Positions 1 to 64,000 of a stretch of DNA of 64,000 nt are shown here, piece after piece; within the stretch, counting starts at the first letter, position 1; the number at the start of each line of letters is the position of its first letter. The stretch is taken from NCBI GenBank assembly GCA_017551515.1, contig JAFZLK010000022.1, positions 12,532 through 76,531 of the forward strand, written 5' to 3'. Position numbers and translations under genes: made by a program. The notes under the pieces were generated by a model. That model was not told where the DNA came from, ran no database searches, and saw nothing but the letters and a program-made list of their open reading frames with translations. Source of the stretch: Bacteroidales bacterium (GTDB taxonomy: Bacteria > Bacteroidota > Bacteroidia > Bacteroidales > ML635J-15).

Positions 1-535
1 GTCCCGAAACCGAATAGCACAAAGCGCCATGCACAAAAACCTCCGTTTCGACATCCACCGACTGCATCAGTTGCGACAATTCGTGCATCGTAAGTTCTCG
101 AGCGAGCACTACGCGCGTGAAACCACAATATTTCATATAGTTGCACGATTCAGAATTATGTACCGACATCTGCGTACTGGCATGTAACTGCAATTCTGGG
201 AAAAACCTGCCAACAATGTTAGCCACAGCCAAATCCTGAACTATCAGTGCATCGGGACGGCACTGCGACAATACTGACAAGGTTTCAATAAGTTCTGCCA
301 ACTCGGCATTCTTTATCAGAGTATTAAGCGTAACATACACCTTGCGTCCATGCGAATGTGCCTCTGAAATAACATTTTGCAAGTCGGCGTATGAAAAATT
401 GCGTGCGCGATTGCGAGCATTGAATTTTTTCAATCCGAGATAAACTGCATCGGCACCGCCTTCCATGGCAGCGAAAAACGATTCAATCGTCCCCGATGGC
501 AAAAGTAATTCCGGTTTGAAAAGAGGAGAAGGCAT
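1..535 (-). CDS. U32 family peptidase-like protein (5' part; runs off the window start)
   Basis: Manual translation from ATG at 535: MPSPLFKPELLLPSGTIESFFAAMEGGADAVYLGLKKFNARNRARNF...KVYVTLNT. This is the typical U32 N-terminus (PELL.P.G, GADAVY.G). Not in the supplied ORF track because it is truncated. Confidence 0.85.
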   Translation of the reverse strand, partial: MPSPLFKPELLLPSGTIESFFAAMEGGADAVYLGLKKFNARNRARNFSYADLQNVISEAHSHGRKVYVTLNTLIKNAELAELIETLSVLSQCRPDALIVQDLAVANIVGRFFPELQLHASTQMSVHNSESCNYMKYCGFTRVVLARELTMHELSQLMQSVDVETEVFVHGALCYSVSG

Positions 536-567
536 AAGAATTGGCGTTGAACCAATCGTTCTTTTTC

Positions 568-594
568 AGATCCTGAAACTAGTTCAGGATGACA
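568..594. repeat. Short palindromic REP-like element
   Basis: AGATCCTGAA-ACTAG-TTCAGGATGACA; ATCCTGAA/TTCAGGAT inverted repeat in an intergenic gap. Confidence 0.5.
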
Positions 595-656
595 AAAAGA
601 GCAATTGATAATTATACATTATTAAATTCCAAAATCGTAAATCGTAAATCGCAAAT

Positions 657-2927
657 TTATTTTCCTTTTACATATTCATCTATCGCCTTGGCGGCCGTCT
701 TGCCTGCGCCCATTGCTAAAATCACGGTTGCAGCACCGCTTACAGCATCACCTCCTGCGAAAACGCCCTTGCGCGATGTTGCGCCCTTATCGTCTGCCAT
801 AATGCAATTCCAACGATTGGTGTCAAGTCCAGGTGTTGTTGATGAAATCAACGGATTAGGCGAAGTTCCAATTGACATTATCACCATATCGGCATCAATA
901 ACAAATTCTGAATCAGGAATTACAACAGGACGGCGTCTGCCAGAATCATCGGGTTCTCCAAGTTGCATACGAACGCACTTTATAGCCTTCACCCATGCAT
1001 TGTCATCGCCGAGAATCTCGATAGGATTGCATAGCAAGTCGAACAAAATGCCTTCTTCCTTCGCATGATGCACCTCTTCTGCCCTTGCCGGCAATTCCTC
1101 TTCGGAACGACGGTAAACAATATGCACCTCAGCACCAAGTCGCAACGCTGTACGCGCTGCATCCATAGCGACATTTCCACCGCCGACAACAACTACCTTC
1201 TTGCCGACATAATTTGGTGTTTCGTAACCTTCCTTATAAGCAAAAAGTAGATTGTTTCTTGTCAAAAATTCGTTTGCTGAGACAACGCCACATAGATTTT
1301 CGCCTGGAATATTCATAAAGTTCGGCAAACCTGCACCAGAACCAACAAACACTGCATCGAAATGCTCCTTGTCCATAAGGTCATCTATCGAAACAGAACG
1401 CCCGATTATAACATTCTTCTCGAATTTTGCACCGAGTTTCAGAAGATTCTCCACCTCATGCTTTACAACGGTGTTCTTGGGCAAACGGAACGAAGGAATA
1501 CCATATACAAGCACACCGCCATATTCGTGCAGAGCCTCGAAAATAGTGACATCGTATCCCATAGTCAGAAGTTCCTTTGCACAAGTAAGTCCCGATGGTC
1601 CGCTACCTATCACAGCCACTTTGTGACCGTTTTTCTTAATTTCTACACCAAAATCCAGATTGTTTTCTCGCGCCCAGTCACCGACAAATCTTTCCAACTT
1701 GCCAATTGCAATAGGTTCGCCCTTGATTCCAAGAATACACTTGCCTTCGCACTGCGTTTCCTGTGGACAAACACGACCACAAACAGCAGGCAATGCCGAA
1801 TCCTCGTTGATTATCTTTGCTGCCGATGCAAAATCGCCTTCAGCAACCTTCCCAATGAAATCCGGAATCTTAATTGACACAGGACAACCCGAAACGCACA
1901 TCGGTTTCTTGCATCTGCGGCAACGCTGTGCCTCCTGCATGGCCTCTCCGGCATTGTAACCAAGGCAAACCTCATCGAAATTTGTTGCACGAACCTTTGC
2001 ATCCTGTTCGCGAACAGGAACACGCTTGCTGGCATCGCGCGGTTCATCTATTACGCCACCAATATGGCAGACATGACCTTCGGCTTTTTCCTCTGCTTCG
2101 AGTTGCTTATGCCCCTCAACATTGTTATACATCGCCTGACGCTTCATCGCCTCCTCAAAGTCAACCAAGGACGCATCGAATTCCGGACCATCCACGCAGG
2201 TGAACTTGGTCTTACCACCAACCGAAACACGGCAAGCGCCACACATTCCAGTGCCATCAACCATAAGCGAATTGAGACTTACGGTACACTTTATGCCAAG
2301 TTCGGTGCAGAGTTTCGACACAAACTTCATCATTATCATAGGGCCAATAGAGACAACCTCATCGTACTTGCGACCAGATTCCACCAATTTTCTGAGCATA
2401 TCGGTAACAAGTCCCTTATGCTCTGTTGTTCCATCTTCGGTAACGCAATACAAGTTGCCAGCCATTGACTTCAGTTCGTCAACATATATAAGCAACGACT
2501 CTGTCTTCGCGCCTATTATTACATCGCAATCAACGCCTTGCTCGTGCATCCACTTAACTTGCGGGAAAATAGGAGCAATACCTACGCCACCGCCAATGAA
2601 AGCAACCTTGTAGTCCTTAAGTTTATCCTTCGGTATATGCACAAGTTCCGATGGACGACCGAGTGGACCAACCACATCGCAGAAACAATCGCCGACATTA
2701 TATGTCGCCATCTGCTTTGTTGATTTGCCAACCACCTTGAACACTATTGTCACGGTTCCTGCCTTTGCATCGTTATCGCTGACCGTCAATGGTATTCGTT
2801 CGCCTTTTTCATCCATCTTAACAATCAGGAACTGACCGGGCAATGCCGATTCTGCAATTCTTGGTGCCAGCACATCAAACAACACCATGTCGTCTGTAAT
2901 GTCAACTTTTCTTAAAATCTTATACAT
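657..2927 (-). CDS. Fused NfnA-NfnB (SudB/SudA-type) NADH-dependent ferredoxin:NADP+ oxidoreductase; often annotated as bifunctional PyrK-like/GltD-like protein
   Basis: N-half: PGQF, GERIPLT, GPLG, GGGVG, MVDGTGMCGACRV and CVDGPEF ([2Fe-2S] FNR-like). C-half: CRRCKKPMCVSGCP, CGRVCPQETQCE, GSGPSG, GGGNVAMD and FAGGD (GltD-like). Confidence 0.9.
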   Translation of the reverse strand: MYKILRKVDITDDMVLFDVLAPRIAESALPGQFLIVKMDEKGERIPLTVSDNDAKAGTVTIVFKVVGKSTKQMATYNVGDCFCDVVGPLGRPSELVHIPKDKLKDYKVAFIGGGVGIAPIFPQVKWMHEQGVDCDVIIGAKTESLLIYVDELKSMAGNLYCVTEDGTTEHKGLVTDMLRKLVESGRKYDEVVSIGPMIMMKFVSKLCTELGIKCTVSLNSLMVDGTGMCGACRVSVGGKTKFTCVDGPEFDASLVDFEEAMKRQAMYNNVEGHKQLEAEEKAEGHVCHIGGVIDEPRDASKRVPVREQDAKVRATNFDEVCLGYNAGEAMQEAQRCRRCKKPMCVSGCPVSIKIPDFIGKVAEGDFASAAKIINEDSALPAVCGRVCPQETQCEGKCILGIKGEPIAIGKLERFVGDWARENNLDFGVEIKKNGHKVAVIGSGPSGLTCAKELLTMGYDVTIFEALHEYGGVLVYGIPSFRLPKNTVVKHEVENLLKLGAKFEKNVIIGRSVSIDDLMDKEHFDAVFVGSGAGLPNFMNIPGENLCGVVSANEFLTRNNLLFAYKEGYETPNYVGKKVVVVGGGNVAMDAARTALRLGAEVHIVYRRSEEELPARAEEVHHAKEEGILFDLLCNPIEILGDDNAWVKAIKCVRMQLGEPDDSGRRRPVVIPDSEFVIDADMVIMSIGTSPNPLISSTTPGLDTNRWNCIMADDKGATSRKGVFAGGDAVSGAATVILAMGAGKTAAKAIDEYVKGK

Positions 2928-2942
2928 ATACCTTAATTTTTA

Positions 2943-3090
2943 GTTTCTTGTTTCTATGGCTTACGCCGTTTCTAATGGTTTCTATGTTTCTGGTTGTGGG
3001 CTAACAGGCTTGCAGGCTTAAAGGCTAACAGCCATGGCTGTTTTGCTGTCTCGCTGTTTTTGCTTTTAGCCTTTTCAACTTTCAATTTTT
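2943..3090. repeat. Intergenic GTTTCT/AGAAAC-family repeat; about 88 bp (2993-3080) nearly identical to 54672-54758
   Basis: GTTGTGGGCTAACAGGCTTGCAGGCTTAAAGGCTAACAGCCATGGCTGTTTTGCTGTCTCGCTGTTTT(T)GCTTTTAGCCTTTTCAACT occurs at both loci. Confidence 0.85.
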
Positions 3091-3092
3091 CA

Positions 3093-3821
3093 TTATTTTC
3101 TCAATTCAAAATTAGCACCCAAATAAACTTTTCTTACTTGTGGGTCGTTACTTAAATCCTCGGCAGTTCCGCTCTTCAATATTCCGCCCTCGAAAAGCAG
3201 ATACGCACGGTCGGTGATTGCCAAAGTCTCATGAACATTATGGTCGGTAATAAGCACGCCTATATTCCTGTTTTTCAAGTGCATAACAATGGTCTGAATA
3301 TCATCGACAGCAATCGGGTCAACGCCAGCAAATGGTTCATCCAGCAGAATGAACTTCGGGTCAATTGCCAATGCCCGTGCAATCTCGGTACGCCTGCGCT
3401 CGCCACCCGACAACTGGAAACCCTTGCTCTTGCGAATATGCTTCAGGCTGAATTCTTCCAATAGTTGCTCGGTAATCTCGTTGCGGTCCTTACGACCAAG
3501 CCCCTTTCTGAACTCAAGAATCGCCTTAATGTTATCCTCAACCGAAAGTTTCTGGAAAACAGACTCCTCCTGCGCAAGATAGCCGATTCCCAAACGAGCA
3601 CGCTTATAAATAGGGAGCTTAGTTATTTCCTTGTCATCAAGGAAAATACGACCGCTGTTCGGCTTTATCAGTCCGACTATCATATAAAAAGTGGTAGTTT
3701 TTCCTGCACCATTAGGACCAAGCAAACCAACGATTTCTCCTTGATTTACTTCAACATCAACACCCTTGACCACGGTGCGTTTTCCGTACTGCTTGACCAA
3801 CTGTTCCGTATAAAGTCGCAT
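3093..3821 (-). CDS. lptB: LPS export ABC transporter ATP-binding protein
   Basis: [54 protein letters not shown]. Confidence 0.95.
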
Positions 3822-3843
3822 CTGTTCCTAAATTTTCGGTACG

Positions 3844-3917
3844 CAAAAGTACAAATAATAATTTTTTCAACAAAATATCATCTCTTAATTAAGGTATGAT
3901 TTTTTTTATTAATTTTG
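3844..3917. promoter_or_regulatory. Divergent Bacteroidetes-type -7 promoter boxes for lptB and ppdK
   Basis: TACTTTTG on - strand (3844-3851) and TAATTTTG on + strand (3910-3917), both matching TAnnTTTG. Confidence 0.55.
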
Positions 3918-3960
3918 CGCCCGTTTTTTAAAGGAATTATAAATTAAAATTTACTGTTAA

Positions 3961-6690
3961 ATGAGTAAAGTAAAGTATGTTTACACCTTTGGTGGAAAGA
4001 CTGCCGAAGGTAAAGCCGACATGAAAAACTTGTTGGGCGGCAAAGGTGCCAACCTTGCCGAAATGTGTTTGCTGGGACTTCCTGTTCCCGCTGGTTTGAC
4101 AATCACAACTGAATGTTGTACAGCTTACTACGCAAACAATTGCAAGCTCCCCGACACATTGATGGAAGATGTATGGGAAGGAATGAAGAATGTTGAAAAC
4201 ATCATGGGCATGAAATATGGCGACACCGAAAATCCTCTTTTGGTATCGTGCCGTTCGGGCGCTCGCAGCTCTATGCCTGGTATGATGGACACAGTATTGA
4301 ATATTGGTCTGTGCTCAAAGACTATCCCCGGCCTCATAAAGAAGACCAACAACCCTCGTTTCGTTTACGATTCATACCGTCGTCTCATTATGATGTACGC
4401 CGATGTCGTTATGGAAAAGGCTGAAGGCATTGAACCTGCTGACGGCAAGGGCATCCGCAAGATCCTCGACGATATGCTCGATGAATTCAAGCACAACAAA
4501 GGATACAAGTCAGATACAGAAATCACCGCTGACGAACTCAAGCAACTTGCTGAAGAATTCAAGGTAAAGGTAAAAGAAGTTCTCGGAACTGAATTCCCGG
4601 ATGACGCTCGCGCTCAGATGGAAGGCGGTATCAAGGCCGTTTTCAAGTCATGGAACGGAAAGAAGGCTATCTCTTACCGTCGTATCGAAGGTATTCCAGA
4701 TGACTGGGGTACAGCTGTAAACGTTCAGGCAATGGTATTCGGTAACATGGGCGACAACTCTGCAACAGGTGTTGCTTTCACCCGTAACCCAGCTACCGGC
4801 GACAACCAGTTCTACGGCGAATGGCTTATCAACGCTCAGGGCGAAGACGTTGTTGCAGGTATCCGCACCCCGAACCCACTGAACGATGACACAAAGAACG
4901 AACAGAACAAGCACATGAAGTCGATGCAGGAACTCATGCCTCAGACCTACAAGGAACTCTGCGACATCCGCGACATCCTCGAAAAGAGCTTCCACGATAT
5001 GCTTGACATCGAATTCACAATTCAGGACGGAAAACTCTATATGCTCCAGTGCCGTGTTGGTAAGAGAACAGGTGTTGCAGCTCTCACAATGGCTCTCGAT
5101 ATGCTTCACGAAGGCCTTATCGACGAGAAGGAAGTTGTAATGCGCCTCACTCCTGCTCAACTCGATGAACTCCTCCACCCGATTCTCGATGCTGCTGACG
5201 AAAAGAAGCACACCGTAATCGCTAAGGGTCTGCCAGCTGGTCCTGGTGGTGCAGTTGGAAAGGTTGCCCTCACAAGCGAAAAGGCAATGGAATACAACAA
5301 GGCAAAGGTTAAATGCGTTCTCGTAAGAGAAGAAACCAACCCTGAAGACGTTGAAGGTATGCGTGCTGCTGACGGTATCCTTACCGCTCGCGGTGGTATG
5401 ACTTCACACGCTGCTCTTGTTGCTCGTGGATGGGGTAAGTGCTGCATCGTAGGTTGCGAAGATGTAAAGATCGACTTCAAGAAGAACGAAGTTCACATTG
5501 GCGACAAGACCTTCAAGGAAGGCGACCTCCTCAGCCTCAATGGTTCGAAGGGTTGGGTTTACGCCGAAGAAGTAAAGATGATCGACGCTACCGAAAATCC
5601 TCTCTTCCAGGAATTCATGAAGCTCGTTGACAAATACAGAACTATGGGTGTTCGCACCAATGCCGACAATCCAGAAGATGCACAGAACGCTATCAACTTC
5701 GGCGCTGAAGGTATCGGTTTGTTCCGTATCGAGCACATGTTCTACGGAAAGAACAGCGAAAAGCCGTTGGAAAAGCTCCGCAACATGATTCTTTCGAACA
5801 CTACCGAAGAACGCGTTGCTGCTCTCAACGAACTCGAACCTTACATCAAGGAAGCTGCAAAGGGAACATTGAAGGTTATGAACGGCAAGCCGTTGACATT
5901 CAGACTTATGGATCCGCCTCTGCACGAATTCGTACCTCATACCGAAGAAAAGCAGCGTGAAGTTGCAAAGGAACGCGGTATGGATTTGGCAGAACTCAAG
6001 AGCCGTATCGAAGCATTGCACGAAGTTAACCCGATGATGGGTCTGCGTGGTGTTCGTCTTGGTATCGTTTACCCGGAAATCACCGAAACTCAGTTCCGCG
6101 CTTTGTTCGAAGCTACAGCTGAACTTATGAAGGAAGGTTTCGATCCACATCTGGAAATCATGGTTCCATTGACAATCAATGTTAAGGAATTGAAGCACCA
6201 GAAGGAAATCGCCAACAGAGTTAAGGCAGAAGTAGAAAAGAAGATGGGTGTTACAATCAACTACATGTACGGAACAATGATTGAAATTCCGCGTGCTACT
6301 TTGGTTGCTGACCAGATTGCAGAAGTTGCAGAATTCTTCTCATTCGGAACCAACGACCTCACTCAGATGACTTTAGGTTTCTCGCGTGATGATGTTAACG
6401 AAATCGTTCACACATACGTTGACAACAAGATTATCCCTGCCGACCCATTCAACACATTGGATCAGGAAGGCGTTGGTCAGCTTGTAAAGCTCGGCGTAGA
6501 ACGCGGTCGTTCAACTCGCGAAAAGCTGAAAGTTGGTGTTTGTGGCGAACATGGTGGAGACCCAGCATCTGTTGAATTCTTCTACAAGGCAGGTATGACC
6601 TATGTATCATGCTCACCGTTCAGAGTTCCAGTTGCTCGTCTTGCTGCTGCACAGGCTGCAATCAAGAACTGCAAATGCTCTTGCAAGTAA
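3961..6690 (+). CDS. ppdK: Pyruvate, phosphate dikinase
   Basis: LLGGKGANLAEM, RSGARSSMPGMMDT, GGMTSHAA (phospho-His), FFSFGTNDLTQ, GVCGEHGGDP. Confidence 0.98.
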   Translation: MSKVKYVYTFGGKTAEGKADMKNLLGGKGANLAEMCLLGLPVPAGLTITTECCTAYYANNCKLPDTLMEDVWEGMKNVENIMGMKYGDTENPLLVSCRSGARSSMPGMMDTVLNIGLCSKTIPGLIKKTNNPRFVYDSYRRLIMMYADVVMEKAEGIEPADGKGIRKILDDMLDEFKHNKGYKSDTEITADELKQLAEEFKVKVKEVLGTEFPDDARAQMEGGIKAVFKSWNGKKAISYRRIEGIPDDWGTAVNVQAMVFGNMGDNSATGVAFTRNPATGDNQFYGEWLINAQGEDVVAGIRTPNPLNDDTKNEQNKHMKSMQELMPQTYKELCDIRDILEKSFHDMLDIEFTIQDGKLYMLQCRVGKRTGVAALTMALDMLHEGLIDEKEVVMRLTPAQLDELLHPILDAADEKKHTVIAKGLPAGPGGAVGKVALTSEKAMEYNKAKVKCVLVREETNPEDVEGMRAADGILTARGGMTSHAALVARGWGKCCIVGCEDVKIDFKKNEVHIGDKTFKEGDLLSLNGSKGWVYAEEVKMIDATENPLFQEFMKLVDKYRTMGVRTNADNPEDAQNAINFGAEGIGLFRIEHMFYGKNSEKPLEKLRNMILSNTTEERVAALNELEPYIKEAAKGTLKVMNGKPLTFRLMDPPLHEFVPHTEEKQREVAKERGMDLAELKSRIEALHEVNPMMGLRGVRLGIVYPEITETQFRALFEATAELMKEGFDPHLEIMVPLTINVKELKHQKEIANRVKAEVEKKMGVTINYMYGTMIEIPRATLVADQIAEVAEFFSFGTNDLTQMTLGFSRDDVNEIVHTYVDNKIIPADPFNTLDQEGVGQLVKLGVERGRSTREKLKVGVCGEHGGDPASVEFFYKAGMTYVSCSPFRVPVARLAAAQAAIKNCKCSCK

Positions 6691-6710
6691 TTGAATCAAC
6701 AAGAATAATT

Positions 6711-6743
6711 AAAATAGGGACAGGTTGCTGTCCCTATTTTTTT
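6711..6743 (+). terminator. Intrinsic terminator after ppdK
   Basis: AAAATAGGGACAG-GTTG-CTGTCCCTATTTTTTT, a perfect stem with a T-tract. Confidence 0.85.
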
Positions 6744-6809
6744 ATTAGGTATTGAGAAGCAAAGCCTTGCTTCTCAACAAAACAACCTTTAGCTCGACAA
6801 AGCCAATTT

Positions 6810-6905
6810 CAAACAACCAGAAACAACCAGAAACATAGAAACAATTAGAAACAGGCTTCGCCCATGGAACTTAGAAACAGCGAAGCTTGAAACGCCGCAG
6901 GCACA
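6810..6905. repeat. Intergenic AGAAAC-family repeat with mini-hairpins
   Basis: Repeated (C/T)AGAAAC units plus AGC-GAA-GCT and GCC-GCA-GGC. Confidence 0.7.
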
Positions 6906-6984
6906 AAAAAAAGCCGCTATTACACGGCAATAAAAAACGGCAGCAGTTTCACTGCCGAAATCAAACAATAAAAGGGGACTTTAA

Positions 6985-7275
6985 CTATTGTTCCTCTTCC
7001 ACTTCTGGAAACTCCGGCTCCACAAAGTAATCGGGCTTTTCTGCCTTCATAAAGGACATAACCTCGTCGTAAGCCTGAGTAAACTTGTAAAAATCTTCCT
7101 TGTACAGGAAAATCTTATGCTTCTCGAAACTACCATCTTGAATACGTCTGCTCTCTGTCATCACAAGGTAGTAGTCGCCATTCGCAGTTGCCTTTACATC
7201 AAAGAAATATGTTCTCTTTCCAATCTTTACTGATGTGGAATTTACAATCCTTCTATCTTTCTCAATCGCATCCAT
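6985..7275 (-). CDS. DUF3276 / PUR-family nucleic-acid-binding protein
   Basis: GKRTYFFDVK, YLVMTES, FEKHKIFLYKEDF.KF; divergent from nusB as is usual in Bacteroidetes. Confidence 0.9.
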   Translation of the reverse strand: MDAIEKDRRIVNSTSVKIGKRTYFFDVKATANGDYYLVMTESRRIQDGSFEKHKIFLYKEDFYKFTQAYDEVMSFMKAEKPDYFVEPEFPEVEEEQ

Positions 7276-7428
7276 AACTAAAATTTTGTCGGGACAAATT
7301 TAGACAAATAACTTGATAATGCAAATTTAATCTTAAAAATTAACAAGAAAAAGTGAAATTAATACTCAAAAAGATTATGCACTTATTAATAGAATAACTA
7401 AATTTGCGCAAATAATTTTGCATTAACG

Positions 7429-8373
7429 ATGATTAGCAGAAGATTGGTTAGGATAAAAGCAGTTCAGACATATTACGCTTTTGTTCAAGGGAATTACGAT
7501 GGTTCGCTGGAGAAAGTCTGGGAAGCTCTCGAAATGAGCATTGAAAAGTCATACGAACTTTTTGTGGAAACTTTCTGCCTAATGGTGGCTATTGCCGACC
7601 ATGCCGAATACAAGATAGAATTCAACCGCAACAAGTTGCTTCCAACCGAAGAAGACCTGAACCCAAACCGCAAATTCGTTGACAACCGAATTATACAGGC
7701 ATTCCGCTCCGAACCTACCATAAAGAAATACATGGAGAACGCCAGCTCCAACTGGTCGGAACACTACGAGTTCGTAAGAGGAATCTTCAACAAGATGGCA
7801 AATTCGGAGTTCTACAAGAACTACATGGAAGACGAAAGCCATAGTCTAAAGCAGGATACAGACTTGATTTGCAAGATTATAAACAAATACCTCGTAGATA
7901 ACGCTGACCTCGATGAAATACTCGAAACCGAAAGCATCTACTGGAACGATGACATCGAATTTGCACTCAGCAACCTGATACAGACAATAAAGAAGCTTAA
8001 CGATGAAAACATAGACAAGTTCAGGCTTCCTCCTGTTTTCAAAAACGAAGAAGACCGCGAATTTGCACACACTCTCATAAAAAGCACCTGCCTGTTCCGC
8101 CAGAAATTTGACGAGCTAATCGAAAAGAACCTGCAAAAATGGGAACTTCAGCGCATCGCATTCATGGACAGGGTAATACTCCACCTCGCTCTATGCGAAA
8201 TGACACAGTTCCCCGAACTTCCAATAAGAGTTACCATAAACGAATACATTGAAATCGCCAAGGGATACAGCACCGAAAAGAGCGGGACATTCGTCAACGG
8301 CATCCTCGACAGGATATACAACCAAAGCAAAAACGACAACACGCTTAACAAAATAGGCATGGGACTATTATAG
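7429..8373 (+). CDS. nusB: Transcription antitermination factor NusB (long Bacteroidetes form)
   Basis: MISRRLVRIK N-terminus; WELQRIAFMDRVIL, VTINEYIEIAKGYST.KSG.FVNGILD. Confidence 0.93.
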   Translation: MISRRLVRIKAVQTYYAFVQGNYDGSLEKVWEALEMSIEKSYELFVETFCLMVAIADHAEYKIEFNRNKLLPTEEDLNPNRKFVDNRIIQAFRSEPTIKKYMENASSNWSEHYEFVRGIFNKMANSEFYKNYMEDESHSLKQDTDLICKIINKYLVDNADLDEILETESIYWNDDIEFALSNLIQTIKKLNDENIDKFRLPPVFKNEEDREFAHTLIKSTCLFRQKFDELIEKNLQKWELQRIAFMDRVILHLALCEMTQFPELPIRVTINEYIEIAKGYSTEKSGTFVNGILDRIYNQSKNDNTLNKIGMGLL

Positions 8374-8416
8374 ATAATTTCGGGGCAACTAAATCAACGC
8401 TTAGCAACCAAAAAAC

Positions 8417-8537
8417 ACAGAAACTCAGAAACCTAGAAACACAGAAACCCAGAAACTTAGAAACTTAGAAACTTAGAAACTTAGAAACGCCGCAGGCATA
8501 GAAACTTAGAAACACAGAAACCAAGAAACTCATAGAA
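8417..8537 (+). repeat. Tandem 8-bp NNAGAAAC array with an embedded GCC-GCA-GGC mini-hairpin, ending at the next start codon
   Basis: acagaaac tcagaaac ctagaaac acagaaac ccagaaac ttagaaac x4 gccgcaggc atagaaac ... Confidence 0.9.
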
Positions 8538-9002
8538 ATGAAAAAATTATCAATCATACTAATCGTCATAATGGCTTTCACCACAATATCGTGCAAGGAA
8601 ACCCCGAAGACAGGTGGCGGTGAATACGGAATCGACAATCCCATTTCAGCCGACAATGTGGACGACTACACAAAGGCTAGTGATGGAATGCCAAAGATGG
8701 TATTCTCCGAAACAGAATACAACTTCGGCACAGTGATTCAAGGCGAAAAGGTGACGCACAAGTTCAAGTTTACAAACACTGGAGATGGAAACCTAGTGAT
8801 TTCTAGTGTAAAGCCATCGTGCGGATGCACATCTCCCAAATGGACGCGTGAACCCGTTAGACCCGGCGAAGAAGGATATGTGGAACTAACTTTCGACAGT
8901 TCCAACAAGAACGGAATGCAAAACAAGAATGTGCGCATCTCCGCCAATACCGACCCAAACGAACATGTACTATATATTAGGTGCGATGTCGTTGCAAAAT
9001 AG
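8538..9002 (+). CDS. DUF1573 domain lipoprotein
   Basis: Lipobox TISC; FKFTNTG..LVI..V.PSCGCT; conserved position between nusB and yajC. Confidence 0.88.
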   Translation: MKKLSIILIVIMAFTTISCKETPKTGGGEYGIDNPISADNVDDYTKASDGMPKMVFSETEYNFGTVIQGEKVTHKFKFTNTGDGNLVISSVKPSCGCTSPKWTREPVRPGEEGYVELTFDSSNKNGMQNKNVRISANTDPNEHVLYIRCDVVAK

Positions 9003-9025
9003 TTAACTAATTTAAAATCATTTAT

Positions 9026-9385
9026 ATGCAAAACATGTTATTAATTTTATTACAGGACGCAGCACAGGAAGCTCCGAAGTCGAACATCTGGATGAATGTA
9101 ATTTTCTGGGTACTGCTAATCGCAGTAATCTATTTCTTCATGATTAGACCAGCATCGAAGCGCAACAAGGAAGCACAAAAGTTCAAAGAAAGCCTCAAGA
9201 AGGGCAGCAAGGTAATAACCGCAGGCGGTGTTTACGGAATCATCGATGAACTCAGCGACACATACGTGCTTCTCGAAATTGCAAACGGCGTGAAAATCAA
9301 GATTGACAAGAACTCAATCGTAAGCTTCACCGAAGCCGAAAGCAAAGATGACAAGTCGGGCAACGAAGCATCCGAAAAGAAATAG
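9026..9385 (+). CDS. yajC: Preprotein translocase subunit YajC
   Basis: TM segment then YFFMIRP, LKKGSKVITAGGVYG. Confidence 0.95.
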   Translation: MQNMLLILLQDAAQEAPKSNIWMNVIFWVLLIAVIYFFMIRPASKRNKEAQKFKESLKKGSKVITAGGVYGIIDELSDTYVLLEIANGVKIKIDKNSIVSFTEAESKDDKSGNEASEKK

Positions 9386-9406
9386 TCCTAATAATCACAT
9401 CTTTGG

Positions 9407-10408
9407 ATGACAGAACAGCAGGAACCAAATAAGAAAGGGAATCCCGTTGTAAAGGTGGTCAATAACAGAAATTTTCTGGTATTCCTTGTTTTTGTTGTCC
9501 TGTCATTCTTCCTTTGGTTCCTCAACTACCTCAACAAGAACCTCACCAGCGACATAACCATAAAGTACAAGTTCAAAAACATCCCCAAGACAATAAGCAA
9601 CGAGAGTTCTCACAGCGGAGAACTTTTTGTAACGGCATCGGGACAAGGATACAACCTTTTTCAGGAAAGCTTCAAGACGAGGAATATTCCGCTAAGCATT
9701 GACCTTGAAACAAAAGCACAAGATAGCCGTCCATTGCTGAAATATGCTAGCAGTAAGGGAAAAGCCTACATCATAACCAACGACCTTAGACCGCTAATTA
9801 GGAAAAAAGTAGGTGAAAAAATAAACCTCGGCGATATAAAACCCGACACAATCTTCTTCGACATCATAAATGTAAAGGAGAAAAAAGTCCCCGTTGACAT
9901 TTCAAACATCACATACAAGCTTATTGACGGACAAAGAATAACTAAGACAATGATTGTCCCCGACTCTGTAAGCATCATCGGAAAAATAGCAAGCATCGAC
10001 AGCATTGTTTCAATTGGCGTTGAAGATGAGAACCTCGGTTTGCTAAAGGCAAAAAAACAATACAACCTTGTACTCGACATACCCGATGGCATAAGTGCAT
10101 CACAATCAATTGTAAGCATTTCGCACGAAATTGGAATGTTTACAAAGGCAAGCAAACGCATAAAAATAAAGGCAGTCAACTTTCCTCCAGAATATTCGTG
10201 CACGATTCTACCTCAATATGTTGATGTGAACTACCTTGTACAGCTTTCACACTACAACAATGTACAGGAATACAATTTCACAGCCACTGCCGATTATCAG
10301 AACGCTAAAGGTAACATCATCGAAATCAAAGTTCTGTCAAACGACGGCAAAGTACAAATACTACGAAGCGCACCCGAAACCTGCAGCTTTATACTCGAAA
10401 AGAAATGA
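9407..10408 (+). CDS. YbbR/CdaR-like membrane-anchored protein
   Basis: N-terminal TM (FLVFVVLSFFLWFL), PDTI/PDSV.I.G beta-rich repeats; synteny yajC-YbbR-coaE. Confidence 0.75.
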   Translation: MTEQQEPNKKGNPVVKVVNNRNFLVFLVFVVLSFFLWFLNYLNKNLTSDITIKYKFKNIPKTISNESSHSGELFVTASGQGYNLFQESFKTRNIPLSIDLETKAQDSRPLLKYASSKGKAYIITNDLRPLIRKKVGEKINLGDIKPDTIFFDIINVKEKKVPVDISNITYKLIDGQRITKTMIVPDSVSIIGKIASIDSIVSIGVEDENLGLLKAKKQYNLVLDIPDGISASQSIVSISHEIGMFTKASKRIKIKAVNFPPEYSCTILPQYVDVNYLVQLSHYNNVQEYNFTATADYQNAKGNIIEIKVLSNDGKVQILRSAPETCSFILEKK

Positions 10409-10980
10409 TTAGCATCGGCATAACAGGAATCATAGGTTCGGGGAAATCCATGCTAAGTCAGGTTTTCCGCTCAATGGATATACCAGTATATGATGCCGAT
10501 AGCAGAGCAAAATCGCTGATGAACAACGATTTTATTATACGGGCAAAGCTAATCCTTGAATTTGGTGACGACACATACATCAATGGAACAATCAACAAGG
10601 AATATCTCAGGAAAATAGTTTTCGGAAGCGAAGAAAACAGGAAAACTGTAAATTCAATAGTTCATCCTGCAGTAAAGAAAGACTTCATTGATTGGAGAAA
10701 TGCACAGAACTCCAATATAGTAGCAATCGAATCGGCAATAATATTTGATGCAAAACTCGAAGACATTCTCGACAGAATAATTTTCGTTGAAGCGCCAGAA
10801 GAAATCCTTGTAAAAAGAATTTGCTTGCGTGACAATGTTTCGGAAGAAATCGCACTTCAAAAAATAAGAATGCAAAAGGAAAATTCCGGCCGTGAAAGAT
10901 GCAATGCTATCTTCATAAACGACAGGAACCATTCGTTAATAGAACAAACAGAAACATACATTAACAATCTAAAACACTGA
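10405..10980 (+). CDS. coaE: Dephospho-CoA kinase
   Basis: IGITGIIGSGKS, VYDAD, IVHPAV, ESAI. Confidence 0.93.
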   Translation: MISIGITGIIGSGKSMLSQVFRSMDIPVYDADSRAKSLMNNDFIIRAKLILEFGDDTYINGTINKEYLRKIVFGSEENRKTVNSIVHPAVKKDFIDWRNAQNSNIVAIESAIIFDAKLEDILDRIIFVEAPEEILVKRICLRDNVSEEIALQKIRMQKENSGRERCNAIFINDRNHSLIEQTETYINNLKH

Positions 10981-10985
10981 CAATC

Positions 10986-11726
10986 ATGGGAAAATGGAAA
11001 TGGATACTTGGTGGCTTGACATGGGTACTTACCGGTCCTCTTGGCGGACTTATTGGCTTCTTCATCGGTTCGGCAATTGACGGACTAAGCGGTTCATCCG
11101 ATAACGAACAAGTGAAACCTAGCAATAGGACAAGGCGCACCGAAAAGGGAGACTTCATGGTGGTACTGCTCACTCTTTCGGCAGCAGTTATGAAAGCCGA
11201 CAACATTGTAAAGAAGAGCGAACTTGAATATGTAAAAGCTTTCCTCGTTCAGAACTTTGGTAAGGAAAAGACGCTCAAGGCATTGCAACTGCTAAAACCA
11301 ATGCTGAACGCAGAAATTCCACTCGATGATGTTTGCCGGCAGATAAGGTACAACATGAACAACTCGCTGAAGTTGCAACTTCTGCACTATCTTTTCGGCA
11401 TCGCTAACGCCGACAACGAAATTGTAAAGGAAGAACTTGATGTTTTAAAACGCATTGCAACAGGAATCGGCATCAGCGATTACGACTACAACTCCATAAA
11501 GTCGATGTTCATTGTTGTAGGCAAAGATTCTGATTACGAAATACTTGGAATTACAAAGGATGCAACAAACGAAGAAGTTAAGAAGGCATACAAGAAGATG
11601 GCTATGAAGCACCATCCCGACAAGGTTGCAGGCATGGGCGAAGAAGTCACACGCAAGGCAACCGAGAAATTCCAAGCTATAAACGAAGCCTACGAAAGGA
11701 TAAAGAAGGAAAGAAATATGGCTTAA
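10986..11726 (+). CDS. DjlA-like TerB + DnaJ-domain co-chaperone
   Basis: N-terminal glycine-rich TM, VMKAD TerB motif, C-terminal J domain with HHPDK. Confidence 0.88.
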   Translation: MGKWKWILGGLTWVLTGPLGGLIGFFIGSAIDGLSGSSDNEQVKPSNRTRRTEKGDFMVVLLTLSAAVMKADNIVKKSELEYVKAFLVQNFGKEKTLKALQLLKPMLNAEIPLDDVCRQIRYNMNNSLKLQLLHYLFGIANADNEIVKEELDVLKRIATGIGISDYDYNSIKSMFIVVGKDSDYEILGITKDATNEEVKKAYKKMAMKHHPDKVAGMGEEVTRKATEKFQAINEAYERIKKERNMA

Positions 11727-11730
11727 GCCG

Positions 11731-12798
11731 TCACTTTTTCTTCTTTTTTGGATTTTTTTGGACGCCAACATCTTTACGTCCACGCTTTACAGTCTCACTG
11801 GTACGCAAACGTTCTGCATTATCTTCACTCATCAAAACTTCATCTTCCTCAAATTCTGGCTCTCCTTTCTTACGCTTACCCGCATTGGGATTGTCAACAG
11901 GCTTACCGCCATATATGATGTTTTCGTACTTTATCGGACTTCCCCTAAAACTATTTTCGTGGAAAACTACATCCTTAACTTTCCCCACCCTACTTGTATT
12001 GCAGATAACAGTATCCAAAGCCTTGCACTCAGCAAAGGCATCAGCCGAAACCACCGTCCTCACCGACGACTCGACAAGCTTTGAAAATCCTACCATCTTT
12101 AGACTTCGACACGACATAAAAGCACCTTCCCCGACATTTCGCACCTGGTCATACAACAAAACCAACGACAATGCCCAACAGTTTGCAAAAGCCTCCTTGC
12201 CAATAGTCCGCACAGTCTTCGAAAAACGCACTGTTGTCAAAGACTTGCAACCTTCGAAAGCGTATGCACCAATATCCTTTAGTCCATTTGGCAAAACAAT
12301 GGACATTAGTCCACTTGCTCGAAACGCGCCATTGCTTATCGAAGTCAAGCCATTCGACAAGTAATAATTCCTTAAGTTAGTACAATTGCGGAAACAATCT
12401 GGTCCAAGACGCTTGATATTATCAAGAACTCTAACTACCGACAAATTAACACACCATCGGAATGCACTGCTGTCAATTATCTCAACTTCGTTCGGAATCG
12501 TAACGCAGGTAATGTTCCGACAACCATAAAATGCCTTGCTTCCTATCCTCTTAACTGGGTAATCTTTCCCATTTATTTTGATTTTACCAGCAATATCAAC
12601 CTTTGTCGGCGTTTCGTCATTATAATTCACATCTACATAAATTGATTTCTGCCCATCATCAAAAGCATACCTTATACCCCTGTAAATAAAATGCATTTGC
12701 AACGAATCGACAAACACAACATCGCCCACACTCGCCTGTGACATACTCTCAATAGCACACAACAGCGACAATGATAATATAAACAAGAAACGCTTCAT
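11731..12798 (-). CDS. BspA-type leucine-rich repeat (LRR_5) secreted protein
   Basis: Signal peptide; repeated I...AF..C..L motifs; charged Lys-rich tail. Start placed at ATG 12798. Confidence 0.8.
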   Translation of the reverse strand: MKRFLFILSLSLLCAIESMSQASVGDVVFVDSLQMHFIYRGIRYAFDDGQKSIYVDVNYNDETPTKVDIAGKIKINGKDYPVKRIGSKAFYGCRNITCVTIPNEVEIIDSSAFRWCVNLSVVRVLDNIKRLGPDCFRNCTNLRNYYLSNGLTSISNGAFRASGLMSIVLPNGLKDIGAYAFEGCKSLTTVRFSKTVRTIGKEAFANCWALSLVLLYDQVRNVGEGAFMSCRSLKMVGFSKLVESSVRTVVSADAFAECKALDTVICNTSRVGKVKDVVFHENSFRGSPIKYENIIYGGKPVDNPNAGKRKKGEPEFEEDEVLMSEDNAERLRTSETVKRGRKDVGVQKNPKKKKK

Positions 12799-12969
12799 TT
12801 TCAAAATTTTTAGGCAAAGTTAAGAAACATAATGGAAAAAACATAATGCACACCGACATTTTGCTGTTTAGTGCTGAGAACCCAACATTGTGCTGTTGAC
12901 AAAAAAAAGCGAACAGATTCACAAGTGAATAATATATAGGTATCTTTGTCAAAAAATATTTTATTAGAA

Positions 12970-14076
12970 ATGAGACATTTAGATTTTGATACATTGCATC
13001 TGTTCAGCGTTGAATCGTTGAAAAAGGCTGGAGTGCCAGAAAAAGATGCGGAAATAATAGCAGATGTACTCCTCGAAGCCGACAAACTCGGAATCGACTC
13101 ACACGGAATCAACCGACTGAAACCCATATATTTGGATAGAATCAAAGCAGGAATCGTAAATCCAGTTACCAAAGTTGACATTTTGCGCGAAAGTCCGACA
13201 ACCGCCCTACTTGACGCCAACAACGGCATGGGACATGTGGTTTCGAAACAGGCAATGCAAATGGCTATCGACAAGGCAAAGAAATTCGGTATGGGTATGG
13301 TGGCTGTTCGCAATAGCTCTCACTATGGAATCGCTGGGTACTACGGACTTATGGCAGCACGCGAAGGCATGATTGGTCTTACTGGCACAAACGCACGTCC
13401 ATCTATCGCTCCGACTTTCGGTGTTGAAAACATGCTCGGCACAAACCCATTGACATTCGTTATTCCAACCGATGAAGAATTTCCGTTCTTCCTCGACTGC
13501 GCGACATCGGTAAGCCAGCGTGGAAAATTCGAATACTACGCAAAAGTCGGCAAAGACCTGCCCAAAGGCTGGTGCATCGACCGCGAAGGCAACTCCAAGA
13601 CCAATTCGGTAGAAGTCCTCGAGGACCTCGTAAAAGGTCGCGCCGCTCTTGCTCCGCTTGGTGGCATTGGCGAAGAAACCGCAGGATACAAAGGTTACGG
13701 ATACGCAACGGTTGTGGAAATTTTGTCGTCGGCATTGCAATGCGGAGGATACATGAAGGCTCTCACCGGACTTGACGAGAACGGCAACAAAAAGCCATAC
13801 CGCCTCGGACATTTCTTCATTGCAATAAATGTTGAAACATTCCAGGACTTGGATGTTTTCAAGAAAAATGCAGGCAACTTGCTCCGCGACCTCCGCAATT
13901 CGCAGAAAATGCCTGGTCACAACAGAATATACACTGCTGGTGAAAAGGAATACGAAAACTTCTTAAACCGTCGCGAAAACGGAGTGCCTATCCCCGATTC
14001 ACTTTGGGAAGAAATGATTGGTGTAACAAAAGATTACAAACTCGACAAGTTCTACAGATTATTCGGTTTGGAATAA
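12970..14076 (+). CDS. Ldh_2 family (malate/L-lactate/sulfolactate type 2) oxidoreductase
   Basis: GIDSHG, RNSSHYG, LGTNPL, LDCATS, GYKGYG; probable start at ATG 12970. Confidence 0.88.
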   Translation: MRHLDFDTLHLFSVESLKKAGVPEKDAEIIADVLLEADKLGIDSHGINRLKPIYLDRIKAGIVNPVTKVDILRESPTTALLDANNGMGHVVSKQAMQMAIDKAKKFGMGMVAVRNSSHYGIAGYYGLMAAREGMIGLTGTNARPSIAPTFGVENMLGTNPLTFVIPTDEEFPFFLDCATSVSQRGKFEYYAKVGKDLPKGWCIDREGNSKTNSVEVLEDLVKGRAALAPLGGIGEETAGYKGYGYATVVEILSSALQCGGYMKALTGLDENGNKKPYRLGHFFIAINVETFQDLDVFKKNAGNLLRDLRNSQKMPGHNRIYTAGEKEYENFLNRRENGVPIPDSLWEEMIGVTKDYKLDKFYRLFGLE

Positions 14077-14090
14077 ACGCAAATAATAAC

Positions 14091-14118
14091 AAAAAAGCAC
14101 CGATTGGGTGCTTTTTTT
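14091..14118 (+). terminator. Intrinsic terminator
   Basis: AAAAAAGCACC-GATTG-GGTGCTTTTTTT. Confidence 0.8.
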
Positions 14119-14189
14119 ATATTGCTATCCATTATCCTATCTCAATTATAATTATTACTTTTGTCGCACATAAAAATATCATATCGAAG

Positions 14190-16679
14190 ATGAAACCTAT
14201 AGTAAAGAACATTCTGACTCACGCTGGGATCGTGATATTATTCTTTTTGATTTCCATTCTATTTTTCGACAAGCTTGTCACCACAAACAAAGTCCTCAGC
14301 CAAGGCGATGACCGCAACTGGATGGGAATGGTCAAGGAGCAGAAAGATTTTCTGGCAGAAACTGGAATATACACCCACTGGAACAGTGCAATGTTCTGCG
14401 GAATGCCAACCTACCAGATAACCAACAAACCTCAGGATTCAATCTTCAGGATAAAGGATATAATCGACCTCGACTGGATTGGATGGTCAAAAAATATAGG
14501 TATCATATTCCTATACCTAATTGGATTTTACATATGCCTTGTTGCTTTAGGTGTCAATCCGTGGCTAAGTCTAATCGGAGCATTGGCATTCGGGCTTGGA
14601 AGTTACAATATAATAATAATCGAGGCGGGACATTTATCGAAAGCATGGGCTTTGGCTATGGTCGCACCAATATTTAGCGGTATAATACTGACTCTCAAGA
14701 AGAAATATATCTGGGGCGGAATACTTTTCACTTTTGCGCTCGGTGCACAAATTGGATTCAACCACCTGCAAATCACTTACTACACTCTGCTTTCAGTAAT
14801 AATACTCGGATTGGTTTACCTTATCTACACGATAAAGGACAAGACATTCAAACAGTTCGGAACAGCAATATGCATACTCATAGTAGGCGCAATATTTGCA
14901 GTCGGTGGCAATGCCAGACTACTGATGACTAGTTACGAATATTCAAAATACACTATGCGCGGTGGTTCGGAAATAACTGTTACACCAGAATCACTGTCGG
15001 GCGACATAGAACACTCGCAGGACAAAAACAAGGTTGGACTTAACAAGGATTACGCCTTCGCTTGGAGCTACGGAATTGGCGAGACCTACACTCTGCTTGT
15101 CCCTGGTAGTTTTGGCGGTGGTTCAAACGAACCAGTTGACAAGTCAACCGAAACATACAAGAACTTCAAAATCAAAAATGCGCCACTCTACTGGGGCGAC
15201 CAGCCATTCACATCAGGACCTGTTTATTTCGGTGCGATAATAGTTTTCCTTTTCTTCCTCGGACTTTTCATTGTAAAAGGACCTGAACGTTGGTGGCTGC
15301 TTGGAATAACAATCATGGCAATAATACTTTCGTGGGGAAAGAACTTGATGGGACTTAATGGATTCCTTTTCGACTATCTGCCAGGATATAACAAATTCCG
15401 TACACCGTCAATGAGCCTTGTCATTGCAAATGTTGCAATGGTAATGATGGCAATACTCGCTCTGAAAAACATATTCAGCAACGAAATCGACAATAAAAAA
15501 CTTAAAGTCGCTTTGTACGCATCAACAGGAATCACATGCGGATTGATACTTGTCGTATTGATTATGTCGGGTTCGTTCTCATTTTCAGGTGCGGTTGACG
15601 AGCAAATGGCAGCACAATACGGTGACAACTGGCCAAGAATCCAAGAAATATTCATTCAGGACAGGCAGGATTTGTTTAGTACAGATTCATGGAGGTCGAT
15701 AATATTGATACTGCTATCGGCTATAACATTGTTCATCGCAATAAGTTTCAAGGAAAAGAAACAGAAAGTTACATTTGCCGTCACAACCGCAGTTATCGCA
15801 TTGCTTGTCGTTTTCGACCTCTGGTCTGTTGACCGTCGTTACCTCAACGACGACAGTTATGTCTCGAAAAAAGAAGTACAACTCAATCCGACAAAAGACG
15901 ACAATACAATAGACCAATATGCAGAGCGTTTCGGTGACAAGGATTTCCGTGTTATGAACCTTGCAACCAGCACATTCAACGATTCGCGTACATCGGCATT
16001 CCACCACTCTATTGGCGGATACCACGGAGCAAAACTTCGTCGCTATCAAGACCTCATCGACTTCTACATGACGCGCGAACTGAACATGAATGTAATCAAT
16101 ATGCTGAACTCCCGCTATTTCATCGTTCCTGACCAGCAAGGTTCGACTATGGTACAACGCAATCCTGCCGCACTCGGAAGCGCATGGTTTGTGGATGGTT
16201 GTCAACTTGTTGACGATGCAAATGCAGAAATTCTTGCACTCAACAACTTTAATCCTTCCGACACTGCAATCATCGATAAGAGGTTCGCAAATTTTGTTGA
16301 TGGCAAAAATCTATCACGCGACACTACCGCCGTCATCGAAATGACACACCAGAAGCCATACAACCCCGACCATCTGATATACAGCACAATGTCCAATAAA
16401 GAACAATTGGCAATCTTCTCTGAAGTTTACTATGCTCCTGACTGGAAAGCATACATCGACGGCCAACCTGCAGAATATTTCCGTGCAAACTACATACTTC
16501 GCGCAATGGTCATCCCTGCAGGCCAGCACAAAATTGAGTTTATAAACGAAGCACCAATGTTCAAGGTCTGGGATATTGTTTCAATTGCATTCTCGGCACT
16601 GCTTGCAATTATCATAGCAGGAATCTTTTTCTTGAAATACAGGAAAGAAAAAGCACAGAAAATTGCAGTCAAAGCATAA
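14190..16679 (+). CDS. YfhO family membrane protein (GT-C-type glycosyltransferase-like)
   Basis: WNSAMFCGMPTYQ, HLQITYY, YWGDQPFTSGPVYFG, SIGGYHGAKLRRYQ, FSEVYY..W.A.IDG, ANYILRA. Start at ATG 14190, downstream of the terminator and a TACTTTTG box. Confidence 0.9.
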   Translation: MKPIVKNILTHAGIVILFFLISILFFDKLVTTNKVLSQGDDRNWMGMVKEQKDFLAETGIYTHWNSAMFCGMPTYQITNKPQDSIFRIKDIIDLDWIGWSKNIGIIFLYLIGFYICLVALGVNPWLSLIGALAFGLGSYNIIIIEAGHLSKAWALAMVAPIFSGIILTLKKKYIWGGILFTFALGAQIGFNHLQITYYTLLSVIILGLVYLIYTIKDKTFKQFGTAICILIVGAIFAVGGNARLLMTSYEYSKYTMRGGSEITVTPESLSGDIEHSQDKNKVGLNKDYAFAWSYGIGETYTLLVPGSFGGGSNEPVDKSTETYKNFKIKNAPLYWGDQPFTSGPVYFGAIIVFLFFLGLFIVKGPERWWLLGITIMAIILSWGKNLMGLNGFLFDYLPGYNKFRTPSMSLVIANVAMVMMAILALKNIFSNEIDNKKLKVALYASTGITCGLILVVLIMSGSFSFSGAVDEQMAAQYGDNWPRIQEIFIQDRQDLFSTDSWRSIILILLSAITLFIAISFKEKKQKVTFAVTTAVIALLVVFDLWSVDRRYLNDDSYVSKKEVQLNPTKDDNTIDQYAERFGDKDFRVMNLATSTFNDSRTSAFHHSIGGYHGAKLRRYQDLIDFYMTRELNMNVINMLNSRYFIVPDQQGSTMVQRNPAALGSAWFVDGCQLVDDANAEILALNNFNPSDTAIIDKRFANFVDGKNLSRDTTAVIEMTHQKPYNPDHLIYSTMSNKEQLAIFSEVYYAPDWKAYIDGQPAEYFRANYILRAMVIPAGQHKIEFINEAPMFKVWDIVSIAFSALLAIIIAGIFFLKYRKEKAQKIAVKA

Positions 16680-16685
16680 AGGGAA

Positions 16686-17585
16686 ATGATTTCTGTAATC
16701 GTCTGCACATACAATCGCGACAAGTATCTGTACGATGCATTGTCGCGTATTGCCGAAAACAACTACCCTGTCGACGATTACGAAATCATCCTTGTAAACA
16801 ACAACAGTACCGACAACACACTTACCGAAGCTGATAGGTTCAAGTATGACTATCCCAATGTAAACATCAAGATTGTAACAGAACTACAGAACGGCCTTTC
16901 GCAAGCACGCAACCGAGGCATAGAAGAAAGCAAAGGCGAGTTCCTCGTTTTTCTCGACGACGACACAACTGTAAGTAACAACTACCTGCACAACATAAAC
17001 GAAAACATAAAACGCCATCCCGATGCCACTGCTTTCGGAGGCAAGGTTGTTCCAATTTTCGAGACAGGAATACCAAAGTGGGTATCTTGCTGGACAATGC
17101 CCATGTTCGCAGTAACTGACAAAGGCGAAGGAACGGGAATTTTCAAGGGTATGTCGTACCCTGTAGGAGCAAATATGGGAGTAAAACGTACTGCATTTGA
17201 GAAATACGGAACATTCGACACGCAACTTGGCAGGAAATGGAATCTGCTTCTTGGCGGAGAGGAGAAAGATTTCTTCTATCGACTAAAAGCCGACAAACAA
17301 AAAATATACTATTTCGGAAACATTGACGTTGAACACCTCATACCTGCATCAAGAACGACTTACGATTACATAAGAAACATAGGGATTGGAATTGGCATAA
17401 GCGAACGAATCAGATACAAAAAGAAAAATTCGGCAAGAGTGTTCACAAAGGCAATATGGGAAATCGTCAAAAACTGCGGTTCGCTATTGTTATGGGCATA
17501 CTACGCAATAAGTTTTCGCCCAGCAAAAGGAAAGGCAATAATGATTCTCCGAAAAAATGTCGTTGCCGGATTTTTGAGAAAATAA
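16686..17585 (+). CDS. Glycosyltransferase family 2
   Basis: ISVIVCTYNR, NNNSTD, GLSQARNRG, FLDDD, GANM, GGEEKD. Confidence 0.93.
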   Translation: MISVIVCTYNRDKYLYDALSRIAENNYPVDDYEIILVNNNSTDNTLTEADRFKYDYPNVNIKIVTELQNGLSQARNRGIEESKGEFLVFLDDDTTVSNNYLHNINENIKRHPDATAFGGKVVPIFETGIPKWVSCWTMPMFAVTDKGEGTGIFKGMSYPVGANMGVKRTAFEKYGTFDTQLGRKWNLLLGGEEKDFFYRLKADKQKIYYFGNIDVEHLIPASRTTYDYIRNIGIGIGISERIRYKKKNSARVFTKAIWEIVKNCGSLLLWAYYAISFRPAKGKAIMILRKNVVAGFLRK

Positions 17586-17595
17586 CAAGAAACAA

Positions 17596-18831
17596 TTATT
17601 TCAGTCTTTCTGCCAGCATAAACGCATCATGCATATTGTCCTCAAGCGAACAATACTTCCACTCGCCATAACGTCCGATTGAATAAACACCATGACTATT
17701 CAAAAATTCCATTTTTTCAGTCTTGTCTGCTTCCGACTGCCGTGTAATGTGAACATATGCAGGATTCATTGTCACACACTCATAATCAACAACTTGTTCT
17801 TCTGCGACTATTCCAGCCTTCTTCAAATCGGCAAGAACTCGCTGATACAACTGCTTTTCATCAACTGCTTCGTCGTGTGCAAAGCCAACTTCCACATACA
17901 ACGACATCTTGTCTAATCCGATGATATTATCATAGAAACCAACGCGATAGAAAACAATGTCCTTGTCTGGGAAATATATCCAGTTGTTTTTCGTATCGGC
18001 ACCTTTCTTATCGAAGCCAATATTGAACACAACAACTTTGTTGCACGAATACACCTTTCTATCGTATGGCACTTGTGCCATATCGAGCAGACGAGGAAAA
18101 GGAACCGTAGAAATCAAATTGTCGTAATGTATTGTTCGCTTGTTGGTTACTGCTATTTTTTTCTCAATATCAATAGAGATGAGTTGTTCATTCAAAGCAA
18201 TTTTATTAGCATCCACTCTTGATGCTACCGACTCAACAACCTTTATCACGCCCTTTTTAGGATACAAGAAAAACGAATTGTACGATAGATTTTTGGAATT
18301 CCTGAAATTCAAAATTATCTGCTCCTTGTCGGCGTATGGGAAAAAACGCCCCATTGCGTCAACATCAAGGTTGTTAAGGTCGGTTGCGTACAACTTTTCA
18401 TTGTATGGAATCAGAAATTTTTCGGCGATGGACTTTCCGAATTTTGCATAAAGCATTTCCTTGAACGAACTGACATTGCCATCCAGCTTTACCGCAAAAA
18501 GGTCGTATAGGCAATCAATAAATTCTTCCTTTTCAAGTTGATGGATATTCATTTGGAAAGGATAATCCACAAGGCGACCTTTGTAATATATCTGAGTGAA
18601 CTTATTTACAGTAAGAACTTCTTCTTTCTGCAACCTTTCCATCACATAATCTCTTATTTCAGAATGCTGAAAATGGAAAAAATGCCCAGAAAAATCCCAA
18701 ACATAGTCGCCGGAATAATGTGTACGACAATACCCTCCTATTTCGCTTTCCTTTTCTACGACAATATAATCGTTTGATGTCCTTGCCGCGTATGTAAGTC
18801 CTGTGATTCCCGCTCCAATTATTAAATCCAT
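17596..18831 (-). CDS. FAD-dependent oxidoreductase of polysaccharide loci (UDP-galactopyranose mutase/protoporphyrinogen oxidase-like)
   Basis: IIGAGITG, EK...GGYCRT, WDFSGHFFH, PYNEK, GRYGEWKY. Confidence 0.75.
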   Translation of the reverse strand: MDLIIGAGITGLTYAARTSNDYIVVEKESEIGGYCRTHYSGDYVWDFSGHFFHFQHSEIRDYVMERLQKEEVLTVNKFTQIYYKGRLVDYPFQMNIHQLEKEEFIDCLYDLFAVKLDGNVSSFKEMLYAKFGKSIAEKFLIPYNEKLYATDLNNLDVDAMGRFFPYADKEQIILNFRNSKNLSYNSFFLYPKKGVIKVVESVASRVDANKIALNEQLISIDIEKKIAVTNKRTIHYDNLISTVPFPRLLDMAQVPYDRKVYSCNKVVVFNIGFDKKGADTKNNWIYFPDKDIVFYRVGFYDNIIGLDKMSLYVEVGFAHDEAVDEKQLYQRVLADLKKAGIVAEEQVVDYECVTMNPAYVHITRQSEADKTEKMEFLNSHGVYSIGRYGEWKYCSLEDNMHDAFMLAERLK

Positions 18832-18850
18832 ACTACTTTCCCGTTATAAT

Positions 18851-19858
18851 TTAAACGACATACTCCTTGCGCCTCGAGTAATACTTTATGAACATCACCG
18901 CTAATCGTGGAAATGTCCTGATAAATGACATCAATGCGCGCAATTTGAAATTTGATTTATAGAAGCGATTCGACTTATAATCAGGTATCAATTTCAGCAA
19001 TTCGCTATATATGGAAGCAATTGTTTCTCTATTAGGTTCAGTCGAATTTGTCACATAATTGAACACCGTTGACAAATATCCCTTCTTGATATACATGAAA
19101 TCAACCTCTTGTTTGAACTTATCGTAAACGCCATTTTGCTTGGAAAATTCAAGCAATTTGCTGAAAACTGCCAATCGCTTCTGGTACTTGGAACTATCCT
19201 TTGTCGTACATACCGAACCCGGACGAATCAAATAAAGATAAAACGGCTCATCAACATACGAAATTGACTTTGCCAACATCAGCACGCACGAAACAAAATA
19301 ACTGTCGTCGGCACTTCGTTCTTCAGGAAAACGAATGCTATACTGGTCTATCAAAGTCTTTCTGTATATGAGCGAAGTGAACTGCGATACATAGTGAGTA
19401 AGGAAATACGAACGCTTTTCATCGGAAACAATGCCATTACCAATAAAAGGATTCTTCAGTATATCGCCACGACGCCCATCGGGATAAACCTTTTGCATCT
19501 GACAGCAACACAAGTCACTGTCATACTTTTTTGCTTCGGCATACATCCGCTCGAACATATCATTTTCAATCCAGTCGTCGCTATCGACGAAAGCAATGTA
19601 TTCTCCTTTTGCGTGAGGAATTGCAAAATTTCGCGCCATTCCTGCGCCCAAGTTGTGCTCAGGTTTAAGAAAAACAAACTGATTCTTGCGGGGATGGTCG
19701 GCGATCATATTCTGCACTAGTTCGATGCTATTGTCTGGACCGTGGTCATCCACAAATATGAACTCCATATCATCCAAAGTCTGCGCAAGCAGCGTTGCAG
19801 TACATTTTTCTATATATTGAGCAACCCCATAAACGGGCAAAATTACCGAGACCTTCAT
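18851..19858 (-). CDS. Glycosyltransferase family 2
   Basis: KVSVILPVY, FVDD, ARN, GEYIAFVDSDD. Confidence 0.93.
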   Translation of the reverse strand: MKVSVILPVYGVAQYIEKCTATLLAQTLDDMEFIFVDDHGPDNSIELVQNMIADHPRKNQFVFLKPEHNLGAGMARNFAIPHAKGEYIAFVDSDDWIENDMFERMYAEAKKYDSDLCCCQMQKVYPDGRRGDILKNPFIGNGIVSDEKRSYFLTHYVSQFTSLIYRKTLIDQYSIRFPEERSADDSYFVSCVLMLAKSISYVDEPFYLYLIRPGSVCTTKDSSKYQKRLAVFSKLLEFSKQNGVYDKFKQEVDFMYIKKGYLSTVFNYVTNSTEPNRETIASIYSELLKLIPDYKSNRFYKSNFKLRALMSFIRTFPRLAVMFIKYYSRRKEYVV

Positions 19859-21189
19859 TTTTTATTCCCTGATATTGCGTTATCTATATAATCAAATATT
19901 TTCTGCGACGGCATTCTCCTATCCCTTGCAAGCAATTCGTTGTAATGCCTACTGCGCATCTCTTTCTTATTGTCTATTCCGTTGATTACATTCTGTACAA
20001 ACCGCTCTATATCCTGCTCACTATGGGCTTGCTCGTGGCAATGGAACGATTTGATTCCTACCGCATTAAACTTTGATTCAATTACGTTTGCATCCTTTAC
20101 AAGAAACAATACAGGTTTGTTCAGGTATATGTATTCGGAAGTAAAACTACAGCAGTCGTGAATCATGGCATCGGAAGTAAAGAACCAGTCGCTATACTCG
20201 CCAAGTTCCACCTGCGTATTTGTCATTGTCTCCCATTGACGGTAATATTCCGCAGTTTTCTCTTCACCCCAAAGTTTGCACAACTTAAACCACAGCAAAT
20301 GGTGTGGTTTGAAAAGGAACTGCACATCATCTTTGTACTTTTGTGCCAGCTGCAACATAAAATCGTGATATTCAAGGAATGTAGCGATATTAAGGTTATC
20401 ATCGAAAGAATGATGCGGAGCCCAAATTATCCGCTTCATCGGTTTTTCTATACGTTTCCAATTATCCTTCGGAATATAATCTGCATCTAAGTATATATCT
20501 GCAGCGACATAACCTGTAACGACCATGTTTTCTCCTTTTGACACCGCATATTCAGCACCAAGTTCCATGTTTTTTTCAGTTTCCACAAAATAGGTCCACA
20601 AAATCTGATGCAAAGGCAACTTGTAACTTAGAACCGGCAAATCCGTTGTGGAAAAACCATAATGATTGTAACATGTCAGCTTATCCCTGAATTTGTATAT
20701 ATAATATTGTGGCGGCATATCCTTGTACGGGACAGTGTAGAAAATAATATCAGGATTATACAACTTTCTTACATCCAACCACTTCTTTTTATTTTCATCG
20801 TATGGGATAACATATTCAAAACCCTTGTCCTTCATAAGTTGCTCTGTTCTACGAAGTGTTGTAGCAATATCATCGCTATCAAAATCCTTGAACCAACTAT
20901 ATGGACATATTACTACAAACGGATGATAGCGTTTGTTGTCGCGAAACATGCGAAAAAGGTAGTCAAATTTCCAAATTCCTGGCATTGTTAGAAAAAAGCA
21001 AACCTCTATACGAGACTTATTTCTCAGCTTTTCTATTGTTGCATTCTGCTCGCGCCGGCACTTTGCAATATATCGTCTCATGACCGACGGAAAACGACAG
21101 CGCAAAAAATCTCGGTACGCCAACTGTTCCCTAATTGCATATTTCAGAGATACTGGGAAAAATTTTTCTTTGAGCTTTCTAATCCACAT
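19855..21189 (-). CDS. CDP-glycerol glycerophosphotransferase (TagF-like) family protein
   Basis: PDIIFY..PY, IIWAPHH, FKPH, SDAMIHDC.SF..EY...KP. Confidence 0.8.
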   Translation of the reverse strand: MWIRKLKEKFFPVSLKYAIREQLAYRDFLRCRFPSVMRRYIAKCRREQNATIEKLRNKSRIEVCFFLTMPGIWKFDYLFRMFRDNKRYHPFVVICPYSWFKDFDSDDIATTLRRTEQLMKDKGFEYVIPYDENKKKWLDVRKLYNPDIIFYTVPYKDMPPQYYIYKFRDKLTCYNHYGFSTTDLPVLSYKLPLHQILWTYFVETEKNMELGAEYAVSKGENMVVTGYVAADIYLDADYIPKDNWKRIEKPMKRIIWAPHHSFDDNLNIATFLEYHDFMLQLAQKYKDDVQFLFKPHHLLWFKLCKLWGEEKTAEYYRQWETMTNTQVELGEYSDWFFTSDAMIHDCCSFTSEYIYLNKPVLFLVKDANVIESKFNAVGIKSFHCHEQAHSEQDIERFVQNVINGIDNKKEMRSRHYNELLARDRRMPSQKIFDYIDNAISGNKK

Positions 21190-21199
21190 AACAGTCCCA

Positions 21200-21835
21200 C
21201 TACTTTTCGGCCACTATTGCATAAAAATGAGTATTCGACCACCTGTTACATTCTGGCGGATAGATGTCAAATGTCTGTATATTCTTATAGCCAACAGATT
21301 TCAATATTTCAACCTCCTTGGGCAAATGACGGTAGCAACAAAAATAGTCTGTCTTTAATTCTTCAGAAAAACCAGAAACTATTACATCCTCTTCCACCCC
21401 AAACTGCGACTTAATGATTATTTTTCCATTTGGGCGCAAATAAGAATAATACTTCTTATATAGGCTTTTCACTTCTTCGTCATTGAAATAACATGTAATG
21501 CCAAACATATTCACCAAATCGAAATTCTTGTCAGATTCATAATCCTTGACATCACAATTGACAATAGAAATCTTATCGGTTTTTTCTATGAATTTCGTAA
21601 ACTCCTTATAAAGTTCAACTGCCTCAATATGCTTTACTTTCTGATAATACTTATTGATTGTCAAGCCTGTAGAGCTTGCCAAATCAAGAATTTCTGTATT
21701 TTCATTAGCATACTTCATTATAAAGTCGGCATCCATCTGCGTAAAATCGTTGCACGGATTAACTTTTGCTGTCAACTGAGTTGGATTATTTTGCGCTATT
21801 TTAGTCCAATAATTTAAAGAATCTTTGTTTTCCAT
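21200..21835 (-). CDS. Class I SAM-dependent methyltransferase
   Basis: ILDLASSTG motif I, FDLV, LRPNGKIII. Confidence 0.82.
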   Translation of the reverse strand: MENKDSLNYWTKIAQNNPTQLTAKVNPCNDFTQMDADFIMKYANENTEILDLASSTGLTINKYYQKVKHIEAVELYKEFTKFIEKTDKISIVNCDVKDYESDKNFDLVNMFGITCYFNDEEVKSLYKKYYSYLRPNGKIIIKSQFGVEEDVIVSGFSEELKTDYFCCYRHLPKEVEILKSVGYKNIQTFDIYPPECNRWSNTHFYAIVAEK

Positions 21836-21841
21836 ATCAAT

Positions 21842-22474
21842 CTACCATTCTTTTGTTATTTCCATTACCCTCTTATAATCCTCGTATGTATCAATATCGT
21901 AAGCTCTTACTTTTATTCCTTTCATTGGCAAATAAGGTTCAAGTTGATTGAATACATTGCCCGATGAATACTGAACCTTGCGTTTCATTATGCATGCAGG
22001 ACCAGTCCATTCGTAATCACCTGTCTCGCGCGAAAAAGCTAATACATTTCCTTTTTCATCAGTCTGAACGAAAACTGCCTCATCGGAACTCTTGTCGGCA
22101 TAGCAGATATATTCGCCATCAGTGGCAAGAATTTTCTTAACATCATCGGGATGCACAAGCAAATCACCATCCCATTCGAGCACATATTCATTAGCATCAA
22201 CCGCGCCAAGATAGAAACTCGCGCCAGTCTTTGTCTCAAAATAGCGGTGGTTGTAAACGAAAATCACATCTTTCCTGTATTTCAATACTTCCTCTACTAT
22301 GTCGTTTGCCTGATAGCCAATTACAATGCGTACATCCTCGACATCCTTAAACAATTCGAGTTGCCATGCTATCAGCGACTTGCCGTTTATCTTAATCAGA
22401 GCTTTGGTCTGACCAAGTCCTAAGCGAGAACCAATCCCCGCACAACTTATAACAACTGATTTAACTGACGACAT
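21842..22474 (-). CDS. Nucleotidyltransferase (LicC/NTP_transferase-like)
   Basis: ISCAGIGSRLG...K.LIKING, DGDL, DIDT.ED. Confidence 0.8.
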   Translation of the reverse strand: MSSVKSVVISCAGIGSRLGLGQTKALIKINGKSLIAWQLELFKDVEDVRIVIGYQANDIVEEVLKYRKDVIFVYNHRYFETKTGASFYLGAVDANEYVLEWDGDLLVHPDDVKKILATDGEYICYADKSSDEAVFVQTDEKGNVLAFSRETGDYEWTGPACIMKRKVQYSSGNVFNQLEPYLPMKGIKVRAYDIDTYEDYKRVMEITKEW

Positions 22475-23052
22475 AAGGCTTTTTCGTTAAAAATCAAATA
22501 ATTGGTGATAGGTAAAATACTTTTTGATGGAGAATGTGTCATTCCTGCTGCTATTGCGACATCGGCTACACGCATAGCTTCCATATCGTTGTTACCATCG
22601 CCAACATAAACCACTTTGTATCCTTCCTCCTGATACTTCTCCACCACAACTTCCTTGCGTAGAATTTTGGTCAGCTTTACGACCTTGTTATTCTCGACAA
22701 TAGCATCAGAACAATATGCCTCGCACCCGAGTCGCGCCAAAAGTTTTTCCGACCAGCACAGCAAATTTCCTGTTGCCACAACGCATTGTTCTTTGTGTGC
22801 ACGGATAAAATCAGCCAAATCTGGATACAATTTTACATTTTCTAGAAGTGATGCCACTTCATCGACCGGCAATTTGCCAAGTATAAACACACGACGGATA
22901 AAACTTTCCACAAATGGAATATCACCTTGGATTGTCTCACGGGTAAGTTGCTCAATCTCTTCCTGCACATTGAAATGCTTTGCCATAAGTGGCAAGGTTT
23001 CTTCGGAAGTAATAGTACCATCGAGGTCGAATATGAATTTTATTTTTGCCAT
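22447..23052 (-). CDS. HAD-IB family phosphatase (SerB/MtnX-like)
   Basis: FDLDGT motif I, ATG motif II, GDGNND motif IV. Confidence 0.85.
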   Translation of the reverse strand: MAKIKFIFDLDGTITSEETLPLMAKHFNVQEEIEQLTRETIQGDIPFVESFIRRVFILGKLPVDEVASLLENVKLYPDLADFIRAHKEQCVVATGNLLCWSEKLLARLGCEAYCSDAIVENNKVVKLTKILRKEVVVEKYQEEGYKVVYVGDGNNDMEAMRVADVAIAAGMTHSPSKSILPITNYLIFNEKALCRQLNQLL

Positions 23053-23142
23053 GTACCTTTTCGGTTTTCTAATGGAATTTGCAAAGATAATAAATATTTC
23101 ATCACAACTTTTAACCTTTGGATGTTTATTTTTCTTCTATCT

Positions 23143-23841
23143 TCAAACAAGTATCTCCATAATCCTCAAGTCTTTCTTATATGTAACCTTGATGTTGGAA
23201 TCGTCACCATCCACAATGAATATCTTTTCTTCGGGAAGATAACGGACAACAACTCCACAATCATCTGTTGCGACAAAATTGGAATCATCAAGAGCGAGAT
23301 TATATGCTTTTGCAATAGTTTCGTAACGGAATCCTTGCGGGGTCTGCTGGCAACGAAGCATCGAACGCTTGGGAATACAACCGATAAATTGTCCCGATTC
23401 GTCAACTACCACAATAGTGTCAGTTGACGGTACGGAAACCGCCACCGCATTATAAATTTTCAAAGCTTCGACCACATCGGCAATAATTCTCTGAGAAACC
23501 AACGGGCGAACCGCATCATGGAATATCAAGTTGCAATCCACTCCTTCGTATGCTTTTATTGCAGAAAGACTTGAATCGGAACGTTCTGCTCCTCCATCAA
23601 GGATTTTTTTCACCTTTGTCCACGAATTTCGTGCGACAATCTTGTTCATTTCAGCAACAAAATCCTTGTTCACGACAACTGAAATTTCATCAATGCCATC
23701 GCATTTTTCAAAAGCATCAATGGAATATTCGATTATCGCACGTCCATTCACCTCGATGAACTGTTTTGGCAAGTCGCCACCGATACGACGACCGCTACCT
23801 CCAGCCAATACAACAGCAATATTTTGTCTTTCTTTATCCAT
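23143..23841 (-). CDS. ispD: IspD/TarI family cytidylyltransferase
   Basis: LAGGSGRR...PKQF, GGAERSDS, HDAVRP, QTPQGF, TDD, NIKVT. IspD cannot be distinguished from TarI by eye. Confidence 0.8.
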   Translation of the reverse strand: MDKERQNIAVVLAGGSGRRIGGDLPKQFIEVNGRAIIEYSIDAFEKCDGIDEISVVVNKDFVAEMNKIVARNSWTKVKKILDGGAERSDSSLSAIKAYEGVDCNLIFHDAVRPLVSQRIIADVVEALKIYNAVAVSVPSTDTIVVVDESGQFIGCIPKRSMLRCQQTPQGFRYETIAKAYNLALDDSNFVATDDCGVVVRYLPEEKIFIVDGDDSNIKVTYKKDLRIMEILV

Positions 23842-23932
23842 TTTCTAACGCAAAAATAATATTTCTCAATCAAAAAAAATCGCGAGTTGCCAATAATTTT
23901 CATTAACTTTGCAGCATATAATTTGAAACAGC

Positions 23933-24439
23933 ATGAAAATTTCGATTTTTTACACATTGATAGCAGTCGTAATTGTTGTTATGCTTGGCGTTTGCATGTC
24001 ATTCTGCTGCAGTGGTGACGGACTAAAAGGCGAAGACCTTACATTTTATCAATACCATGTCGGGAACGGCTATTCTGGACAATCTACCGATTATAGCATC
24101 TACGAAAAGGACGGTGTTGTTACAGCAAGCATAAAAGAATGCAACTTCCTGATGATGAGAGAAGATGATTCAATTCCATGTAATGAATATGCCATAAGCG
24201 ATGTGCCACGTGAAAAACTTATAGAGATAGGCAAATTGCTCGTTGATGCCAAAATACAAAAATGGGAACGCGATTACTATGCCACCGATGTCTTCGATGG
24301 TGACAACTGGTCGGTATCGGTTAGGTTCGGCGACAAAAGTTTCGATTCCCACGGCTACATGAAATGGCCAAAGGATGCCCCATTTCATGAGATAAACAGA
24401 ATTATCGGCGAACTTTGCATGCCCAAGGAGGAAAGATGA
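23933..24439 (+). CDS. Hypothetical exported protein
   Basis: Hydrophobic N-terminus; TAACTTTG box upstream; DG..W.V.V...S.GY..WP motif. Confidence 0.65.
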   Translation: MKISIFYTLIAVVIVVMLGVCMSFCCSGDGLKGEDLTFYQYHVGNGYSGQSTDYSIYEKDGVVTASIKECNFLMMREDDSIPCNEYAISDVPREKLIEIGKLLVDAKIQKWERDYYATDVFDGDNWSVSVRFGDKSFDSHGYMKWPKDAPFHEINRIIGELCMPKEER

Positions 24440-25023
24440 AAAAGTTGGTGCTTATTTTTATAACTACTATCGCTTTTGCTTCAATAAAGGCACAAAGCTC
24501 ACACAATGCCGATGAACAGTTCTACTCCCAGCACTATGACGAGATTTTGAATCTTTTCAACGAAGAATGTCCCGTGCTTGAATATAGCGACGACAAAAAT
24601 ATGACATTCGAATACGGACTTATCGACCTCGATGGTGATGGCATAAATGAACTATGGGTAAGAGAAACCACCGGTGAAAACGAAGCATTCTTCTGCCGAG
24701 GCAACGGCAAACTCGAAATAATTGCCACCACATGGTTCAAGTCGTTTGCATCGGTAAGCGGGAATGTGCTGTGCGCTGAGGGACCAGCGGGAACTGGCGC
24801 ATTCTTCTCGACATATTATGTCATAGAAAACAGCACGATAGCGCATCATGCTTCCGACTTGCAACAGTGCAACTTGAATTCCAAAATAAGCCATGAATGT
24901 GAATACGACGGCAACGAAGTATCGTGGAAATGGTTCAAGAAATTCAAGGCTACGTTTGCCCAAAAATTTGTTGCACCCGAGAACAACGACTGGCAACCGT
25001 TGGACAAGCTTAGGAATAATTAA
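24436..25023 (+). CDS. Hypothetical secreted protein with a DxDxDG motif
   Basis: ATGA overlap with the upstream gene; signal peptide MKKLVLIF; DLDGDGINEL. Confidence 0.7.
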   Translation: MKKLVLIFITTIAFASIKAQSSHNADEQFYSQHYDEILNLFNEECPVLEYSDDKNMTFEYGLIDLDGDGINELWVRETTGENEAFFCRGNGKLEIIATTWFKSFASVSGNVLCAEGPAGTGAFFSTYYVIENSTIAHHASDLQQCNLNSKISHECEYDGNEVSWKWFKKFKATFAQKFVAPENNDWQPLDKLRNN

Positions 25024-25077
25024 ATCAGCGTGCGACTTGCAAACTGACAAGCATTTTCCCTTGATAACAAGATTGCT

Positions 25078-27033
25078 CTATTCTACACTTACAACCTTAA
25101 ATTCTGTACGACGGTTCTGCGCACGGCCTTCCTCGGTATCGTTGGTGGCAACTGGAACCGAAAAATCATATCCACTGTACGACAGGCGTTCCTTTGCAAT
25201 GCCCTGCGAAACAAGGTAGTTGTAAACCGACTTAGCACGATTTTCTGAAAGTGTCTTGTTGTATGCCTTTGTGCCTACATTGTCGGTGTGACCGCCGATT
25301 TCTATCTTCATCTTCGGGTTTGCGTTCATGTATTCCACAACCTTGCCAAGTTCGGTGTACGAATCGGGTAGCAAGTCGTAGCTGTCGGTCTTGAAGAAAA
25401 TGTTTTTCAAAACTACCGTCACGCCCTTTTCTATCGGTTGTAGCGGAATGTTCATGATGTACGGTTCCTCTGGATGTTCAAGGTTGGTGAGCGAAAAGTT
25501 TTCGGAGTAGAAAAGGTATCCCTCGCGCGATACATTAAAGGCGTAGTCCTTGTCGATTGGCAGACAAACCATATACTCGCCAGTGTTTTCCTGAGAATAC
25601 ATATCAACCATCTTTTCTCCGCTCTCGATGTCAAGCATTTCGCATTTTGCCTTTAGCCTTTCGTTGGTCTTCGAATCGTAAATGTAACCTTTTACGTATG
25701 TGACAGTCACTGGTTTAACCTCTGGCGGAAGTTCAAATCCATAAATATCCAAGTCGCGCTTTGTGCCCGATGACGAAAACATGGCAAGGTCGCCTTTTGC
25801 GTTAACAATAAGGCTCCTTTCTTCGCCAAGTGTATTTATCGGATATCCAAGATTTTTCGGTTTTGACCAAGTTTTGCCTTCGTCCTCTGTTTTTGATACG
25901 AACAAGTCGTAGCTACCAAGTCCGGGATGTCCCTTTGAGGCAAAATACAAGGTCTTACAGTCTGGATGTATGAACGGGGAAATATCCTCGTAAGGTGTAT
26001 TCACTTTTCCGCCAAGGTTTTCTGCAGGCTTCAATGCATTGCCCTTGCTGTCTATTTGTACGCGCCAGATGTCAGTCTTGCCGAATCCGCCCGAGCGAGA
26101 CGATGAGAAATACAAATATTTTCCATCGGATGACAGCGATGGGTTACTCTCCCAGAATTCAGTATTCACCGAACGCATATTCTGCGGTTGCGACCATTGC
26201 TTGCCTTCCCAGAACATTATGTACAAGTCACAGCTTCCTTTGCCATCGGGACGGTTGCAAGCCGTTATTACACAAGTTTTTCCATCAGCTGAAATACATT
26301 GTGCGCCTTCGTTGAGTTCGGTATTGATTCTTCCGGGAAGCGGTGCGCCCGAATCGTATTTGCCAGTCTGCGGATTGCGATAGGCGTAGAATAAATCCTC
26401 GTTCATATTTGACTGGTTTCTCGATGGATTGTTCTTATTCAAAGGGATTTGTCTTGTGAACACAAGTATTTCTTCGTCTGCCGAAAGTGATGGCCAGTAT
26501 TCATCCCATTCCGTATTTATTCTGCCAACGCTATGTGGTTTGAAATTCACAGGATTACGCACTGCACTATCCGAAAAAGTTATGAATTCGCGCAGACGGT
26601 CGGTGTCATATTTCTTGTAAACTTTCAAATCGGCATTTTCATAAAAGAAGTCGATGTACTTTTTGGCGGAAGCATATTCGCCGATGCCGTAGTTGTGCAT
26701 TGCAAGCTTGAGCGTTATGCCGTAGTCGAAATGCGGGTCAAGGTCAACAACCTTCTCATAGAACTTTATGGAAGTTTTGATGTCGCCAAGAAAATCATAG
26801 ATTTCAGCCTTAAGCATATAAGGTTCAATGAACATTGAATCCTTGGCGATGGCGTTGTCGGCTTCCTGCAAGGCGAATTTTATAGTCTGGTCGGTTTTGC
26901 CATTCTGGTAATATGATACAGCTTTTTCAAAACACTTTATAGCCGCTTTCGACTTCGTGTGGTATTCCTCGTTCTGCGAAAATGCAAGTCCGCACAAGAC
27001 CGAAAATGCCAATATGAACAATATTTTTTTCAT
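25078..27033 (-). CDS. TPR + PD40 + carboxypeptidase-regulatory-like + OmpA protein (PorE-like)
   Basis: Signal peptide, TPRs, PD40 repeats (PSLS.DG, LYFAS.GHPGLG.YD), OmpA GHTD...LSENRA...NRR. Confidence 0.9.
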   Translation of the reverse strand: MKKILFILAFSVLCGLAFSQNEEYHTKSKAAIKCFEKAVSYYQNGKTDQTIKFALQEADNAIAKDSMFIEPYMLKAEIYDFLGDIKTSIKFYEKVVDLDPHFDYGITLKLAMHNYGIGEYASAKKYIDFFYENADLKVYKKYDTDRLREFITFSDSAVRNPVNFKPHSVGRINTEWDEYWPSLSADEEILVFTRQIPLNKNNPSRNQSNMNEDLFYAYRNPQTGKYDSGAPLPGRINTELNEGAQCISADGKTCVITACNRPDGKGSCDLYIMFWEGKQWSQPQNMRSVNTEFWESNPSLSSDGKYLYFSSSRSGGFGKTDIWRVQIDSKGNALKPAENLGGKVNTPYEDISPFIHPDCKTLYFASKGHPGLGSYDLFVSKTEDEGKTWSKPKNLGYPINTLGEERSLIVNAKGDLAMFSSSGTKRDLDIYGFELPPEVKPVTVTYVKGYIYDSKTNERLKAKCEMLDIESGEKMVDMYSQENTGEYMVCLPIDKDYAFNVSREGYLFYSENFSLTNLEHPEEPYIMNIPLQPIEKGVTVVLKNIFFKTDSYDLLPDSYTELGKVVEYMNANPKMKIEIGGHTDNVGTKAYNKTLSENRAKSVYNYLVSQGIAKERLSYSGYDFSVPVATNDTEEGRAQNRRTEFKVVSVE

Positions 27034-27103
27034 ACTAATACAATAACAAAAAACAAGCCGAGAAAATCCCGACTTGCAAATATAATAACTTTTATGGAAC
27101 TAA

Positions 27104-29017
27104 TTACAAACCTTTGTCCATCGTCAAGAGGAACTCTTCGTTGCTTGCAACCTGTGGCAGACGGGTACGGATGAATTCCATTGCTTCTACCGAATTCATG
27201 TCGGCAAGGAACTCGCGCATTACCCACAGACGGTTTACAAGGTCCGGATTTACAAGCAAATCCTCGCGACGAGTACTCGATGCGGTAACATCGACAGCAG
27301 GGTAAATTCTGCGGTTCGACAACTTGCGGTCGAGCTGAAGCTCCATGTTGCCCGTACCCTTGAATTCCTCGAAAATCACATCGTCCATCTTTGAACCGGT
27401 TTCGGTAAGTGCTGTAGCAAGGATAGTGAGCGAACCGCCATTTTCGATGTTACGGGCAGCACCGAAGAAGCGTTTTGGCTTGTGCAATGCGTTGGAATCA
27501 ACACCACCCGACAAAACTCTACCCGATGCAGGTGCAACTGTGTTATATGCACGAGCAAGACGGGTTATGGAGTCGAGAAGAATCACAACATCGTGACCGC
27601 ATTCTACCATACGCTTTGCCTTTTCAAGCACAATGCTTGCAACCTTTACATGGTGGTCTGCTGGCTCGTCGAAAGTTGATGCAATGACCTCGGCACGAAC
27701 ATCACGAGCCATGTCGGTAACTTCCTCCGGACGCTCATCGATAAGCAATATTATAAGGTAAACCTCTGGATGATTGTCGGCTATTGCGTTTGCTATTTCC
27801 TTAAGCAACACTGTCTTACCAGTCTTTGGCTGAGCGACTATCAAACCACGCTGACCTTTTCCGATTGGCGTGAACAAATCTACAACTCGGGTCGAAAGGT
27901 TTGCATGTCCCTTGCCTGTGATGTTGAACTTTTCGGTTGGGAACAATGGCGTCAGATGGTCGAAAGGAATCCTGTCGCGGACAAGCATCGGGTCAAGTCC
28001 GTTAATCTTTATGACCTTTGTCAACGGGAAATACTTTTCGCCTTCCTTTGGAGGCCTTACCGTTCCTTCGATAGTATCACCGGTCTTTAGTCCGAACAAT
28101 TTTATCTGCGACTGCGAAACATAAACATCATCGGGAGAATTCAAGTAATAATAATCCGATGAGCGCAGGAATCCGTAATTTTCGGGCATAATTTCAAGTA
28201 CGCCGGTAACGGTAACTATTCCTGAGAAATCGTAGTTTGGCTTTTGCTCTTCAACATTATGATTCTGCTGGGCATTTTGTTGCTGGCGGTCCATGTCAAA
28301 CGACAATTGTTGAGCTTTTTGCTGCTGGTCGTTTCTGCCGTTGTCGTTGCGCGGAGCACCATTATTGTTGCGTTGCTGGTCGTTGCGCTGCTGATATTGC
28401 TTCCTGAAATCTTGGCGTGGTTGCTGATTCCTGTCGTTTTCGTTGCGATTGTCGTTTTGCTGTTGTGGCGTAAATGTTTCTACTCTTGGAGTAGCAGGCT
28501 CATTTTCTGAAAATCTTGCAACAGGTTCTGCAGCTATTTGAGTTTTCTGATTTTCCTGATTGTTGAATACTAATTTTGCAGCAGAACCATTCTCATCCAG
28601 ATGCGTAGTCATAATCGGTGACTGGATCCTTGCTCTGCGCTGACGCCTTCTTGGTTCAGATGAATATTCGTCAGTTGCAATAGGTTCTTCCTGACTTTCT
28701 GCAAGAAATTCGCTTGCACTCTCTACTGCGCTCGAAATCCGTGGCGGACGACCGCGTCTCGGTCTTTGTTCATTATTTTCTATACTATGATTATGCTTGA
28801 TATTGACATCTTTCAGCGGAGCCATAATATCGGTAACGCCAACCAACGAATCGTCATCATCATCGTCATCTTCACCGAAATCCGGGTCTTCCGTATCCTG
28901 TATCCTTCTAATCAAATCTTGTTTTCTAAACGCTTCCACTCTCTTGATACCCAAACCTTTGGCATATTCTCTCAATTCGGGTAGCAACATATCGTTCAAC
29001 TCTGAATAACTTTTCAT
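27104..29017 (-). CDS. rho: Transcription termination factor Rho with a long N-terminal disordered insertion
   Basis: GFLRS..Y....[65 protein letters not shown]. Confidence 0.98.
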
Positions 29018-29386
29018 TTTAAAGTTAGTTACAAAATATTTTAATTAAAATTTGTGAAATCAAATAATATCATTTATCAAAGCTACCAATTCCAACACCT
29101 TACAAGCGGTCAAACAGATATTTCTTTTGTGATTTTTAATCTTCAGAAATGAATTGATACCTTATCAAATCAATTGCAGTGCAAAGATATATCTTTTTGC
29201 GTAGATACAAGCAATTCGGATAGATTTTTTTCCACAGGAACAATTTGCGTTAAAACACTATGGCGCAAAGTCTTATCCTTTTTATCAACATGGCAATTCC
29301 TACAATGAAAAACTTTGCAGGTCGCGTCGCCTCTGAGTTTTACGGCAAAATTCAAGCTATAGCGCCTGAATTTGCCACTTGCTTTA

Positions 29387-31819
29387 CTATCTTACCTTTG
29401 CACCAAGTTCCTTCTCGTAGAACATTATCAGCTTCTGCATTATCTTGTCGATCTGCTTGTCGGTCATTGTCTTTTCAGTATCCTCAAGCTCGAAGCTCAA
29501 AGCGTAGGAAATCTTGCCTGGCTCAAGGTTCTTGCCTTCGTAAACATCGAACAGTCCGACTTCAACAATGTGCTTAGGTTCGGTGCGTCTTGCGACTTCC
29601 TCGAGTTGTGCATAGGTCACCGATTTGTCAATAAGCAATGCAAGGTCGCGGCGAACGCGCGGGAACTTCGATATTGGCTGATACTCAATCTTGTGTGTCT
29701 TGGCGAACTTCAAAAGCACATCCCAGTTGATTTCTGCATAGAAAACATCCTGGTCTATGTCCATTTTCTTCAGCAAGTTCTTCGATACAACTGCAATGCG
29801 AGCAACTTCCTTGTCCTTCAGCTTGAACGACTGGAAAGTGCTGAACTTTTCGTCTGATGAAACCTCGAACTTCAAAGCCGACATGTCAATGCCGATTTTC
29901 TTCAGCACTGCAGCCACGCCTGACTTCAGCATGAAGTAGTCGGTTGGATTGTCCTTAAGGTTCCAGCTCAGCGGATTGCGCTTTCCTGTAATCCACATTC
30001 CGAGATACTGAGTTTCGCTGTATGCGGTAATGTCCGAAACCTGCTTTTCTGCATTATAATAATAGGTGCGACCAAACTCGAAGAACTTCAAGTCGCCATT
30101 GCGATAGTTGAGATTTGCCTTGATGCTGTTCAATCCACCATAAAGCAACGATGGACGCATAACATTCAAATCACGGCTCAACGGATTGTAAATCTTTACT
30201 ATGCGGTTTGCGTATTCGCTGTTTTCAGCAATGTCGTCAGCAGAAATCATCGAAAGACACATAATTTCGGTGTAGCCAATACCTGTGAGCACATCTGAAA
30301 CAAGATTCATCATCTTCTGCGGTTCCGGCTTTTCAGGATAGTTGATGCTGAACGAAATATGATTCGGAACCTCTATGTTGTTGTATCCGTAAATTCTCAT
30401 AATATCCTCAACCACATCAGCTTCGCCTGTGACATCCACCCTGTAGGTTGGGATTTCAAGTTTCAAATCACGACCTTTGTCCTCCAAAATCTTCATATCG
30501 AGCAAGCCGATGATTTCGCGAACGCGGTCTTCGGGGATTTCCTTGCCGATAAGTGCGTTGCCACGGTCAATGTTGTAATCAACGATTGCCGGTTCTATTG
30601 GATTTGGATAAACATCAACAATTTCCGATGCGATACGACCGCAGCCCATTTCAACAATCAGGCTTGCAGCACGGCGCAAAGCGTAAGGCACCATGTTGAT
30701 GTCAACTCCGCGCTCGAAATGGAACGAAGCATCGGTCTTAAGTCCGTGAAACTTCGATGTCTTGCGGATTGAAACCGGGCTGAAATATGCAGCCTCGATG
30801 AAAACATTCTTTGTTTCGTTTGAGATTCCCGACTTTTCGCCACCGAACACGCCACCTATGCACATCGGCTCTTCGGCGTTGCAAATCATAAGGTCGTTTG
30901 CAGACAACTTGCGCTCAACGCCATCGAGAGTAACGAAAGGTGTTCCTTCTGCAACATTCTTCACGATAATCTGCTTGCCAGTAATCTTGTCGGCATCAAA
31001 TGTATGAAGCGGATTTCCAGTTTCGTATAACACGAAATTGCTGACATCCACGATGTTGTTTATTGGATTCAAGCCGACCGATTTAAGACGGTTTTTCAGC
31101 CATTCTGGCGATTCCTGCACCTTCACATCGGTAAGGCAGATGCCCATATAACGGCGACAAGCATCGGTATTTTCGATTTTTACATCGATTTTTATCTCAT
31201 TTTTCGAATTTTCGGTGATTTCAGCCTTTGGAATGTTGTATTTTATTCCCTTCACGGCTGCCACATCGCGGGCTGCGCCAATGTGCGAAGCACCATCTAT
31301 GCGGTTTGGTGTGATGTCGATTTCGATAGCGGTATCGTTTTCAACATTGAAATATTCTGCTGCAGGCGTACCCACCTTTGCATCTGCTGGCAGAACCATT
31401 ATTCCGTCGTGCGAAGTGCCGATATTCATTTCGTCCTCTGCGCAAATCATACCTTCCGATGGTTCACCGCGAAGTTTCGACTTCTTGATTTCGAACACGC
31501 CGTCCTTTGAGTAAATCTTGGTGCCGATAGTAGCGACAACAACTTTTTGTCCCGCTGCCACATTTGGCGCACCGCACACGATATGCAAAGGTTCGTCACC
31601 GCCGACATTTACTGTAGTAACATGCAGATGGTCAGAATTTGGATGAGCCTCGCAGGTGAGTACTTCACCGATTACGAAACCTTTCAGTCCGCCAATTACA
31701 GACGAAACTTCTTCAGTTCCATCAACTTCGAGGCCAACGCTTGTTAGTATTGCTGCCAGTTCTTCCGGCGATTCGTCAAACGACACATAGTTCTTAAGCC
31801 AATTGTATGAAATCTTCAT
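29387..31819 (-). CDS. pheT: Phenylalanyl-tRNA synthetase beta subunit
   Basis: MKISYNWLK, IVCGAPNV, ITPNR.D, FERGVD, SKFP.VRRDLAL. Confidence 0.98.
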   Translation of the reverse strand: MKISYNWLKNYVSFDESPEELAAILTSVGLEVDGTEEVSSVIGGLKGFVIGEVLTCEAHPNSDHLHVTTVNVGGDEPLHIVCGAPNVAAGQKVVVATIGTKIYSKDGVFEIKKSKLRGEPSEGMICAEDEMNIGTSHDGIMVLPADAKVGTPAAEYFNVENDTAIEIDITPNRIDGASHIGAARDVAAVKGIKYNIPKAEITENSKNEIKIDVKIENTDACRRYMGICLTDVKVQESPEWLKNRLKSVGLNPINNIVDVSNFVLYETGNPLHTFDADKITGKQIIVKNVAEGTPFVTLDGVERKLSANDLMICNAEEPMCIGGVFGGEKSGISNETKNVFIEAAYFSPVSIRKTSKFHGLKTDASFHFERGVDINMVPYALRRAASLIVEMGCGRIASEIVDVYPNPIEPAIVDYNIDRGNALIGKEIPEDRVREIIGLLDMKILEDKGRDLKLEIPTYRVDVTGEADVVEDIMRIYGYNNIEVPNHISFSINYPEKPEPQKMMNLVSDVLTGIGYTEIMCLSMISADDIAENSEYANRIVKIYNPLSRDLNVMRPSLLYGGLNSIKANLNYRNGDLKFFEFGRTYYYNAEKQVSDITAYSETQYLGMWITGKRNPLSWNLKDNPTDYFMLKSGVAAVLKKIGIDMSALKFEVSSDEKFSTFQSFKLKDKEVARIAVVSKNLLKKMDIDQDVFYAEINWDVLLKFAKTHKIEYQPISKFPRVRRDLALLIDKSVTYAQLEEVARRTEPKHIVEVGLFDVYEGKNLEPGKISYALSFELEDTEKTMTDKQIDKIMQKLIMFYEKELGAKVR

Positions 31820-31945
31820 CGTAAATCAATTTTGGGTTGCAAAGATACAATATTATTTACGATTTTGGATTTACGATTTTGGATTTTTTAATAGAGAGGT
31901 TAGTGACGAACTAGAAAGAATTTCTTTCGAGTTGCCTCTGCATTG

Positions 31946-32475
31946 TCAATCTGTTATCACTTCCCAGAAACCGCCCTTGTCCGGACCAACACGACGGATA
32001 TATTTATCTCGCATTACATTAATGTTACTACCAACAGCAGTATAGCTTAAACCTAAAACAGTAGCAATTTCCGACTTTGATATATACGGGTCACGGGTCT
32101 TCTAACATCAATTTTAATATTGACATTCTGTTTTCTGTCAACTTAACACCACTTGACTTCGATTTTTCTATAATGCTACCTATCAATTCAGCACGATTTT
32201 CTGGTAATTTTTCTGGTAACTTTTCTGTCACCTTACTTTTCCCATTATTTGACTTAGTTGTCGAAACGCCCAATACATCTACTTTATTGTCAGTTGTTTC
32301 TGTTCGGTTTCTGTTCGGTTTCTGCTACTTTCTGTTCGGTTTCTGTCACCTTGGGCACTGTTATTTTCAAGATGAAATCATCTGTATGGTACTTGGGTTC
32401 TTTGACGCCATTGGCTATCAGCTCCCGACACATACGGTCAACACCTTCGCCGTACTCTTTCAATGCATTAGTCAT
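31946..32475 (-). pseudogene. 5'-truncated, doubly frameshifted ATP-binding (RecG-C/HATPase_c_4-like) + winged-HTH gene remnant
   Basis: KEYGEGVDRM fragment. Removing a 7-bp tandem duplication (ACGGGTC x2, 32086-32099) restores EDPYISKSEIATVLGLSYTAV...IRRVGPDKGGFWEV*. An 11-bp repeat (CGAACAGAAAC on -) near 32297-32325 causes another shift. Confidence 0.75.
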
Positions 32476-32866
32476 TTTTCAAAAACATATGAAGTTTTTC
32501 AAGGATAATTTTATCAGCTGGCAACCAATTTACATTGTATAATTCATCTTTTGATAACCATTTTGCTGCTTCATGTTCTTTCAAAATAAGACTCCCACTT
32601 TCAACACGACATAAAAAGCAATGCATTGTAAGATGAAATTTAGGATAATCCCATTCTACAGTATCAATAAATCTTTCAACAACAATTTTTGTATCCAATT
32701 CTTCCAAAATCTCACGTTTAAGAGCTTCTTCTGGAGTTTCTCCAACTTCAATTTTTCCGCCAGGAAATTCCCAATAGTCTTTCCAATCTCCGTAACCACG
32801 TTGAGTTGCGAAAATACAACCATCGGAATCGTGGATTATGGCTGCTGCAACTTCGATTTTTTTCAT
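32468..32866 (-). CDS. MutT/NudG-like Nudix hydrolase
   Basis: WEFPGGKIEVGETPEEALKREILEEL Nudix box; WLPAD. Confidence 0.93.
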   Translation of the reverse strand: MKKIEVAAAIIHDSDGCIFATQRGYGDWKDYWEFPGGKIEVGETPEEALKREILEELDTKIVVERFIDTVEWDYPKFHLTMHCFLCRVESGSLILKEHEAAKWLSKDELYNVNWLPADKIILEKLHMFLKND

Positions 32867-34938
32867 AATACTTGTAGCCCTAATGACTTCAGATAGTTAT
32901 ATGTTCCATCATAAAATTCAGATCTTCTTGTATTGTCATCATTATTTCCTTCTGGAACACAGATTACCATTCCTTGACGAGCACGAGTAAGAAGAACTCT
33001 GTATGCATTCAGCTGATAAACTTTTCGTTCTTCTTTATTAATACGATTCCATCGATTACCACCATTAAACTCATAAAAATCCCATTTCCCATCATTATAT
33101 CGCAAGTCGCCATCCCATACCAAACAAGTCCAATCTAGCTCTAAACCTTGAATATCAAATTCACTTGCAGCATCTTCTAAAAATAATGAAGAACGCACAT
33201 CATCAATATCGTCAAGAAACCAATGAACAGTATCAGGCTTACACCTTACATCTATGGCTAACGGTTTCAATCTATATGCTTTTGAAGAAACTAACATTCC
33301 GTATCGTTCGCTACCCCTTGCTTTGTTCCTCAACCATTGTTTTGCAACATTAATATCCCTTGTTAATACAATAGGATAGCGATCTTTTATTTTTGCATAA
33401 TTTTCTATAACTTTGTTAATCTCACAATCTAGCAAATGGTGTATCATATTCGACAAACTCTCAGCTCTAAAAGAACGCATAGAAACGGACAAATGCAAAT
33501 CATCCGAATACAATACATTAGGATTTTTAGAAAGCAACTCTTCAATCTTACCTTCTGCATATTCTTTCGCCGTTAGTTGATTAGATATATATACTCGCCA
33601 TTCTGGGAAGGTTTCATTAATTGCTCTAATCCACTCGCCAATGCCAGCTTCACCAGTATTTATTTCCTGTCCACCACCGACAAGACAAACTATTACTGCC
33701 CAATCCTTTCGTTGATCCAATGACCATATCAGGAATTCTCCTTCTGACATTGGAAAATCTTGTATTCCCTTCTTACGCTTTAGCCAACTCGAAATATGCT
33801 CTTGATCCCAAGAACGTTGTGCTTCGTCAAAAATGGCAATATTCTCTACTTCTGCATATCCAGCCGTTTTATCCTTAAGTTCTTTTTGCGGATCAATTTC
33901 TATCTTTTTTCCGACGATTGGTGTGCGCAATTTTTGAAGCATATTATCACGATAGCGGTGAATTATTTGTATAAATTGACCTACTTCTCGACGAGCATCA
34001 GTTATATTGTATTTTTCTCCTTGTTCATTCTTCTGACGCTTTCGATCTCTTGCCAACGCCTCTGTCAGAACACTTACCAACGGACCATTACCAGACAAAT
34101 ACACTGCTAAATCTGGATTTTCTCCATCTTTGTGAGACAATTGCTTAATAGCAACATTCAAACCTACCAAAGTTTTTCCTGCTCCAGGCACTCCTGTTAC
34201 AAAACAAATGCTTTTACCCCCTCGAGATTTTGTTTCTCGAATAACTTTCAACACATAATCCGTAGTAATATCAAGTTGCTTTCCCTCTGCCTCATGACGA
34301 GTTATCTCCTCTACACTATGCTGCGAATACAATGCACTTGCCGCCTCAATAATAGTGGGCGAAGGAGCATATCTACTTCTTACCCAATCGCGCATGGACA
34401 CATCTCCATTATAATTCGCAATATCTTGTGATAAAACCTGTTTCATAATAAATGACAGACCTTCGGTATTTGTCATTAATGGGTCGTATATACCATCATT
34501 GTAATGAGACAACTTCAGCTCAGTCGAACAATCTTTAGCATTTGTCGCTATCAATATAGGAACGATATATCTATCAGAACTACCTTGATGGAAATTTTTC
34601 AAATCAAGAGCATAATCCATTACTTGGTCTCTGTCTTGACGAATATAATCTTCTTGTCCTGCTTTAAATTCAAGCACAAAAACTCTTTCTCGAAGCAAAA
34701 CAACGACATCTATTCTCTTTCCTAAACGCGGTATAGTATATTCAAATATTATCCATCCTTCTTCATTTTTGTATTGAGACAAAACATTCTTTAAAAGCGT
34801 TATTTCTTCTTTCCATGCGAACTTTTGTGTATCACCGGTATCGTACTCATCATTTCCTGCCAATATACCAAATATCTCAAGTTCGTTTTGTGAAAGGAAT
34901 TCTTTTATTGAATTATGATAAAAACAGCGTTCGTTCAT
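32863..34938 (-). CDS. DUF2075 (Schlafen group 3-like) nuclease-helicase
   Basis: N-terminal EY...RID......LEFK (PD-(D/E)XK-like); Walker A GVPGAGKT; Walker B IFDEAQR; QGLELD; YRVLLTRAR.G; overlaps the Nudix start by 4 nt. Confidence 0.85.
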   Translation of the reverse strand: MNERCFYHNSIKEFLSQNELEIFGILAGNDEYDTGDTQKFAWKEEITLLKNVLSQYKNEEGWIIFEYTIPRLGKRIDVVVLLRERVFVLEFKAGQEDYIRQDRDQVMDYALDLKNFHQGSSDRYIVPILIATNAKDCSTELKLSHYNDGIYDPLMTNTEGLSFIMKQVLSQDIANYNGDVSMRDWVRSRYAPSPTIIEAASALYSQHSVEEITRHEAEGKQLDITTDYVLKVIRETKSRGGKSICFVTGVPGAGKTLVGLNVAIKQLSHKDGENPDLAVYLSGNGPLVSVLTEALARDRKRQKNEQGEKYNITDARREVGQFIQIIHRYRDNMLQKLRTPIVGKKIEIDPQKELKDKTAGYAEVENIAIFDEAQRSWDQEHISSWLKRKKGIQDFPMSEGEFLIWSLDQRKDWAVIVCLVGGGQEINTGEAGIGEWIRAINETFPEWRVYISNQLTAKEYAEGKIEELLSKNPNVLYSDDLHLSVSMRSFRAESLSNMIHHLLDCEINKVIENYAKIKDRYPIVLTRDINVAKQWLRNKARGSERYGMLVSSKAYRLKPLAIDVRCKPDTVHWFLDDIDDVRSSLFLEDAASEFDIQGLELDWTCLVWDGDLRYNDGKWDFYEFNGGNRWNRINKEERKVYQLNAYRVLLTRARQGMVICVPEGNNDDNTRRSEFYDGTYNYLKSLGLQVL

Positions 34939-35036
34939 AAATTTGAAACAGATGGTCATTATTACATGACACAAATATACCTTAATTTGTATAAAAATAA
35001 GACTTCCAGTTGAACATACTTATCAACATTTATTTT

Positions 35037-35087
35037 CTAATACATCTCCATCGCATATTCAACCGCCTTATTCAGCAGCGAGTTGAA
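35037..35087 (-). repeat. Copy B of the DUF2461 gene 3' end
   Basis: Encodes FNSLLNKAVEYAMEMY*, identical in peptide to the end of the gene at 37762. Confidence 0.92.
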
Positions 35088-35094
35088 TATAATA

Positions 35095-35177
35095 TCGCAA
35101 CCTATCTTTCACCTACTGCATTTCTCAAATCACCGAGTCGCAGTATTAACTTCTGCAAAACAAAAAACCACTTATTC
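35095..35177. repeat. Degenerate direct repeat of 36394-36477 flanking the DUF1016 gene
   Basis: In register at an offset of 1300 bp; last 27 nt TTCTGCAAAACAAAAAACCACTTATTC vs TTTTGCAAAACAATAAACCACTTATTC. Confidence 0.6.
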
Positions 35178-36196
35178 TTTAGTATCAACAATTTTTTCCA
35201 CAATCTGCTTCAATTGATCTTTATTAGGCAAGTATAATTCGTATTTTGAAACAAAAAGATTTGTATTAATGCCATAAGTTGCATATTCCACGAGCAAATC
35301 GTCTTTATAGTGCGAAAGAATAATGCCTATCGGCGGATTGTCGTCCGGCATATTTTCCTCCGTGGCAAAATAGCCTAAATACATATTCATCTGTCCAATA
35401 TCTTCGTGCTGCACAGCATCTCGTTTCAAATCAATTAGGACAAAACATTTCAAAATACGATGATAAAAGACCAAATCGCAATGGTAGTGCCTATTGTTCA
35501 CTGTTATAGGATATTGCCGTTTTACAAATGTGAAGCCTTTGCCCATTTCCAAAAGGAACATCTGCAAATGGTCTATTATACGTTGTTCGAGTTCTGTTTC
35601 CGAAAAATGGTAATCCTCAGGAATTCCTAGAAACTCCAATGTATAACTGTCCTTAACAACATCTTCTGGCTTATGAATCGTAACACCATCCTTGGCCAAA
35701 GCAAGAACTCCATCCTTGTCCTTGCTTGATGCTAGACGCAGATACAATGCGGAATTCATTTGACGTTTTAGTGTTCTCACATCCCATTTTTGTGCAATAC
35801 ACTCTTTTTCATAAAAACTACGCTCCAATGGGTCGTCTGCTTGCATCAATGTGCAAATATGAGTCCAGCTTAAATTGTCAGTCAGTGACTGACAATTAGG
35901 ATAAAACAGATAAAACTTTCTCATATTCACCAAATTAGGACGACTAAACCGCGTCCAAAGCGTAATGTCAATTGCTTGGACAATTCCGAGAGCGTAGATG
36001 TTCCGTATGCAACTTTTGCTTGTCCACCTTGTTCGTATTCCACTATATACTTTCCAATCTGCCAATAGGTTTCGGTCATTGTTGCATTAATGCTTATAGC
36101 CAAACGCTTACGAGCATTTGATATCACTTCCGAAACGCTGTCAATCAAATGCTGAACTGTATTGTATTCTGATATTTTATTCTCATTGTTTTCCAT
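35172..36196 (-). pseudogene. YhcG/DUF1016 PD-(D/E)XK nuclease-domain gene with a 1-bp frameshift
   Basis: N-part: YWQIGKYIVEYEQGG..YG..LS..L...FGRG. C-part: FSRPNL.NMRKFY, LSWTH, KDSYTLEFL, FLLEMGKGF, DLVFYHRILKCFVLIDLK, GQMNMY. One T is missing in GGTTT(T)AGT at 35946-35948. Confidence 0.85.
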
Positions 36197-36568
36197 CAAA
36201 ACATGTCTTTGTTTATCTTTATTAGAGATTCAATTGCAAACATAATTATAAAAAGAATATAATACAACTAAAGTTGGGTTTTATTTTAAACAAAAGAATG
36301 CAAGGTGAATACTCTACAAAACAAATGCTTATCCAAGAAAACTAACAAATCCTTCTACCATAACCTCCTATTTATTCCTCACAAAATTGACTATCGCACG
36401 CCCCCATTTTCCTAACTGTGTTTCGCAAATTACCTCGCCTTAGGATTTGTTTTTGCAAAACAATAAACCACTTATTCCATTTTTTAGTACTGCAAAATAA
36501 CCACTTATTCCGAATTTGGAAGAAGGAAATATTATTCAAATCACTACAACACAATCAATTAGCAAAAA

Positions 36569-36649
36569 TCAATACATCTCCATAGCATATTCAACCGCCT
36601 TATTCAGCAGCGAGTTGAATTCGTAGGTGCGGCGGAGGTCGGAAACAAC
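36569..36649 (-). repeat. Copy A of the DUF2461 gene 3' end
   Basis: Encodes VVSDLRRTYEFNSLLNKAVEYAMEMY*; differs from 37762-37842 only at synonymous sites and the stop codon. Confidence 0.95.
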
Positions 36650-36879
36650 TAATATTTCTTGTATTTTTTTTCTTGAAATTCTCGCCAAACTTCTTCTGCC
36701 AGATATTTGTCACTTCGACAATGCAAGTCTGCTACTCCATCATCTATCATTGAGGATGTTTCCGAACTATAGTACATGTCTGTTGCATCGTTGAGTGATA
36801 CACCATACATCTCACTGATGCATACAATTATTCTTGCACACTGGGCACTTTTCATTATTTGCTTACCTTCCTCGCTCAT
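36649..36879 (-). CDS. Small DUF3791-like protein
   Basis: A...YYSSET...I.DGVADLHCRSDKYLAEE; ATGA overlap with the DUF3990 gene. Confidence 0.7.
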   Translation of the reverse strand: MSEEGKQIMKSAQCARIIVCISEMYGVSLNDATDMYYSSETSSMIDDGVADLHCRSDKYLAEEVWREFQEKKYKKY

Positions 36880-37346
36880 AACTGCTTACTTTCAATATAT
36901 ACAAGACACTCTTGCAACATATGTTCAGAACGAATGCAATATTGTATGTTTGGTTTCTCGAACATAAGTAGTCCAAGCGCTACTTCCTGCGAAATCTCTC
37001 CATTAAAATATCTATCAAGAGTGATAATAACCTTATCATTGGCAATGCCGCCAATTACCAAGTCAAAATCTCCAAACTCATTACCTTCACGGCATTGCGC
37101 CACAAAATCAAGCCATTCCTTGTCGTATGCTTCAAAATATTTTATATTCCATTGCTCTTCACTATACGAGAACTCATATACATTGAGCCACGCAGACTGT
37201 CCTCTTCTTTTAAATCGTTGTGCATATCTGACTGCCTGTTCATCAATTGATGTCAGATAAAATCCACGTCCGAAATCCAAATATTTGCGCGAATGCTGTG
37301 TGTCGGGATGAGACACAATCATATTTGAAGAATGGTATAGTTTCAC
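36876..37346 (-). CDS. DUF3990 protein (ADP-ribosyltransferase-like motifs)
   Basis: LYHSS, DFGRGFYLT, EWLDFV..CR, DLVIGGIAND, QYC. Confidence 0.85.
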   Translation of the reverse strand: MKLYHSSNMIVSHPDTQHSRKYLDFGRGFYLTSIDEQAVRYAQRFKRRGQSAWLNVYEFSYSEEQWNIKYFEAYDKEWLDFVAQCREGNEFGDFDLVIGGIANDKVIITLDRYFNGEISQEVALGLLMFEKPNIQYCIRSEHMLQECLVYIESKQL

Positions 37347-37570
37347 GCGTCAAGCACCCCTTTCTCCTTCATGTAGTCTGTCAAGTCTTCCATTAGATAG
37401 CGAGAACTGAATGTGTGCAATACATCGTATGAAGGAACAATGTACCCATATAGTATGCCTGATTTTTTTAGCCGCCTATATATTTCTTGCTGAGACAAAT
37501 TTAGTGTCAGCGAAAGTTTTCCTATGCAATATGTAACAAACTCCAATGTCTTTTTATCCATATTCGTCAT
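37343..37570 (-). CDS. DUF3791 protein
   Basis: LEFVTYCI, YIVPSYDVLHTFS..YL.ED. Confidence 0.82.
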   Translation of the reverse strand: MTNMDKKTLEFVTYCIGKLSLTLNLSQQEIYRRLKKSGILYGYIVPSYDVLHTFSSRYLMEDLTDYMKEKGVLDA

Positions 37571-37761
37571 TATACAGTTACAAAATTATCGCAACATCTT
37601 TACTTTGCAAACTTACATAAAAATTGTCGATTTTTATGCCAGTATAATAAAGAAAATTTCATTGCTGATAGTCAGTGTATTACATTTTTCTTTAGAGGAA
37701 AGATAAACAAAACATCCATATTATAACGCCTAAATCTCAAACAATTTGTCGAAAAAACATT

Positions 37762-38424
37762 CTAATACATCTCCATCGCGTACTCCACAGCCTTATTCAG
37801 CAATGAGTTGAACTCGTAGGTGCGGCGGAGGTCGGAAACGACATGGTCCACAAAACTATTGTCGAGGATGTCGGATTCATTAATTGGCTTCTCAATGAGG
37901 AAACTTTTAAGTTTGTAGTATTCGGCAAATTCGTCATCGGCACTGAAGCCAGCAGGAATCTTTTTCAGCGCATCTTCCCACGATAGCGAAAAGCCCTTGG
38001 CACTGCGTATGGCCTTGTCGAAATTCTTGCCGTTGAGCATTATCTCCTCACGCACACTCTTCACAATACGAGGTTCGGGACACCACAATCCTGCACAGAT
38101 AAAATAACTCACATTAGGCTCAATATGAATATAATAGCCTGAGTATCCGCTCTTTTTTCCGTGCGGACAGACAAATGTGCCTATGTGTTGCTTGTAGGGT
38201 GTCTTGTCGTGCGAAAAACGCAGGTCGCGGTATATACGATAGGTGCAGTCCTTCACCTGCAAGCCCGCCACCGACTTGTCGAAACTTGCGATGCCATCGA
38301 TCAGTTTCTGCGAAAAATCATTATGTACGGCAAGCATTTCCTTGTACTGCTGCTTGTGAGCATCGAACCACGGCTTGTTGTTGTTCTGCTGCAATTGCTT
38401 GAAAAAATCCAAAACTCGTTTCAT
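37762..38424 (-). CDS. DUF2461 (TIGR02453-like) protein
   Basis: FF..L..NNNK.WF..HK, YRIYRDLRFS.DKTPYK, GYYIHIEP; start at ATG 38424. Confidence 0.9.
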   Translation of the reverse strand: MKRVLDFFKQLQQNNNKPWFDAHKQQYKEMLAVHNDFSQKLIDGIASFDKSVAGLQVKDCTYRIYRDLRFSHDKTPYKQHIGTFVCPHGKKSGYSGYYIHIEPNVSYFICAGLWCPEPRIVKSVREEIMLNGKNFDKAIRSAKGFSLSWEDALKKIPAGFSADDEFAEYYKLKSFLIEKPINESDILDNSFVDHVVSDLRRTYEFNSLLNKAVEYAMEMY

Positions 38425-38467
38425 GGTCAAAAATTTTGCGAAAGATAAGAAAAATTTCAAAATTTTT

Positions 38468-38760
38468 GGTTTCTGTGCCTTCGGCGTTTCTATGTTTCTA
38501 TGGGCTGCGCCCGTTTCTGCGCTACGCTGTTTCTGGGTTTCTATGCCTGCGGCGTTTATAAGTTTCTCGCTGCGCTGTTTCTCAGTTTGAATGTTTCAAA
38601 ACAATATCAAACAACCAGAAACTCAGAAACTCAGAAACCCAGAAACCCAGAAACCAGAAACTCAGAAACTCAGAAACCCAGAAACCCAGAAACCAGAAAC
38701 TCAGAAACCCAGAAACCCAGAAATCCTCAAATCTTCAAATTTTCAAATCTTCAAATCTTT
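38468..38760. repeat. Bipartite intergenic repeat: GTTTCT arm (38468-38590), about 14 CAGAAAC(Y) units (38616-38724), then CAAAT-type repeats
   Basis: Directly visible; higher-order 39-bp period in the CAGAAAC array; GCC-GAA-GGC and GCC-GCA-GGC mini-hairpins on the - strand. Confidence 0.9.
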
Positions 38761-38840
38761 GAATTTTTTGAATCCTCATTGTGACAAATAATTATTACAT
38801 TTGCCAAAAATTTTTAAAACACATATTAAAATAAAATATC

Positions 38841-40121
38841 ATGGTTAGAGATGAACAAATTTTCGACCTTATAAAGAAGGAAAGAGAAAGACAGATGAAG
38901 GGCATCGAGCTCATCGCATCGGAGAACTTTGTAAGCGACCAGGTAATGGAAGCTATGGGTTCGGTAATGACAAACAAGTACGCTGAGGGTTATCCCGGAA
39001 AGCGTTACTACGGTGGTTGCGAAGTTGTTGACCAGAGCGAAACCCTCGCTATCGAAAGATTGAAAAAGATCTTCGGTGCTTGCTGGGCAAATGTACAGCC
39101 GCACTCGGGCGCACAGGCAAACATGGCAGTATTCCTTGCATGCCTCAACGTTGGTGACACCTTCCTCGGACTTAACCTCGCACACGGCGGACACCTTTCA
39201 CACGGTTCACCAGTAAATATGTCGGGTATCAACTACAAGGCATTGGAATACAATGTAAAGGAAAGCGATGGTCGCGTTGACTACGACCAGCTCGAACGCG
39301 TTGCTCGCGAAAACAAGCCGAAACTCATCATCGCTGGTGCATCTGCTTACAGCCGCGAATGGGATTACGCTCGCATCCGCAAGGTTGCCGATGAAATTGG
39401 TGCAATCTTTATGGTTGATATGTCGCACCCAGCAGGTCTTATTGCTGCAGGTTTGCTCGACAACCCAGTAAAATACGCTCACATCGTAACAACAACAACA
39501 CACAAGACCCTTCGTGGTCCGCGTGGTGGTGTCATCATGATGGGACAGGACTTCCCGAATCCTTGGGGCAAGAAGACTCCAAAGGGCGAAGTAAAGATGA
39601 TGTCGGCATTGCTCGACTCTGCAGTATTCCCAGGTTGCCAGGGTGGTCCGTTGGAGCATGTAATCGCTGCTAAGGCTGTTGCTTTCGGCGAAGCTCTCAC
39701 TCCAGAATTCAAGGAATACCAGAAGCAAGTTAAGAAGAATGCTGCTGCTTTGGCTGATGCATTCATGGCAAAGGGCTACAAGATTGTCAGCGGTGGTACC
39801 GACAACCACTCTATGCTTGTTGACCTTCGCACCAAGTTCCCGGAACTCACAGGTAAGGTTGCAGAAAAGGCACTTGTTGCTGCCGACATCACAACCAACA
39901 AGAACATGGTTCCTTTCGACACCCGCAGCCCATTCCAGACTTCAGGTTTGCGTTTCGGAACTCCGGCTATCACAACCCGTGGCGTAAAGGAAGACAAGAT
40001 GGCTGTTATCGTTGACCTTATCGACCGCGTTCTCTGCGACCCCGAAAACGAAAAGGTTATTGCAGAAGTTCGTGCCGAAGTTAACAAGATGATGGCAAAC
40101 TACCCGCTTTTCGCATGGTAG
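38841..40121 (+). CDS. glyA: Serine hydroxymethyltransferase
   Basis: [44 protein letters not shown]. Confidence 0.98.
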
Positions 40122-40141
40122 GAAATTGAAATATCAACACA

Positions 40142-40180
40142 TAAGCCACTTTGGACTTCCTATCCTGAGTGGCTTATTTT
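40142..40180 (+). terminator. Probable terminator after glyA
   Basis: TAAGCCACT...AGTGGCTTATTTT. Confidence 0.6.
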
Positions 40181-40273
40181 AAAAGATATTGTTAAACTAA
40201 ATTTTTGGCAAGGGAAATAGGATAATGTAGCGATATGCACATCATAGAATAGGAAAAAGCCAAGTTGCTTATC

Positions 40274-40435
40274 TGGCACTTTTGAAACTTCGACACTTTC
40301 AAAAACAACACTCCAGAATTGAGCGACAGCATTCCCGCCATTAGGCGTGGACTTGTATGTTGTAATTGGAGTGTTTAGGTAGTCGAAGACCTCAAAAGTA
40401 CCGATGAAAACTTAAAAGTGCCACGCTTTTTTTAT
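40274..40435 (+). ncRNA. Candidate structured RNA/leader (nested long hairpin)
   Basis: GGCACTTTTGA/TCAAAAGTACC, CTTCGAC/GTCGAAG, AACACTCCA/TGGAGTGTT and CGCC/GGCG nested pairings. Confidence 0.4.
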
Positions 40436-40561
40436 GTGCTTATTTCAAAATAAAGGCACTGGCGGTGAATGTCCCGAAAAGCCATAAAAGAGTAGGGAAA
40501 ATGATTTTAAATTTTGAATAAAACCGATGTGCCGATGGGATATAACCGAGCATACATTAAA

Positions 40562-41410
40562 ATGAATAATAAAATACTAATACTAATCTTGATGGCAATA
40601 GGTTTTACGACAGCATTGTCATCTTGTAAAAAAGATGAAGAACCAGATAATGAAACAAAAATTGTTGTTCCTGAAGGCGCATTGCCGCATTTGTTTTCGG
40701 TGAGTCCAACGAAAAAGGTATTTTTTGCCAACGGAAATCTACAATACCAAGCATCTACCAATACTTGGCGATTTGCTGCAAACCAATGGGACACAATAGG
40801 CTGCGGAAATATACTACGTTCAGCAACATATGAAGGTTGGATCGATTTGTTTAGTTATGGAACAAGTGGTTATAATGGTGCTGTTCCATATAAATTCTAC
40901 GGACAATATGAAGATTTACCAACGAATGATATTTCTGGTACCAATTATGACTGGGGGGGCTATAATCCAATAAGCAATGCAGGAAACAAAGCAGGTCTAT
41001 GGCGATCTTTGACATACGATGAAATACGTTATATGCTGTATCAAAGATCTTTTATTGGTTATTCTTTTGGACTCGGAAAACTTAAATTACAAAATGATAG
41101 CGAAATGATAGGTGTATTTATATTTCCAGATGACTCTGAAAATTATAGTGATAATTATAGTTCCAATGTTATAAAAATGTCAGTTTCTGAATTAGAAGCA
41201 ACAGGAACAGTATTCTTGCCTTATACGGGTGTAATAAATCAGATGTGGTCAGGTTCATATTTTTATGATAAAGATCATCTAAGTGTATATCTTTTAGGTT
41301 CTCCTAAATGTTTAGAATTTGTTACCGGCTATTTATGGCCTCCGACCCAATCCAGAGAGTACGGATGTGTGCGCTTAGTATGCGATTACAAAGAACAAAA
41401 TAACAAATAG
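40562..41410 (+). CDS. Lipoprotein with FSVS..K.V.F..GNLQY domain (C-type-lectin/FGE-like fold suspected)
   Basis: Lipobox LSSC followed by KKDEE; GNLQY, WRFA.NQ.D.IG, GWIDLF, DWG.YNPISN.GNK.GLWR.LT, VRLV.D. Confidence 0.75.
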   Translation: MNNKILILILMAIGFTTALSSCKKDEEPDNETKIVVPEGALPHLFSVSPTKKVFFANGNLQYQASTNTWRFAANQWDTIGCGNILRSATYEGWIDLFSYGTSGYNGAVPYKFYGQYEDLPTNDISGTNYDWGGYNPISNAGNKAGLWRSLTYDEIRYMLYQRSFIGYSFGLGKLKLQNDSEMIGVFIFPDDSENYSDNYSSNVIKMSVSELEATGTVFLPYTGVINQMWSGSYFYDKDHLSVYLLGSPKCLEFVTGYLWPPTQSREYGCVRLVCDYKEQNNK

Positions 41411-41421
41411 GAGGATATGAT

Positions 41422-42237
41422 ATGAAAAAAATATTGATAATAACAAGTTTGCTTATAGTAGCAATCGCATTTACTCAGTGCAAGAAAGATGAAGAAAATA
41501 ACATTTATCCCGAACTAAATGGACCTGTAGGTACTACAGGAAATACATTCTCGGTAAGTGCTAGCAAAAAAGTTTATTTCTCGCAAGGAAACTTACAATA
41601 TAACCCGTCATCCAGCACATGGCGCTTTGCAGTGAACCAATGCGATACAATTGGTGTCACACCAGACAGTATTCCTCCAACATACGATGGATGGATAGAT
41701 TTATTCATTTATGCTTCTAGCGGATACGACAGCATATTTCCATATCTGAACAAACTTCCAAGCAATAAGACAGACATTGGAAAGACGAACATATCTGGCA
41801 CCAGTTACGACTGGGGACACTACAACCCCATAAGCAACGGCGGAAACAAGGCTGGACTATGGCGTATCCTTACAAAAGAAGAAATGTCGTATTTGCTTGA
41901 ACGTCAGGATGCAAATGGGTACTACCTCGCAGGAAAAGGTTCTCTATACAGAGAAGATGGAAGCATATTGGAGGGTGTTTTCATCATGCCAGACAATTAT
42001 GTAGGTGAACACGAAGATCATTTTAACTGGGGAGAAATCACCGAAACAGAACTAAACAAGTGGGGTGGCATATTTTTATTAAGTGCGCCATCATATTATT
42101 GCTTGCACATAGGTTCTGACAGAACAAGTATATATGGTTCTTCTGAATATTTTAACACTCGTTTTGGCGTTGTATCATGGCAACCTGGTTGGAGCCCAAA
42201 AGCAATTGTCCGACTTGTACAAGATTGCACGGAATAA
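41422..42237 (+). CDS. Paralogous lipoprotein of the same family
   Basis: Lipobox-like FTQC followed by KKDEE; same motifs as 40562-41410. Confidence 0.75.
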   Translation: MKKILIITSLLIVAIAFTQCKKDEENNIYPELNGPVGTTGNTFSVSASKKVYFSQGNLQYNPSSSTWRFAVNQCDTIGVTPDSIPPTYDGWIDLFIYASSGYDSIFPYLNKLPSNKTDIGKTNISGTSYDWGHYNPISNGGNKAGLWRILTKEEMSYLLERQDANGYYLAGKGSLYREDGSILEGVFIMPDNYVGEHEDHFNWGEITETELNKWGGIFLLSAPSYYCLHIGSDRTSIYGSSEYFNTRFGVVSWQPGWSPKAIVRLVQDCTE

Positions 42238-42263
42238 GCCACAAATCATCGCATGATGATTTT

Positions 42264-42291
42264 AAAAGCCGCTCGTTTGGGTGGCTTTTTT
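42264..42291 (+). terminator. Intrinsic terminator
   Basis: AAAAGCCGCTC-GTTT-GGGTGGCTTTTTT. Confidence 0.7.
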
Positions 42292-42369
42292 ATTAGAATC
42301 ACTTCATAAACTTAATTTCAATATATAGAATTTTCTATCTAACTTTGCACATCGTAAAAATAGCACGAA

Positions 42370-42864
42370 ATGACTACAGACGATAAAGGCATAAAACACA
42401 CTGACGAACAAGAACATGATGAACTCATCGAAATCATGTCTGGATTTATGGACAATGGGAAACCAAAAGTTGGCATTTTCTGGTACGACATTGCAGACAA
42501 TTCTTTGTTCGGAGTCGAAAAAACAGATGCCGATAAAGCGATTTTCATAAACGGAAAAGCCACAATAAACAAATTGCACAAAACATATTGGCAAAAGCAA
42601 CATCATCGAGCTACTGCGAAAGGAGATACTACATCAATATTCTATACTGAAAGCAACTATACGATGATACCGCGTGGCAGAATTTTCCAAAACGAGGCGG
42701 ACGGCAAATTCCAAGTTTACGTCAGGCACTGGCTTAATAGTATTGACATTGAGAAATTTCGCGAAACCCTTGAGGATGAATTCAACCTGCCATCGGATTT
42801 TGAGTTTGTAGTGGATGTGCATTGGGATTTGGGACACGGCTGGTCGGAAGAGTTTTTCGAATAA
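42370..42864 (+). CDS. Hypothetical protein
   Basis: 164-aa ORF with a TAACTTTG box upstream; KVGIFWYD, HK.YW, PRGRIF motifs. Confidence 0.7.
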   Translation: MTTDDKGIKHTDEQEHDELIEIMSGFMDNGKPKVGIFWYDIADNSLFGVEKTDADKAIFINGKATINKLHKTYWQKQHHRATAKGDTTSIFYTESNYTMIPRGRIFQNEADGKFQVYVRHWLNSIDIEKFRETLEDEFNLPSDFEFVVDVHWDLGHGWSEEFFE

Positions 42865-42933
42865 AATCACAAAACATTATTCCACATTTCATTTTTTGTA
42901 GTATTTTTGCAAATATATTAAAAGCGAACTAAA

Positions 42934-43194
42934 ATGAATGGTGTCAGCATACAGGTGAATCTACCGAATTATGGCAAATACGAACCCGCGGAACTCAAAC
43001 ATATCCTTACTCGTATTGCTCTAGATTTAATAGAGGAAACAGAGGTTTCGTTTCCATGCTCGTACACTGAAGAAGAAGCCAAATCAATAGCCATACAAAG
43101 AGGTCGTGACATTAAGGCAGGCAAAGCAAAACTGATACCGCACGATGATGTTATGTCAGAAATGAACCAACTAATTGCTTCTTATGCAGATTAA
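42934..43194 (+). CDS. Putative antitoxin
   Basis: Small gene overlapping a RelE/ParE-like gene; ..RG..DIKAGK....H.DV motif. Confidence 0.7.
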   Translation: MNGVSIQVNLPNYGKYEPAELKHILTRIALDLIEETEVSFPCSYTEEEAKSIAIQRGRDIKAGKAKLIPHDDVMSEMNQLIASYAD

Positions 43195-43510
43195 TTGGAG
43201 CGAACAATCGCAAAACGACCTAAAAGATATTTTGTCGTATGTTGGAAGTAATTTTGGACGGCAAAAGGCAGAAATTGTACTTTCTAACATTCGCAGTACA
43301 GTTGAATTATTAAAAGATTTTCCTCTTTTAGGCAAAAATTTTGTTGAAGATAAAACATTAGGAATTTACTATCGGTCTCTTTCTTCCAAATTGAATCAGA
43401 TTGTTTACTACATTGAGAGCGATTCCATTAACATTGTCGCTATTTGGCAAAACCGCTGCGACATAAATAGTTTGTATAAGAGAGTAAACACAAAAAAAAC
43501 AATTCGATAA
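43184..43510 (+). CDS. RelE/ParE family type II toxin
   Basis: INWSEQSQNDLKDI, L..FP.LG, IVYYIE..I.IVAIW. Confidence 0.8.
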   Translation: MQINWSEQSQNDLKDILSYVGSNFGRQKAEIVLSNIRSTVELLKDFPLLGKNFVEDKTLGIYYRSLSSKLNQIVYYIESDSINIVAIWQNRCDINSLYKRVNTKKTIR

Positions 43511-43529
43511 TAACTTGCTAAGCTAGCAT

Positions 43530-43624
43530 ATTCCGCCAAAATACTTTTCATATTTCAGCGGAATCTATACTTCAAAACACACATTCCGCTGAAAGTTTAT
43601 ATAGATTTCAGCGGAATCTTTTTA
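43530..43624. repeat. 95-bp direct repeat (downstream copy) containing two 35-bp palindromic units
   Basis: ATTCCGCCAAAA-N11-TTTCAGCGGAAT-N18-ATTCCGCTGAAA-N11-TTTCAGCGGAAT; near-identical to 45091-45185. Confidence 0.92.
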
Positions 43625-43628
43625 GTGT

Positions 43629-45047
43629 TTATACAAACAAATCACTTAATATCAAATTGTTATCTAAAATTTGCGAATTAGAATTAGGCGTAATACCCTG
43701 CGTTGTTATCATTGCAATAAAAACCGTTTTGCTGGTTTCGTTTTCTTCGATAAAAGTTTCAATCTTATTGCTGAGATTTTTCTCATAGGCGGCAGTTATG
43801 GTGTATTGCTTGTTGCTCCATTTCATTTCGCAAAGCGTTATGGAATCATCGTTTCTGTCGATTACAAGGTCAATTTGCGCACCGCCATCTTGCTTGCTAC
43901 TGCGCCACGAATATACATTTGTAATTACTCCCGAAATGCCAAGTCCTTGCTTTATCTGCCTTACATGCGCCAGACACAATTGTTCAAACGCATATCCAAT
44001 CCAAGCATTACGCAATGAAGACCGCATATTCTTCGACCAGAATTCTTCTTCATTAACCTTGCGTTCCCATATGAAATTCAAGTAAAACAATGTGTAAAAA
44101 TCAACAAGTTGGAACAAAGCGGTCTTCTTTTTCTTGTCAAATGGCGTATAGCAACGAATGAAACCGCAGTTTTCCAAGTCAGCCAAAGCCTTCGAGAATG
44201 TTCCCCCGTCTGAGATTTTCAATCCTTTGACAATCTCGTCACGCGAAAGGCCTTTTTTCTTGCTTCCAAGCAGTTTAACTATACCAATATATAGTTTGGA
44301 ATTTGTAAATAGCGATGCATAAAGGTTGTTGAATTCGCCACGGAGTACGCCATTCTGCCTGAAAAATAGAAAATCCACATTTTTTGCAAGACTTAGCGAC
44401 GGGTCGAGCAGGCTTAGATAATATGGTACGCCACCGAAAATCATATAACATTCGGCAATCATCATTCTGCCCCAGCGGAATTTCCGTGATTTCAAATAAA
44501 GTTCCGTTTCCTTGAGCGTGAACGGCTCGAGACGAATGTGCAATGTAATACGATTGTGCAGTCCGCCACGATTGTTTATCAGTTTGTCTGTCATCCAAGA
44601 TGTTGCCGAACCGCAAACCACAAGCATGATATCTTTGCGAGCCGATGCCCATCCGTTCCAGAAATGCTCAAAAGCCGAGATAAAAACGGCATCCGACTTG
44701 TCCATCCACGGCAGTTCGTCAAGGAATACGACCTTTTTGCGCGACTTAGGCAATGCGCCAAGAAACCTTTTCAGTTCGCCAAACGCATCCTGCCACGAAG
44801 TAATTTCTGCTACATCGGTTAGACCTTGTTCGCGCAATGCGTTGGCAAAGCCTACCAACTGCTCGCGTCGCGAAGCATTCATCATCGCTGCGTACTGGAA
44901 ATCAATTTTCCGAAAAGCATTCCTTACCAAAAATGTCTTTCCTACACGCCTACGACCATAAACAGCGACAAACTCCGACTGCTTTGATTCATAGTAGCGA
45001 GCCAACTGTCGCAATTCGTATTCCCGACCTACAATTTTTACGTTCAT
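43629..45047 (-). CDS. AAA family ATPase (archaeal ATPase_2-type) with wHTH and C-terminal PD-(D/E)XK-like domain
   Basis: IVGRE.E, YGRRRVGKT, FLDELPW, CGSATSWM, GGVPYYL, QIDLVIDR...CEMK. Confidence 0.9.
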   Translation of the reverse strand: MNVKIVGREYELRQLARYYESKQSEFVAVYGRRRVGKTFLVRNAFRKIDFQYAAMMNASRREQLVGFANALREQGLTDVAEITSWQDAFGELKRFLGALPKSRKKVVFLDELPWMDKSDAVFISAFEHFWNGWASARKDIMLVVCGSATSWMTDKLINNRGGLHNRITLHIRLEPFTLKETELYLKSRKFRWGRMMIAECYMIFGGVPYYLSLLDPSLSLAKNVDFLFFRQNGVLRGEFNNLYASLFTNSKLYIGIVKLLGSKKKGLSRDEIVKGLKISDGGTFSKALADLENCGFIRCYTPFDKKKKTALFQLVDFYTLFYLNFIWERKVNEEEFWSKNMRSSLRNAWIGYAFEQLCLAHVRQIKQGLGISGVITNVYSWRSSKQDGGAQIDLVIDRNDDSITLCEMKWSNKQYTITAAYEKNLSNKIETFIEENETSKTVFIAMITTQGITPNSNSQILDNNLILSDLFV

Positions 45048-45090
45048 TCCAATTATTATTTATGCCACAAAGGTAATAATATTTCCCAAC

Positions 45091-45185
45091 ATTCCGCCAA
45101 AACATTTTTCATATTTCAGCGGAATCTATACTCTAAAATATACATTCCGCTGAAAGTTTATATATATTTCAGCGGAATCTTTTTA
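45091..45185. repeat. 95-bp direct repeat (upstream copy), just upstream of a TACCTTTG promoter box (45068-45075, - strand)
   Basis: Same sequence and architecture as 43530-43624. Confidence 0.92.
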
Positions 45186-45276
45186 ACAAAAAAAATCAAA
45201 TTAAATTATTATACATCAAACATTTAGCACAATTTATTATTAAAAAAAATTGGACAATCTTAATGCAATTTTACAA

Positions 45277-46452
45277 CTAGAGACTCTTTGACACAAATTC
45301 TTCAGCTACCCTCCTAGCCTCATTGTCTGTTGCAAAACACGATTCTATGGAAATTTTGCTTTCGAAAGGCAATTTTTCGTGGGTTGACTCTATTATTTCG
45401 GGAATACGCATAAAGCCTATACGTCCTTTTAGGAAGGCATCAACTGCGATTTCGTTGGCGGCATTCATTATGCACGGTGCATTTCCACCTTGCGAAAGAC
45501 AATCGTAAGCAATTTTCAGACATCGGAAAGTGTCAATGTCTGGCTTTTCAAATGTCAGGTTGCAACCATGTTCGAGGAAAGAAAAGCGATTTTTCGGTGA
45601 ATACGACCTATTCGGATAATCGAAAGCATATTGAATAGGAATCCTCATGCTTGGAGCGCCAATCTGTGCCTTTATCGACGCATCGGAAAACTCAACCATG
45701 GAGTGCACTATCGATTGGCGATGCACAAGCACCTCAATCCTGTCGGCAGGAATACCAAACAGCCAATGTGCCTCGATAACCTCGAAACCCTTGTTCATCA
45801 ACGATGCAGAATCGATCGTCACCTTGCTGCCCATTTTCCAATTAGGATGGTTCAAAGCCTGTTCGGCTGTAACATTTTTCAGAAATTTAACATCTTTTCC
45901 GAAGAAAGGTCCGCCCGAGGCGGTAAGAATCAGTTTTTCAACATCGTCAATATTTTCGCCACGCAGGCACTGGAAAATAGCTGAATGCTCTGAATCGACA
46001 GGCACAATGCATGACGTTGTACTTTCTTTCAGTTTATCGCAAATTATCTTGCCACCAACTACAAGTGTCTCCTTGTTGGCAAGAGCAACCACTTTTCCTG
46101 CTTCTATGGCCTTAATTGTCGGCATCAACCCTGCAAAACCAACCATAGCCGCCAAAACCATGTCAACGCAGTCCATTGCCACAACATCAAGTATCGACTC
46201 TGCACCAGCGTAAACCTTTATAGGCAAGTCGGCAAGAGCATCACGCACTTCGGGATATTTCTCCTTGTTGGCAATAACTACAAAGTTAGGATCAAACTCA
46301 CGAGCCTGGCTAATAAGCAACTCGGCATTATTGTTGGCGACAAGCACCTCTGCCGAAAACTTGTCGGGATAGTCGCGGATAATATCCAAGGCCTGAGTTC
46401 CGATTGACCCCGTAGAACCAAGAATTGCTATGTTTTTACGTTTCTGCTCCAT
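45277..46452 (-). CDS. dxr: 1-deoxy-D-xylulose-5-phosphate reductoisomerase
   Basis: ILGSTGSIGTQAL, LANKETLV, PVDSEHSAIFQ, LTASGGPF, HPNW.MG.K.TIDSA. Confidence 0.97.
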   Translation of the reverse strand: MEQKRKNIAILGSTGSIGTQALDIIRDYPDKFSAEVLVANNNAELLISQAREFDPNFVVIANKEKYPEVRDALADLPIKVYAGAESILDVVAMDCVDMVLAAMVGFAGLMPTIKAIEAGKVVALANKETLVVGGKIICDKLKESTTSCIVPVDSEHSAIFQCLRGENIDDVEKLILTASGGPFFGKDVKFLKNVTAEQALNHPNWKMGSKVTIDSASLMNKGFEVIEAHWLFGIPADRIEVLVHRQSIVHSMVEFSDASIKAQIGAPSMRIPIQYAFDYPNRSYSPKNRFSFLEHGCNLTFEKPDIDTFRCLKIAYDCLSQGGNAPCIMNAANEIAVDAFLKGRIGFMRIPEIIESTHEKLPFESKISIESCFATDNEARRVAEEFVSKSL

Positions 46453-47291
46453 TAGAATTCAATATAATCGGTTGGATTTAGCGGCTCTCCATTCTGCCAA
46501 AGTTCGAAATGTAAATGCGGACCGCTCGTATTTTCGCCAGAGTTTCCATAAACAGCAATCTGCTCGCCCTGACGAACTTTCTGACCTTCCTTCACCGATG
46601 GAACTTCGCAATGCTTGTACACCGACAAAATTCCCCTCGCGTGCTGCAAAATCACAGAATAACCGTTATCAATGGTATAATTACTTTCGATGACTATACC
46701 TGGAAGCACAGCAAACACAGCCACATCTGACATCGGGGCAATGTCAATGCCAAAATGCCTGTGTACTTTATCAAACTGGTTCACAATCATGCCTTTCATC
46801 GGAATGAATAGATTGGGAACAATATCATTTTTATCCACAACGTTCACATTTTCAGCATCATCGTAACGCTGGCGCGGCTTTGTCGGATCATTGAAATCAC
46901 GAATCTGCTCATCGGTAAGCCCCGAAACCGGCACAGCGAAATCAGCGTCAACCGGCACCTCCGAGAAAATTATGTCGTGAATCATATTTAAATACTCCTC
47001 ACGTGCTTCAATTTCCGCCGAAAGGCTATCCACACGCTCGGCATTTTCATATATCAGTTCCAAAGTTTTATGATCGGGATAACCTGGCACAAGATACTTC
47101 AACGGAGTATAAACCACTAAAGCTGAGATTATTGCAAAGAAAATCAAAAACATAGTCACTATGACAAGAGAAAAGATAATCTTGTTCATGCGGAATTTCT
47201 TCAGCACCTCGAAATTACCATCGCGATATATCACAAACTGGTAAGGCCGTGTAAGCCAAGCCCAAAACTTATGTTTTTTCTTTTCTGCCAT
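46452..47291 (-). CDS. M23 family metallopeptidase
   Basis: TM segment; HFGIDI, YKH, GPHLHFELW. Confidence 0.9.
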   Translation of the reverse strand: MAEKKKHKFWAWLTRPYQFVIYRDGNFEVLKKFRMNKIIFSLVIVTMFLIFFAIISALVVYTPLKYLVPGYPDHKTLELIYENAERVDSLSAEIEAREEYLNMIHDIIFSEVPVDADFAVPVSGLTDEQIRDFNDPTKPRQRYDDAENVNVVDKNDIVPNLFIPMKGMIVNQFDKVHRHFGIDIAPMSDVAVFAVLPGIVIESNYTIDNGYSVILQHARGILSVYKHCEVPSVKEGQKVRQGEQIAVYGNSGENTSGPHLHFELWQNGEPLNPTDYIEF

Positions 47292-47372
47292 AAAGAAACA
47301 ATTGCGCTGCAAAGGTAATAAAGTTTTAAGAGGAAAACATCAAGAATCATTACCTTTGCAAAAAATTTGACA

Positions 47373-48356
47373 ATGAATATTCATCATATATACTCAACAG
47401 AATTTCCAGAATTCATTCAGGAAATAGCACAAACTCCTGCAATGCTCCAGCTCGACGACATAGGTATGAACTGCGGATGCGAATACACTAGTTTTCCGAT
47501 GTTTGCTGGGCTCGAGAAATATTCACGATACTACCATAGCATTGGAGTTGCCCTTATTGTATGGCACTTTACCCACGATAAAAAGCAAAGTACGGCAGGA
47601 CTGCTTCATGACATTTCATCACCGGCGTTTGCACATGTCATCGACTTTATGCATGGCGACTACCTAACGCAAGAATCGACAGAGAACGGAACGCAGTCAA
47701 TAATTGAAAACTCGGCTGAGATTCAGCATTTTCTCCAAAAATATGGCATGAAAACCTCCGAAGTCGCCGACTATCACCTCTACCCCATTGCCGACAACGA
47801 CACGCCACGACTATCGGCAGACCGACTTGAATACACAATAGGCAACATAGTGAACTACAAGCTCGCAAGTCCAGAAAAGGCAAAAGAACTATACGACAAC
47901 CTTATCGTCGGCACAAACGAGGAAAATCAACCAGAGATAATGTTCACCGACAAGGGCAAAGCACTGGAATTTGCAAAACTGTCGCTACAATGCTCACGCA
48001 TATACGTTGCCGACGAAGACCGCTACTCAATGCAGCGTCTGGCCGAGATATTAAAGGAATGCATAATCCGCAGAATAATCGCCGAAAGCGACTTATATCT
48101 TGGTGAAACGCCTGTCATCAAAAAACTTATGGATAACGAATTCTCGGCTAAGGAATGGCAGAAGTTCAGACGCTACTCGACCATAGTACATACAGCCAAC
48201 AATCCCGATTCCAGAGTTATCCTCGCCAAGAAACGCCACATAAACCCATATATCAGCGGATTAGGCAGAGTTGGCGACATTTTCCCAGAATACGGCAATG
48301 CACTAAGGAAATATTTGGAGGAAAGCCAGGATTATGCAATTTGTGGAACGGTTTAA
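47373..48356 (+). CDS. HD-domain phosphohydrolase
   Basis: SRYYHSIGV, LLHD, AFAHVID, LSADRLEY. Confidence 0.85.
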   Translation: MNIHHIYSTEFPEFIQEIAQTPAMLQLDDIGMNCGCEYTSFPMFAGLEKYSRYYHSIGVALIVWHFTHDKKQSTAGLLHDISSPAFAHVIDFMHGDYLTQESTENGTQSIIENSAEIQHFLQKYGMKTSEVADYHLYPIADNDTPRLSADRLEYTIGNIVNYKLASPEKAKELYDNLIVGTNEENQPEIMFTDKGKALEFAKLSLQCSRIYVADEDRYSMQRLAEILKECIIRRIIAESDLYLGETPVIKKLMDNEFSAKEWQKFRRYSTIVHTANNPDSRVILAKKRHINPYISGLGRVGDIFPEYGNALRKYLEESQDYAICGTV

Positions 48357-48530
48357 AAGTTTCTGGTTTGATTGTTTCTAGTTTCTGGTTATAGTTGATT
48401 ATGGTTGTTTAAGATTGTTTGAGATTGTTTTAACCATACATAGAAACTATCAAACGGCGAAGCCATTCAAACCCAGAAACTTTCAAACAGCGAAGCGCAG
48501 AAACGCCGAAGGCATAGAAACCACACAGAG
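48357..48530. repeat. Bipartite GTTTCT...AGAAAC intergenic repeat with mini-hairpins
   Basis: GGC-GAA-GCC, GC-GAA-GC and GCC-GAA-GGC between AGAAAC units. Confidence 0.75.
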
Positions 48531-48539
48531 CAACCTTTC

Positions 48540-49313
48540 CTACTCTATCGGGAAATTAAAATATGTATCAGGATAAGGTTCGTTCTTGAGAACAAAATGC
48601 CACCATTCGGTGCTAATACCCCTGAATCCATGACGAACCATTGCATCGCGAAGAATCATGCGGTTACGGTGCTGTTCGGGAGTTACGCCGGGATAGTCGG
48701 GATGACTTTCTTCGCCTAGCCAATCGAATGGACTGCCCATGTCAACCTCCTTTTCGGTGCTCATATCGAAAAGTGTAAGGTCTACTGTAGAACCTGTTGT
48801 ATGACGGCTTTTCTTTGCAATATAACCTTCTTCGAAAAGACGAGGCTTGTCAATATCGGGATAGAAATAACGTTTCATAAGAGTGTCTGATGCCTCCTGC
48901 GACCAGCGAACAAAATGATCGACAGCGCTTTGCGGACGGTATGCATCATAAATTTTCAAGCGGTAGCCCATTGCCTTTACATCGTCGCTGACGGCCTTTA
49001 GACTGTCGGCAGCCTCTTTGGTAAGATATGCTATCGGTGCATTGTAACCATCAACGCGCACACCCATAAAGTTGAATGTGCTGAAATAACGTATTTCCAA
49101 AATTGCATCGGGAACGACATCAGTAACAACAACAAAACCATTCTTCGAAGCCTCGGAAACAGTTGTATCAGCAACAGGTTCAACCGATGCAGCTTCTTCA
49201 CTAACTACGTTTTTTTCCTCTGTAACGCTAGTATTTTCCTTGTTTTGGCACGAAAAAGCCATCATGCACATTGCCAGTGCAACAATTGCATAAAGTAAAC
49301 TTTTTTTATTCAT
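48540..49313 (-). CDS. D-Ala-D-Ala dipeptidase (M15D, VanX/DdpX-like) lipoprotein
   Basis: Lipobox-like FSC; IYDAYRPQ, SRH..G.TVDLT, DMGS.FD, EWWHF. Confidence 0.9.
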   Translation of the reverse strand: MNKKSLLYAIVALAMCMMAFSCQNKENTSVTEEKNVVSEEAASVEPVADTTVSEASKNGFVVVTDVVPDAILEIRYFSTFNFMGVRVDGYNAPIAYLTKEAADSLKAVSDDVKAMGYRLKIYDAYRPQSAVDHFVRWSQEASDTLMKRYFYPDIDKPRLFEEGYIAKKSRHTTGSTVDLTLFDMSTEKEVDMGSPFDWLGEESHPDYPGVTPEQHRNRMILRDAMVRHGFRGISTEWWHFVLKNEPYPDTYFNFPIE

Positions 49314-49375
49314 GACTGTTCGTTTTTGTTTGAGCGCAAAGATATTTCTTTATCTGCAAATAGAAAAAGAAAAAC

Positions 49376-49828
49376 TTATCTGCACAATCTTTCTATCAAT
49401 GCGCCATGCAGCGGAAACTCATGCAAAAGTTCTTCTTTTTTAGCCAGTTCGAAATTTTCAAATTTGAATGCGGGAGCCACAGCGCATCCCACGAGTGAAA
49501 AACCTTTCTTGCCAGACAGTTCTGCAGCGAACCACTGTTCAGGTTCAATTACAACCTGCATTTCGTCATCAGCGGACAAATGATGTACAATGAGTTCTCC
49601 CTTGGCATTAATAACATAAATATCAAGACATTCGCCAGCATGGTAGTACCAGATTTCGGACATACCGTGCAGCTTGTGGAAAGCCGAGAACTCATCTCCG
49701 CAAAGCATATAATATATGGTAGAGATTTGCTTTTCTCCACTCTCATCGTTCCCGTAAACCTGGCGATAATAGCCGCCTTCGGGATGTGGCACAAGGCTTA
49801 GTTTTTCAATATAATGCTTATAATCCAT
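49376..49828 (-). CDS. Cupin_5 (DUF985) protein
   Basis: L.PHPEGGYY, STIYY, EIWYYHAG, LVGCAVAPAF.F..FE. Confidence 0.9.
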   Translation of the reverse strand: MDYKHYIEKLSLVPHPEGGYYRQVYGNDESGEKQISTIYYMLCGDEFSAFHKLHGMSEIWYYHAGECLDIYVINAKGELIVHHLSADDEMQVVIEPEQWFAAELSGKKGFSLVGCAVAPAFKFENFELAKKEELLHEFPLHGALIERLCR

Positions 49829-49830
49829 AT

Positions 49831-50904
49831 TTATTTCCCATTTATCATCTTATACTGGCACATTTTCAACTCACCGTTTTCATCGCGGAGATGCATACCG
49901 TTGCCCTGACAAAAACGCCAGACCTTACACGACTTGCAGTCGCCCGTACGCATCCAGTTGCGATAGCGGAACTTCTCGAAACGATTTTCCCACACATCCC
50001 AGAACGAATCGGTGTATATGTTGCCCTGATTGTAGTCGCTACGTATGCTCAGGCAGCCCGAAATAGCCCCATCGGCACGGATGGAAGCAACATTAACGCC
50101 CGAACTGCAGTTGAAATACTTGCGTCTAACTTCTCCCTCATAGCGACCAAGAAAACCGTCGCAGGCATAACTTGCGTCAATTTTGCCTTCGAGACGAGTC
50201 AACTTTATAAAATCCATCATCTGCACAAATTCCTCGTTGCTCAGGCGCAATTCAGGATCATCCGCAGCCCGACCAGACGGGAAAACGCTGAACAACCGCC
50301 ACTTACGCACTCCGTTTTCTATCAGAAAATCGCGAAATTCAGGCAAATACTTTATTGTGCGCTTATTCACACAAGTGATAACATCCCACACTAACCCACT
50401 TTGCTTTTTCAATGCCTCAATCGCTCGCAGCGCATTGGCGAAACTATCACTATGTCCGCGCATCCAGTTGTGGTCATCGGCAAAACCATCGAGACTTATC
50501 GCAATGGAACGCAGACCATTACGCACAAGTTCAGTAAGTTTTTCATCGGTAAGCAACATGCCGTTTGTCACCATCCCCCAGATGAAGCCGTGCTCTGTGA
50601 TTGCGCGTCCACATTCAGCAATGTCGGCACGCACAAGCGGTTCGCCACCTGTAGTAATCACCATAATGTCATAAGGTGAAATGTGCGCTTTTATATCATC
50701 AAGCACTTTCAGAAAATCGTCGAGAGGCATGTCCTGCTGCTGCGAAACCATACGGCAATCGCTTCCACAATGACGGCAATTAAGGTTGCAACGCAGTGTA
50801 CATTCCCAGAAAAGTTGGTGAAGATGATGCTCATCGGCACGAAGCGAAAGCACTGCACGATTCAATTCGAGTGAAAGTCGCTTGTATAGGGAAAATTCCG
50901 ACAC
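49831..50904 (-). CDS. Radical SAM/SPASM maturase (TIGR04133-like rSAM/lipoprotein system)
   Basis: LFWECTLRCNLNCRHCGSDC, TGGEPL.R.D, WGMVTNG, SLDG, SPASM C..G.......DG...GC..GNI..C..C.....C; GTG start overlaps the upstream stop. Confidence 0.88.
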   Translation of the reverse strand: MSEFSLYKRLSLELNRAVLSLRADEHHLHQLFWECTLRCNLNCRHCGSDCRMVSQQQDMPLDDFLKVLDDIKAHISPYDIMVITTGGEPLVRADIAECGRAITEHGFIWGMVTNGMLLTDEKLTELVRNGLRSIAISLDGFADDHNWMRGHSDSFANALRAIEALKKQSGLVWDVITCVNKRTIKYLPEFRDFLIENGVRKWRLFSVFPSGRAADDPELRLSNEEFVQMMDFIKLTRLEGKIDASYACDGFLGRYEGEVRRKYFNCSSGVNVASIRADGAISGCLSIRSDYNQGNIYTDSFWDVWENRFEKFRYRNWMRTGDCKSCKVWRFCQGNGMHLRDENGELKMCQYKMINGK

Positions 50905-51461
50905 TACTGCTTGCTACTATTATTAATGTTGTAAATTTCTCTGTCGATTTTATCAATCTCGTTCTGAAGCGAATCACGACTTTCGCGCAAATTCTTGGTA
51001 CGATTGTTATACTTATTAATCATCTCTGGCGGACCATAAACCTTAGCCCCCGACCTAGCGTTAACAGTTTCATCTATAGCATCCAAGCGTTCCTTAAGAG
51101 AACTTTTTTCCGATTCGAGCATTTTCAGAAGTTCATTCTGCAACGAATCAGCCTCGTGACGCATCGCACGAGTTCTAGCGCTGTATTCCCTCATAACTTC
51201 GGGAGAACCATAAACGCACGACGTTTCACGATCTTTGATTGTAGCACGCAAACTCTCGAGGCGTGCCTGCAACTCAGCCCGTCTTGCATTTATCGAATCC
51301 TTGGGAACATACATCTCATCGTTTTCACCAAGATTGTCATTGTCGGCAGGTTGCGGTGCTGTCTCAGCACTTTCGGAAGTACGCTTTGTCGCTGTGCAGG
51401 CTGCCACTATTGCCGTAGCAAGCGCAAGTATAGAAATCCATGTTTTCTTTACTATTTTCAT
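50904..51461 (-). CDS. Lipoprotein with two 58-aa helical repeats each bearing VYG(S/P)PE; likely rSAM substrate
   Basis: Lipobox VAAC (Cys22); VYG at residues 83 and 141; DSLQNE at residues 105 and 163. Confidence 0.8.
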   Translation of the reverse strand: MKIVKKTWISILALATAIVAACTATKRTSESAETAPQPADNDNLGENDEMYVPKDSINARRAELQARLESLRATIKDRETSCVYGSPEVMREYSARTRAMRHEADSLQNELLKMLESEKSSLKERLDAIDETVNARSGAKVYGPPEMINKYNNRTKNLRESRDSLQNEIDKIDREIYNINNSSKQ

Positions 51462-51526
51462 GGTCGTGCGATATTATTACAAAGTGCAAAGATAATGGAA
51501 ATTACGATTCCTTCAATGGACAAATA

Positions 51527-51630
51527 GGCGAAAAGGCTAGCGTAAATTGTTTGCCCCCCATCGTTAATGCCTTTAATGGCGTTAACGCCTTAATGGCAGG
51601 GGGAGCAACAAAACTGCAAGCCTATTCGCC
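51527..51630. repeat. About 100-bp imperfect inverted repeat (MITE-like or structured RNA)
   Basis: GGCGAA-AAGGCT...TTGTTTGCCCCC.../...GGGGGAGCAACAA...AGCCT-ATTCGCC, with inner CGTTAATGCC/GGCGTTAACG. Confidence 0.6.
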
Positions 51631-51769
51631 AAACCAGAAACAAGAACGGCGAAGCCCTCAACGAAGTTAAATTAGAAACTTATAAACTACAAAAAAAATA
51701 TCTTCAAAAATTTGGCACAACAAATATTTTATTTAATAACTTTGCAGAAATTTAAAAACAATAAATATT

Positions 51770-52777
51770 ATGGCTAAAATAAAAGTAGCAATTAACGGTT
51801 TTGGTCGCATCGGTCGTAATGTATTCAAGATTGCATTCGGACGCGACAATATAGAAATTATCGGTATCAACGACCTTACTGATACCAAGACATTGGCACA
51901 CCTGCTGAAGTACGATTCGACTCAGGGCAAGTTCGACAAGGAAGTTTCCTACAACGACAGCGCAATCATCGTAAACGGTAAGGAAATTAAGATTAGTGCA
52001 GAGAGAAATCCTGCTAACATTCCATGGCCGGAAACTCCAGACGTAGTTATCGAATCTACTGGTCTCTTCACCAGCAAGGAAAGTCCTAAGGGCGGTTACC
52101 GCGACCACCTGAAGAACGGTGCAAAGAAGGTTATCCTTACCGTTCCAGCAAAGGACGACATCGATGCAATGGTTGTTCTTGGTGTTAACGAAGAAGTTCT
52201 CACAAAGGACGTACAGTGCGTATCTAACGCTTCCTGCACAACCAACTGCCTTGCTCCTATCGCAAAGGTTCTCAACGACAACTTCGGCATTGAATACGGT
52301 CTTATGACTACTATCCACTCGTACACCAACGACCAGATAGTTCTCGACGGTCCACACAAAGACCTCAGAAGAGCTCGTTCATGCGCTGTTTCGCAGATTC
52401 CTACCACCACCGGTGCTGCTAAGGCTGTTGGTAAGGTTCTCCCAGCTCTCAATGGCAAACTCGACGGTATGGCAGTTCGCGTACCAACCCCAACTGGTTC
52501 ATCAGTTGACCTCGTTTGCTTGTTGAAGAAGGACGTTACTATCGAAGAAGTTAACGCTGCAATAAAGAAAGCTGCAGAAGGCCCAATGAAGGGTATCATC
52601 GAATACTCAGAAGAACCTCTAGTATCAATCGATATCGTTCACAACTCACATTCGTCAATTTTCGATGCTCAGTCAACTATGCTCAAGGGGCGCTTGCTGA
52701 AGACCTTGACTTGGTACGACAACGAATGGGGTTACTCAAACCGCGTTGCAGAACTCATCGAAAAGTTGAAATTCTAA
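51770..52777 (+). CDS. gap: Type I glyceraldehyde-3-phosphate dehydrogenase
   Basis: INGFGRIGR, SNASCTTNCLAP, TTTGAAKAVG, WYDNEWGYS. Confidence 0.98.
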   Translation: MAKIKVAINGFGRIGRNVFKIAFGRDNIEIIGINDLTDTKTLAHLLKYDSTQGKFDKEVSYNDSAIIVNGKEIKISAERNPANIPWPETPDVVIESTGLFTSKESPKGGYRDHLKNGAKKVILTVPAKDDIDAMVVLGVNEEVLTKDVQCVSNASCTTNCLAPIAKVLNDNFGIEYGLMTTIHSYTNDQIVLDGPHKDLRRARSCAVSQIPTTTGAAKAVGKVLPALNGKLDGMAVRVPTPTGSSVDLVCLLKKDVTIEEVNAAIKKAAEGPMKGIIEYSEEPLVSIDIVHNSHSSIFDAQSTMLKGRLLKTLTWYDNEWGYSNRVAELIEKLKF

Positions 52778-52798
52778 AGTGTTTTTCATAGTATTAGC

Positions 52799-52827
52799 AA
52801 AGGGAGAGCATTTGTTCTCCCTTTTTT
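52799..52827 (+). terminator. Intrinsic terminator after gap
   Basis: AAAGGGAGAGCA-TT-TGTTCTCCCTTTTTT. Confidence 0.8.
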
Positions 52828-52888
52828 GTTTCCAAAAACATTAGTTTTTACAAATAATATTTAATTTTGCCAGCGAAAGCAATTGAAT

Positions 52889-53368
52889 ATGGCAAGAATA
52901 TACGACTACAAGGCAATAACCAGCAACGGCAAGGAACTGGATTTCGGACAGTTTCGCGGAAAGGTCCTGCTTATTGTCAACACGGCAAGCAAATGCGGAT
53001 TTACACCACAATTCGCCGGACTGGAAGAACTTAACCAGAAATACAAGGACAAAGGACTGGTAATCATTGGCTTTCCCTGCAATCAGTTTGCACATCAAGA
53101 CCCGGGAACAGACAGCGAAATCTCAAGTTTCTGCCAACTGAACTATGGTGTTACCTTCCAGATAATGAGAAAAATAGATGTAAATGGCGAGAACGCACAT
53201 CCAATCTTCAAATACTTGACAACAGAAGCAAGAGGTTTTCTCAGCAGAAAAATAAAATGGAATTTCACCAAGTTTCTCATTTCCCGCGATGGCACAAAAA
53301 TCAAACGCTATCCTCCTACCAAAGCACCTAGAAAAATAGAAAAAGATATTGAAGCACTACTAGGATAA
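52889..53368 (+). CDS. Glutathione peroxidase (Cys-type)
   Basis: GKVLLIVNTASKCGFTPQ, GFPCNQF, KWNFTKFL. Confidence 0.95.
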   Translation: MARIYDYKAITSNGKELDFGQFRGKVLLIVNTASKCGFTPQFAGLEELNQKYKDKGLVIIGFPCNQFAHQDPGTDSEISSFCQLNYGVTFQIMRKIDVNGENAHPIFKYLTTEARGFLSRKIKWNFTKFLISRDGTKIKRYPPTKAPRKIEKDIEALLG

Positions 53369-53370
53369 CA

Positions 53371-53892
53371 ATGTCGCCATTTCTGAAATACATAGCCGAT
53401 GAACAGCACTACACAGATGTACTTGCTAAGCTCACAAGCGTAAAGCGAACATTGTGGATTGGCACCGCCGACATAAAAGACTTGTACATAAAACAAGGGA
53501 ACGATGTCGTGCCAATGCTTGGCGTGCTTGCATCTCTGCTGAAAAAAGGTGTTGAAATTCGTCTTATCCACGCCAAGGAACCTGGCGAAAACTTCCGCAC
53601 CGACTTCGACCTCTACCCTATCCTATACGCCGCACTTGAACGCGTTCTTTGTCCGCGAGTACATTTCAAGATTATGATTTTCGACATGGAGAGTGCTTAC
53701 ATTGGTTCGGCAAACCTCACTGGTGCTGGTATCGGCATGAAAAGTCCACAAAAGCGCAATTTTGAAGCAGGAATTTTCACCAACGACCCTGAAATTGTTG
53801 AATCGGCTATCAATCAATTCGACAATGTGTGGATAGGTAACCATTGTGAAAAATGCGGAAGAAGAGAATTCTGTGGGGATAGAATAAAGTAG
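53371..53892 (+). CDS. Stand-alone phospholipase D-like (single HKD) protein
   Basis: HFKIMIFD (HxKxxxxD), GSANLTGAG, NFEAG; C-terminal CEKC....C. Confidence 0.82.
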   Translation: MSPFLKYIADEQHYTDVLAKLTSVKRTLWIGTADIKDLYIKQGNDVVPMLGVLASLLKKGVEIRLIHAKEPGENFRTDFDLYPILYAALERVLCPRVHFKIMIFDMESAYIGSANLTGAGIGMKSPQKRNFEAGIFTNDPEIVESAINQFDNVWIGNHCEKCGRREFCGDRIK

Positions 53893-53895
53893 AAA

Positions 53896-54573
53896 CTATT
53901 CTTCCAACAAATCTGGTCTCAATGCTTTTGTGCGCTCGTAGGCGAGTTCCTCTTTCCACTCATCAATCTTGGCGAAATTTCCAGACAGCAGAATGTCAGG
54001 CACTTTCCAGCCGTTGAACTCGGCAGGGCGTGTATATACTGGCGGTGCTAGAAGTCCATCCTGGAACGAATCGGACAATGCCGACTGCTCGTCACCTATT
54101 GCACCGGGAATCACGCGGATAATGCTGTCGCACATCATTGCTGCCGCCAATTCGCCACCGGTAAGCACAAAATCGCCAATACTAAATTCCTCGTCTATAA
54201 GGTGTTCACGAATACGATAGTCGATGCCCTTGTAATGTCCGCAAAGAATAATTATGTTCTCCATCATACTTATGCGGTTGGCTTCCTTCTGCTTCCACGG
54301 CTTGCCATCTGGCGAAGTGTAGATGACAAGATCGTAGTTGCGTTCCTTCTTCAAGTCGTTGATGCAATTGAATATTGGCTCAATCATCATCACCATGCCT
54401 GCCTCTCCGCCAAAAGCATAGTCATCTACTTGCTTGTGACGACCAAGCCCGTATTCGCGCAAATCGTGTATATGAACTTCGGCAATTCCCTTGTCGGTCG
54501 CCCTCTTGATAATCGAGTTGTTCAACGGACCATCAAGAATTTCGGGTAAAACGGTTATAATGTCTATTCGCAT
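53896..54573 (-). CDS. trmD: tRNA (guanine-N1)-methyltransferase
   Basis: [48 protein letters not shown]. Confidence 0.97.
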
Positions 54574-54577
54574 AAGT

Positions 54578-54772
54578 ATGTTTCTGTGGGCTAAAGCCCG
54601 TTTCTATGTTTCTAAGTTTAACTTCGTTGAGGGCTACGCCGTTCTGTGCCTGCGGCGTTTCTGAGTTTCTAGTTGTGGGCTAACAGGCTTGCAGGCTTAA
54701 AGGCTAACAGCCATGGCTGTTTTGCTGTCTCGCTGTTTTGCTTTTAGCCTTTTCAACTCTCAACTTTCAACT
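54578..54772. repeat. Intergenic AGAAAC-family repeat sharing about 88 bp with 2993-3080 and about 35 bp (inverted) with 51644-51680
   Basis: Direct comparison; the - strand reads GAACGGCGTAGCCCTCAACGAAGTTAAACTTAGAAAC vs GAACGGCGAAGCCCTCAACGAAGTTAAATTAGAAAC on + near 51644. Confidence 0.85.
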
Positions 54773-54773
54773 T

Positions 54774-56354
54774 TTAAAATCCCATTCCGAACTTCAGCCA
54801 CAATTTTTTCTCCAACTCCTTCCATTCGTCACGAGACTTTGAGAACATTCCATCGGTGTAGGCATTGAGCAACTTGGCAGACTTCTTTGGATTTGCCTTT
54901 ACCTTTGCTTCAAGCTCAGCCAGTCCACCAAAAGCCATGTCCTCGTGAGTTTTGAACGCCTTGTCCATCATCGATTTTGTTGATTGCCATGCCACAGTTG
55001 CCAATTTGTTGGCTTTGCGGTAAGTCCACAGCACCGAATTATCGTCAAGCTGCTTTTGTCCGCACACATCGTAAGCCTTTGGTAATGTTGTGTTTCCGCA
55101 GAAAATAGGAATACGCGGACTTTCGGCAGGATTATCAACTGACATCCAACAAACACCGCCAACCTCGTCGGGCAACCAACTGCGCAACTGGATTATATGC
55201 GAGTACGAACACCACGCAACAGCCACCGTACGCTGGAATGTTACTGTTTCGGGAGCCAAGAAATTCAATGTGTTGCGCATGTTTGTGCCAAGCCACGGAT
55301 TTGCAACAGGACTTACAATAGTATCGTCAACCAAAGAGCCATCTTCGATACGCTTCTTGGTCATCATTTTCACATTGCGCGTCATATCAAGGTCGGTGCC
55401 TTCGTAGGTGCTACGGAAAAGTTCGATAACCTTGCGGACATCAACATTCTCATCCGGCTTTACCGAGAATGGCAGTTCGTCCATATCCATGCTTAGTCCT
55501 AAAGATGGAGCCAAACTACTGAGAATAAAGAACTCGCGTTCCTTGAAATTCTTTCCTGCGCCATACGATGAAGCAAATGCCTTCCAGAAAACAAAAGGTT
55601 CGTTTCCATCCCAGAGGTTATACTTCTTGGCAACTTCCTCAACATTGTCCGATGCCATGAAATAGTCGGGATTGTTGCGCTCCATCTGCCCTATTCTTGC
55701 AATATTTGCCGATACGCCAACATGGTCGTCGGGAATACGCTTTGCTACCCATACGCCACCAATCTTGTCGGGACCTTCACCAAGGATTTCCATCTGCCAA
55801 ACCTCGTTCTTGTCGGCAATTGTAATGCACTCGCCACCATCACCGTAACCGTATTCAGCAATAAGGCTACCAATGAGCTTTATCGCTTCGCGGGCTGTAG
55901 TGCAACGCATAAGAGCAACGCGCTCAAGTTCCTCTATCATGAACATACCTTTGCTGTTCACAAGCGTATCGGGACCCGAAAAGGTGGTCTCTCCTATTGC
56001 AAGTTGCTTTTCGTTGAGGCACGGATAAGCGGTGTTAAGGTAAGCGTAAGTGTGCTTTGTTTGCGGAATTTCGCCAGCCAGCTTAACACCAGTGGTATCA
56101 CTACGGCTTTTGGTGTGCATTGTGCCCTTGTAAACCTTATGGGTTGCTCCATCTTTGTAATTGGCAGATGGTTCAATCGACATCCAAGTGCGGTAACGAC
56201 CGTCGCAAGTGTGAGATGTGATTACCGAACCATCGGCTGACGCCTTCTTACCGACCATTATGCTGGTGCAATTTCCACCTATAAAATCTTCATCCTGCCC
56301 CATCGCGCACAGCGAAAGCAGGAAAAGCAAGGCAAGCAGAAAAAGATTTTTCAT
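54774..56354 (-). CDS. C69 family dipeptidase (Ntn hydrolase)
   Basis: Signal peptide, then CTSIMVGKKASADGSVITSH; NEKQLAIGETT; TAREAI; GYGDGGE. Confidence 0.9.
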   Translation of the reverse strand: MKNLFLLALLFLLSLCAMGQDEDFIGGNCTSIMVGKKASADGSVITSHTCDGRYRTWMSIEPSANYKDGATHKVYKGTMHTKSRSDTTGVKLAGEIPQTKHTYAYLNTAYPCLNEKQLAIGETTFSGPDTLVNSKGMFMIEELERVALMRCTTAREAIKLIGSLIAEYGYGDGGECITIADKNEVWQMEILGEGPDKIGGVWVAKRIPDDHVGVSANIARIGQMERNNPDYFMASDNVEEVAKKYNLWDGNEPFVFWKAFASSYGAGKNFKEREFFILSSLAPSLGLSMDMDELPFSVKPDENVDVRKVIELFRSTYEGTDLDMTRNVKMMTKKRIEDGSLVDDTIVSPVANPWLGTNMRNTLNFLAPETVTFQRTVAVAWCSYSHIIQLRSWLPDEVGGVCWMSVDNPAESPRIPIFCGNTTLPKAYDVCGQKQLDDNSVLWTYRKANKLATVAWQSTKSMMDKAFKTHEDMAFGGLAELEAKVKANPKKSAKLLNAYTDGMFSKSRDEWKELEKKLWLKFGMGF

Positions 56355-56360
56355 AAACGA

Positions 56361-56789
56361 CTATTTATTCTCCTTTACAAAATTTCCGTTGAGGTCGAAT
56401 TGCAATTCGACATTTGTGTTGAGTTCGATTTCGAAGCCGTTCTTATCGCGCTCAATCTTGAAGATTTTGGTTTTCTTGTAGTTGTGCGAAACATAGTCGT
56501 AAATATTGCTGCTTACGATTCCCTTCGGCAGTGCGACATGTCCTTCGATTTCCATCCACGAACCAATCTTGTTGAACTCAATCTTCACACCATTTTCAAG
56601 TTTCACCTCGTAGTCGCCGTCCTTCTCATCGAGCATTACTGATGACACCTTGTCCTTCGGGAAATAAGTTTTCAGGAATTCCTGTGCGGTCATAGGCATG
56701 TCCTCAACCTTGGCTGGCTTGTCGTTGTCGGCAAAAGCGAAAGCGGAAAACGAAAGCGCACAAATTAAAAGTAATGTTATGTTTTTCAT
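56361..56789 (-). CDS. PepSY-like (putative beta-lactamase-inhibitor-like) periplasmic protein
   Basis: Signal peptide; two repeats of P.....F....FP / YEV.L..G..IEF...G. Confidence 0.82.
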   Translation of the reverse strand: MKNITLLLICALSFSAFAFADNDKPAKVEDMPMTAQEFLKTYFPKDKVSSVMLDEKDGDYEVKLENGVKIEFNKIGSWMEIEGHVALPKGIVSSNIYDYVSHNYKKTKIFKIERDKNGFEIELNTNVELQFDLNGNFVKENK

Positions 56790-56875
56790 ACGAATAAATA
56801 TTAAACCTAAATTTAGAAAATTAGGGCAAAGATAAGAAAAAATCAAATACAGGAAGGGATATTTTTCATGTGGGA

Positions 56876-56978
56876 GGCTGTCTAAAAAGTCTTTTTGTCG
56901 TTTCTTTATTCGGATTCCTAATGTAAAGAATCCGCAAATATTGAAATCTTGGATGGTTAATTTGCTTTTTAGATAGCC
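56876..56978. mobile_element. MITE-like remnant with 14-bp terminal inverted repeats
   Basis: GGCTGTCTAAAAAG (56876-56889) and CTTTTTAGATAGCC (56965-56978), 13/14 complementary; inner CGGATTC/GAATCCG hairpin. Confidence 0.5.
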
Positions 56979-57193
56979 ACATCCAGATTCATCAGTTCGT
57001 AAAGATACGCAGGGCTTTGCACATAAAGTTCACCTTCCTCGTCCTGTAATGCCGACATTAGGGATGAGTTATACACGCGGTCCATAGCCTGATCAATGGA
57101 ACAGCCAGTATCTTCCATTACATACTTTACCAATTCGCTCAAGACATAATTGGTCAGATAAGTCGCAATTTGATGATGTGTAGGTTGGTTCAT
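56969..57193 (-). CDS. Small DUF3791-like protein
   Basis: AMD.VYNS.....L.DE...LY.QSPAYLYE; overlaps the DUF3990 stop. Confidence 0.72.
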   Translation of the reverse strand: MNQPTHHQIATYLTNYVLSELVKYVMEDTGCSIDQAMDRVYNSSLMSALQDEEGELYVQSPAYLYELMNLDVAI

Positions 57194-57678
57194 AGGGTTT
57201 CGACGCTTGTTTTATGTAGAAATTCCAATGCTCTCGCGGTTCCAAAATAATACTGCTGGTCAAGATACCTATCCTGAAGCAACTTGGCTACTTGTTCCGG
57301 CGAGTAAATTCCTTCGCGATAGTTAGTCAGTTGCAAAACAACGCCATCGTTGGCTATCGGACCAATTACAATGTCATAGTTGTGGATAGGTTTATCATTC
57401 TTTCTGTCACGATTGGCGTCAACGAATAGAAGCCATTCCACACAGGCTTTTTCAGGGAACACCTTAATATTTAGACCTGATTGCATGGCTTTTTCGTCAA
57501 ATTCGTATGTAATCAGCGTGCCCGTGCCTTTGAAAATTCGCGCTTTCTTTTTTGCCATCCTGATGGCTGTAGCCTTGTCTGGAGTCAGATAGAACCCCAT
57601 GCCAAAGTCCTTGTGCCGTATGCTTTTCGTAAGGTCTATCGACTCTATGTCTTGGTTGGTGCCGTGGTAGAGTATCAT
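57190..57678 (-). CDS. DUF3990 protein (ADP-ribosyltransferase-like motifs)
   Basis: LYHGT, KDFGMGFYLT, EWLLFV..NR, YDIVIGPIAND, QYYF.T. Confidence 0.87.
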   Translation of the reverse strand: MILYHGTNQDIESIDLTKSIRHKDFGMGFYLTPDKATAIRMAKKKARIFKGTGTLITYEFDEKAMQSGLNIKVFPEKACVEWLLFVDANRDRKNDKPIHNYDIVIGPIANDGVVLQLTNYREGIYSPEQVAKLLQDRYLDQQYYFGTARALEFLHKTSVETL

Positions 57679-57890
57679 GCGAGTGTTCCTCCATTTTGCT
57701 GGCAGATGATGAGCAGATCATCAATTGTTTCGTCCATCGATTGCAAGTGTTCTACATCGTAAAACTCAATTAGGAAAGCCAATCCCTTGTGCTTTTGCAA
57801 ATAGCGGTAAGCCGCTTGCCGTGTCATAGCAAAGCGCTGTCCGAAAGCCTGAATGCACGCTGTTAGAAATGGAATCTCGTACTTGCTCAT
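57675..57890 (-). CDS. DUF3791 protein
   Basis: FLTACI..F, AYRYL....GL.FL.E.YDVEH.QS. Confidence 0.82.
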   Translation of the reverse strand: MSKYEIPFLTACIQAFGQRFAMTRQAAYRYLQKHKGLAFLIEFYDVEHLQSMDETIDDLLIICQQNGGTLA

Positions 57891-57961
57891 TTTCTGTCAA
57901 TGCTTAAAAATTCATACGGCTGCAAAAATACATTTTTTTCACGAATTTACATTGTTTATAT

Positions 57962-58108
57962 CAAGAAGATTGGATGGTGCAGATGTCGTGGATTATATTA
58001 ACGGTTGGGATGGTGTCCTTTCTAGACTGGATGGCTTTTTACAAAAATGGAACATGTTTTTACAGATATGGGATGGCGGATGGAATCCGCCGTGAAGAGA
58101 CGGAACAT
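57962..58108. repeat. About 147-bp imperfect direct repeat, copy 1
   Basis: Aligns with 59713-59860 at an offset of about 1752; contains the palindrome GGCGGA-TGGAA-TCCGCC. Confidence 0.88.
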
Positions 58109-58113
58109 ATATG

Positions 58114-58143
58114 CGTATGGGCAGGTTGAGACCTGCCCATACG
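58114..58143. repeat. REP-like palindrome
   Basis: CGTATGGGCAGGT-TGAG-ACCTGCCCATACG, a perfect 13-bp stem. Confidence 0.75.
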
Positions 58144-58148
58144 ATATG

Positions 58149-59636
58149 CTATCTGTCCCATGTCTTTTTCATGTCAGCGAAACGCTCATGTATATCAAGG
58201 ATGCAATTATTAAGAAATCCAACTTTTCTCTTATCGCAAATATCTTTACAAATCGTTTTGTAATCACCGCAAGCACCCAAGTCAACCAAATTTGTGTCGA
58301 ACATCTTTTTTATCTCTGGCAGAAGTTCCTTTGCCTGAATGTCTAACAGATTACTCAGCAAAAGTCCAGAGAGCGAACTGTCTATATACTTGGTTTCCGG
58401 CAATACTTCGGCAGCAAACACCAAAACCTCCCGATACCATTCCAACACTTCGTCTCGGCGCTCAGGCTGACGAAGTGCAATTTGCGTAACAGCAGGAAAA
58501 ACATTATACTTGGCATAAGTATATAGACCTTCCTCCTTCACAAAATCCAGCAGTTTATCCAAATGTCTATGTGCCAACAAGTAAATTGTAGAAGTGAAAA
58601 TCTGGTCGCCAGCATCACCGAAATGGTAATCGTAAAAATCCTCATTTTGCCTCAACGTTTCAAGAACTATGTCAAGACTGCCAGCATTGCCAACTTCACC
58701 CAAAAGTATTATCGAATTGGATACAATGCCTGTAAAACTATCATTTTCAGACTCATCGGGTATGCTATCACAAGTCTGACCAATGTGATAAAGGATTATC
58801 TTCTCTAAATTTTCACGCAGCAAATCATGAGGCAACTGCAATATGCGGTCTATAAAATCGTCATTAAGGTAAATTTTGTTTGCTGGACTATTTAGCTCGT
58901 TATAGAACCATTCTGGCGTTGTAAGATTAAGTTCGGTCGGATACTGTGGATGCTTATAGGTATATTCGGTTTCTGGTCCATATTGCTTAAACAAAGGATT
59001 ATCCTTCATATTCTTAAAAAGATCAGCAACTTCTTTCATATCAATATCCGGCAACTCATCGTCATCATTATAGTCGTCAGCGCCATCAGCAGGAAGAATA
59101 TAATCGAAGTCATCTCCCAAATTCTTTTTCAAGACTGGCAAATATTTGTTCATTTCGTTCTGATTGTTGCATATCAGACAATGCTTGCCATCCCTACCAA
59201 ATTCATACTCAATCAAAGGAATTTCATCCGAGTCCTCCTCAAGCATAAATTGGGTCAGGCGAAAACTTTTGTGCGGTTCTATGCCTGCTTCTTCTGCAAA
59301 TGCAATTGCGCCATAAATCCAGTTGTGTGCTTCTTCGTAACTACATTCGCGCATATCACCTATTCCCGAAATAATTTGTTTCAATTCGTATTCATCATGT
59401 CTAAGATAGTAAAATGAATCCTTGACACCCAAACAAAAAATATCAACCAGATAGATTCCCATACTGATTTTTCCACCAGTATGCTCTCTTGTAACAATTA
59501 TATCACCTTCGCCACACTGTTCTATCTCATTTGAAATATAGCATTTGCCAATTTTTAATGTTCTCGCTTTCTGTCTTATATATTGGTCGGCAGAAAGAAA
59601 CTGCTGTCCATTGCCTTTATTCTTTTTCTTTGCCAT
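58149..59636 (-). CDS. Hypothetical protein with a DUF1186-like C-terminal half
   Basis: YLVDIFCLGVKD, IYGAIAFAEEAGIEP, IEYEFG.DGK; C-half LLGE, E.L..YAK, L..L.DI.A.ELLPEIK. Confidence 0.7.
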   Translation of the reverse strand: MAKKKNKGNGQQFLSADQYIRQKARTLKIGKCYISNEIEQCGEGDIIVTREHTGGKISMGIYLVDIFCLGVKDSFYYLRHDEYELKQIISGIGDMRECSYEEAHNWIYGAIAFAEEAGIEPHKSFRLTQFMLEEDSDEIPLIEYEFGRDGKHCLICNNQNEMNKYLPVLKKNLGDDFDYILPADGADDYNDDDELPDIDMKEVADLFKNMKDNPLFKQYGPETEYTYKHPQYPTELNLTTPEWFYNELNSPANKIYLNDDFIDRILQLPHDLLRENLEKIILYHIGQTCDSIPDESENDSFTGIVSNSIILLGEVGNAGSLDIVLETLRQNEDFYDYHFGDAGDQIFTSTIYLLAHRHLDKLLDFVKEEGLYTYAKYNVFPAVTQIALRQPERRDEVLEWYREVLVFAAEVLPETKYIDSSLSGLLLSNLLDIQAKELLPEIKKMFDTNLVDLGACGDYKTICKDICDKRKVGFLNNCILDIHERFADMKKTWDR

Positions 59637-59712
59637 TGTCCTAAATTTATCTTGACAAAAATACATAAAAAAACAATAATATTTGTTTATTGCAATGCAA
59701 AAAAATAGGGAG

Positions 59713-59860
59713 CAAGAAGTGCCGGTGGATGCCGATGTCGTAGATTATATCCACGGTTGGGATGATGTCCTTTCTGGGCTGGAGGGCATTTTTACAAAAA
59801 TGGGACATGTTTTTACGGATATGGTTGGGCGGATGGAATCCGCCGGAAAAGACGGAACAT
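59713..59860. repeat. About 147-bp imperfect direct repeat, copy 2
   Basis: See 57962-58108. Confidence 0.88.
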
Positions 59861-59974
59861 GGAATGTCCTAACGGACAGAAATGGAACAAATCGACACAA
59901 ACCTTTAGCTCGCGATATGAAATGAGCAATCATACAAACATGTAAAATGTGAAATATTGGTTTGTGGGTATATA

Positions 59975-60009
59975 ATTGTAGGGGCAAGTTTGAAACCTGC
60001 CCCTACAAT
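59975..60009. repeat. GTAG-type REP-like palindrome
   Basis: ATTGTAGGGGCAAGTTT-G-AAACCTGCCCCTACAAT (one mismatch); related to 58114-58143. Confidence 0.75.
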
Positions 60010-60028
60010 ATTTCACAAACATTTCGGT

Positions 60029-63000
60029 TTATTCCTTGATGAATTTGCGTTGGCAAATAGATACCGTGTCCGTTCCGTGTATCCTTACGACATACACACC
60101 TGCCGTCAAACCTTCCACATTGCAAATCGCATTGTCTCCATTTACCTCTGTGCGATAAACAATTTGTCCCAGCACATTCGCAATCTCGATTTCGGAAATG
60201 GTTTCCGAAGAGGTGATATTGAGGATGCCAGTTGCAGGGTTCGGGAAGATGGAAATTTCAAGGTTTGCGTTTTCCTCGATGCCAGTTGCAGGGATGAATG
60301 TTGCAATGTAGGTTGCTTCGCCAGTTACTGTGATTGTACGAGGATTGTCGGTGTTGCCGTCACTCCACTGTGCGAACTCGTAGCCGTTGAATGCGGTTGC
60401 CGAAATCCGAATTTCAGTGCCATAGTCGTAGGTTCCGCCGCCAGTGACGGTTCCCATTGAAGCATTAGCCGATTCAACTGTAATCGTGTACTGGTCGGGG
60501 GCAAATTGGGCAGTGTAGGTTGCATCACTTGTTACCGTTATTGTGCGCGGATTGCTTGTGTTGCCGTCGTTCCACGAAACAAACTGGTAGCCTGTGTATG
60601 CCGTGGCGGATATTGTACCCGACGGATTGTTGCAATCGGGTGCTTGGACTACTGTAGCATATCCCATTGCAGGGTTGCTGCTCTCCGCAGTAAGCGAAAG
60701 TACAAAGTTTCCCTGAATGTTGCTGAAACTATTCCAGTATTGGGCTGCATGATAGTATGGTTCAGAGCCGCATGGAACCTTTATTAAAGCAGTTGTTGAA
60801 ACATTTGAGAATGTGTTCGAATAAACAATTGGTGGAAATTCTGGCTTTATGGTAGCCATTAGCAAACCAATACAATCGGCAAATGCTCTGTCGCCTATGG
60901 TTGCAACATTGCTGCCGAGAGTCATAGTCCTTACTGCCGAACAGTTCCCGAATGCCGATTCACCAATGCTTGTAACAGAATTGGGGATTGTAAATTCTGT
61001 CATTCCACTGCATCCGAAAAACGCAGAATTGTCAATGCTTGTGACCGAATTGGGAATTGTCAATTCTCCTGTCAGCCCACTGCAATTATAAAATGCATAA
61101 CTGCCAATTCTCGTAACAGAACTGGGGATGATTGTATTTTTGCAACCTACAATTAATGTATTTGTTCCAGTTTCAATTATTGCATTGCAATTGTCTCGCG
61201 AATCATAATTGGTATTTCCAGACTCAATAACTATAGTTTCAAGTTCGTTGCAATTATAAAATGCACAATCGCCGATGCTTGTACAGTCATCACCTATTGT
61301 TACAGATGTAAGCATAGAGCAATTGTAGAAAGCACCATACAGCAAACGCTCTGCTGTAATCGTAACCGACCTAAGACTGTTTGGTATATAATAAGTGGTA
61401 TAATTTGATGGTGAATAATATTGACTGACAGCTGTTCCTCCTGTATAGTTTTCAGTTCCGAATAAATATCCGAAAAGCGTAGATGCGGATGCAGATGTGA
61501 ACGTAGCTCTACTGCCAACAAAAGGTATGTTCATATCAACAAGTCCGCTGCAACCTTTAAATGTTAATTCACCAATGCTCGTAACAGAATTGGGAATTGT
61601 AACCGATGTCAGTCCGTTGCAATAGGCAAATGCACTATTGCCAATGGTCGTGACAGAATTGGGAATTGTAACCGATGTCAGTCCGCTGCAACTAAAAAAT
61701 GCACGTTCGCTAATACTTGTAATTCCGCTGCCTATTGTTAAAGATGTCAGTCCGCTGCAACCAGAAAATGCATATTTGCCAATGCTTGTAACAGAATTGG
61801 GGATATTCAAGTTTCCATAACCACGTATTCCACGGAAAGCATAATCTGGAATTCTTCTAACATTACTACCTATATTTATTGTAGCATACGCATTGCAAGT
61901 GTAGAACGGACTACTAGAATCACTTCCTCCTCCCATTGTCGTACAGTAAGTTGCATTGAAGTTGATTGTAGTCAATCCGCTGCAACCATTAAATGCATTA
62001 GCTGGAATTTTTGTAACATTTTCGCCAATGTTTAAGGTTGCTAATGCACTTCCAAATGAAGCATAAATAGTTGTGCAGTTTGTTGCATTGTAGCTGATTG
62101 TAGTCAATCCGCTCCATCCATCAAATGCATTAGCTGGAATTTTTGTAACATTTTCTCCAATATTTAAGGTTGCCGATGCTGTGCAACCATAAAACGCAGG
62201 ATAATTGGAAGAACCTATAGTCGTGCAGTTTGCTGCATTGAAATTGACAGTTGTCAGTCCGCTGCAATTATAAAATGCATAATTGCCAATGCTCGTAACC
62301 GAATTGGGGATTGTTACCGATGTCAGTCCGCTGCAACCAGAAAATGCAGATTGACCAATGCTTGTTACAGAATTAGGAATTGTGACCGATGTCAGTCCGC
62401 TGCAATTATAAAATGTATAATTGCCAACAGTCGTAACTGAATTAGGGATTGTAACCGATGTCAGTCCGCTGCAACCAGAAAAAGCATACGTATTAATGTA
62501 TCTGACCGAATTTGGAATTGTTAAAGTTCCAGTCAGTCCGCTGCAACCAGAAAATGCATAATCACCAATGCTCGTGACAGAATTGGGAATTGTAAGCGAT
62601 GTCAGTCCGCTGCAACCAGAAAATGCATAATCACCAATGCTCATGACAGAATTGGGAATTGTAACCGATGTCAGTCCGCTGCAACCAGAAAATGCACGTT
62701 CGTTAATACCTGTAATTCCGCTGCCTATTGTTAAAGATGTCAGTCCGCTGCAACCATAAAATGCATACGTGCCAATGTGTCTGACCGAATTGGGGATTGT
62801 CAAGTTTCCCGAACCACGTATTCCACAAAAGGCATAATCTGGAATTCTTGTAACATTACTACCTATGTTTATTACAGCATTTGCATTGCAATTTAAAAAA
62901 ACATAGGAAGAACTTCCCATTGTTGTACAATTTGTTGCATTATAGTTAACTGTCGTAAAACCACTGCAATCCTCAAATGCTTTATCGGAAATTTCCGTAA

Positions 63001-63523
63001 CACCTTCACCGATAGTAACCGATGTCAGCCCGCTGCAACCAGAAAATGCACCTTGACCAATGCTTGTAACCGAATTAGGAATTGTTAATAATCCTGTCAG
63101 TCCGCTGCAACCATAAAATGTACCATCAGCAATGCTCCTAACAGAATTTGGAATTGTAATCGATGTCAGTCCGCTGCAACCAGAAAATGCACTATAGCCT
63201 ATGCTTGTGACCGAATTGGGGATTGTAACCGATGTCAGTCCGCTGCAACCACCAAATGCACCTTGACAAATGCTTGTAACTGAATATGTTATGCCACTGT
63301 TTGTAACGGATGAAGGTATTGTAAGGTTACCGATAGGACAAGGGTGCGGATCATCGACATAAACCTCAGCTGCTACCCCTACTGTATGTGATGTTGAAGA
63401 TGTTATGTAGTAGTAGAGTGTCTGTCCGCTACTGCATACTGCGGAAAAGTCGTAGGCAAAGGCGGTGCCTGCCATTGTAAGCAACAAGACAGTTGCTGCG
63501 ATAAATTTTAATATGTTTTTCAT
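60029..63523 (-). CDS. BspA-type LRR surface protein with two InlB-B-like repeats and a T9SS C-terminal sorting domain
   Basis: Signal peptide; many 23-aa TSVTIPNSVTSIG..AF.GCSGL repeats; GY.F..W.DGNT.NPRTITV x2; IFPNPA...GVY.V.I......KFIKE. Confidence 0.93.
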   Translation of the reverse strand: MKNILKFIAATVLLLTMAGTAFAYDFSAVCSSGQTLYYYITSSTSHTVGVAAEVYVDDPHPCPIGNLTIPSSVTNSGITYSVTSICQGAFGGCSGLTSVTIPNSVTSIGYSAFSGCSGLTSITIPNSVRSIADGTFYGCSGLTGLLTIPNSVTSIGQGAFSGCSGLTSVTIGEGVTEISDKAFEDCSGFTTVNYNATNCTTMGSSSYVFLNCNANAVINIGSNVTRIPDYAFCGIRGSGNLTIPNSVRHIGTYAFYGCSGLTSLTIGSGITGINERAFSGCSGLTSVTIPNSVMSIGDYAFSGCSGLTSLTIPNSVTSIGDYAFSGCSGLTGTLTIPNSVRYINTYAFSGCSGLTSVTIPNSVTTVGNYTFYNCSGLTSVTIPNSVTSIGQSAFSGCSGLTSVTIPNSVTSIGNYAFYNCSGLTTVNFNAANCTTIGSSNYPAFYGCTASATLNIGENVTKIPANAFDGWSGLTTISYNATNCTTIYASFGSALATLNIGENVTKIPANAFNGCSGLTTINFNATYCTTMGGGSDSSSPFYTCNAYATINIGSNVRRIPDYAFRGIRGYGNLNIPNSVTSIGKYAFSGCSGLTSLTIGSGITSISERAFFSCSGLTSVTIPNSVTTIGNSAFAYCNGLTSVTIPNSVTSIGELTFKGCSGLVDMNIPFVGSRATFTSASASTLFGYLFGTENYTGGTAVSQYYSPSNYTTYYIPNSLRSVTITAERLLYGAFYNCSMLTSVTIGDDCTSIGDCAFYNCNELETIVIESGNTNYDSRDNCNAIIETGTNTLIVGCKNTIIPSSVTRIGSYAFYNCSGLTGELTIPNSVTSIDNSAFFGCSGMTEFTIPNSVTSIGESAFGNCSAVRTMTLGSNVATIGDRAFADCIGLLMATIKPEFPPIVYSNTFSNVSTTALIKVPCGSEPYYHAAQYWNSFSNIQGNFVLSLTAESSNPAMGYATVVQAPDCNNPSGTISATAYTGYQFVSWNDGNTSNPRTITVTSDATYTAQFAPDQYTITVESANASMGTVTGGGTYDYGTEIRISATAFNGYEFAQWSDGNTDNPRTITVTGEATYIATFIPATGIEENANLEISIFPNPATGILNITSSETISEIEIANVLGQIVYRTEVNGDNAICNVEGLTAGVYVVRIHGTDTVSICQRKFIKE

Positions 63524-63583
63524 TGTTACAAAATTTTTAAATTACGCCTACTCTTCAAAGGATTTTCGGCAATCTCCTGTTGG

Positions 63584-64000
63584 CTATTTCTTGTTTTTAG
63601 CAATTATTTCCCTTAATTTTTCTACTGTTATTGTCCCCTTGCGGTGCAGCATGGCGTGGCAGTTGGGGCATACAGGCACAAGGTCTTTGGCGGAGTCTAT
63701 CTCGTACACGCCACCGCGTTCCGAAACCGGCACAACATGATGCACATGTATAAACCCTTTGCCAAGTTCGCCATACACCTTTTCGAAATCCATATCGCAC
63801 ACTGCGCATTTGCATCCTTTTTTGTCGATACATTCCTGCCTTGCATTTATGTTGCGTTCGTATTTAACAAGAGTGCATCTTGAAACCTTGCCCTCTGTCA
63901 GCAGCCGAGAATCATTGCATTCCAAGCATTCGTCAATGATGGCGTTTGCAACATTAAGGATGTATTCGAGCGCCTTGCCGCCAATCCTATGCTGTCCCTG
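63584..64000 (-). CDS. HNH endonuclease (McrA-like C-terminal domain); 5' end lies beyond the window
   Basis: EG......YERN..AR..CI, CAVC..DF...YG..G..FIHVHH, DLVPVCPNCHAM.H; frame stays open to 64000. Confidence 0.85.
   Translation of the reverse strand, partial: QGQHRIGGKALEYILNVANAIIDECLECNDSRLLTEGKVSRCTLVKYERNINARQECIDKKGCKCAVCDMDFEKVYGELGKGFIHVHHVVPVSERGGVYEIDSAKDLVPVCPNCHAMLHRKGTITVEKLREIIAKNKK

What the first reader, a model, noticed from the sequence alone, without database searches (positions are those of the whole stretch)
35037..37842. Three synonymous-only variants of the DUF2461 gene 3' end separate stacked accessory cassettes
Seen: the last 26 codons plus stop of the intact DUF2461 gene (37762-37842) recur at 36569-36649, and the last 16 codons plus stop recur at 35037-35087. 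Copy A differs from the intact gene at 9 codons, all synonymous, plus TAG/TGA, with no amino-acid change. Reading on the - strand the order is: gene end, DUF3791/3990 triad, copy A, DUF1016, copy B, DUF2075-Nudix. The copies differ in length (81 vs 51 bp) and no integrase lies in the patch. Inference: synonymous-only divergence means each copy was once a working gene end under selection. Incoming DNA would have repeatedly replaced the gene's 3' end and pushed the old end and its cargo downstream. This would be a polar, chronologically ordered cassette stack anchored on a protein-coding gene, with the newest cassette nearest the gene.
Basis: partly seen in the sequence, partly recalled or inferred. 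Interest (0 to 1): 0.8.

Follow-up and report, generated by a model that had tools for sequence, protein, structure and literature searches.

The report
Old gene ends mark stacked defence cassettes
In a rumen Bacteroidales genome, a small island of candidate anti-phage genes has grown just behind a conserved gene, and each addition left the gene's previous tail behind as a silent relic, which is a known way for islands to grow, seen here without any integrase.

Summary
The last 81 nt of the DUF2461 gene recur at 36569-36649 (copy A) and its last 51 nt at 35037-35087 (copy B). All coding differences are synonymous: 9 of 9 for A and 6 of 6 for B.

Unitigs from four sequencing runs bridge all three junctions, so this is not a misassembly.

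The copies separate complete candidate defence systems: PDC-M13, PDC-S02 and PDC-S41 with PDC-S07. The island is AT-rich and lies between DUF2461 and pheT.

Relatives show an empty site, different cargo, and intact genes followed by exactly what follows A or B here. Each copy was therefore once a working gene end.

I find no integrase in or near the island, and only two Xer-like recombinases in the whole genome.

The best reading is sequential end-displacement by homology-anchored additive recombination. This is the process described for T6SS, Rhs and CDI arrays, and it resembles integrase-less (CIME-type) tandem islands at ssrA.

Strict chronological order is not shown. A and B are nearly identical. 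The junction in front of copy B recurs at the same base in three species, and in degenerate form at a fourth site. The DUF1016 frameshift is a consensus error.

A similar relic lies behind dnaK in two relatives.

Verdict: a new variant of a known kind, of moderate interest.

The parts
37762..38424 (-). DUF2461 (TIGR02453) gene, 220 aa. This is the conserved anchor gene. Its last 81 nt (37762-37842) are the working end, called E here.
   Evidence: Pfam PF09365 at 3e-65. TIGR02453 at 9e-58. Same 663-nt length and MKRVLDFF start in 9 relatives. GC 46%.
37571..37761 (-). X1, the intergenic leader of cassette 1. It holds a roughly 100-nt promoter-like dispersed repeat. Its 3' part is shared with G024.
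   Evidence: 87% identity over 287 nt with G024, running into DUF3791.
36649..37570 (-). Cassette 1: DUF3791 (37343-37570), DUF3990 (36876-37346) and orf76 (36649-36879). Together they form a complete three-gene candidate defence system, PDC-M13 A/B/C. The orf76 stop codon abuts copy A.
   Evidence: Pfam. PADLOC PDC-M13A at 2e-25, M13B at 6e-52 and M13C at 3e-26. A paralogous triad lies on contig C30. GC 36%.
36569..36649 (-). Copy A: a relic of the last 26 codons plus stop (TGA) of DUF2461.
   Evidence: Bridged by a unitig in run X3.
36200..36568 (-). The S-R-T module behind copy A. S is a 57-nt spacer (36512-36568). R is two units of a 33-nt tandem repeat carrying GGAATAAGTGG (36468-36511). 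T is a leader (36200-36467) ending in a Bacteroidetes-type promoter motif.
   Evidence: D3, D6; period 33, 3.6 copies in G036. The motif is confined to this locus in the genome: 3 of 5 GAATAAGTGG sites. The promoter motif TAnnTTTG is recalled from memory, not tested.
35172..36199 (-). DUF1016/YhcG PD-(D/E)XK nuclease gene (PADLOC PDC-S02). It is intact in the reads. The window lacks one A after 35945.
   Evidence: Pfam. PADLOC at 7e-109. The extra A is at 100% of depth in 4 of 4 runs. With it the frame is open for 342 aa.
35088..35177 (-). R1-T90: one R unit (overlapping the DUF1016 stop) plus the first 90 nt or so of a T element. It ends at the junction GTTGCGATATTATA|TTCAAC with copy B.
   Evidence: (D3, 76% identical to 36415-36477). 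The same junction occurs in G036 and on G035 contig C7.
35037..35087 (-). Copy B: a relic of the last 16 codons plus stop (TAG) of DUF2461.
   Evidence: Bridged by a unitig in run X4.
32468..35036 (-). Y leader (34975-35036), DUF2075/Schlafen-type helicase (32863-34974, PDC-S41) and Nudix (32468-32866, PDC-S07). This is the oldest cargo and is shared with G008, G020 and G024.
31820..32467 (-). Probable remnant of a Fic/HTH gene that is intact in G008, G020 and G024, followed by the pheT upstream region.
   Evidence: 44-nt match to the end of the 345-aa Fic/HTH ORF. Frames are closed. The evidence is weak.
29387..31819 (-). pheT, the conserved gene on the far flank of the island.
   Evidence: Pfam. 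97% aa identity in 5 relatives and in L049.

Best explanation
The DUF2461-pheT interval is a hotspot where candidate anti-phage systems accumulate by sequential end-displacement.

Incoming DNA from a related strain or species carries the 3' part of DUF2461 together with whatever lay behind it in the donor. It pairs with the resident gene through that homology. The other end is joined additively, either by an illegitimate join at microhomology or by a single crossover of a circularised fragment, rather than by a second homologous crossover.

The gene then ends in the incoming copy, which encodes the same protein with different synonymous codons. The resident end and its cargo are pushed towards pheT as a silent relic.

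Later homologous exchange between relics, working ends and the conserved S-R-T module shuffles and deletes cassettes. No dedicated integrase is involved.

Shown:
- The relics are real and differ only at synonymous sites.
- Each relic keeps the downstream partner of a working end found elsewhere.
- The site is polymorphic, and an empty state exists.
- No integrase is found nearby.

Inferred:
- The recombination pathway.
- The route by which DNA enters the cell.
- The order of events.
For: 1. Differences are synonymous only: 9/9 for A and 6/6 for B, chance about 1e-6 to 1e-5. The G035 relic next to pheT has 2 non-synonymous changes, so relics do decay once silent.
2. B-Y-DUF2075 is collinear with G008's working end-Y-DUF2075, starting exactly at the first base of B (92.5%). 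A-S-R-T matches the working end plus S-R in G020, G026, G036, L050, L051, L056 and L059, which is 7 of 11 evaluable loci.
3. The stop codon travels with the downstream partner. TGA or TAA goes with S. TAG goes with Y, in both G008 and copy B.
4. There is an empty site in L049, with 196 nt between DUF2461 and pheT. Cargo is otherwise variable: an EcoRII-type restriction-modification system in G036, and Dcm/GHKL/McrB-like/Vsr in G026.
5. The island has 34-38% GC against 46-50% in the flanking genes.
6. The own genome has only two PF00589 hits, both on other contigs, and no PF00239. Five relatives each have the same two Xer-like genes plus 0-2 others, none on the contigs or near the coordinates of the DUF2461 loci.
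7. The same signature occurs at other anchor genes. A relic of the last 73 nt or so of dnaK lies 4.9 kb (G024) and 10.5 kb (G008) downstream of dnaK, after cargo in which Pfam found no integrase (8 ORFs scanned in G008, 2 of 7 in G024). Duplicated ends of Fic and AbiH genes also occur in the own genome.
8. The junction in front of B could have formed at microhomology (ATTCAA), as judged from aligned T elements. This point is an inference.
9. There is precedent for this mechanism (PMC5361080, passages read).
Against: - The T90|E2 junction is base-identical in three species with different neighbours, and is present in degenerate form at a fourth site. Meanwhile the attached E2 sequences differ almost only at synonymous sites (5 synonymous, 1 non-synonymous, plus a TAG/TGA swap between window B and G035 C7). 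One illegitimate event followed by neutral decay does not predict this. It requires repeated crossovers inside the 51 nt, or a site-specific process.
- A and B share private variants. The donor of the DUF1016 unit was therefore a very close relative, or the two copies were homogenised.
- The left junction of A shows at most 1 nt of microhomology.
- No donor allele identical to A, B or the present end was found among 12 intact alleles.
- The route of DNA entry is unknown. Homology-facilitated illegitimate recombination has been shown experimentally only in naturally transformable bacteria (as cited in PMC5361080).
- G024 gained cargo at the stop codon without any duplicate.
Confidence: 0.55

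Rival explanations
1. Site-specific (or Campbell-type) integration of small circular cassettes that lack an integrase, like CIMEs.

In this reading the portable unit is E2-S-R-T(leader)-cargo-R-T90. Its closed junction T90|E2-S-R acts as an attP-like site. The GGAATAAGTGG repeats are binding sites on both arms. A recombinase supplied in trans, possibly one of the two Xer-like enzymes or an enzyme of a visiting element, crosses over at the start of the last 16 codons. Each integration brings a replacement gene end and leaves the old one as attR.
For: - The junction is fixed at the same base in window copy B, G036 and G035 C7, and in degenerate form next to pheT in G035.
- The E2 attached to that junction carries allele-like synonymous variation and the stop codon of its downstream partner, as expected if the junction is re-formed with different resident ends.
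- The full T90-E2-S-R-T arrangement exists between two cargo genes on G035 C7.
- G036 has E-S-R4-T90-E2, which looks like a unit whose cargo was deleted between the R-T repeats that flank it.
- GGAATAAGTGG units lie on both sides of E2, about 90 nt upstream and about 60-200 nt downstream.
- Tandem accretion of integrase-less elements at a gene's 3' end is established (PMC5704250 and PMC3146451, passages read).
Against: - No integrase lies in or near any of the 12 islands examined, and the own genome has only two Xer-like PF00589 genes and no PF00239.
- Copy A has a different left boundary: 81 nt, abutting the orf76 stop.
- The R repeats also stand directly upstream of AAA_14/DUF4143 genes, including in another family (G144) with no DUF2461 context. 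They may therefore be regulatory.
- No dif-like or inverted-repeat core is conserved in E2. The 9-nt inverted repeat in copy B is absent from the other alleles.
- No joint that removes a cassette was seen in four runs. These were contigs only, which drop rare variants.
- The same kind of relic occurs at dnaK, which argues for a general process.
Confidence: 0.25
2. Local duplication made on insertion of a self-mobile single-gene cassette.

In this reading, DUF1016/YhcG genes, like the AAA_14-DUF4143 and ATPase_2 genes of this genome, insert on their own and duplicate 40-150 nt of the target. A and B would be the two halves of one such target duplication rather than ends of different origin.
For: - A and B are 49/50 identical and share two variants private to them.
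- 5 of 10 DUF1016 ORFs in the genome are bracketed by direct repeats of 39-91 nt, against 51 of 1558 other ORFs of 250 aa or more (Fisher p = 1e-5).
- 31 of the 56 bracketed ORFs belong to four families: AAA_14/DUF4143, two ATPase_2 groups and DUF1016.
- The repeats look target-derived. Examples are the dnaK stop plus terminator (58 nt), with a single-copy empty site in G010.
Against: - The DNA between A and B starts with its own last five codons, its own stop (GCT...TGA against GCG...TAG) and the S-R module that follows working gene ends elsewhere. The insert therefore came from a DUF2461 context.
- Most bracketing repeats are 91-96% identical, like diverged alleles, not fresh duplications.
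- The 95-nt repeats around the ATPase_2 gene occur as pairs in six relatives, so they may be conserved parts of the unit.
- This reading does not explain copy A against the present end (11 differences).
- Tandem paralogues can mimic bracketing, and I did not control for that.
Confidence: 0.12
3. Strain-chimeric misassembly of a metagenome-assembled genome. In this reading the three ends belong to three co-occurring strains.
For: - The genome is a 119-contig assembly.
- A and B share 35 identical bases, which breaks k=31 unitigs exactly there.
- The window does contain one consensus error, the missing A at 35945.
Against: - Unitigs with no mismatches bridge each copy with both flanks: B in X4, A in X3 and the intact end in X1, X2 and X4.
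- Depth is even across all segments in all four runs.
- The 35-nt shared core is shorter than ordinary read lengths.
- All four runs are from one study and two may be the source, so independence is limited.
Confidence: 0.02

Closest known systems
Sequential displacement arrays of polymorphic-toxin loci: T6SS effector-immunity clusters of Vibrio cholerae, and Rhs 'C-terminal displacement' and CDI orphan arrays as cited there (PMC5361080, passages read)
   Same: - A conserved upstream gene serves as the homologous anchor.
- The incoming module replaces the 3' part, and the old 3' end plus its partner genes are shifted downstream.
- The result is a polar array.
- No integrase is involved.
- The proposed mechanism is homology-facilitated illegitimate recombination, followed by ordinary homologous exchange of whole arrays.
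   Different: - Here the displaced end encodes the same peptide, with synonymous changes only. It is not a new toxin tip.
- The anchor is a conserved gene of unknown function (DUF2461; dnaK at a second site), not a toxin gene.
- The cargo is candidate anti-phage systems rather than immunity genes.
- A conserved S-R-T module with 33-nt repeats accompanies the ends.
Tandem accretion of integrative elements and their integrase-less derivatives (CIMEs) at the 3' end of a target gene, for example the Dehalococcoides ssrA genomic islands (PMC3146451, passages read; review PMC5704250, passages read)
   Same: - Several islands lie in tandem downstream of one single-copy gene.
- They are separated by direct repeats of that gene's 3' end.
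- Some units lack integration genes.
- Content varies between strains.
   Different: - Those systems have an identified integrase (dsiB, or ICE/IME integrases), a short and constant repeat (20 bp) and a fixed insertion point.
- Here no integrase is found in 12 islands.
- The relic lengths are 81, 51 and 25 nt.
- The units are only 1.2-1.5 kb.
- The target is a protein-coding end whose reading frame is restored.
Prophages that integrate in the 3' end of a protein gene and bring a substitute end, such as e14 and phage 21 in E. coli icd (recalled from memory; my paper search on this failed on syntax and was not repeated)
   Same: The element supplies an alternative 3' end that keeps the protein. 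The old end remains as a pseudogene fragment at the far junction.
   Different: Those are full prophages with their own integrase and a single insertion. Here there are small cassettes with no phage genes, no integrase and repeated stacking.
Core-gene-flanked defence hotspots, such as the core defence hotspots of Pseudomonas aeruginosa (PMC10250203; seen in the search listing and abstract only)
   Same: A fixed chromosomal interval between conserved genes holds different defence systems in different strains, often without mobile-element genes.
   Different: As far as I saw, relic copies of the flanking gene's end that record successive additions are not part of that description. I did not read the full text.

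Membership tests
Sequential (C-terminal) displacement array | A conserved anchor gene has displaced copies of its own 3' end downstream, in the same orientation | tested here: met
   Three co-oriented copies, and only these three in the genome.
Sequential (C-terminal) displacement array | Each displaced end keeps the genes that followed it when it was the working end | tested here: met
   B-Y-DUF2075 equals G008's working end-Y-DUF2075. A-S-R-T equals the working end plus S-R in 7 of 11 loci.
Sequential (C-terminal) displacement array | The displaced ends encode different variable toxin tips paired with immunity genes | tested here: not met
   All three ends encode the identical peptide. The cargo is PDC-M13, PDC-S02, PDC-S41 and PDC-S07.
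Sequential (C-terminal) displacement array | Junctions are formed by illegitimate joining, so positions vary and show microhomology | tested here: inconclusive
   Two junction types occur in the window (81 and 51 nt). The 51-nt type recurs base-exactly in two other species. Microhomology is at most 1 nt at A and possibly 5-7 nt at B.
Site-specific accretion of ICE/IME/CIME at a gene's 3' end | [quoted passage not shown] | tested here: met
Site-specific accretion of ICE/IME/CIME at a gene's 3' end | A tyrosine or serine recombinase of matching specificity in one of the stacked elements or elsewhere in the genome | tested here: not met
   No such gene in the island. The own genome has two PF00589 hits on contigs C8 and C36 and no PF00239. 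None lies near the DUF2461 loci of five relatives. Other recombinase families were not searched.
Site-specific accretion of ICE/IME/CIME at a gene's 3' end | A constant crossover point and an identical core in all att copies | tested here: inconclusive
   Four of five relics start at the same base and one (A) starts 30 nt earlier. The longest run identical between the present end and B is 15 nt; between A and B it is 35 nt.
Site-specific accretion of ICE/IME/CIME at a gene's 3' end | An excised circular form and a restored empty site | not testable with these tools
   Only contigs of the runs could be laid, and they drop rare variants. No such joint is listed.
Integron | An intI integrase next to attI, and cassettes ending in attC sites that are imperfect inverted repeats | tested here: not met
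   No PF00589 on this contig. No conserved inverted repeat at cassette ends. The boundaries are direct repeats of coding sequence and of the R-T module.
Defence island / hotspot between core genes | A variable set of defence or candidate defence genes between conserved flanking genes | tested here: met
   PADLOC matches for all six cargo genes. Restriction-modification, Dcm/GHKL/Vsr and Fic cargo in relatives. An empty site exists. Whether the PDC candidates actually defend has not been tested.

The most novel reading that the evidence does not exclude
In this Bacteroidales genus, defence islands would grow on the 3' ends of core genes (DUF2461, dnaK) through an integrase-independent, integron-like cassette economy.

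Coding-neutral relic ends and the S-R-T module would act as reusable docking and excision sites. Complete defence cassettes could then be added, looped out as circles and lost without a scar, while the anchor gene stays intact.

The most abundant cargo would itself be the mobile agent. This cargo consists of single genes that pair an ATPase or N-terminal domain with a PD-(D/E)XK-type domain: DUF1016/YhcG, AAA_14-DUF4143 and ATPase_2-DUF234. These genes would insert with 40-150-nt flank duplications.
Probability: 0.15. Interest if true: 0.8.

Novelty: new variant of a known kind. Interest (0 to 1): 0.5.

Why it matters
How defence islands without mobile-element genes gain and lose systems is still poorly understood. 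Here the relics form a readable record. Each silent gene tail marks one addition, and each keeps the neighbour it had when it was still the working end.

If the process is general in Bacteroidales (a second anchor, dnaK, shows the same signature), then relic 3' ends of core genes could be used to do three things:
- find hotspots;
- delimit complete defence cassettes; the relics here frame PDC-M13 and PDC-S02 exactly;
- order acquisitions in rumen and gut bacteria that carry few integrases.

The direct repeats also predict scarless loss of single cassettes, which can be tested.

Tried and rejected
**Leads that went nowhere**
- Rfam on 32000-39000 (E up to 1) gave only a chance miRNA hit, so the S-R-T module is not a known RNA.
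- A scan of viral contigs for two GGAATAAGTG units found 38 stretches, all collagen-like coding repeats and unrelated.
- The sigma-70 promoter and terminator scan was no better than shuffles and does not suit Bacteroidetes.
- The X1 repeat is a generic promoter-like sequence, not an element end.
- DUF3990 homologues in 301 genomes of the order are at most 44% identical. The native context of cassette 1, and what follows orf76 elsewhere, could not be found.
- No intact allele among 12 equals A, B or the present end.
- Sliding comparison of the whole gene with 9 relatives shows no sharp breakpoint.
- A dif-like or Xer core in E2 was considered by eye only and rejected. The inverted repeat in copy B is not conserved.
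- The motif ATTCCGCTGAAA of the ATPase_2 repeats is specific to that locus, not a shared site.
- Read laying listed joints between 31878-31889 and 38502-38764 with sides of 21-35 nt in low-complexity repeats. I treat them as repeat artefacts. No joint removing a cassette was listed, but contigs cannot show rare forms.

**Papers**
- 'DUF2461' gave 4 irrelevant papers.
- 'DUF4143/AAA_14' gave nothing useful.
- I found nothing in print on DUF2461 as an insertion site (only).

Full report
**1. The observation**

The window holds three co-oriented copies of the 3' end of the DUF2461 gene, all on the minus strand.
- The working end is 37762-37842.
- Copy A is 36569-36649 (81 nt).
- Copy B is 35037-35087 (51 nt).

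All three translate to the same peptide. A differs from the working end at 9 codons, all synonymous, plus TAG to TGA. B differs from it at 6 codons, all synonymous. A and B differ at one codon and the stop. A random substitution in this stretch is synonymous with probability 0.21-0.28, so nine of nine has a chance of about 1e-6 to 1e-5. The whole genome (3.55 Mb, 119 contigs) holds only these three copies.

Unitigs of four public runs from one study were laid on the region. Two of the runs may be the source of the assembly.
- The unitigs break at the 35 bases that A and B share.
- One unitig bridges B with both flanks (X4, 34839-35279).
- One bridges A (X3, 36490-37373).
- One bridges the working end (X1, 36591-38566).
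- Depth is even across the island.

Misassembly is therefore unlikely. All four runs also have one more A after 35945. The DUF1016 frameshift in the window is a consensus error, and the gene is open for 342 aa.

**2. What lies between the copies**

| Segment | Content | PADLOC match |
|---|---|---|
| Gene to A | DUF3791, DUF3990 and a 76-aa ORF | PDC-M13 A, B and C, a complete three-gene candidate system |
| A to B | DUF1016/YhcG PD-(D/E)XK nuclease | PDC-S02 |
| Behind B | DUF2075/Schlafen-type helicase, then a Nudix gene | PDC-S41 and PDC-S07 |

Behind the Nudix gene lie a probable Fic/HTH remnant and pheT. The island has 34-38% GC, against 46% for DUF2461 and pheT and 50% for SHMT.

A is followed by a module that I call S-R-T:
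- S is a 57-nt spacer.
- R is two units of a 33-nt tandem repeat carrying GGAATAAGTGG.
- T is a leader of about 270 nt in front of DUF1016.

One more R unit and the first 90 nt or so of a T element (T90) follow DUF1016 and end exactly at B. In this genome the motif is confined to this locus.

**3. Relatives**

Eleven close loci could be evaluated. Six are species representatives of the genus and five are metagenome contigs, all with a DUF2461 at 91-95% aa identity.

| What follows the stop codon | Loci |
|---|---|
| pheT after 196 nt (empty site) | L049 |
| The same Y leader and DUF2075 as behind copy B | G008 |
| The S-R module as behind copy A, then different cargo | G020, G026, G036, L050, L051, L056, L059 |
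| The 3' part of X1, then DUF3791, as behind the present end | G024 |
| Core genes (rearranged) | G035 |

- In G008 the homology with the window starts at the first base of B and runs 2.2 kb at 92.5%.
- The cargo after S-R includes DUF2075-Nudix, Dcm/GHKL/McrB-like/Vsr, an EcoRII-type restriction-modification system, and an AAA_14/DUF4143 ATPase.
- G024 matches the window at 87% nt.

Each of the three ends in the window is thus attached to a neighbour that follows a working end in another genome.

**4. What does not fit a simple dated stack**

- A and B are almost the same sequence and share two variants (GCG, GTT) absent from the 12 intact alleles compared (14 other sequences in all). The present end differs from them by 6-9 of 51 bases, which is the usual distance between species alleles.
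- The junction T90|E2 (GTTGCGATATTATA|YTCAACTCGCTG) is base-identical in three places. These are the window, G036 (gene end, S, four R units, T90, then a 25-nt piece of the end) and G035 contig C7. It is also present in degenerate form next to pheT in G035.
- The G035 C7 copy sits in a two-unit array behind an oxaloacetate-decarboxylase-like gene, not behind DUF2461. Its E2 is unlike G035's own gene end and like the G024/G020 alleles, so the array was imported.
- The E2 sequences attached to this junction differ almost only at synonymous sites. Crossovers inside the 51 nt must therefore have happened more than once, or the junction is re-formed by a site-specific process.
- G024 gained cargo at the stop codon without any duplicate.
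- The gene-proximal X1-DUF3791 segment is shared with G024 at core-like divergence. This does not show that it is the newest.

**5. Recombinases**

No integrase-like gene lies in any of the islands examined. The own genome has two PF00589 matches, on other contigs (about 317-319 aa, Xer-like by size only), and no PF00239. Five relatives have the same two plus 0-2 others, none near their DUF2461 loci. Other recombinase families were not searched.

**6. Is it special to DUF2461?**

It is not. In the own genome, 56 of 1568 ORFs of 250 aa or more are bracketed by local direct repeats (35-200 nt, 82% identity or more). Of these 56, 31 belong to four families: AAA_14/DUF4143, two ATPase_2 groups and DUF1016. 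Five of 10 DUF1016 genes are bracketed (Fisher p = 1e-5).

The repeats are locus-specific and often include the end of the upstream gene:
- the last 90 nt of a Fic gene;
- an AbiH end;
- the dnaK stop plus terminator.

At dnaK, G010 has a single-copy empty site. G008 and G024 carry a decayed relic of the last 73 nt or so of dnaK, 10.5 and 4.9 kb downstream. It lies behind cargo that includes TIR, Dam, HerA-like, AbiEi/Eii and Fic genes in G008 and a PD-(D/E)XK gene in G024. Pfam found no integrase among the ORFs scanned, which were 8 in G008 and 2 of 7 in G024. A general recombination process fits this better than an enzyme dedicated to DUF2461. I did not control this survey for tandem paralogues. 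In addition, the 95-nt repeats around the window's ATPase_2 gene occur as pairs in six relatives, so some brackets may be conserved parts of a unit.

**7. Mechanism**

I favour sequential end-displacement (confidence 0.55). Homologous pairing in DUF2461 anchors incoming DNA, and the far end is joined additively. The incoming end becomes the working end, and the resident end with its cargo is pushed towards pheT. Later homologous exchange among ends, relics and S-R-T modules shuffles and deletes cassettes. G036 looks like a unit whose cargo was lost between the flanking R-T repeats.

The main rival (0.25) is integration of circular, integrase-less cassettes through an att-like T90-E2-S-R site by an enzyme supplied in trans. 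The fixed junction speaks for it. The missing enzyme, the second boundary type, and the presence of R repeats upstream of AAA_14 genes elsewhere speak against it.

A third reading (0.12) takes A and B as a target duplication made by a self-mobile DUF1016 cassette. Misassembly gets 0.02.

**8. Comparison with what is known**

The logic matches 'sequential displacement' of T6SS effector modules. It also matches C-terminal displacement in Rhs and CDI loci, where homology-facilitated illegitimate recombination was proposed (PMC5361080, passages read). It further resembles tandem, partly integrase-less islands separated by repeats of a gene's 3' end, such as the ssrA islands of Dehalococcoides (PMC3146451, passages read; CIME and accretion in PMC5704250, passages read).

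The differences here are:
- a displaced end that is coding-neutral;
- a conserved non-toxin anchor gene;
- cassettes that are complete candidate defence systems of only 1.2-1.5 kb;
- the S-R-T module;
- a genus with very few integrases.

I file it as a new variant of a known kind, with interest 0.5.

**9. Limits**

- All relatives are other species, about 10% diverged. No conspecific strain without one of the cassettes was available.
- The reads were available only as contigs.
- The search of earlier findings and paper supplements were closed.

Noticed in passing
window 35945-35946: The window lacks one A that all four laid runs show at 100% of depth. The apparent frameshift of the DUF1016 gene (35927-36199 and 35172-36065) is a consensus error of the assembly.
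   Followed up: yes
window 43530-43624 and 45091-45185: Two 95-nt direct repeats (92.6% identical) bracket an ATPase_2 gene (43629-45047, minus strand; PADLOC PDC-S27). Each repeat has two hairpin-like ATTCCGCTGAAA/TTTCAGCGGAAT pairs. Pairs of this repeat about 1.5 kb apart occur in six relatives.
   Followed up: partly
own genome G000, many contigs (for example C29:36174-37655, C73:4206-5756, C41:5338-7912, C49:4473-7596, C91:7123-8678): 56 of 1568 ORFs of 250 aa or more are bracketed by local direct repeats. 31 of them are AAA_14/DUF4143, ATPase_2 or DUF1016/YhcG genes, and 5 of 10 DUF1016 genes are bracketed (Fisher p = 1e-5). The repeats often include the end, terminator or promoter of the neighbouring gene. 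I did not control for tandem paralogues.
   Followed up: partly
L155 (G000:C29:34200-39000), L156 (G008:C29), L157 (G024:C3): dnaK is a second anchor. In the own genome a DUF1016 gene sits behind a duplicated dnaK stop plus terminator (58 nt), and G010 has the empty site. G008 and G024 carry a decayed relic of the last 73 nt or so of dnaK, 10.5 and 4.9 kb downstream, behind cargo that in G008 includes TIR, Dam, HerA-like, AbiEi/Eii and Fic genes. Pfam found no integrase among the ORFs scanned.
   Followed up: partly
L045 (G035:C7) 8270-10200: A two-unit array of the same kind lies at a locus that is not DUF2461, behind an oxaloacetate-decarboxylase-like gene. Its layout is T90 (E2 and most of S deleted), R4 and AAA_14/DUF4143, then T90, E2, S, R2, T and Dcm/GHKL genes. 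The second cargo equals what follows DUF2461 in G026.
   Followed up: partly
window 38477-38750 and 32297-32349: Dense 7-8-nt tandem repeats (CAGAAAC[C/T] and the inverse GTTTCTN) lie between DUF2461 and SHMT, and a related CAGAAACCGAA run lies near the Fic remnant. In G020, G008 and G002 the DUF2461 gene lies within about 250 nt of a contig start, so these repeats probably break assemblies.
   Followed up: no
window 37600-37710: A roughly 100-nt promoter-like sequence (...CATAAAAATCGACAATTTTTATGTAAGTTTGCAA) in the leader of cassette 1 has copies on own contigs C63, C8 and C97 and up to 7 copies in other genomes of the genus, some at contig ends.
   Followed up: partly
own genome C73:4206-5756 and C41:5338-7912: Next to DUF1016 genes lies an AbiH relic with an internal deletion (the first 41 nt or so fused to the last 36 nt or so), in front of a RhuM gene on C73. 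This is another sign of replacement by recombination in defence loci.
   Followed up: no
window 31748-31892 (just upstream of pheT): 145 nt just upstream of pheT are 98.6% identical to G026, far above the roughly 88% seen in neighbouring genes. This points to recent exchange or strong constraint.
   Followed up: no
L081 (G144:C5) 1497-1620 and L082 (G413:C54): Tandem units with GGAATAAGTG also occur in two other families of the order. In G144 they stand directly upstream of an AAA_14/DUF4143 gene, so the R repeats may belong to the control region of that gene family.
   Followed up: partly

Follow-up and report, generated by a model that had tools for sequence, protein, structure and literature searches.

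Closest described systems

Radical SAM/SPASM enzymes associated with lipoproteins are catalogued in NCBIfam as a computationally defined 'rSAM/lipoprotein system', whose two families, TIGR04133 and TIGR04134, are hypothetical equivalogs (TIGR04133 is typed 'hypoth_equivalog' in release 20.0, June 2026). A literature search of main article texts found no work on TIGR04133 or its associated lipoproteins, or joining spliceotides or spliceases with lipoproteins. The usual TIGR04134 partner carries one or two tether motifs followed by an Ig-like/CarboxypepD_reg domain. The locus described here resembles this system in having an enzyme that is a full family member, a co-oriented adjoining lipoprotein gene, and Y-G-x-P after the lipid-bearing Cys. 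Unlike TIGR04134 proteins, however, its lipoprotein is predicted to be an all-helical three-helix coiled coil with two 58-aa repeats, the motifs lie 62 and 120 residues past the Cys, and a cupin gene is appended. The coiled-coil lipoprotein is a new partner variant of the catalogued TIGR04133 system.

A second point of comparison is MftC, the mycofactocin maturase (TIGR03962), a SPASM enzyme that starts its chemistry on a tyrosine and acts on a C-terminal Tyr by decarboxylation. The enzyme of this locus scored 108 bits on that model and a second enzyme of the same genome 119.9 bits (cut-off 265). Unlike the MftC target, both candidate tyrosines in this lipoprotein are internal.

The third comparison is with the spliceases (PlpX/PlpY/PlpA, PcpX, RhaX/RhaA; TIGR04103 / IPR026482), which share with the locus a radical SAM/SPASM enzyme and an X-Tyr-Gly target. 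Some splicease systems have multi-site substrates, binary ones operate without a Y protein, and both proteins and peptides are spliced. Two reports describe action at X-Y-G, where X is variable (M, L, or an engineered G) and the Gly is required (PMC11414181, PMC10533398); the latter gives a working PlpA2-derived splice tag as ...PLYGLPI, i.e. Y-G-x-P (PMC10533398), and the former states that an activating helix from the Y protein or the leader is needed (PMC11414181). Splicing changes the mass by -135.06 Da per site (PMC11626197). As quoted in PMC10533398, 939 splicease systems were predicted by Scott et al. 2022 (Chem 8:2659). Unlike these systems, the locus has no Nif11/NHLP leader or Y protein and its enzyme falls far below the TIGR04103 cut-off; unlike the spliceotides, its proposed substrate has a Sec/lipoprotein signal and is predicted to be a folded protein rather than a RiPP core.

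The locus and its lipoprotein

The window, i.e. the whole 64,000-nucleotide stretch analysed, derives from a rumen-type Bacteroidales bacterium and contains three tightly packed minus-strand open reading frames (ORFs), with the following features:

51487..51494, minus strand, possible Bacteroidetes-type -7 promoter box TATCTTTG, 26-33 nt upstream of the lipoprotein ATG
50904..51461, minus strand, lipoprotein gene, 185 aa, proposed substrate (ORF call)
51396..51461, minus strand, signal peptide and lipobox, residues 1-22 (translation)
51198..51215, minus strand, motif 1, V83-Y84-G85-S86-P87-E88 (GTT TAT GGT TCT CCC GAA), first hairpin turn in the model
51024..51041, minus strand, motif 2, V141-Y142-G143-P144-P145-E146 (GTT TAT GGT CCG CCA GAG), second hairpin turn in the model
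49831..50904, minus strand, radical SAM/SPASM gene, TIGR04133, 357 aa, GTG start (ORF call and profile matches)
50767..50790, minus strand, radical SAM motif C39-x3-C43-x2-C46 (CNLNCRHC), all three Cys invariant in the 11-sequence alignment A1
49858..50163, minus strand, SPASM region with seven invariant Cys, C248, C266, C284, C323, C326, C332 and C349 (alignment A1)
49376..49828, minus strand, Cupin_5 / DUF985 gene, 150 aa (PF06172 match)

The close coupling of the genes that was reported in the initial annotation, with TAG overlapping GTG and the cupin starting within 3 nt of the radical SAM stop, holds at both junctions. At the first CAGTAGTGTCGG the G of the lipoprotein TAG is also the first base of the radical SAM GTG, a 1-nt overlap, and at the second AAATAAATATGG two bases separate the radical SAM TAA from the cupin ATG. 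The N-terminus of the enzyme predicted from this start, MSEFSLYKRL, aligns with the MS... starts of relatives.

The Bacteroidetes -7 promoter consensus is TAnnTTTG. The box upstream of the lipoprotein gene is possibly a promoter element, but only a weak pointer to one: at 77 occurrences in the window against 63.15 expected, the pattern is hardly overrepresented. The next match on the same strand lies at 49337-49344, upstream of a dipeptidase gene, and a pattern scan of the window found none between the lipoprotein, radical SAM and cupin genes.

The lipoprotein begins with a lipoprotein-type signal MKIVKKTWISILALATAIVAAC with lipobox IVAAC and Cys22, followed by a low-complexity tether of about 30 residues and then by three helices, with a VYGxPE turn at each of the two helix junctions. 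In a 34-sequence alignment of lipoprotein homologues (A2), W8, I9, A21 and C22 of the signal were nearly invariant, as were G85 and E88 of motif 1. The dipeptide YG occurs exactly twice, at Tyr84 and Tyr142, spaced 58 residues apart, and at this offset 21 of 58 residues are identical between the halves; the repeat score was reached by one of 2000 shuffles of the mature lipoprotein when any offset of 20-89 was allowed. The lipobox, the two VYG(S/P)PE motifs and the 58-aa repeat named in the initial annotation were thereby recovered. Across the ORFs of at least 100 aa in this genome, the frequency of Y-G-x(1-2)-P is 0.214 per 1000 aa (281 of 5210 ORFs with one), a background that predicts about 0.04 occurrences in a 185-aa protein, where two were observed. 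A Cys stands at position -2 of motif 1, and inspection of the sequence found none near motif 2.

An AlphaFold2 model of the lipoprotein contained helices at residues 54-80, 87-136 and 145-182, with block pLDDT values of 91-96 over residues 61-180. The segments SCVYGS and SGAKVYGP sit at the two helix-helix turns, so that the model places both motifs at hairpin tips. When the model was searched by fold against the PDB, only generic helical bundles came up (bMERB, CdvA and designed bundles), none of them at E ≤ 0.001.

The protein had first been suggested to be possibly displayed on the cell surface, a proposal that the mature N-terminus weakens. In Bacteroides, the signal for surface export after the lipid Cys is CS(D/E)2 or S(D/E)3 (PMC6222051). 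The N-terminus of this lipoprotein, CTATKRTSES, has no Asp or Glu at that place, although the signal was defined in Bacteroides and Capnocytophaga and may not be that of this organism. Because an acidic export signal is lacking after Cys22, the lipoprotein most likely faces the periplasm.

The TIGR04133 enzyme and its partners

The assignment of the enzyme to TIGR04133, suggested beforehand, was borne out by profile search: it scored 545.9 bits against a cut-off of 425, with residues 7-354 aligned to positions 2-349 of the 350-position model. It also matched PF04055 (1.4e-23) and the SPASM domain PF13186 (7.8e-8, residues 266-327), and it has the CxxxCxxC motif, the SPASM cysteines and an adjoining partner with a lipobox. 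A second TIGR04133 enzyme in the same genome (462.2 bits) adjoins a lipoprotein reading ...MQACYGTPNY..., and a copy above the cut-off was found in 21 of 41 sampled relatives, some genomes having two or three. Canonical forms of the system occur in Xylanibacter ruminicola and in Phocaeicola species.

The neighbourhood of the enzyme was surveyed in 80 loci, the best of 584 relatives that tblastn confirmed in GTDB species genomes, a partner being defined as an adjacent same-strand ORF within 400 nt that carries Y-G-x(1-2)-P. This motif-only rule was used instead of a stricter lipobox filter, which gave candidates in 59 of the 80 loci. A motif-bearing neighbour was present in 72 of the 80 (54 upstream only, 14 downstream only and 4 both). 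Among the eight loci without one, L063 and L092 are at contig edges, L078 has a variant missed by the rule (ACYGPYIPP) and the radical SAM ORF of L101 is over-extended; L058, L064, L106 and L110 have no motif-bearing neighbour within reach. Since Y and G were fixed by the search pattern, only the other positions are informative: position +3 is Pro in 106 of 124 sites, position -1 is mostly M (39), E (30), V (28), L (10) or I (5), and position +2 varies among P, V, S, T, A, G, C and Q, with Gly in five sites. The partners are otherwise unrelated, comprising Ig-like/CarboxypepD_reg proteins (TIGR04134), short peptides, long Lys/Glu-rich proteins and coiled coils, and the YG motif is the sole feature common to them. 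Its setting differs by partner type: it follows the lipid Cys directly, lies in tethers, or occupies hairpin tips, and some partners read ACYGTP, with Cys directly before the Tyr.

The lipoprotein had also been set apart from a single-motif partner. It does fall outside TIGR04134, with no match at E ≤ 0.01 (cut-off 39.8 bits), whereas four of seven other partners tested matched that model (L001 106 bits, L012 104.6, L014 40.5 and L021 40.3). It nevertheless has a lipoprotein signal, Y-G-x-P after the Cys and a TIGR04133 neighbour, traits of TIGR04134 proteins as judged from the members seen rather than from the curators' definition. The two motifs were overstated as an unusual feature, since a partner ORF with at least two was found in 32 of the 72 motif-bearing loci.

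Coiled-coil partners make up a small family, for which 1.84 billion proteins yielded 65 cluster representatives at E ≤ 1e-10; the 64 homologues of the lipoprotein are all unnamed beyond 'hypothetical protein'. At least one YG.P is kept in 61 of the 65 representatives. The module, present in one to three copies per protein, reads R-E-x-[AS]-C-[VIL]-Y-G-[SPT]-P-E over 123 sites, and the Cys at -2 is present in 58 of these. Profile matches to the lipoprotein were found in 9 of 401 genomes of the order, and all eight matches at E ≤ 1e-12 immediately precede a TIGR04133-type radical SAM gene; no credible homologue without the enzyme was found among them. In a 99-row enzyme tree, the enzymes with coiled-coil partners formed one clade of 18 rows (SH-aLRT 94), indicating that enzyme and partner type diverged together.

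The motif in 72 of the 80 loci, the eight-of-eight co-occurrence and the position of the motifs at modelled turns together give good support to the reading of the locus as an enzyme and its substrate, and the lipoprotein is very probably modified by the enzyme at Y-G-x-P. The enzyme could instead act on a small molecule or another protein, with the lipoprotein as a co-regulated chaperone, receptor or immunity factor and YGxP as a binding site or structural turn. Y-G-x-P is plausible as a turn-forming sequence and lies at turns in the AlphaFold2 model, and the link between enzyme and lipoprotein is drawn from sequence and model; partners of unrelated fold and size, however, including peptides of ~50-100 aa with little else, retain only the motif, and its different structural settings across partners run contrary to such a role. 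Moreover, a cytoplasmic Fe-S enzyme meets an exported lipoprotein only before export, so that modification fits better than partnership, and we consider a non-substrate role highly improbable. A complex prediction of the enzyme with lipoprotein residues 50-185, SAM and three 4Fe-4S clusters scored 0.01 against a mark of 0.32, and weighs neither way.

Candidate chemistry and the cupin

Profile scores place the enzyme about as near to AhbD and TIGR04053 as to the PlpX family. The top three non-self models of the enzyme were nearly tied: AhbD at 133.0 bits, TIGR04103 at 131.5 (cut-off 725) and TIGR04053 at 130.3. Over 11 TIGR04133 members, the best E-values were 8.4e-41 for AhbD, 3.2e-39 for TIGR04053 and 1e-38 for TIGR04103, the last being matched at E ≤ 1e-20 in 10 of the 11; for the second enzyme of the genome TIGR04103 ranked eighth (105.9 bits). 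A PDB sequence search gave 11 distant radical SAM matches, the best being cytosylglucuronate decarboxylase (3.1e-15), with no splicease-named entry among them. When 301 Bacteroidota genomes were searched for the PlpX family, none contained a protein above the cut-off and 12 contained sub-threshold relatives; the TIGR04103-like genes L111 and L112 reached 418-424 bits, below 725. No recognisable YG-rich precursor was found among the neighbours of the sub-threshold relatives, which were therefore unusable as reference spliceases.

By analogy with the spliceases, excision of tyramine is our tentative choice of reaction, held with slightly less than even confidence. Both Tyr84 and Tyr142 lie in an X-Y-G site (VYG). 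The ORF call gave no Y-protein or other extra small gene in the operon; helices flank both motifs in the model, and in other partners a signal-peptide helix precedes the site. Quite possibly, if still well short of probably, the Tyr at Y-G-x-P undergoes a different radical reaction, such as epimerisation to D-Tyr, C-beta hydroxylation, alpha,beta-dehydrogenation, a Tyr C-C, C-O or C-S crosslink, or C-alpha/C-beta cleavage. The nearest profiles include enzymes of other chemistries, namely AhbD and NirJ (decarboxylation), MftC (108-120 bits; Tyr-directed oxidative decarboxylation and crosslinking) and PqqE, and the Cys at -2 in nearly half of the module sites, or directly before the Tyr in ACYGTP partners, would permit some sites to react in a Cys-dependent way. 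SPASM enzymes are described as chemically very diverse in PMC11002830. Against a different reaction, the constant positions are limited to Y, G and P(+3), with no second conserved residue to serve as a universal crosslink partner, and a small residue required after the Tyr with a free residue before it is the described anatomy of a splice site.

Two specific crosslinks were considered and set aside. A universal thioether from Cys to an acceptor is incompatible with the lack of Cys near motif 2 and at most sites of the other partner types. A three-residue cyclophane onto the +2 residue is incompatible with that position being unconstrained; a fixed Gly at +1 and a free +2 that includes Gly are evidence against chemistry on the +2 side chain.

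Taken as a whole, the locus is perhaps best described as a two-gene TIGR04133 enzyme-substrate unit with an accessory cupin, in which splicing would occur at the tips of a periplasmic coiled coil, a reading that we hold with reservation and at a little under even chances. The cytoplasmic radical SAM/SPASM enzyme would modify the precursor of the lipoprotein ahead of Sec export, with Tyr84 and Tyr142 of the two X-Tyr-Gly-x-Pro sites as its targets. Export would be followed by signal-peptidase II processing and lipidation at Cys22, and the protein would fold as a three-helix antiparallel coiled coil with the modified sites at its two hairpin tips. The most likely chemistry would be that of a splicease: a tyramine equivalent would be excised (-135.06 Da per site), which would convert Val83 and Val141 to alpha-keto-beta-valine and leave an electrophilic ketoamide at each tip. 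The Tyr of X-Y-G-x-P as the target, modification before export, the periplasmic orientation and the reaction chemistry are what we infer from the comparisons above.

A stronger version, which we regard as unlikely, is that the lipoprotein is a lipid-anchored, protein-sized 'spliceotide', a periplasmic three-helix bundle with alpha-keto-beta-valine ketoamide tips, and that TIGR04133 is a Bacteroidota branch of protein spliceases. If true, the protein might be a bivalent reversible-covalent inhibitor of envelope serine or cysteine proteases with an ecotin-like role, or an electrophilic tether to envelope amines; protease inhibition by the lipoprotein, already raised in the initial annotation, is pure conjecture. 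TIGR04133 would then constitute a large splicease branch in Bacteroidota that puts beta-amino acids in exported lipoproteins before Sec translocation. 

Gut and rumen Bacteroidales commonly carry TIGR04133 enzymes. Splicing, if it is the reaction, would amount to natural installation of backbone beta-amino acids in a folded, exported, membrane-anchored protein instead of a RiPP, and would put reactive ketoamides into the envelope of anaerobes that are dominant in the gut; another reaction would be a new radical SAM protein modification. The comparison yields a sharp prediction as to residue (the Tyr in X-Y-G-x-P), sites (Tyr84 and Tyr142) and mass shift. The coiled-coil partner lends itself well to testing it, being small, modelled with high confidence and provided with two sites with different flanks, of which one has Cys at -2 and the other does not.

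The third gene product matched PF06172 (DUF985) at 2.4e-35, with 122 bits against a gathering threshold of 25 and residues 5-129 aligned to positions 2-139 of 139. Initially it was considered either a tailoring enzyme or a bystander. As a dedicated tailoring enzyme it might, for example, process the modified residue or the by-product set free, in keeping with its start 2 nt after the radical SAM stop with no -7-like box between; but it has no signal peptide, and a cytoplasmic cupin could act only before export. The co-occurrence check found it in only 7 of 102 TIGR04133 loci, all closest relatives and some of them near-duplicate rows, and it is absent downstream in the coiled-coil-type loci L005, L011 and L013, whose flanks are readable. 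Given this distribution, a core tailoring function appears very unlikely, and the cupin, which is specific to this lineage, is more likely a bystander or a recent addition to the locus. In the closest relatives (L004, L006, L008, L009, L010, L031 and L122-L124) it is kept in the same position.

The lipoprotein unit in the window

The lipoprotein of the window is a well-supported candidate substrate of the adjacent TIGR04133 radical SAM (rSAM)/SPASM enzyme, because comparison across genomes supported the pairing. The two genes and that of a cupin follow one another in the same direction on the minus strand.

Features of the unit (window coordinates)
51487–51494, minus strand: TAnnTTTG box 5' of the lipoprotein gene
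50904–51461, minus strand: lipoprotein gene, 185 aa (ORF call)
49831–50904, minus strand: TIGR04133 rSAM/SPASM gene, 357 aa, GTG start (ORF call and family match)
49376–49828, minus strand: Cupin_5/DUF985 gene, 150 aa (ORF call and PF06172)
49337–49344, minus strand: next TAnnTTTG box on the same strand, before the M15 dipeptidase gene

The lipoprotein stop and the rSAM start overlap by one base (TAGTG), and two bases separate the rSAM stop from the cupin ATG. NCBIfam profile searches placed the rSAM protein in TIGR04133 (545.9 bits vs. a cut-off of 425); it also hit Pfam Radical_SAM and SPASM, and the third product was a Cupin_5/DUF985 protein (PF06172, 2.4e-35). As ORF coordinates, junctions, lipobox, both motifs, and family matches all agreed, the initial annotation had described the unit correctly in every checkable detail. 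With TAnnTTTG, presumably the consensus of a Bacteroidetes-type −7 promoter box, a pattern scan gave a box upstream of the lipoprotein gene and none on this strand between the lipoprotein, rSAM, and cupin genes, which would fit one three-gene transcript; this is a weak pointer, since the pattern was barely enriched overall (77 matches vs. 63.15 expected). Just downstream of the cupin gene, behind a box of its own, lies a gene for a lipoprotein-type D-Ala-D-Ala dipeptidase (48540–49313, minus strand; Peptidase_M15, 3.1e-42), which keeps this place in the window's closest relatives.

At its N-terminus, the lipoprotein carries a signal of the lipoprotein type, MKIVKKTWISILALATAIVAAC, with lipobox IVAAC and Cys22, and the protein contains exactly two YG pairs, in VYGSPE at Tyr84 and VYGPPE at Tyr142. 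The halves of the mature protein repeat with a period of 58 residues (21 of 58 identical), a score equalled at any offset in 1 of 2000 shuffles. An AlphaFold2 model built with a 34-sequence alignment had a mean pLDDT of 77.4, low values being confined to the signal peptide and tether (residues 1–51) and block means reaching 91–96 over residues 61–180. Helices were modelled at residues 54–80, 87–136, and 145–182, with turns at 81–86 (SCVYGS) and 137–144 (SGAKVYGP); since the motifs fall in these connecting turns, their proposed placement at hairpin tips was upheld in the model. A fold search of the model against solved structures returned nothing beyond generic helical bundles.

According to excerpts of one study, Bacteroides surface lipoproteins carry an acidic export signal, CS(D/E)2 or S(D/E)3, directly after the lipid Cys, and those outer-membrane lipoproteins that lack the signal should face the periplasm (PMC6222051). 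Here, Cys22 is followed by TATKRTSES, and relatives read similarly (TSTKRT, SSSKTT, CTSKGG). The surface display initially proposed was not supported by this comparison; because the acidic signal is missing, a periplasm-facing orientation appears more likely, as judged by a motif defined in other genera.

Partners of TIGR04133 enzymes across genomes

GTDB species genomes were scanned with an 11-member alignment of the family, and in the best 80 of 584 confirmed relatives a partner was defined as a neighbouring ORF on the same strand, no more than 400 nt away, that carries Y-G-x(1–2)-P. Such an ORF was present in 72 of the 80 loci, of which 54 had it upstream alone, 14 downstream alone, and 4 in both positions; two of the eight misses lay at contig edges, two had a motif form or position outside the rule, and four had nothing within reach. 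In the source genome, the background was 0.214 sites per 1000 residues, and 281 of the 5210 ORFs of at least 100 aa had one. Apart from the motif, the partners in this comparison were unrelated, comprising Ig-like/CarboxypepD_reg lipoproteins, peptides of 50–100 residues, long proteins rich in Lys and Glu whose C-terminal domain is conserved, and coiled coils. Across 124 sites, in which Tyr and Gly were set by the search pattern and other positions were free, +3 (counted from Tyr) was Pro in 106, −1 was M, E, V, L, or I, and +2 varied almost freely (P, V, S, or T in most cases, sometimes G). Two motifs had been regarded as distinctive of the window lipoprotein, which was not borne out, because 32 of the 72 motif-bearing loci have a partner ORF with at least two sites.

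At least two motif-bearing adjacent ORFs occurred in 14 of the 80 loci. In one locus, two partner genes precede one enzyme (L040:1873–2391 and L040:2388–2609, plus strand), one encoding a coiled-coil lipoprotein of two modules, the other a 73-aa peptide that contains VLYGPPEVLYGPPS in tandem. A further partner type lies downstream of the rSAM gene on the plus strand (L052:3948–4949, L053:4072–4908, L055:4030–4803, L097:4081–4761, L098:4089–4643, and L099:4191–4994). In these proteins of 180–330 aa, a Lys/Glu-rich region is combined with one or two sites of the form (V/R/M)YG(P/A/V)P, and the C-terminal domain is conserved (...SFGVQL.EEMM.QLNT.NRLA.FIVEVI...); by eye, this tail resembles an acyl-carrier-like helix bundle. 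A Pfam search of three of the proteins gave no match, and their enzymes group together in the enzyme tree.

The Cupin_5 signature (HPEGG together with two aromatic residues) was found in 7 of 102 TIGR04133 loci, all seven being the window's closest relatives, the window itself included, and two of them (L009 and L031) apparently the same sequence. In other loci of the coiled-coil type whose downstream flank could be read (L005, L011, and L013), it was absent. This distribution lent no support to the suggestion of a tailoring enzyme, and points to the cupin as a lineage-specific neighbour outside the conserved unit.

The coiled-coil partner family and its enzymes

A word-indexed search returned 64 homologues of the window lipoprotein, none named beyond 'hypothetical protein', and an exhaustive HMMER search of 1.84 billion cluster representatives gave 100 at E ≤ 0.001, of which 65 also passed E ≤ 1e-10 and 15 passed E ≤ 1e-30; the family is thus small. 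Conservation of YG was confirmed, with at least one YG.P kept in 61 of the 65 representatives at E ≤ 1e-10; of the other four, one has the variant VYYGPSPEA, two are truncated or aberrant, and the last is a coiled-coil protein of 1856 aa that is unrelated. The module, R-E-x-[AS]-C-[VIL]-Y-G-[SPT]-P-E-[VI]-[IM]-x-x-Y, occurs in 1–3 copies per protein. In 58 of 123 module sites, the residue at −2 from Tyr is Cys; because the window protein has C82 in motif 1 and K140 in motif 2, its two sites offer a built-in test of the importance of this Cys. Among 401 genomes sampled evenly from the order, nine had lipoprotein matches, and homologues proved to adjoin the enzyme as expected, all eight at E ≤ 1e-12 lying directly upstream of a TIGR04133-type gene. 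The ninth (5.3e-6), without YG.P or a nearby rSAM gene, looks like coiled-coil noise.

The catalogued partner model TIGR04134 ('radical SAM-associated putative lipoprotein') matched four of seven partners tested from other TIGR04133 loci; the window lipoprotein was unmatched at E ≤ 0.01 in the NCBIfam profile search, with only weak coiled-coil noise. The same genome encodes a second TIGR04133 enzyme (462.2 bits) on another contig.

Second TIGR04133 locus (outside the window)
Contig C90:52339–53837 (locus L135:840–2338), minus strand

Its upstream lipoprotein, also below TIGR04134, has YGTP immediately after the lipid Cys (...MQACYGTPNY...) and then a beta-rich region. Since the window partner is a coiled coil, one genome holds two TIGR04133 systems with different partner types.

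In a tree from a quick IQ-TREE run with SH-aLRT as the sole support measure (99 enzyme rows; L009, L012, L013, and L021 omitted as duplicate or truncated) and partners labelled by our own regular expressions, enzymes with coiled-coil partners fell into a single 18-row group (support 94). It includes two loci labelled 'short' (L037 and L038), by eye degenerate coiled-coil partners, and is nested in a 31-row clade (support 98) with other non-canonical partner types. What is new here is the type of partner, a lipoprotein family that is small, all-helical, and built from repeats, falls outside TIGR04134, and is tied to its own enzyme subclade.

Candidate chemistry

Splicing, the excision of tyramine at X-Tyr-Gly, is a plausible chemistry for this pair, if somewhat short of probable. 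According to four papers, characterised spliceases are rSAM/SPASM enzymes, and their ketoamide products act as inhibitors of serine and cysteine proteases (PMC11414181, PMC11626197, PMC10533398, PMC9811515), and a working splice tag, ...PLYGLPI, reads Y-G-x-P (PMC10533398). At the sites here, Tyr-Gly is fixed, the residue before it varies among hydrophobic and acidic ones, and a second side chain is not conserved; this anatomy suits splicing better than a crosslink. The enzyme profile gives splicing no specific support, because the PlpX-family model TIGR04103 (131.5 bits) tied with AhbD (133.0) and TIGR04053 (130.3), a tie repeated across 11 family members; for the second enzyme of the genome, TIGR04103 ranked 8th. 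The suggested bivalent protease inhibition found no support in any test made here.

No papers on TIGR04133 were found in the searchable literature, and NCBIfam (June 2026) labels it a hypothetical equivalog. The family may already be among the predicted splicease systems of Scott et al. (2022), who, as quoted in an excerpt of PMC10533398, counted 27 characterised and 939 predicted systems. Two Bacteroidota genomes of another family encode PlpX-like rSAM proteins of 474–484 aa (L111:1255–2679 and L112:1249–2703, minus strand) scoring 418–424 bits on TIGR04103 (cut-off 725), each with a nearby conserved 58-aa ORF starting MGIMMPYGAA, which may constitute a separate, putative peptide-modification unit.
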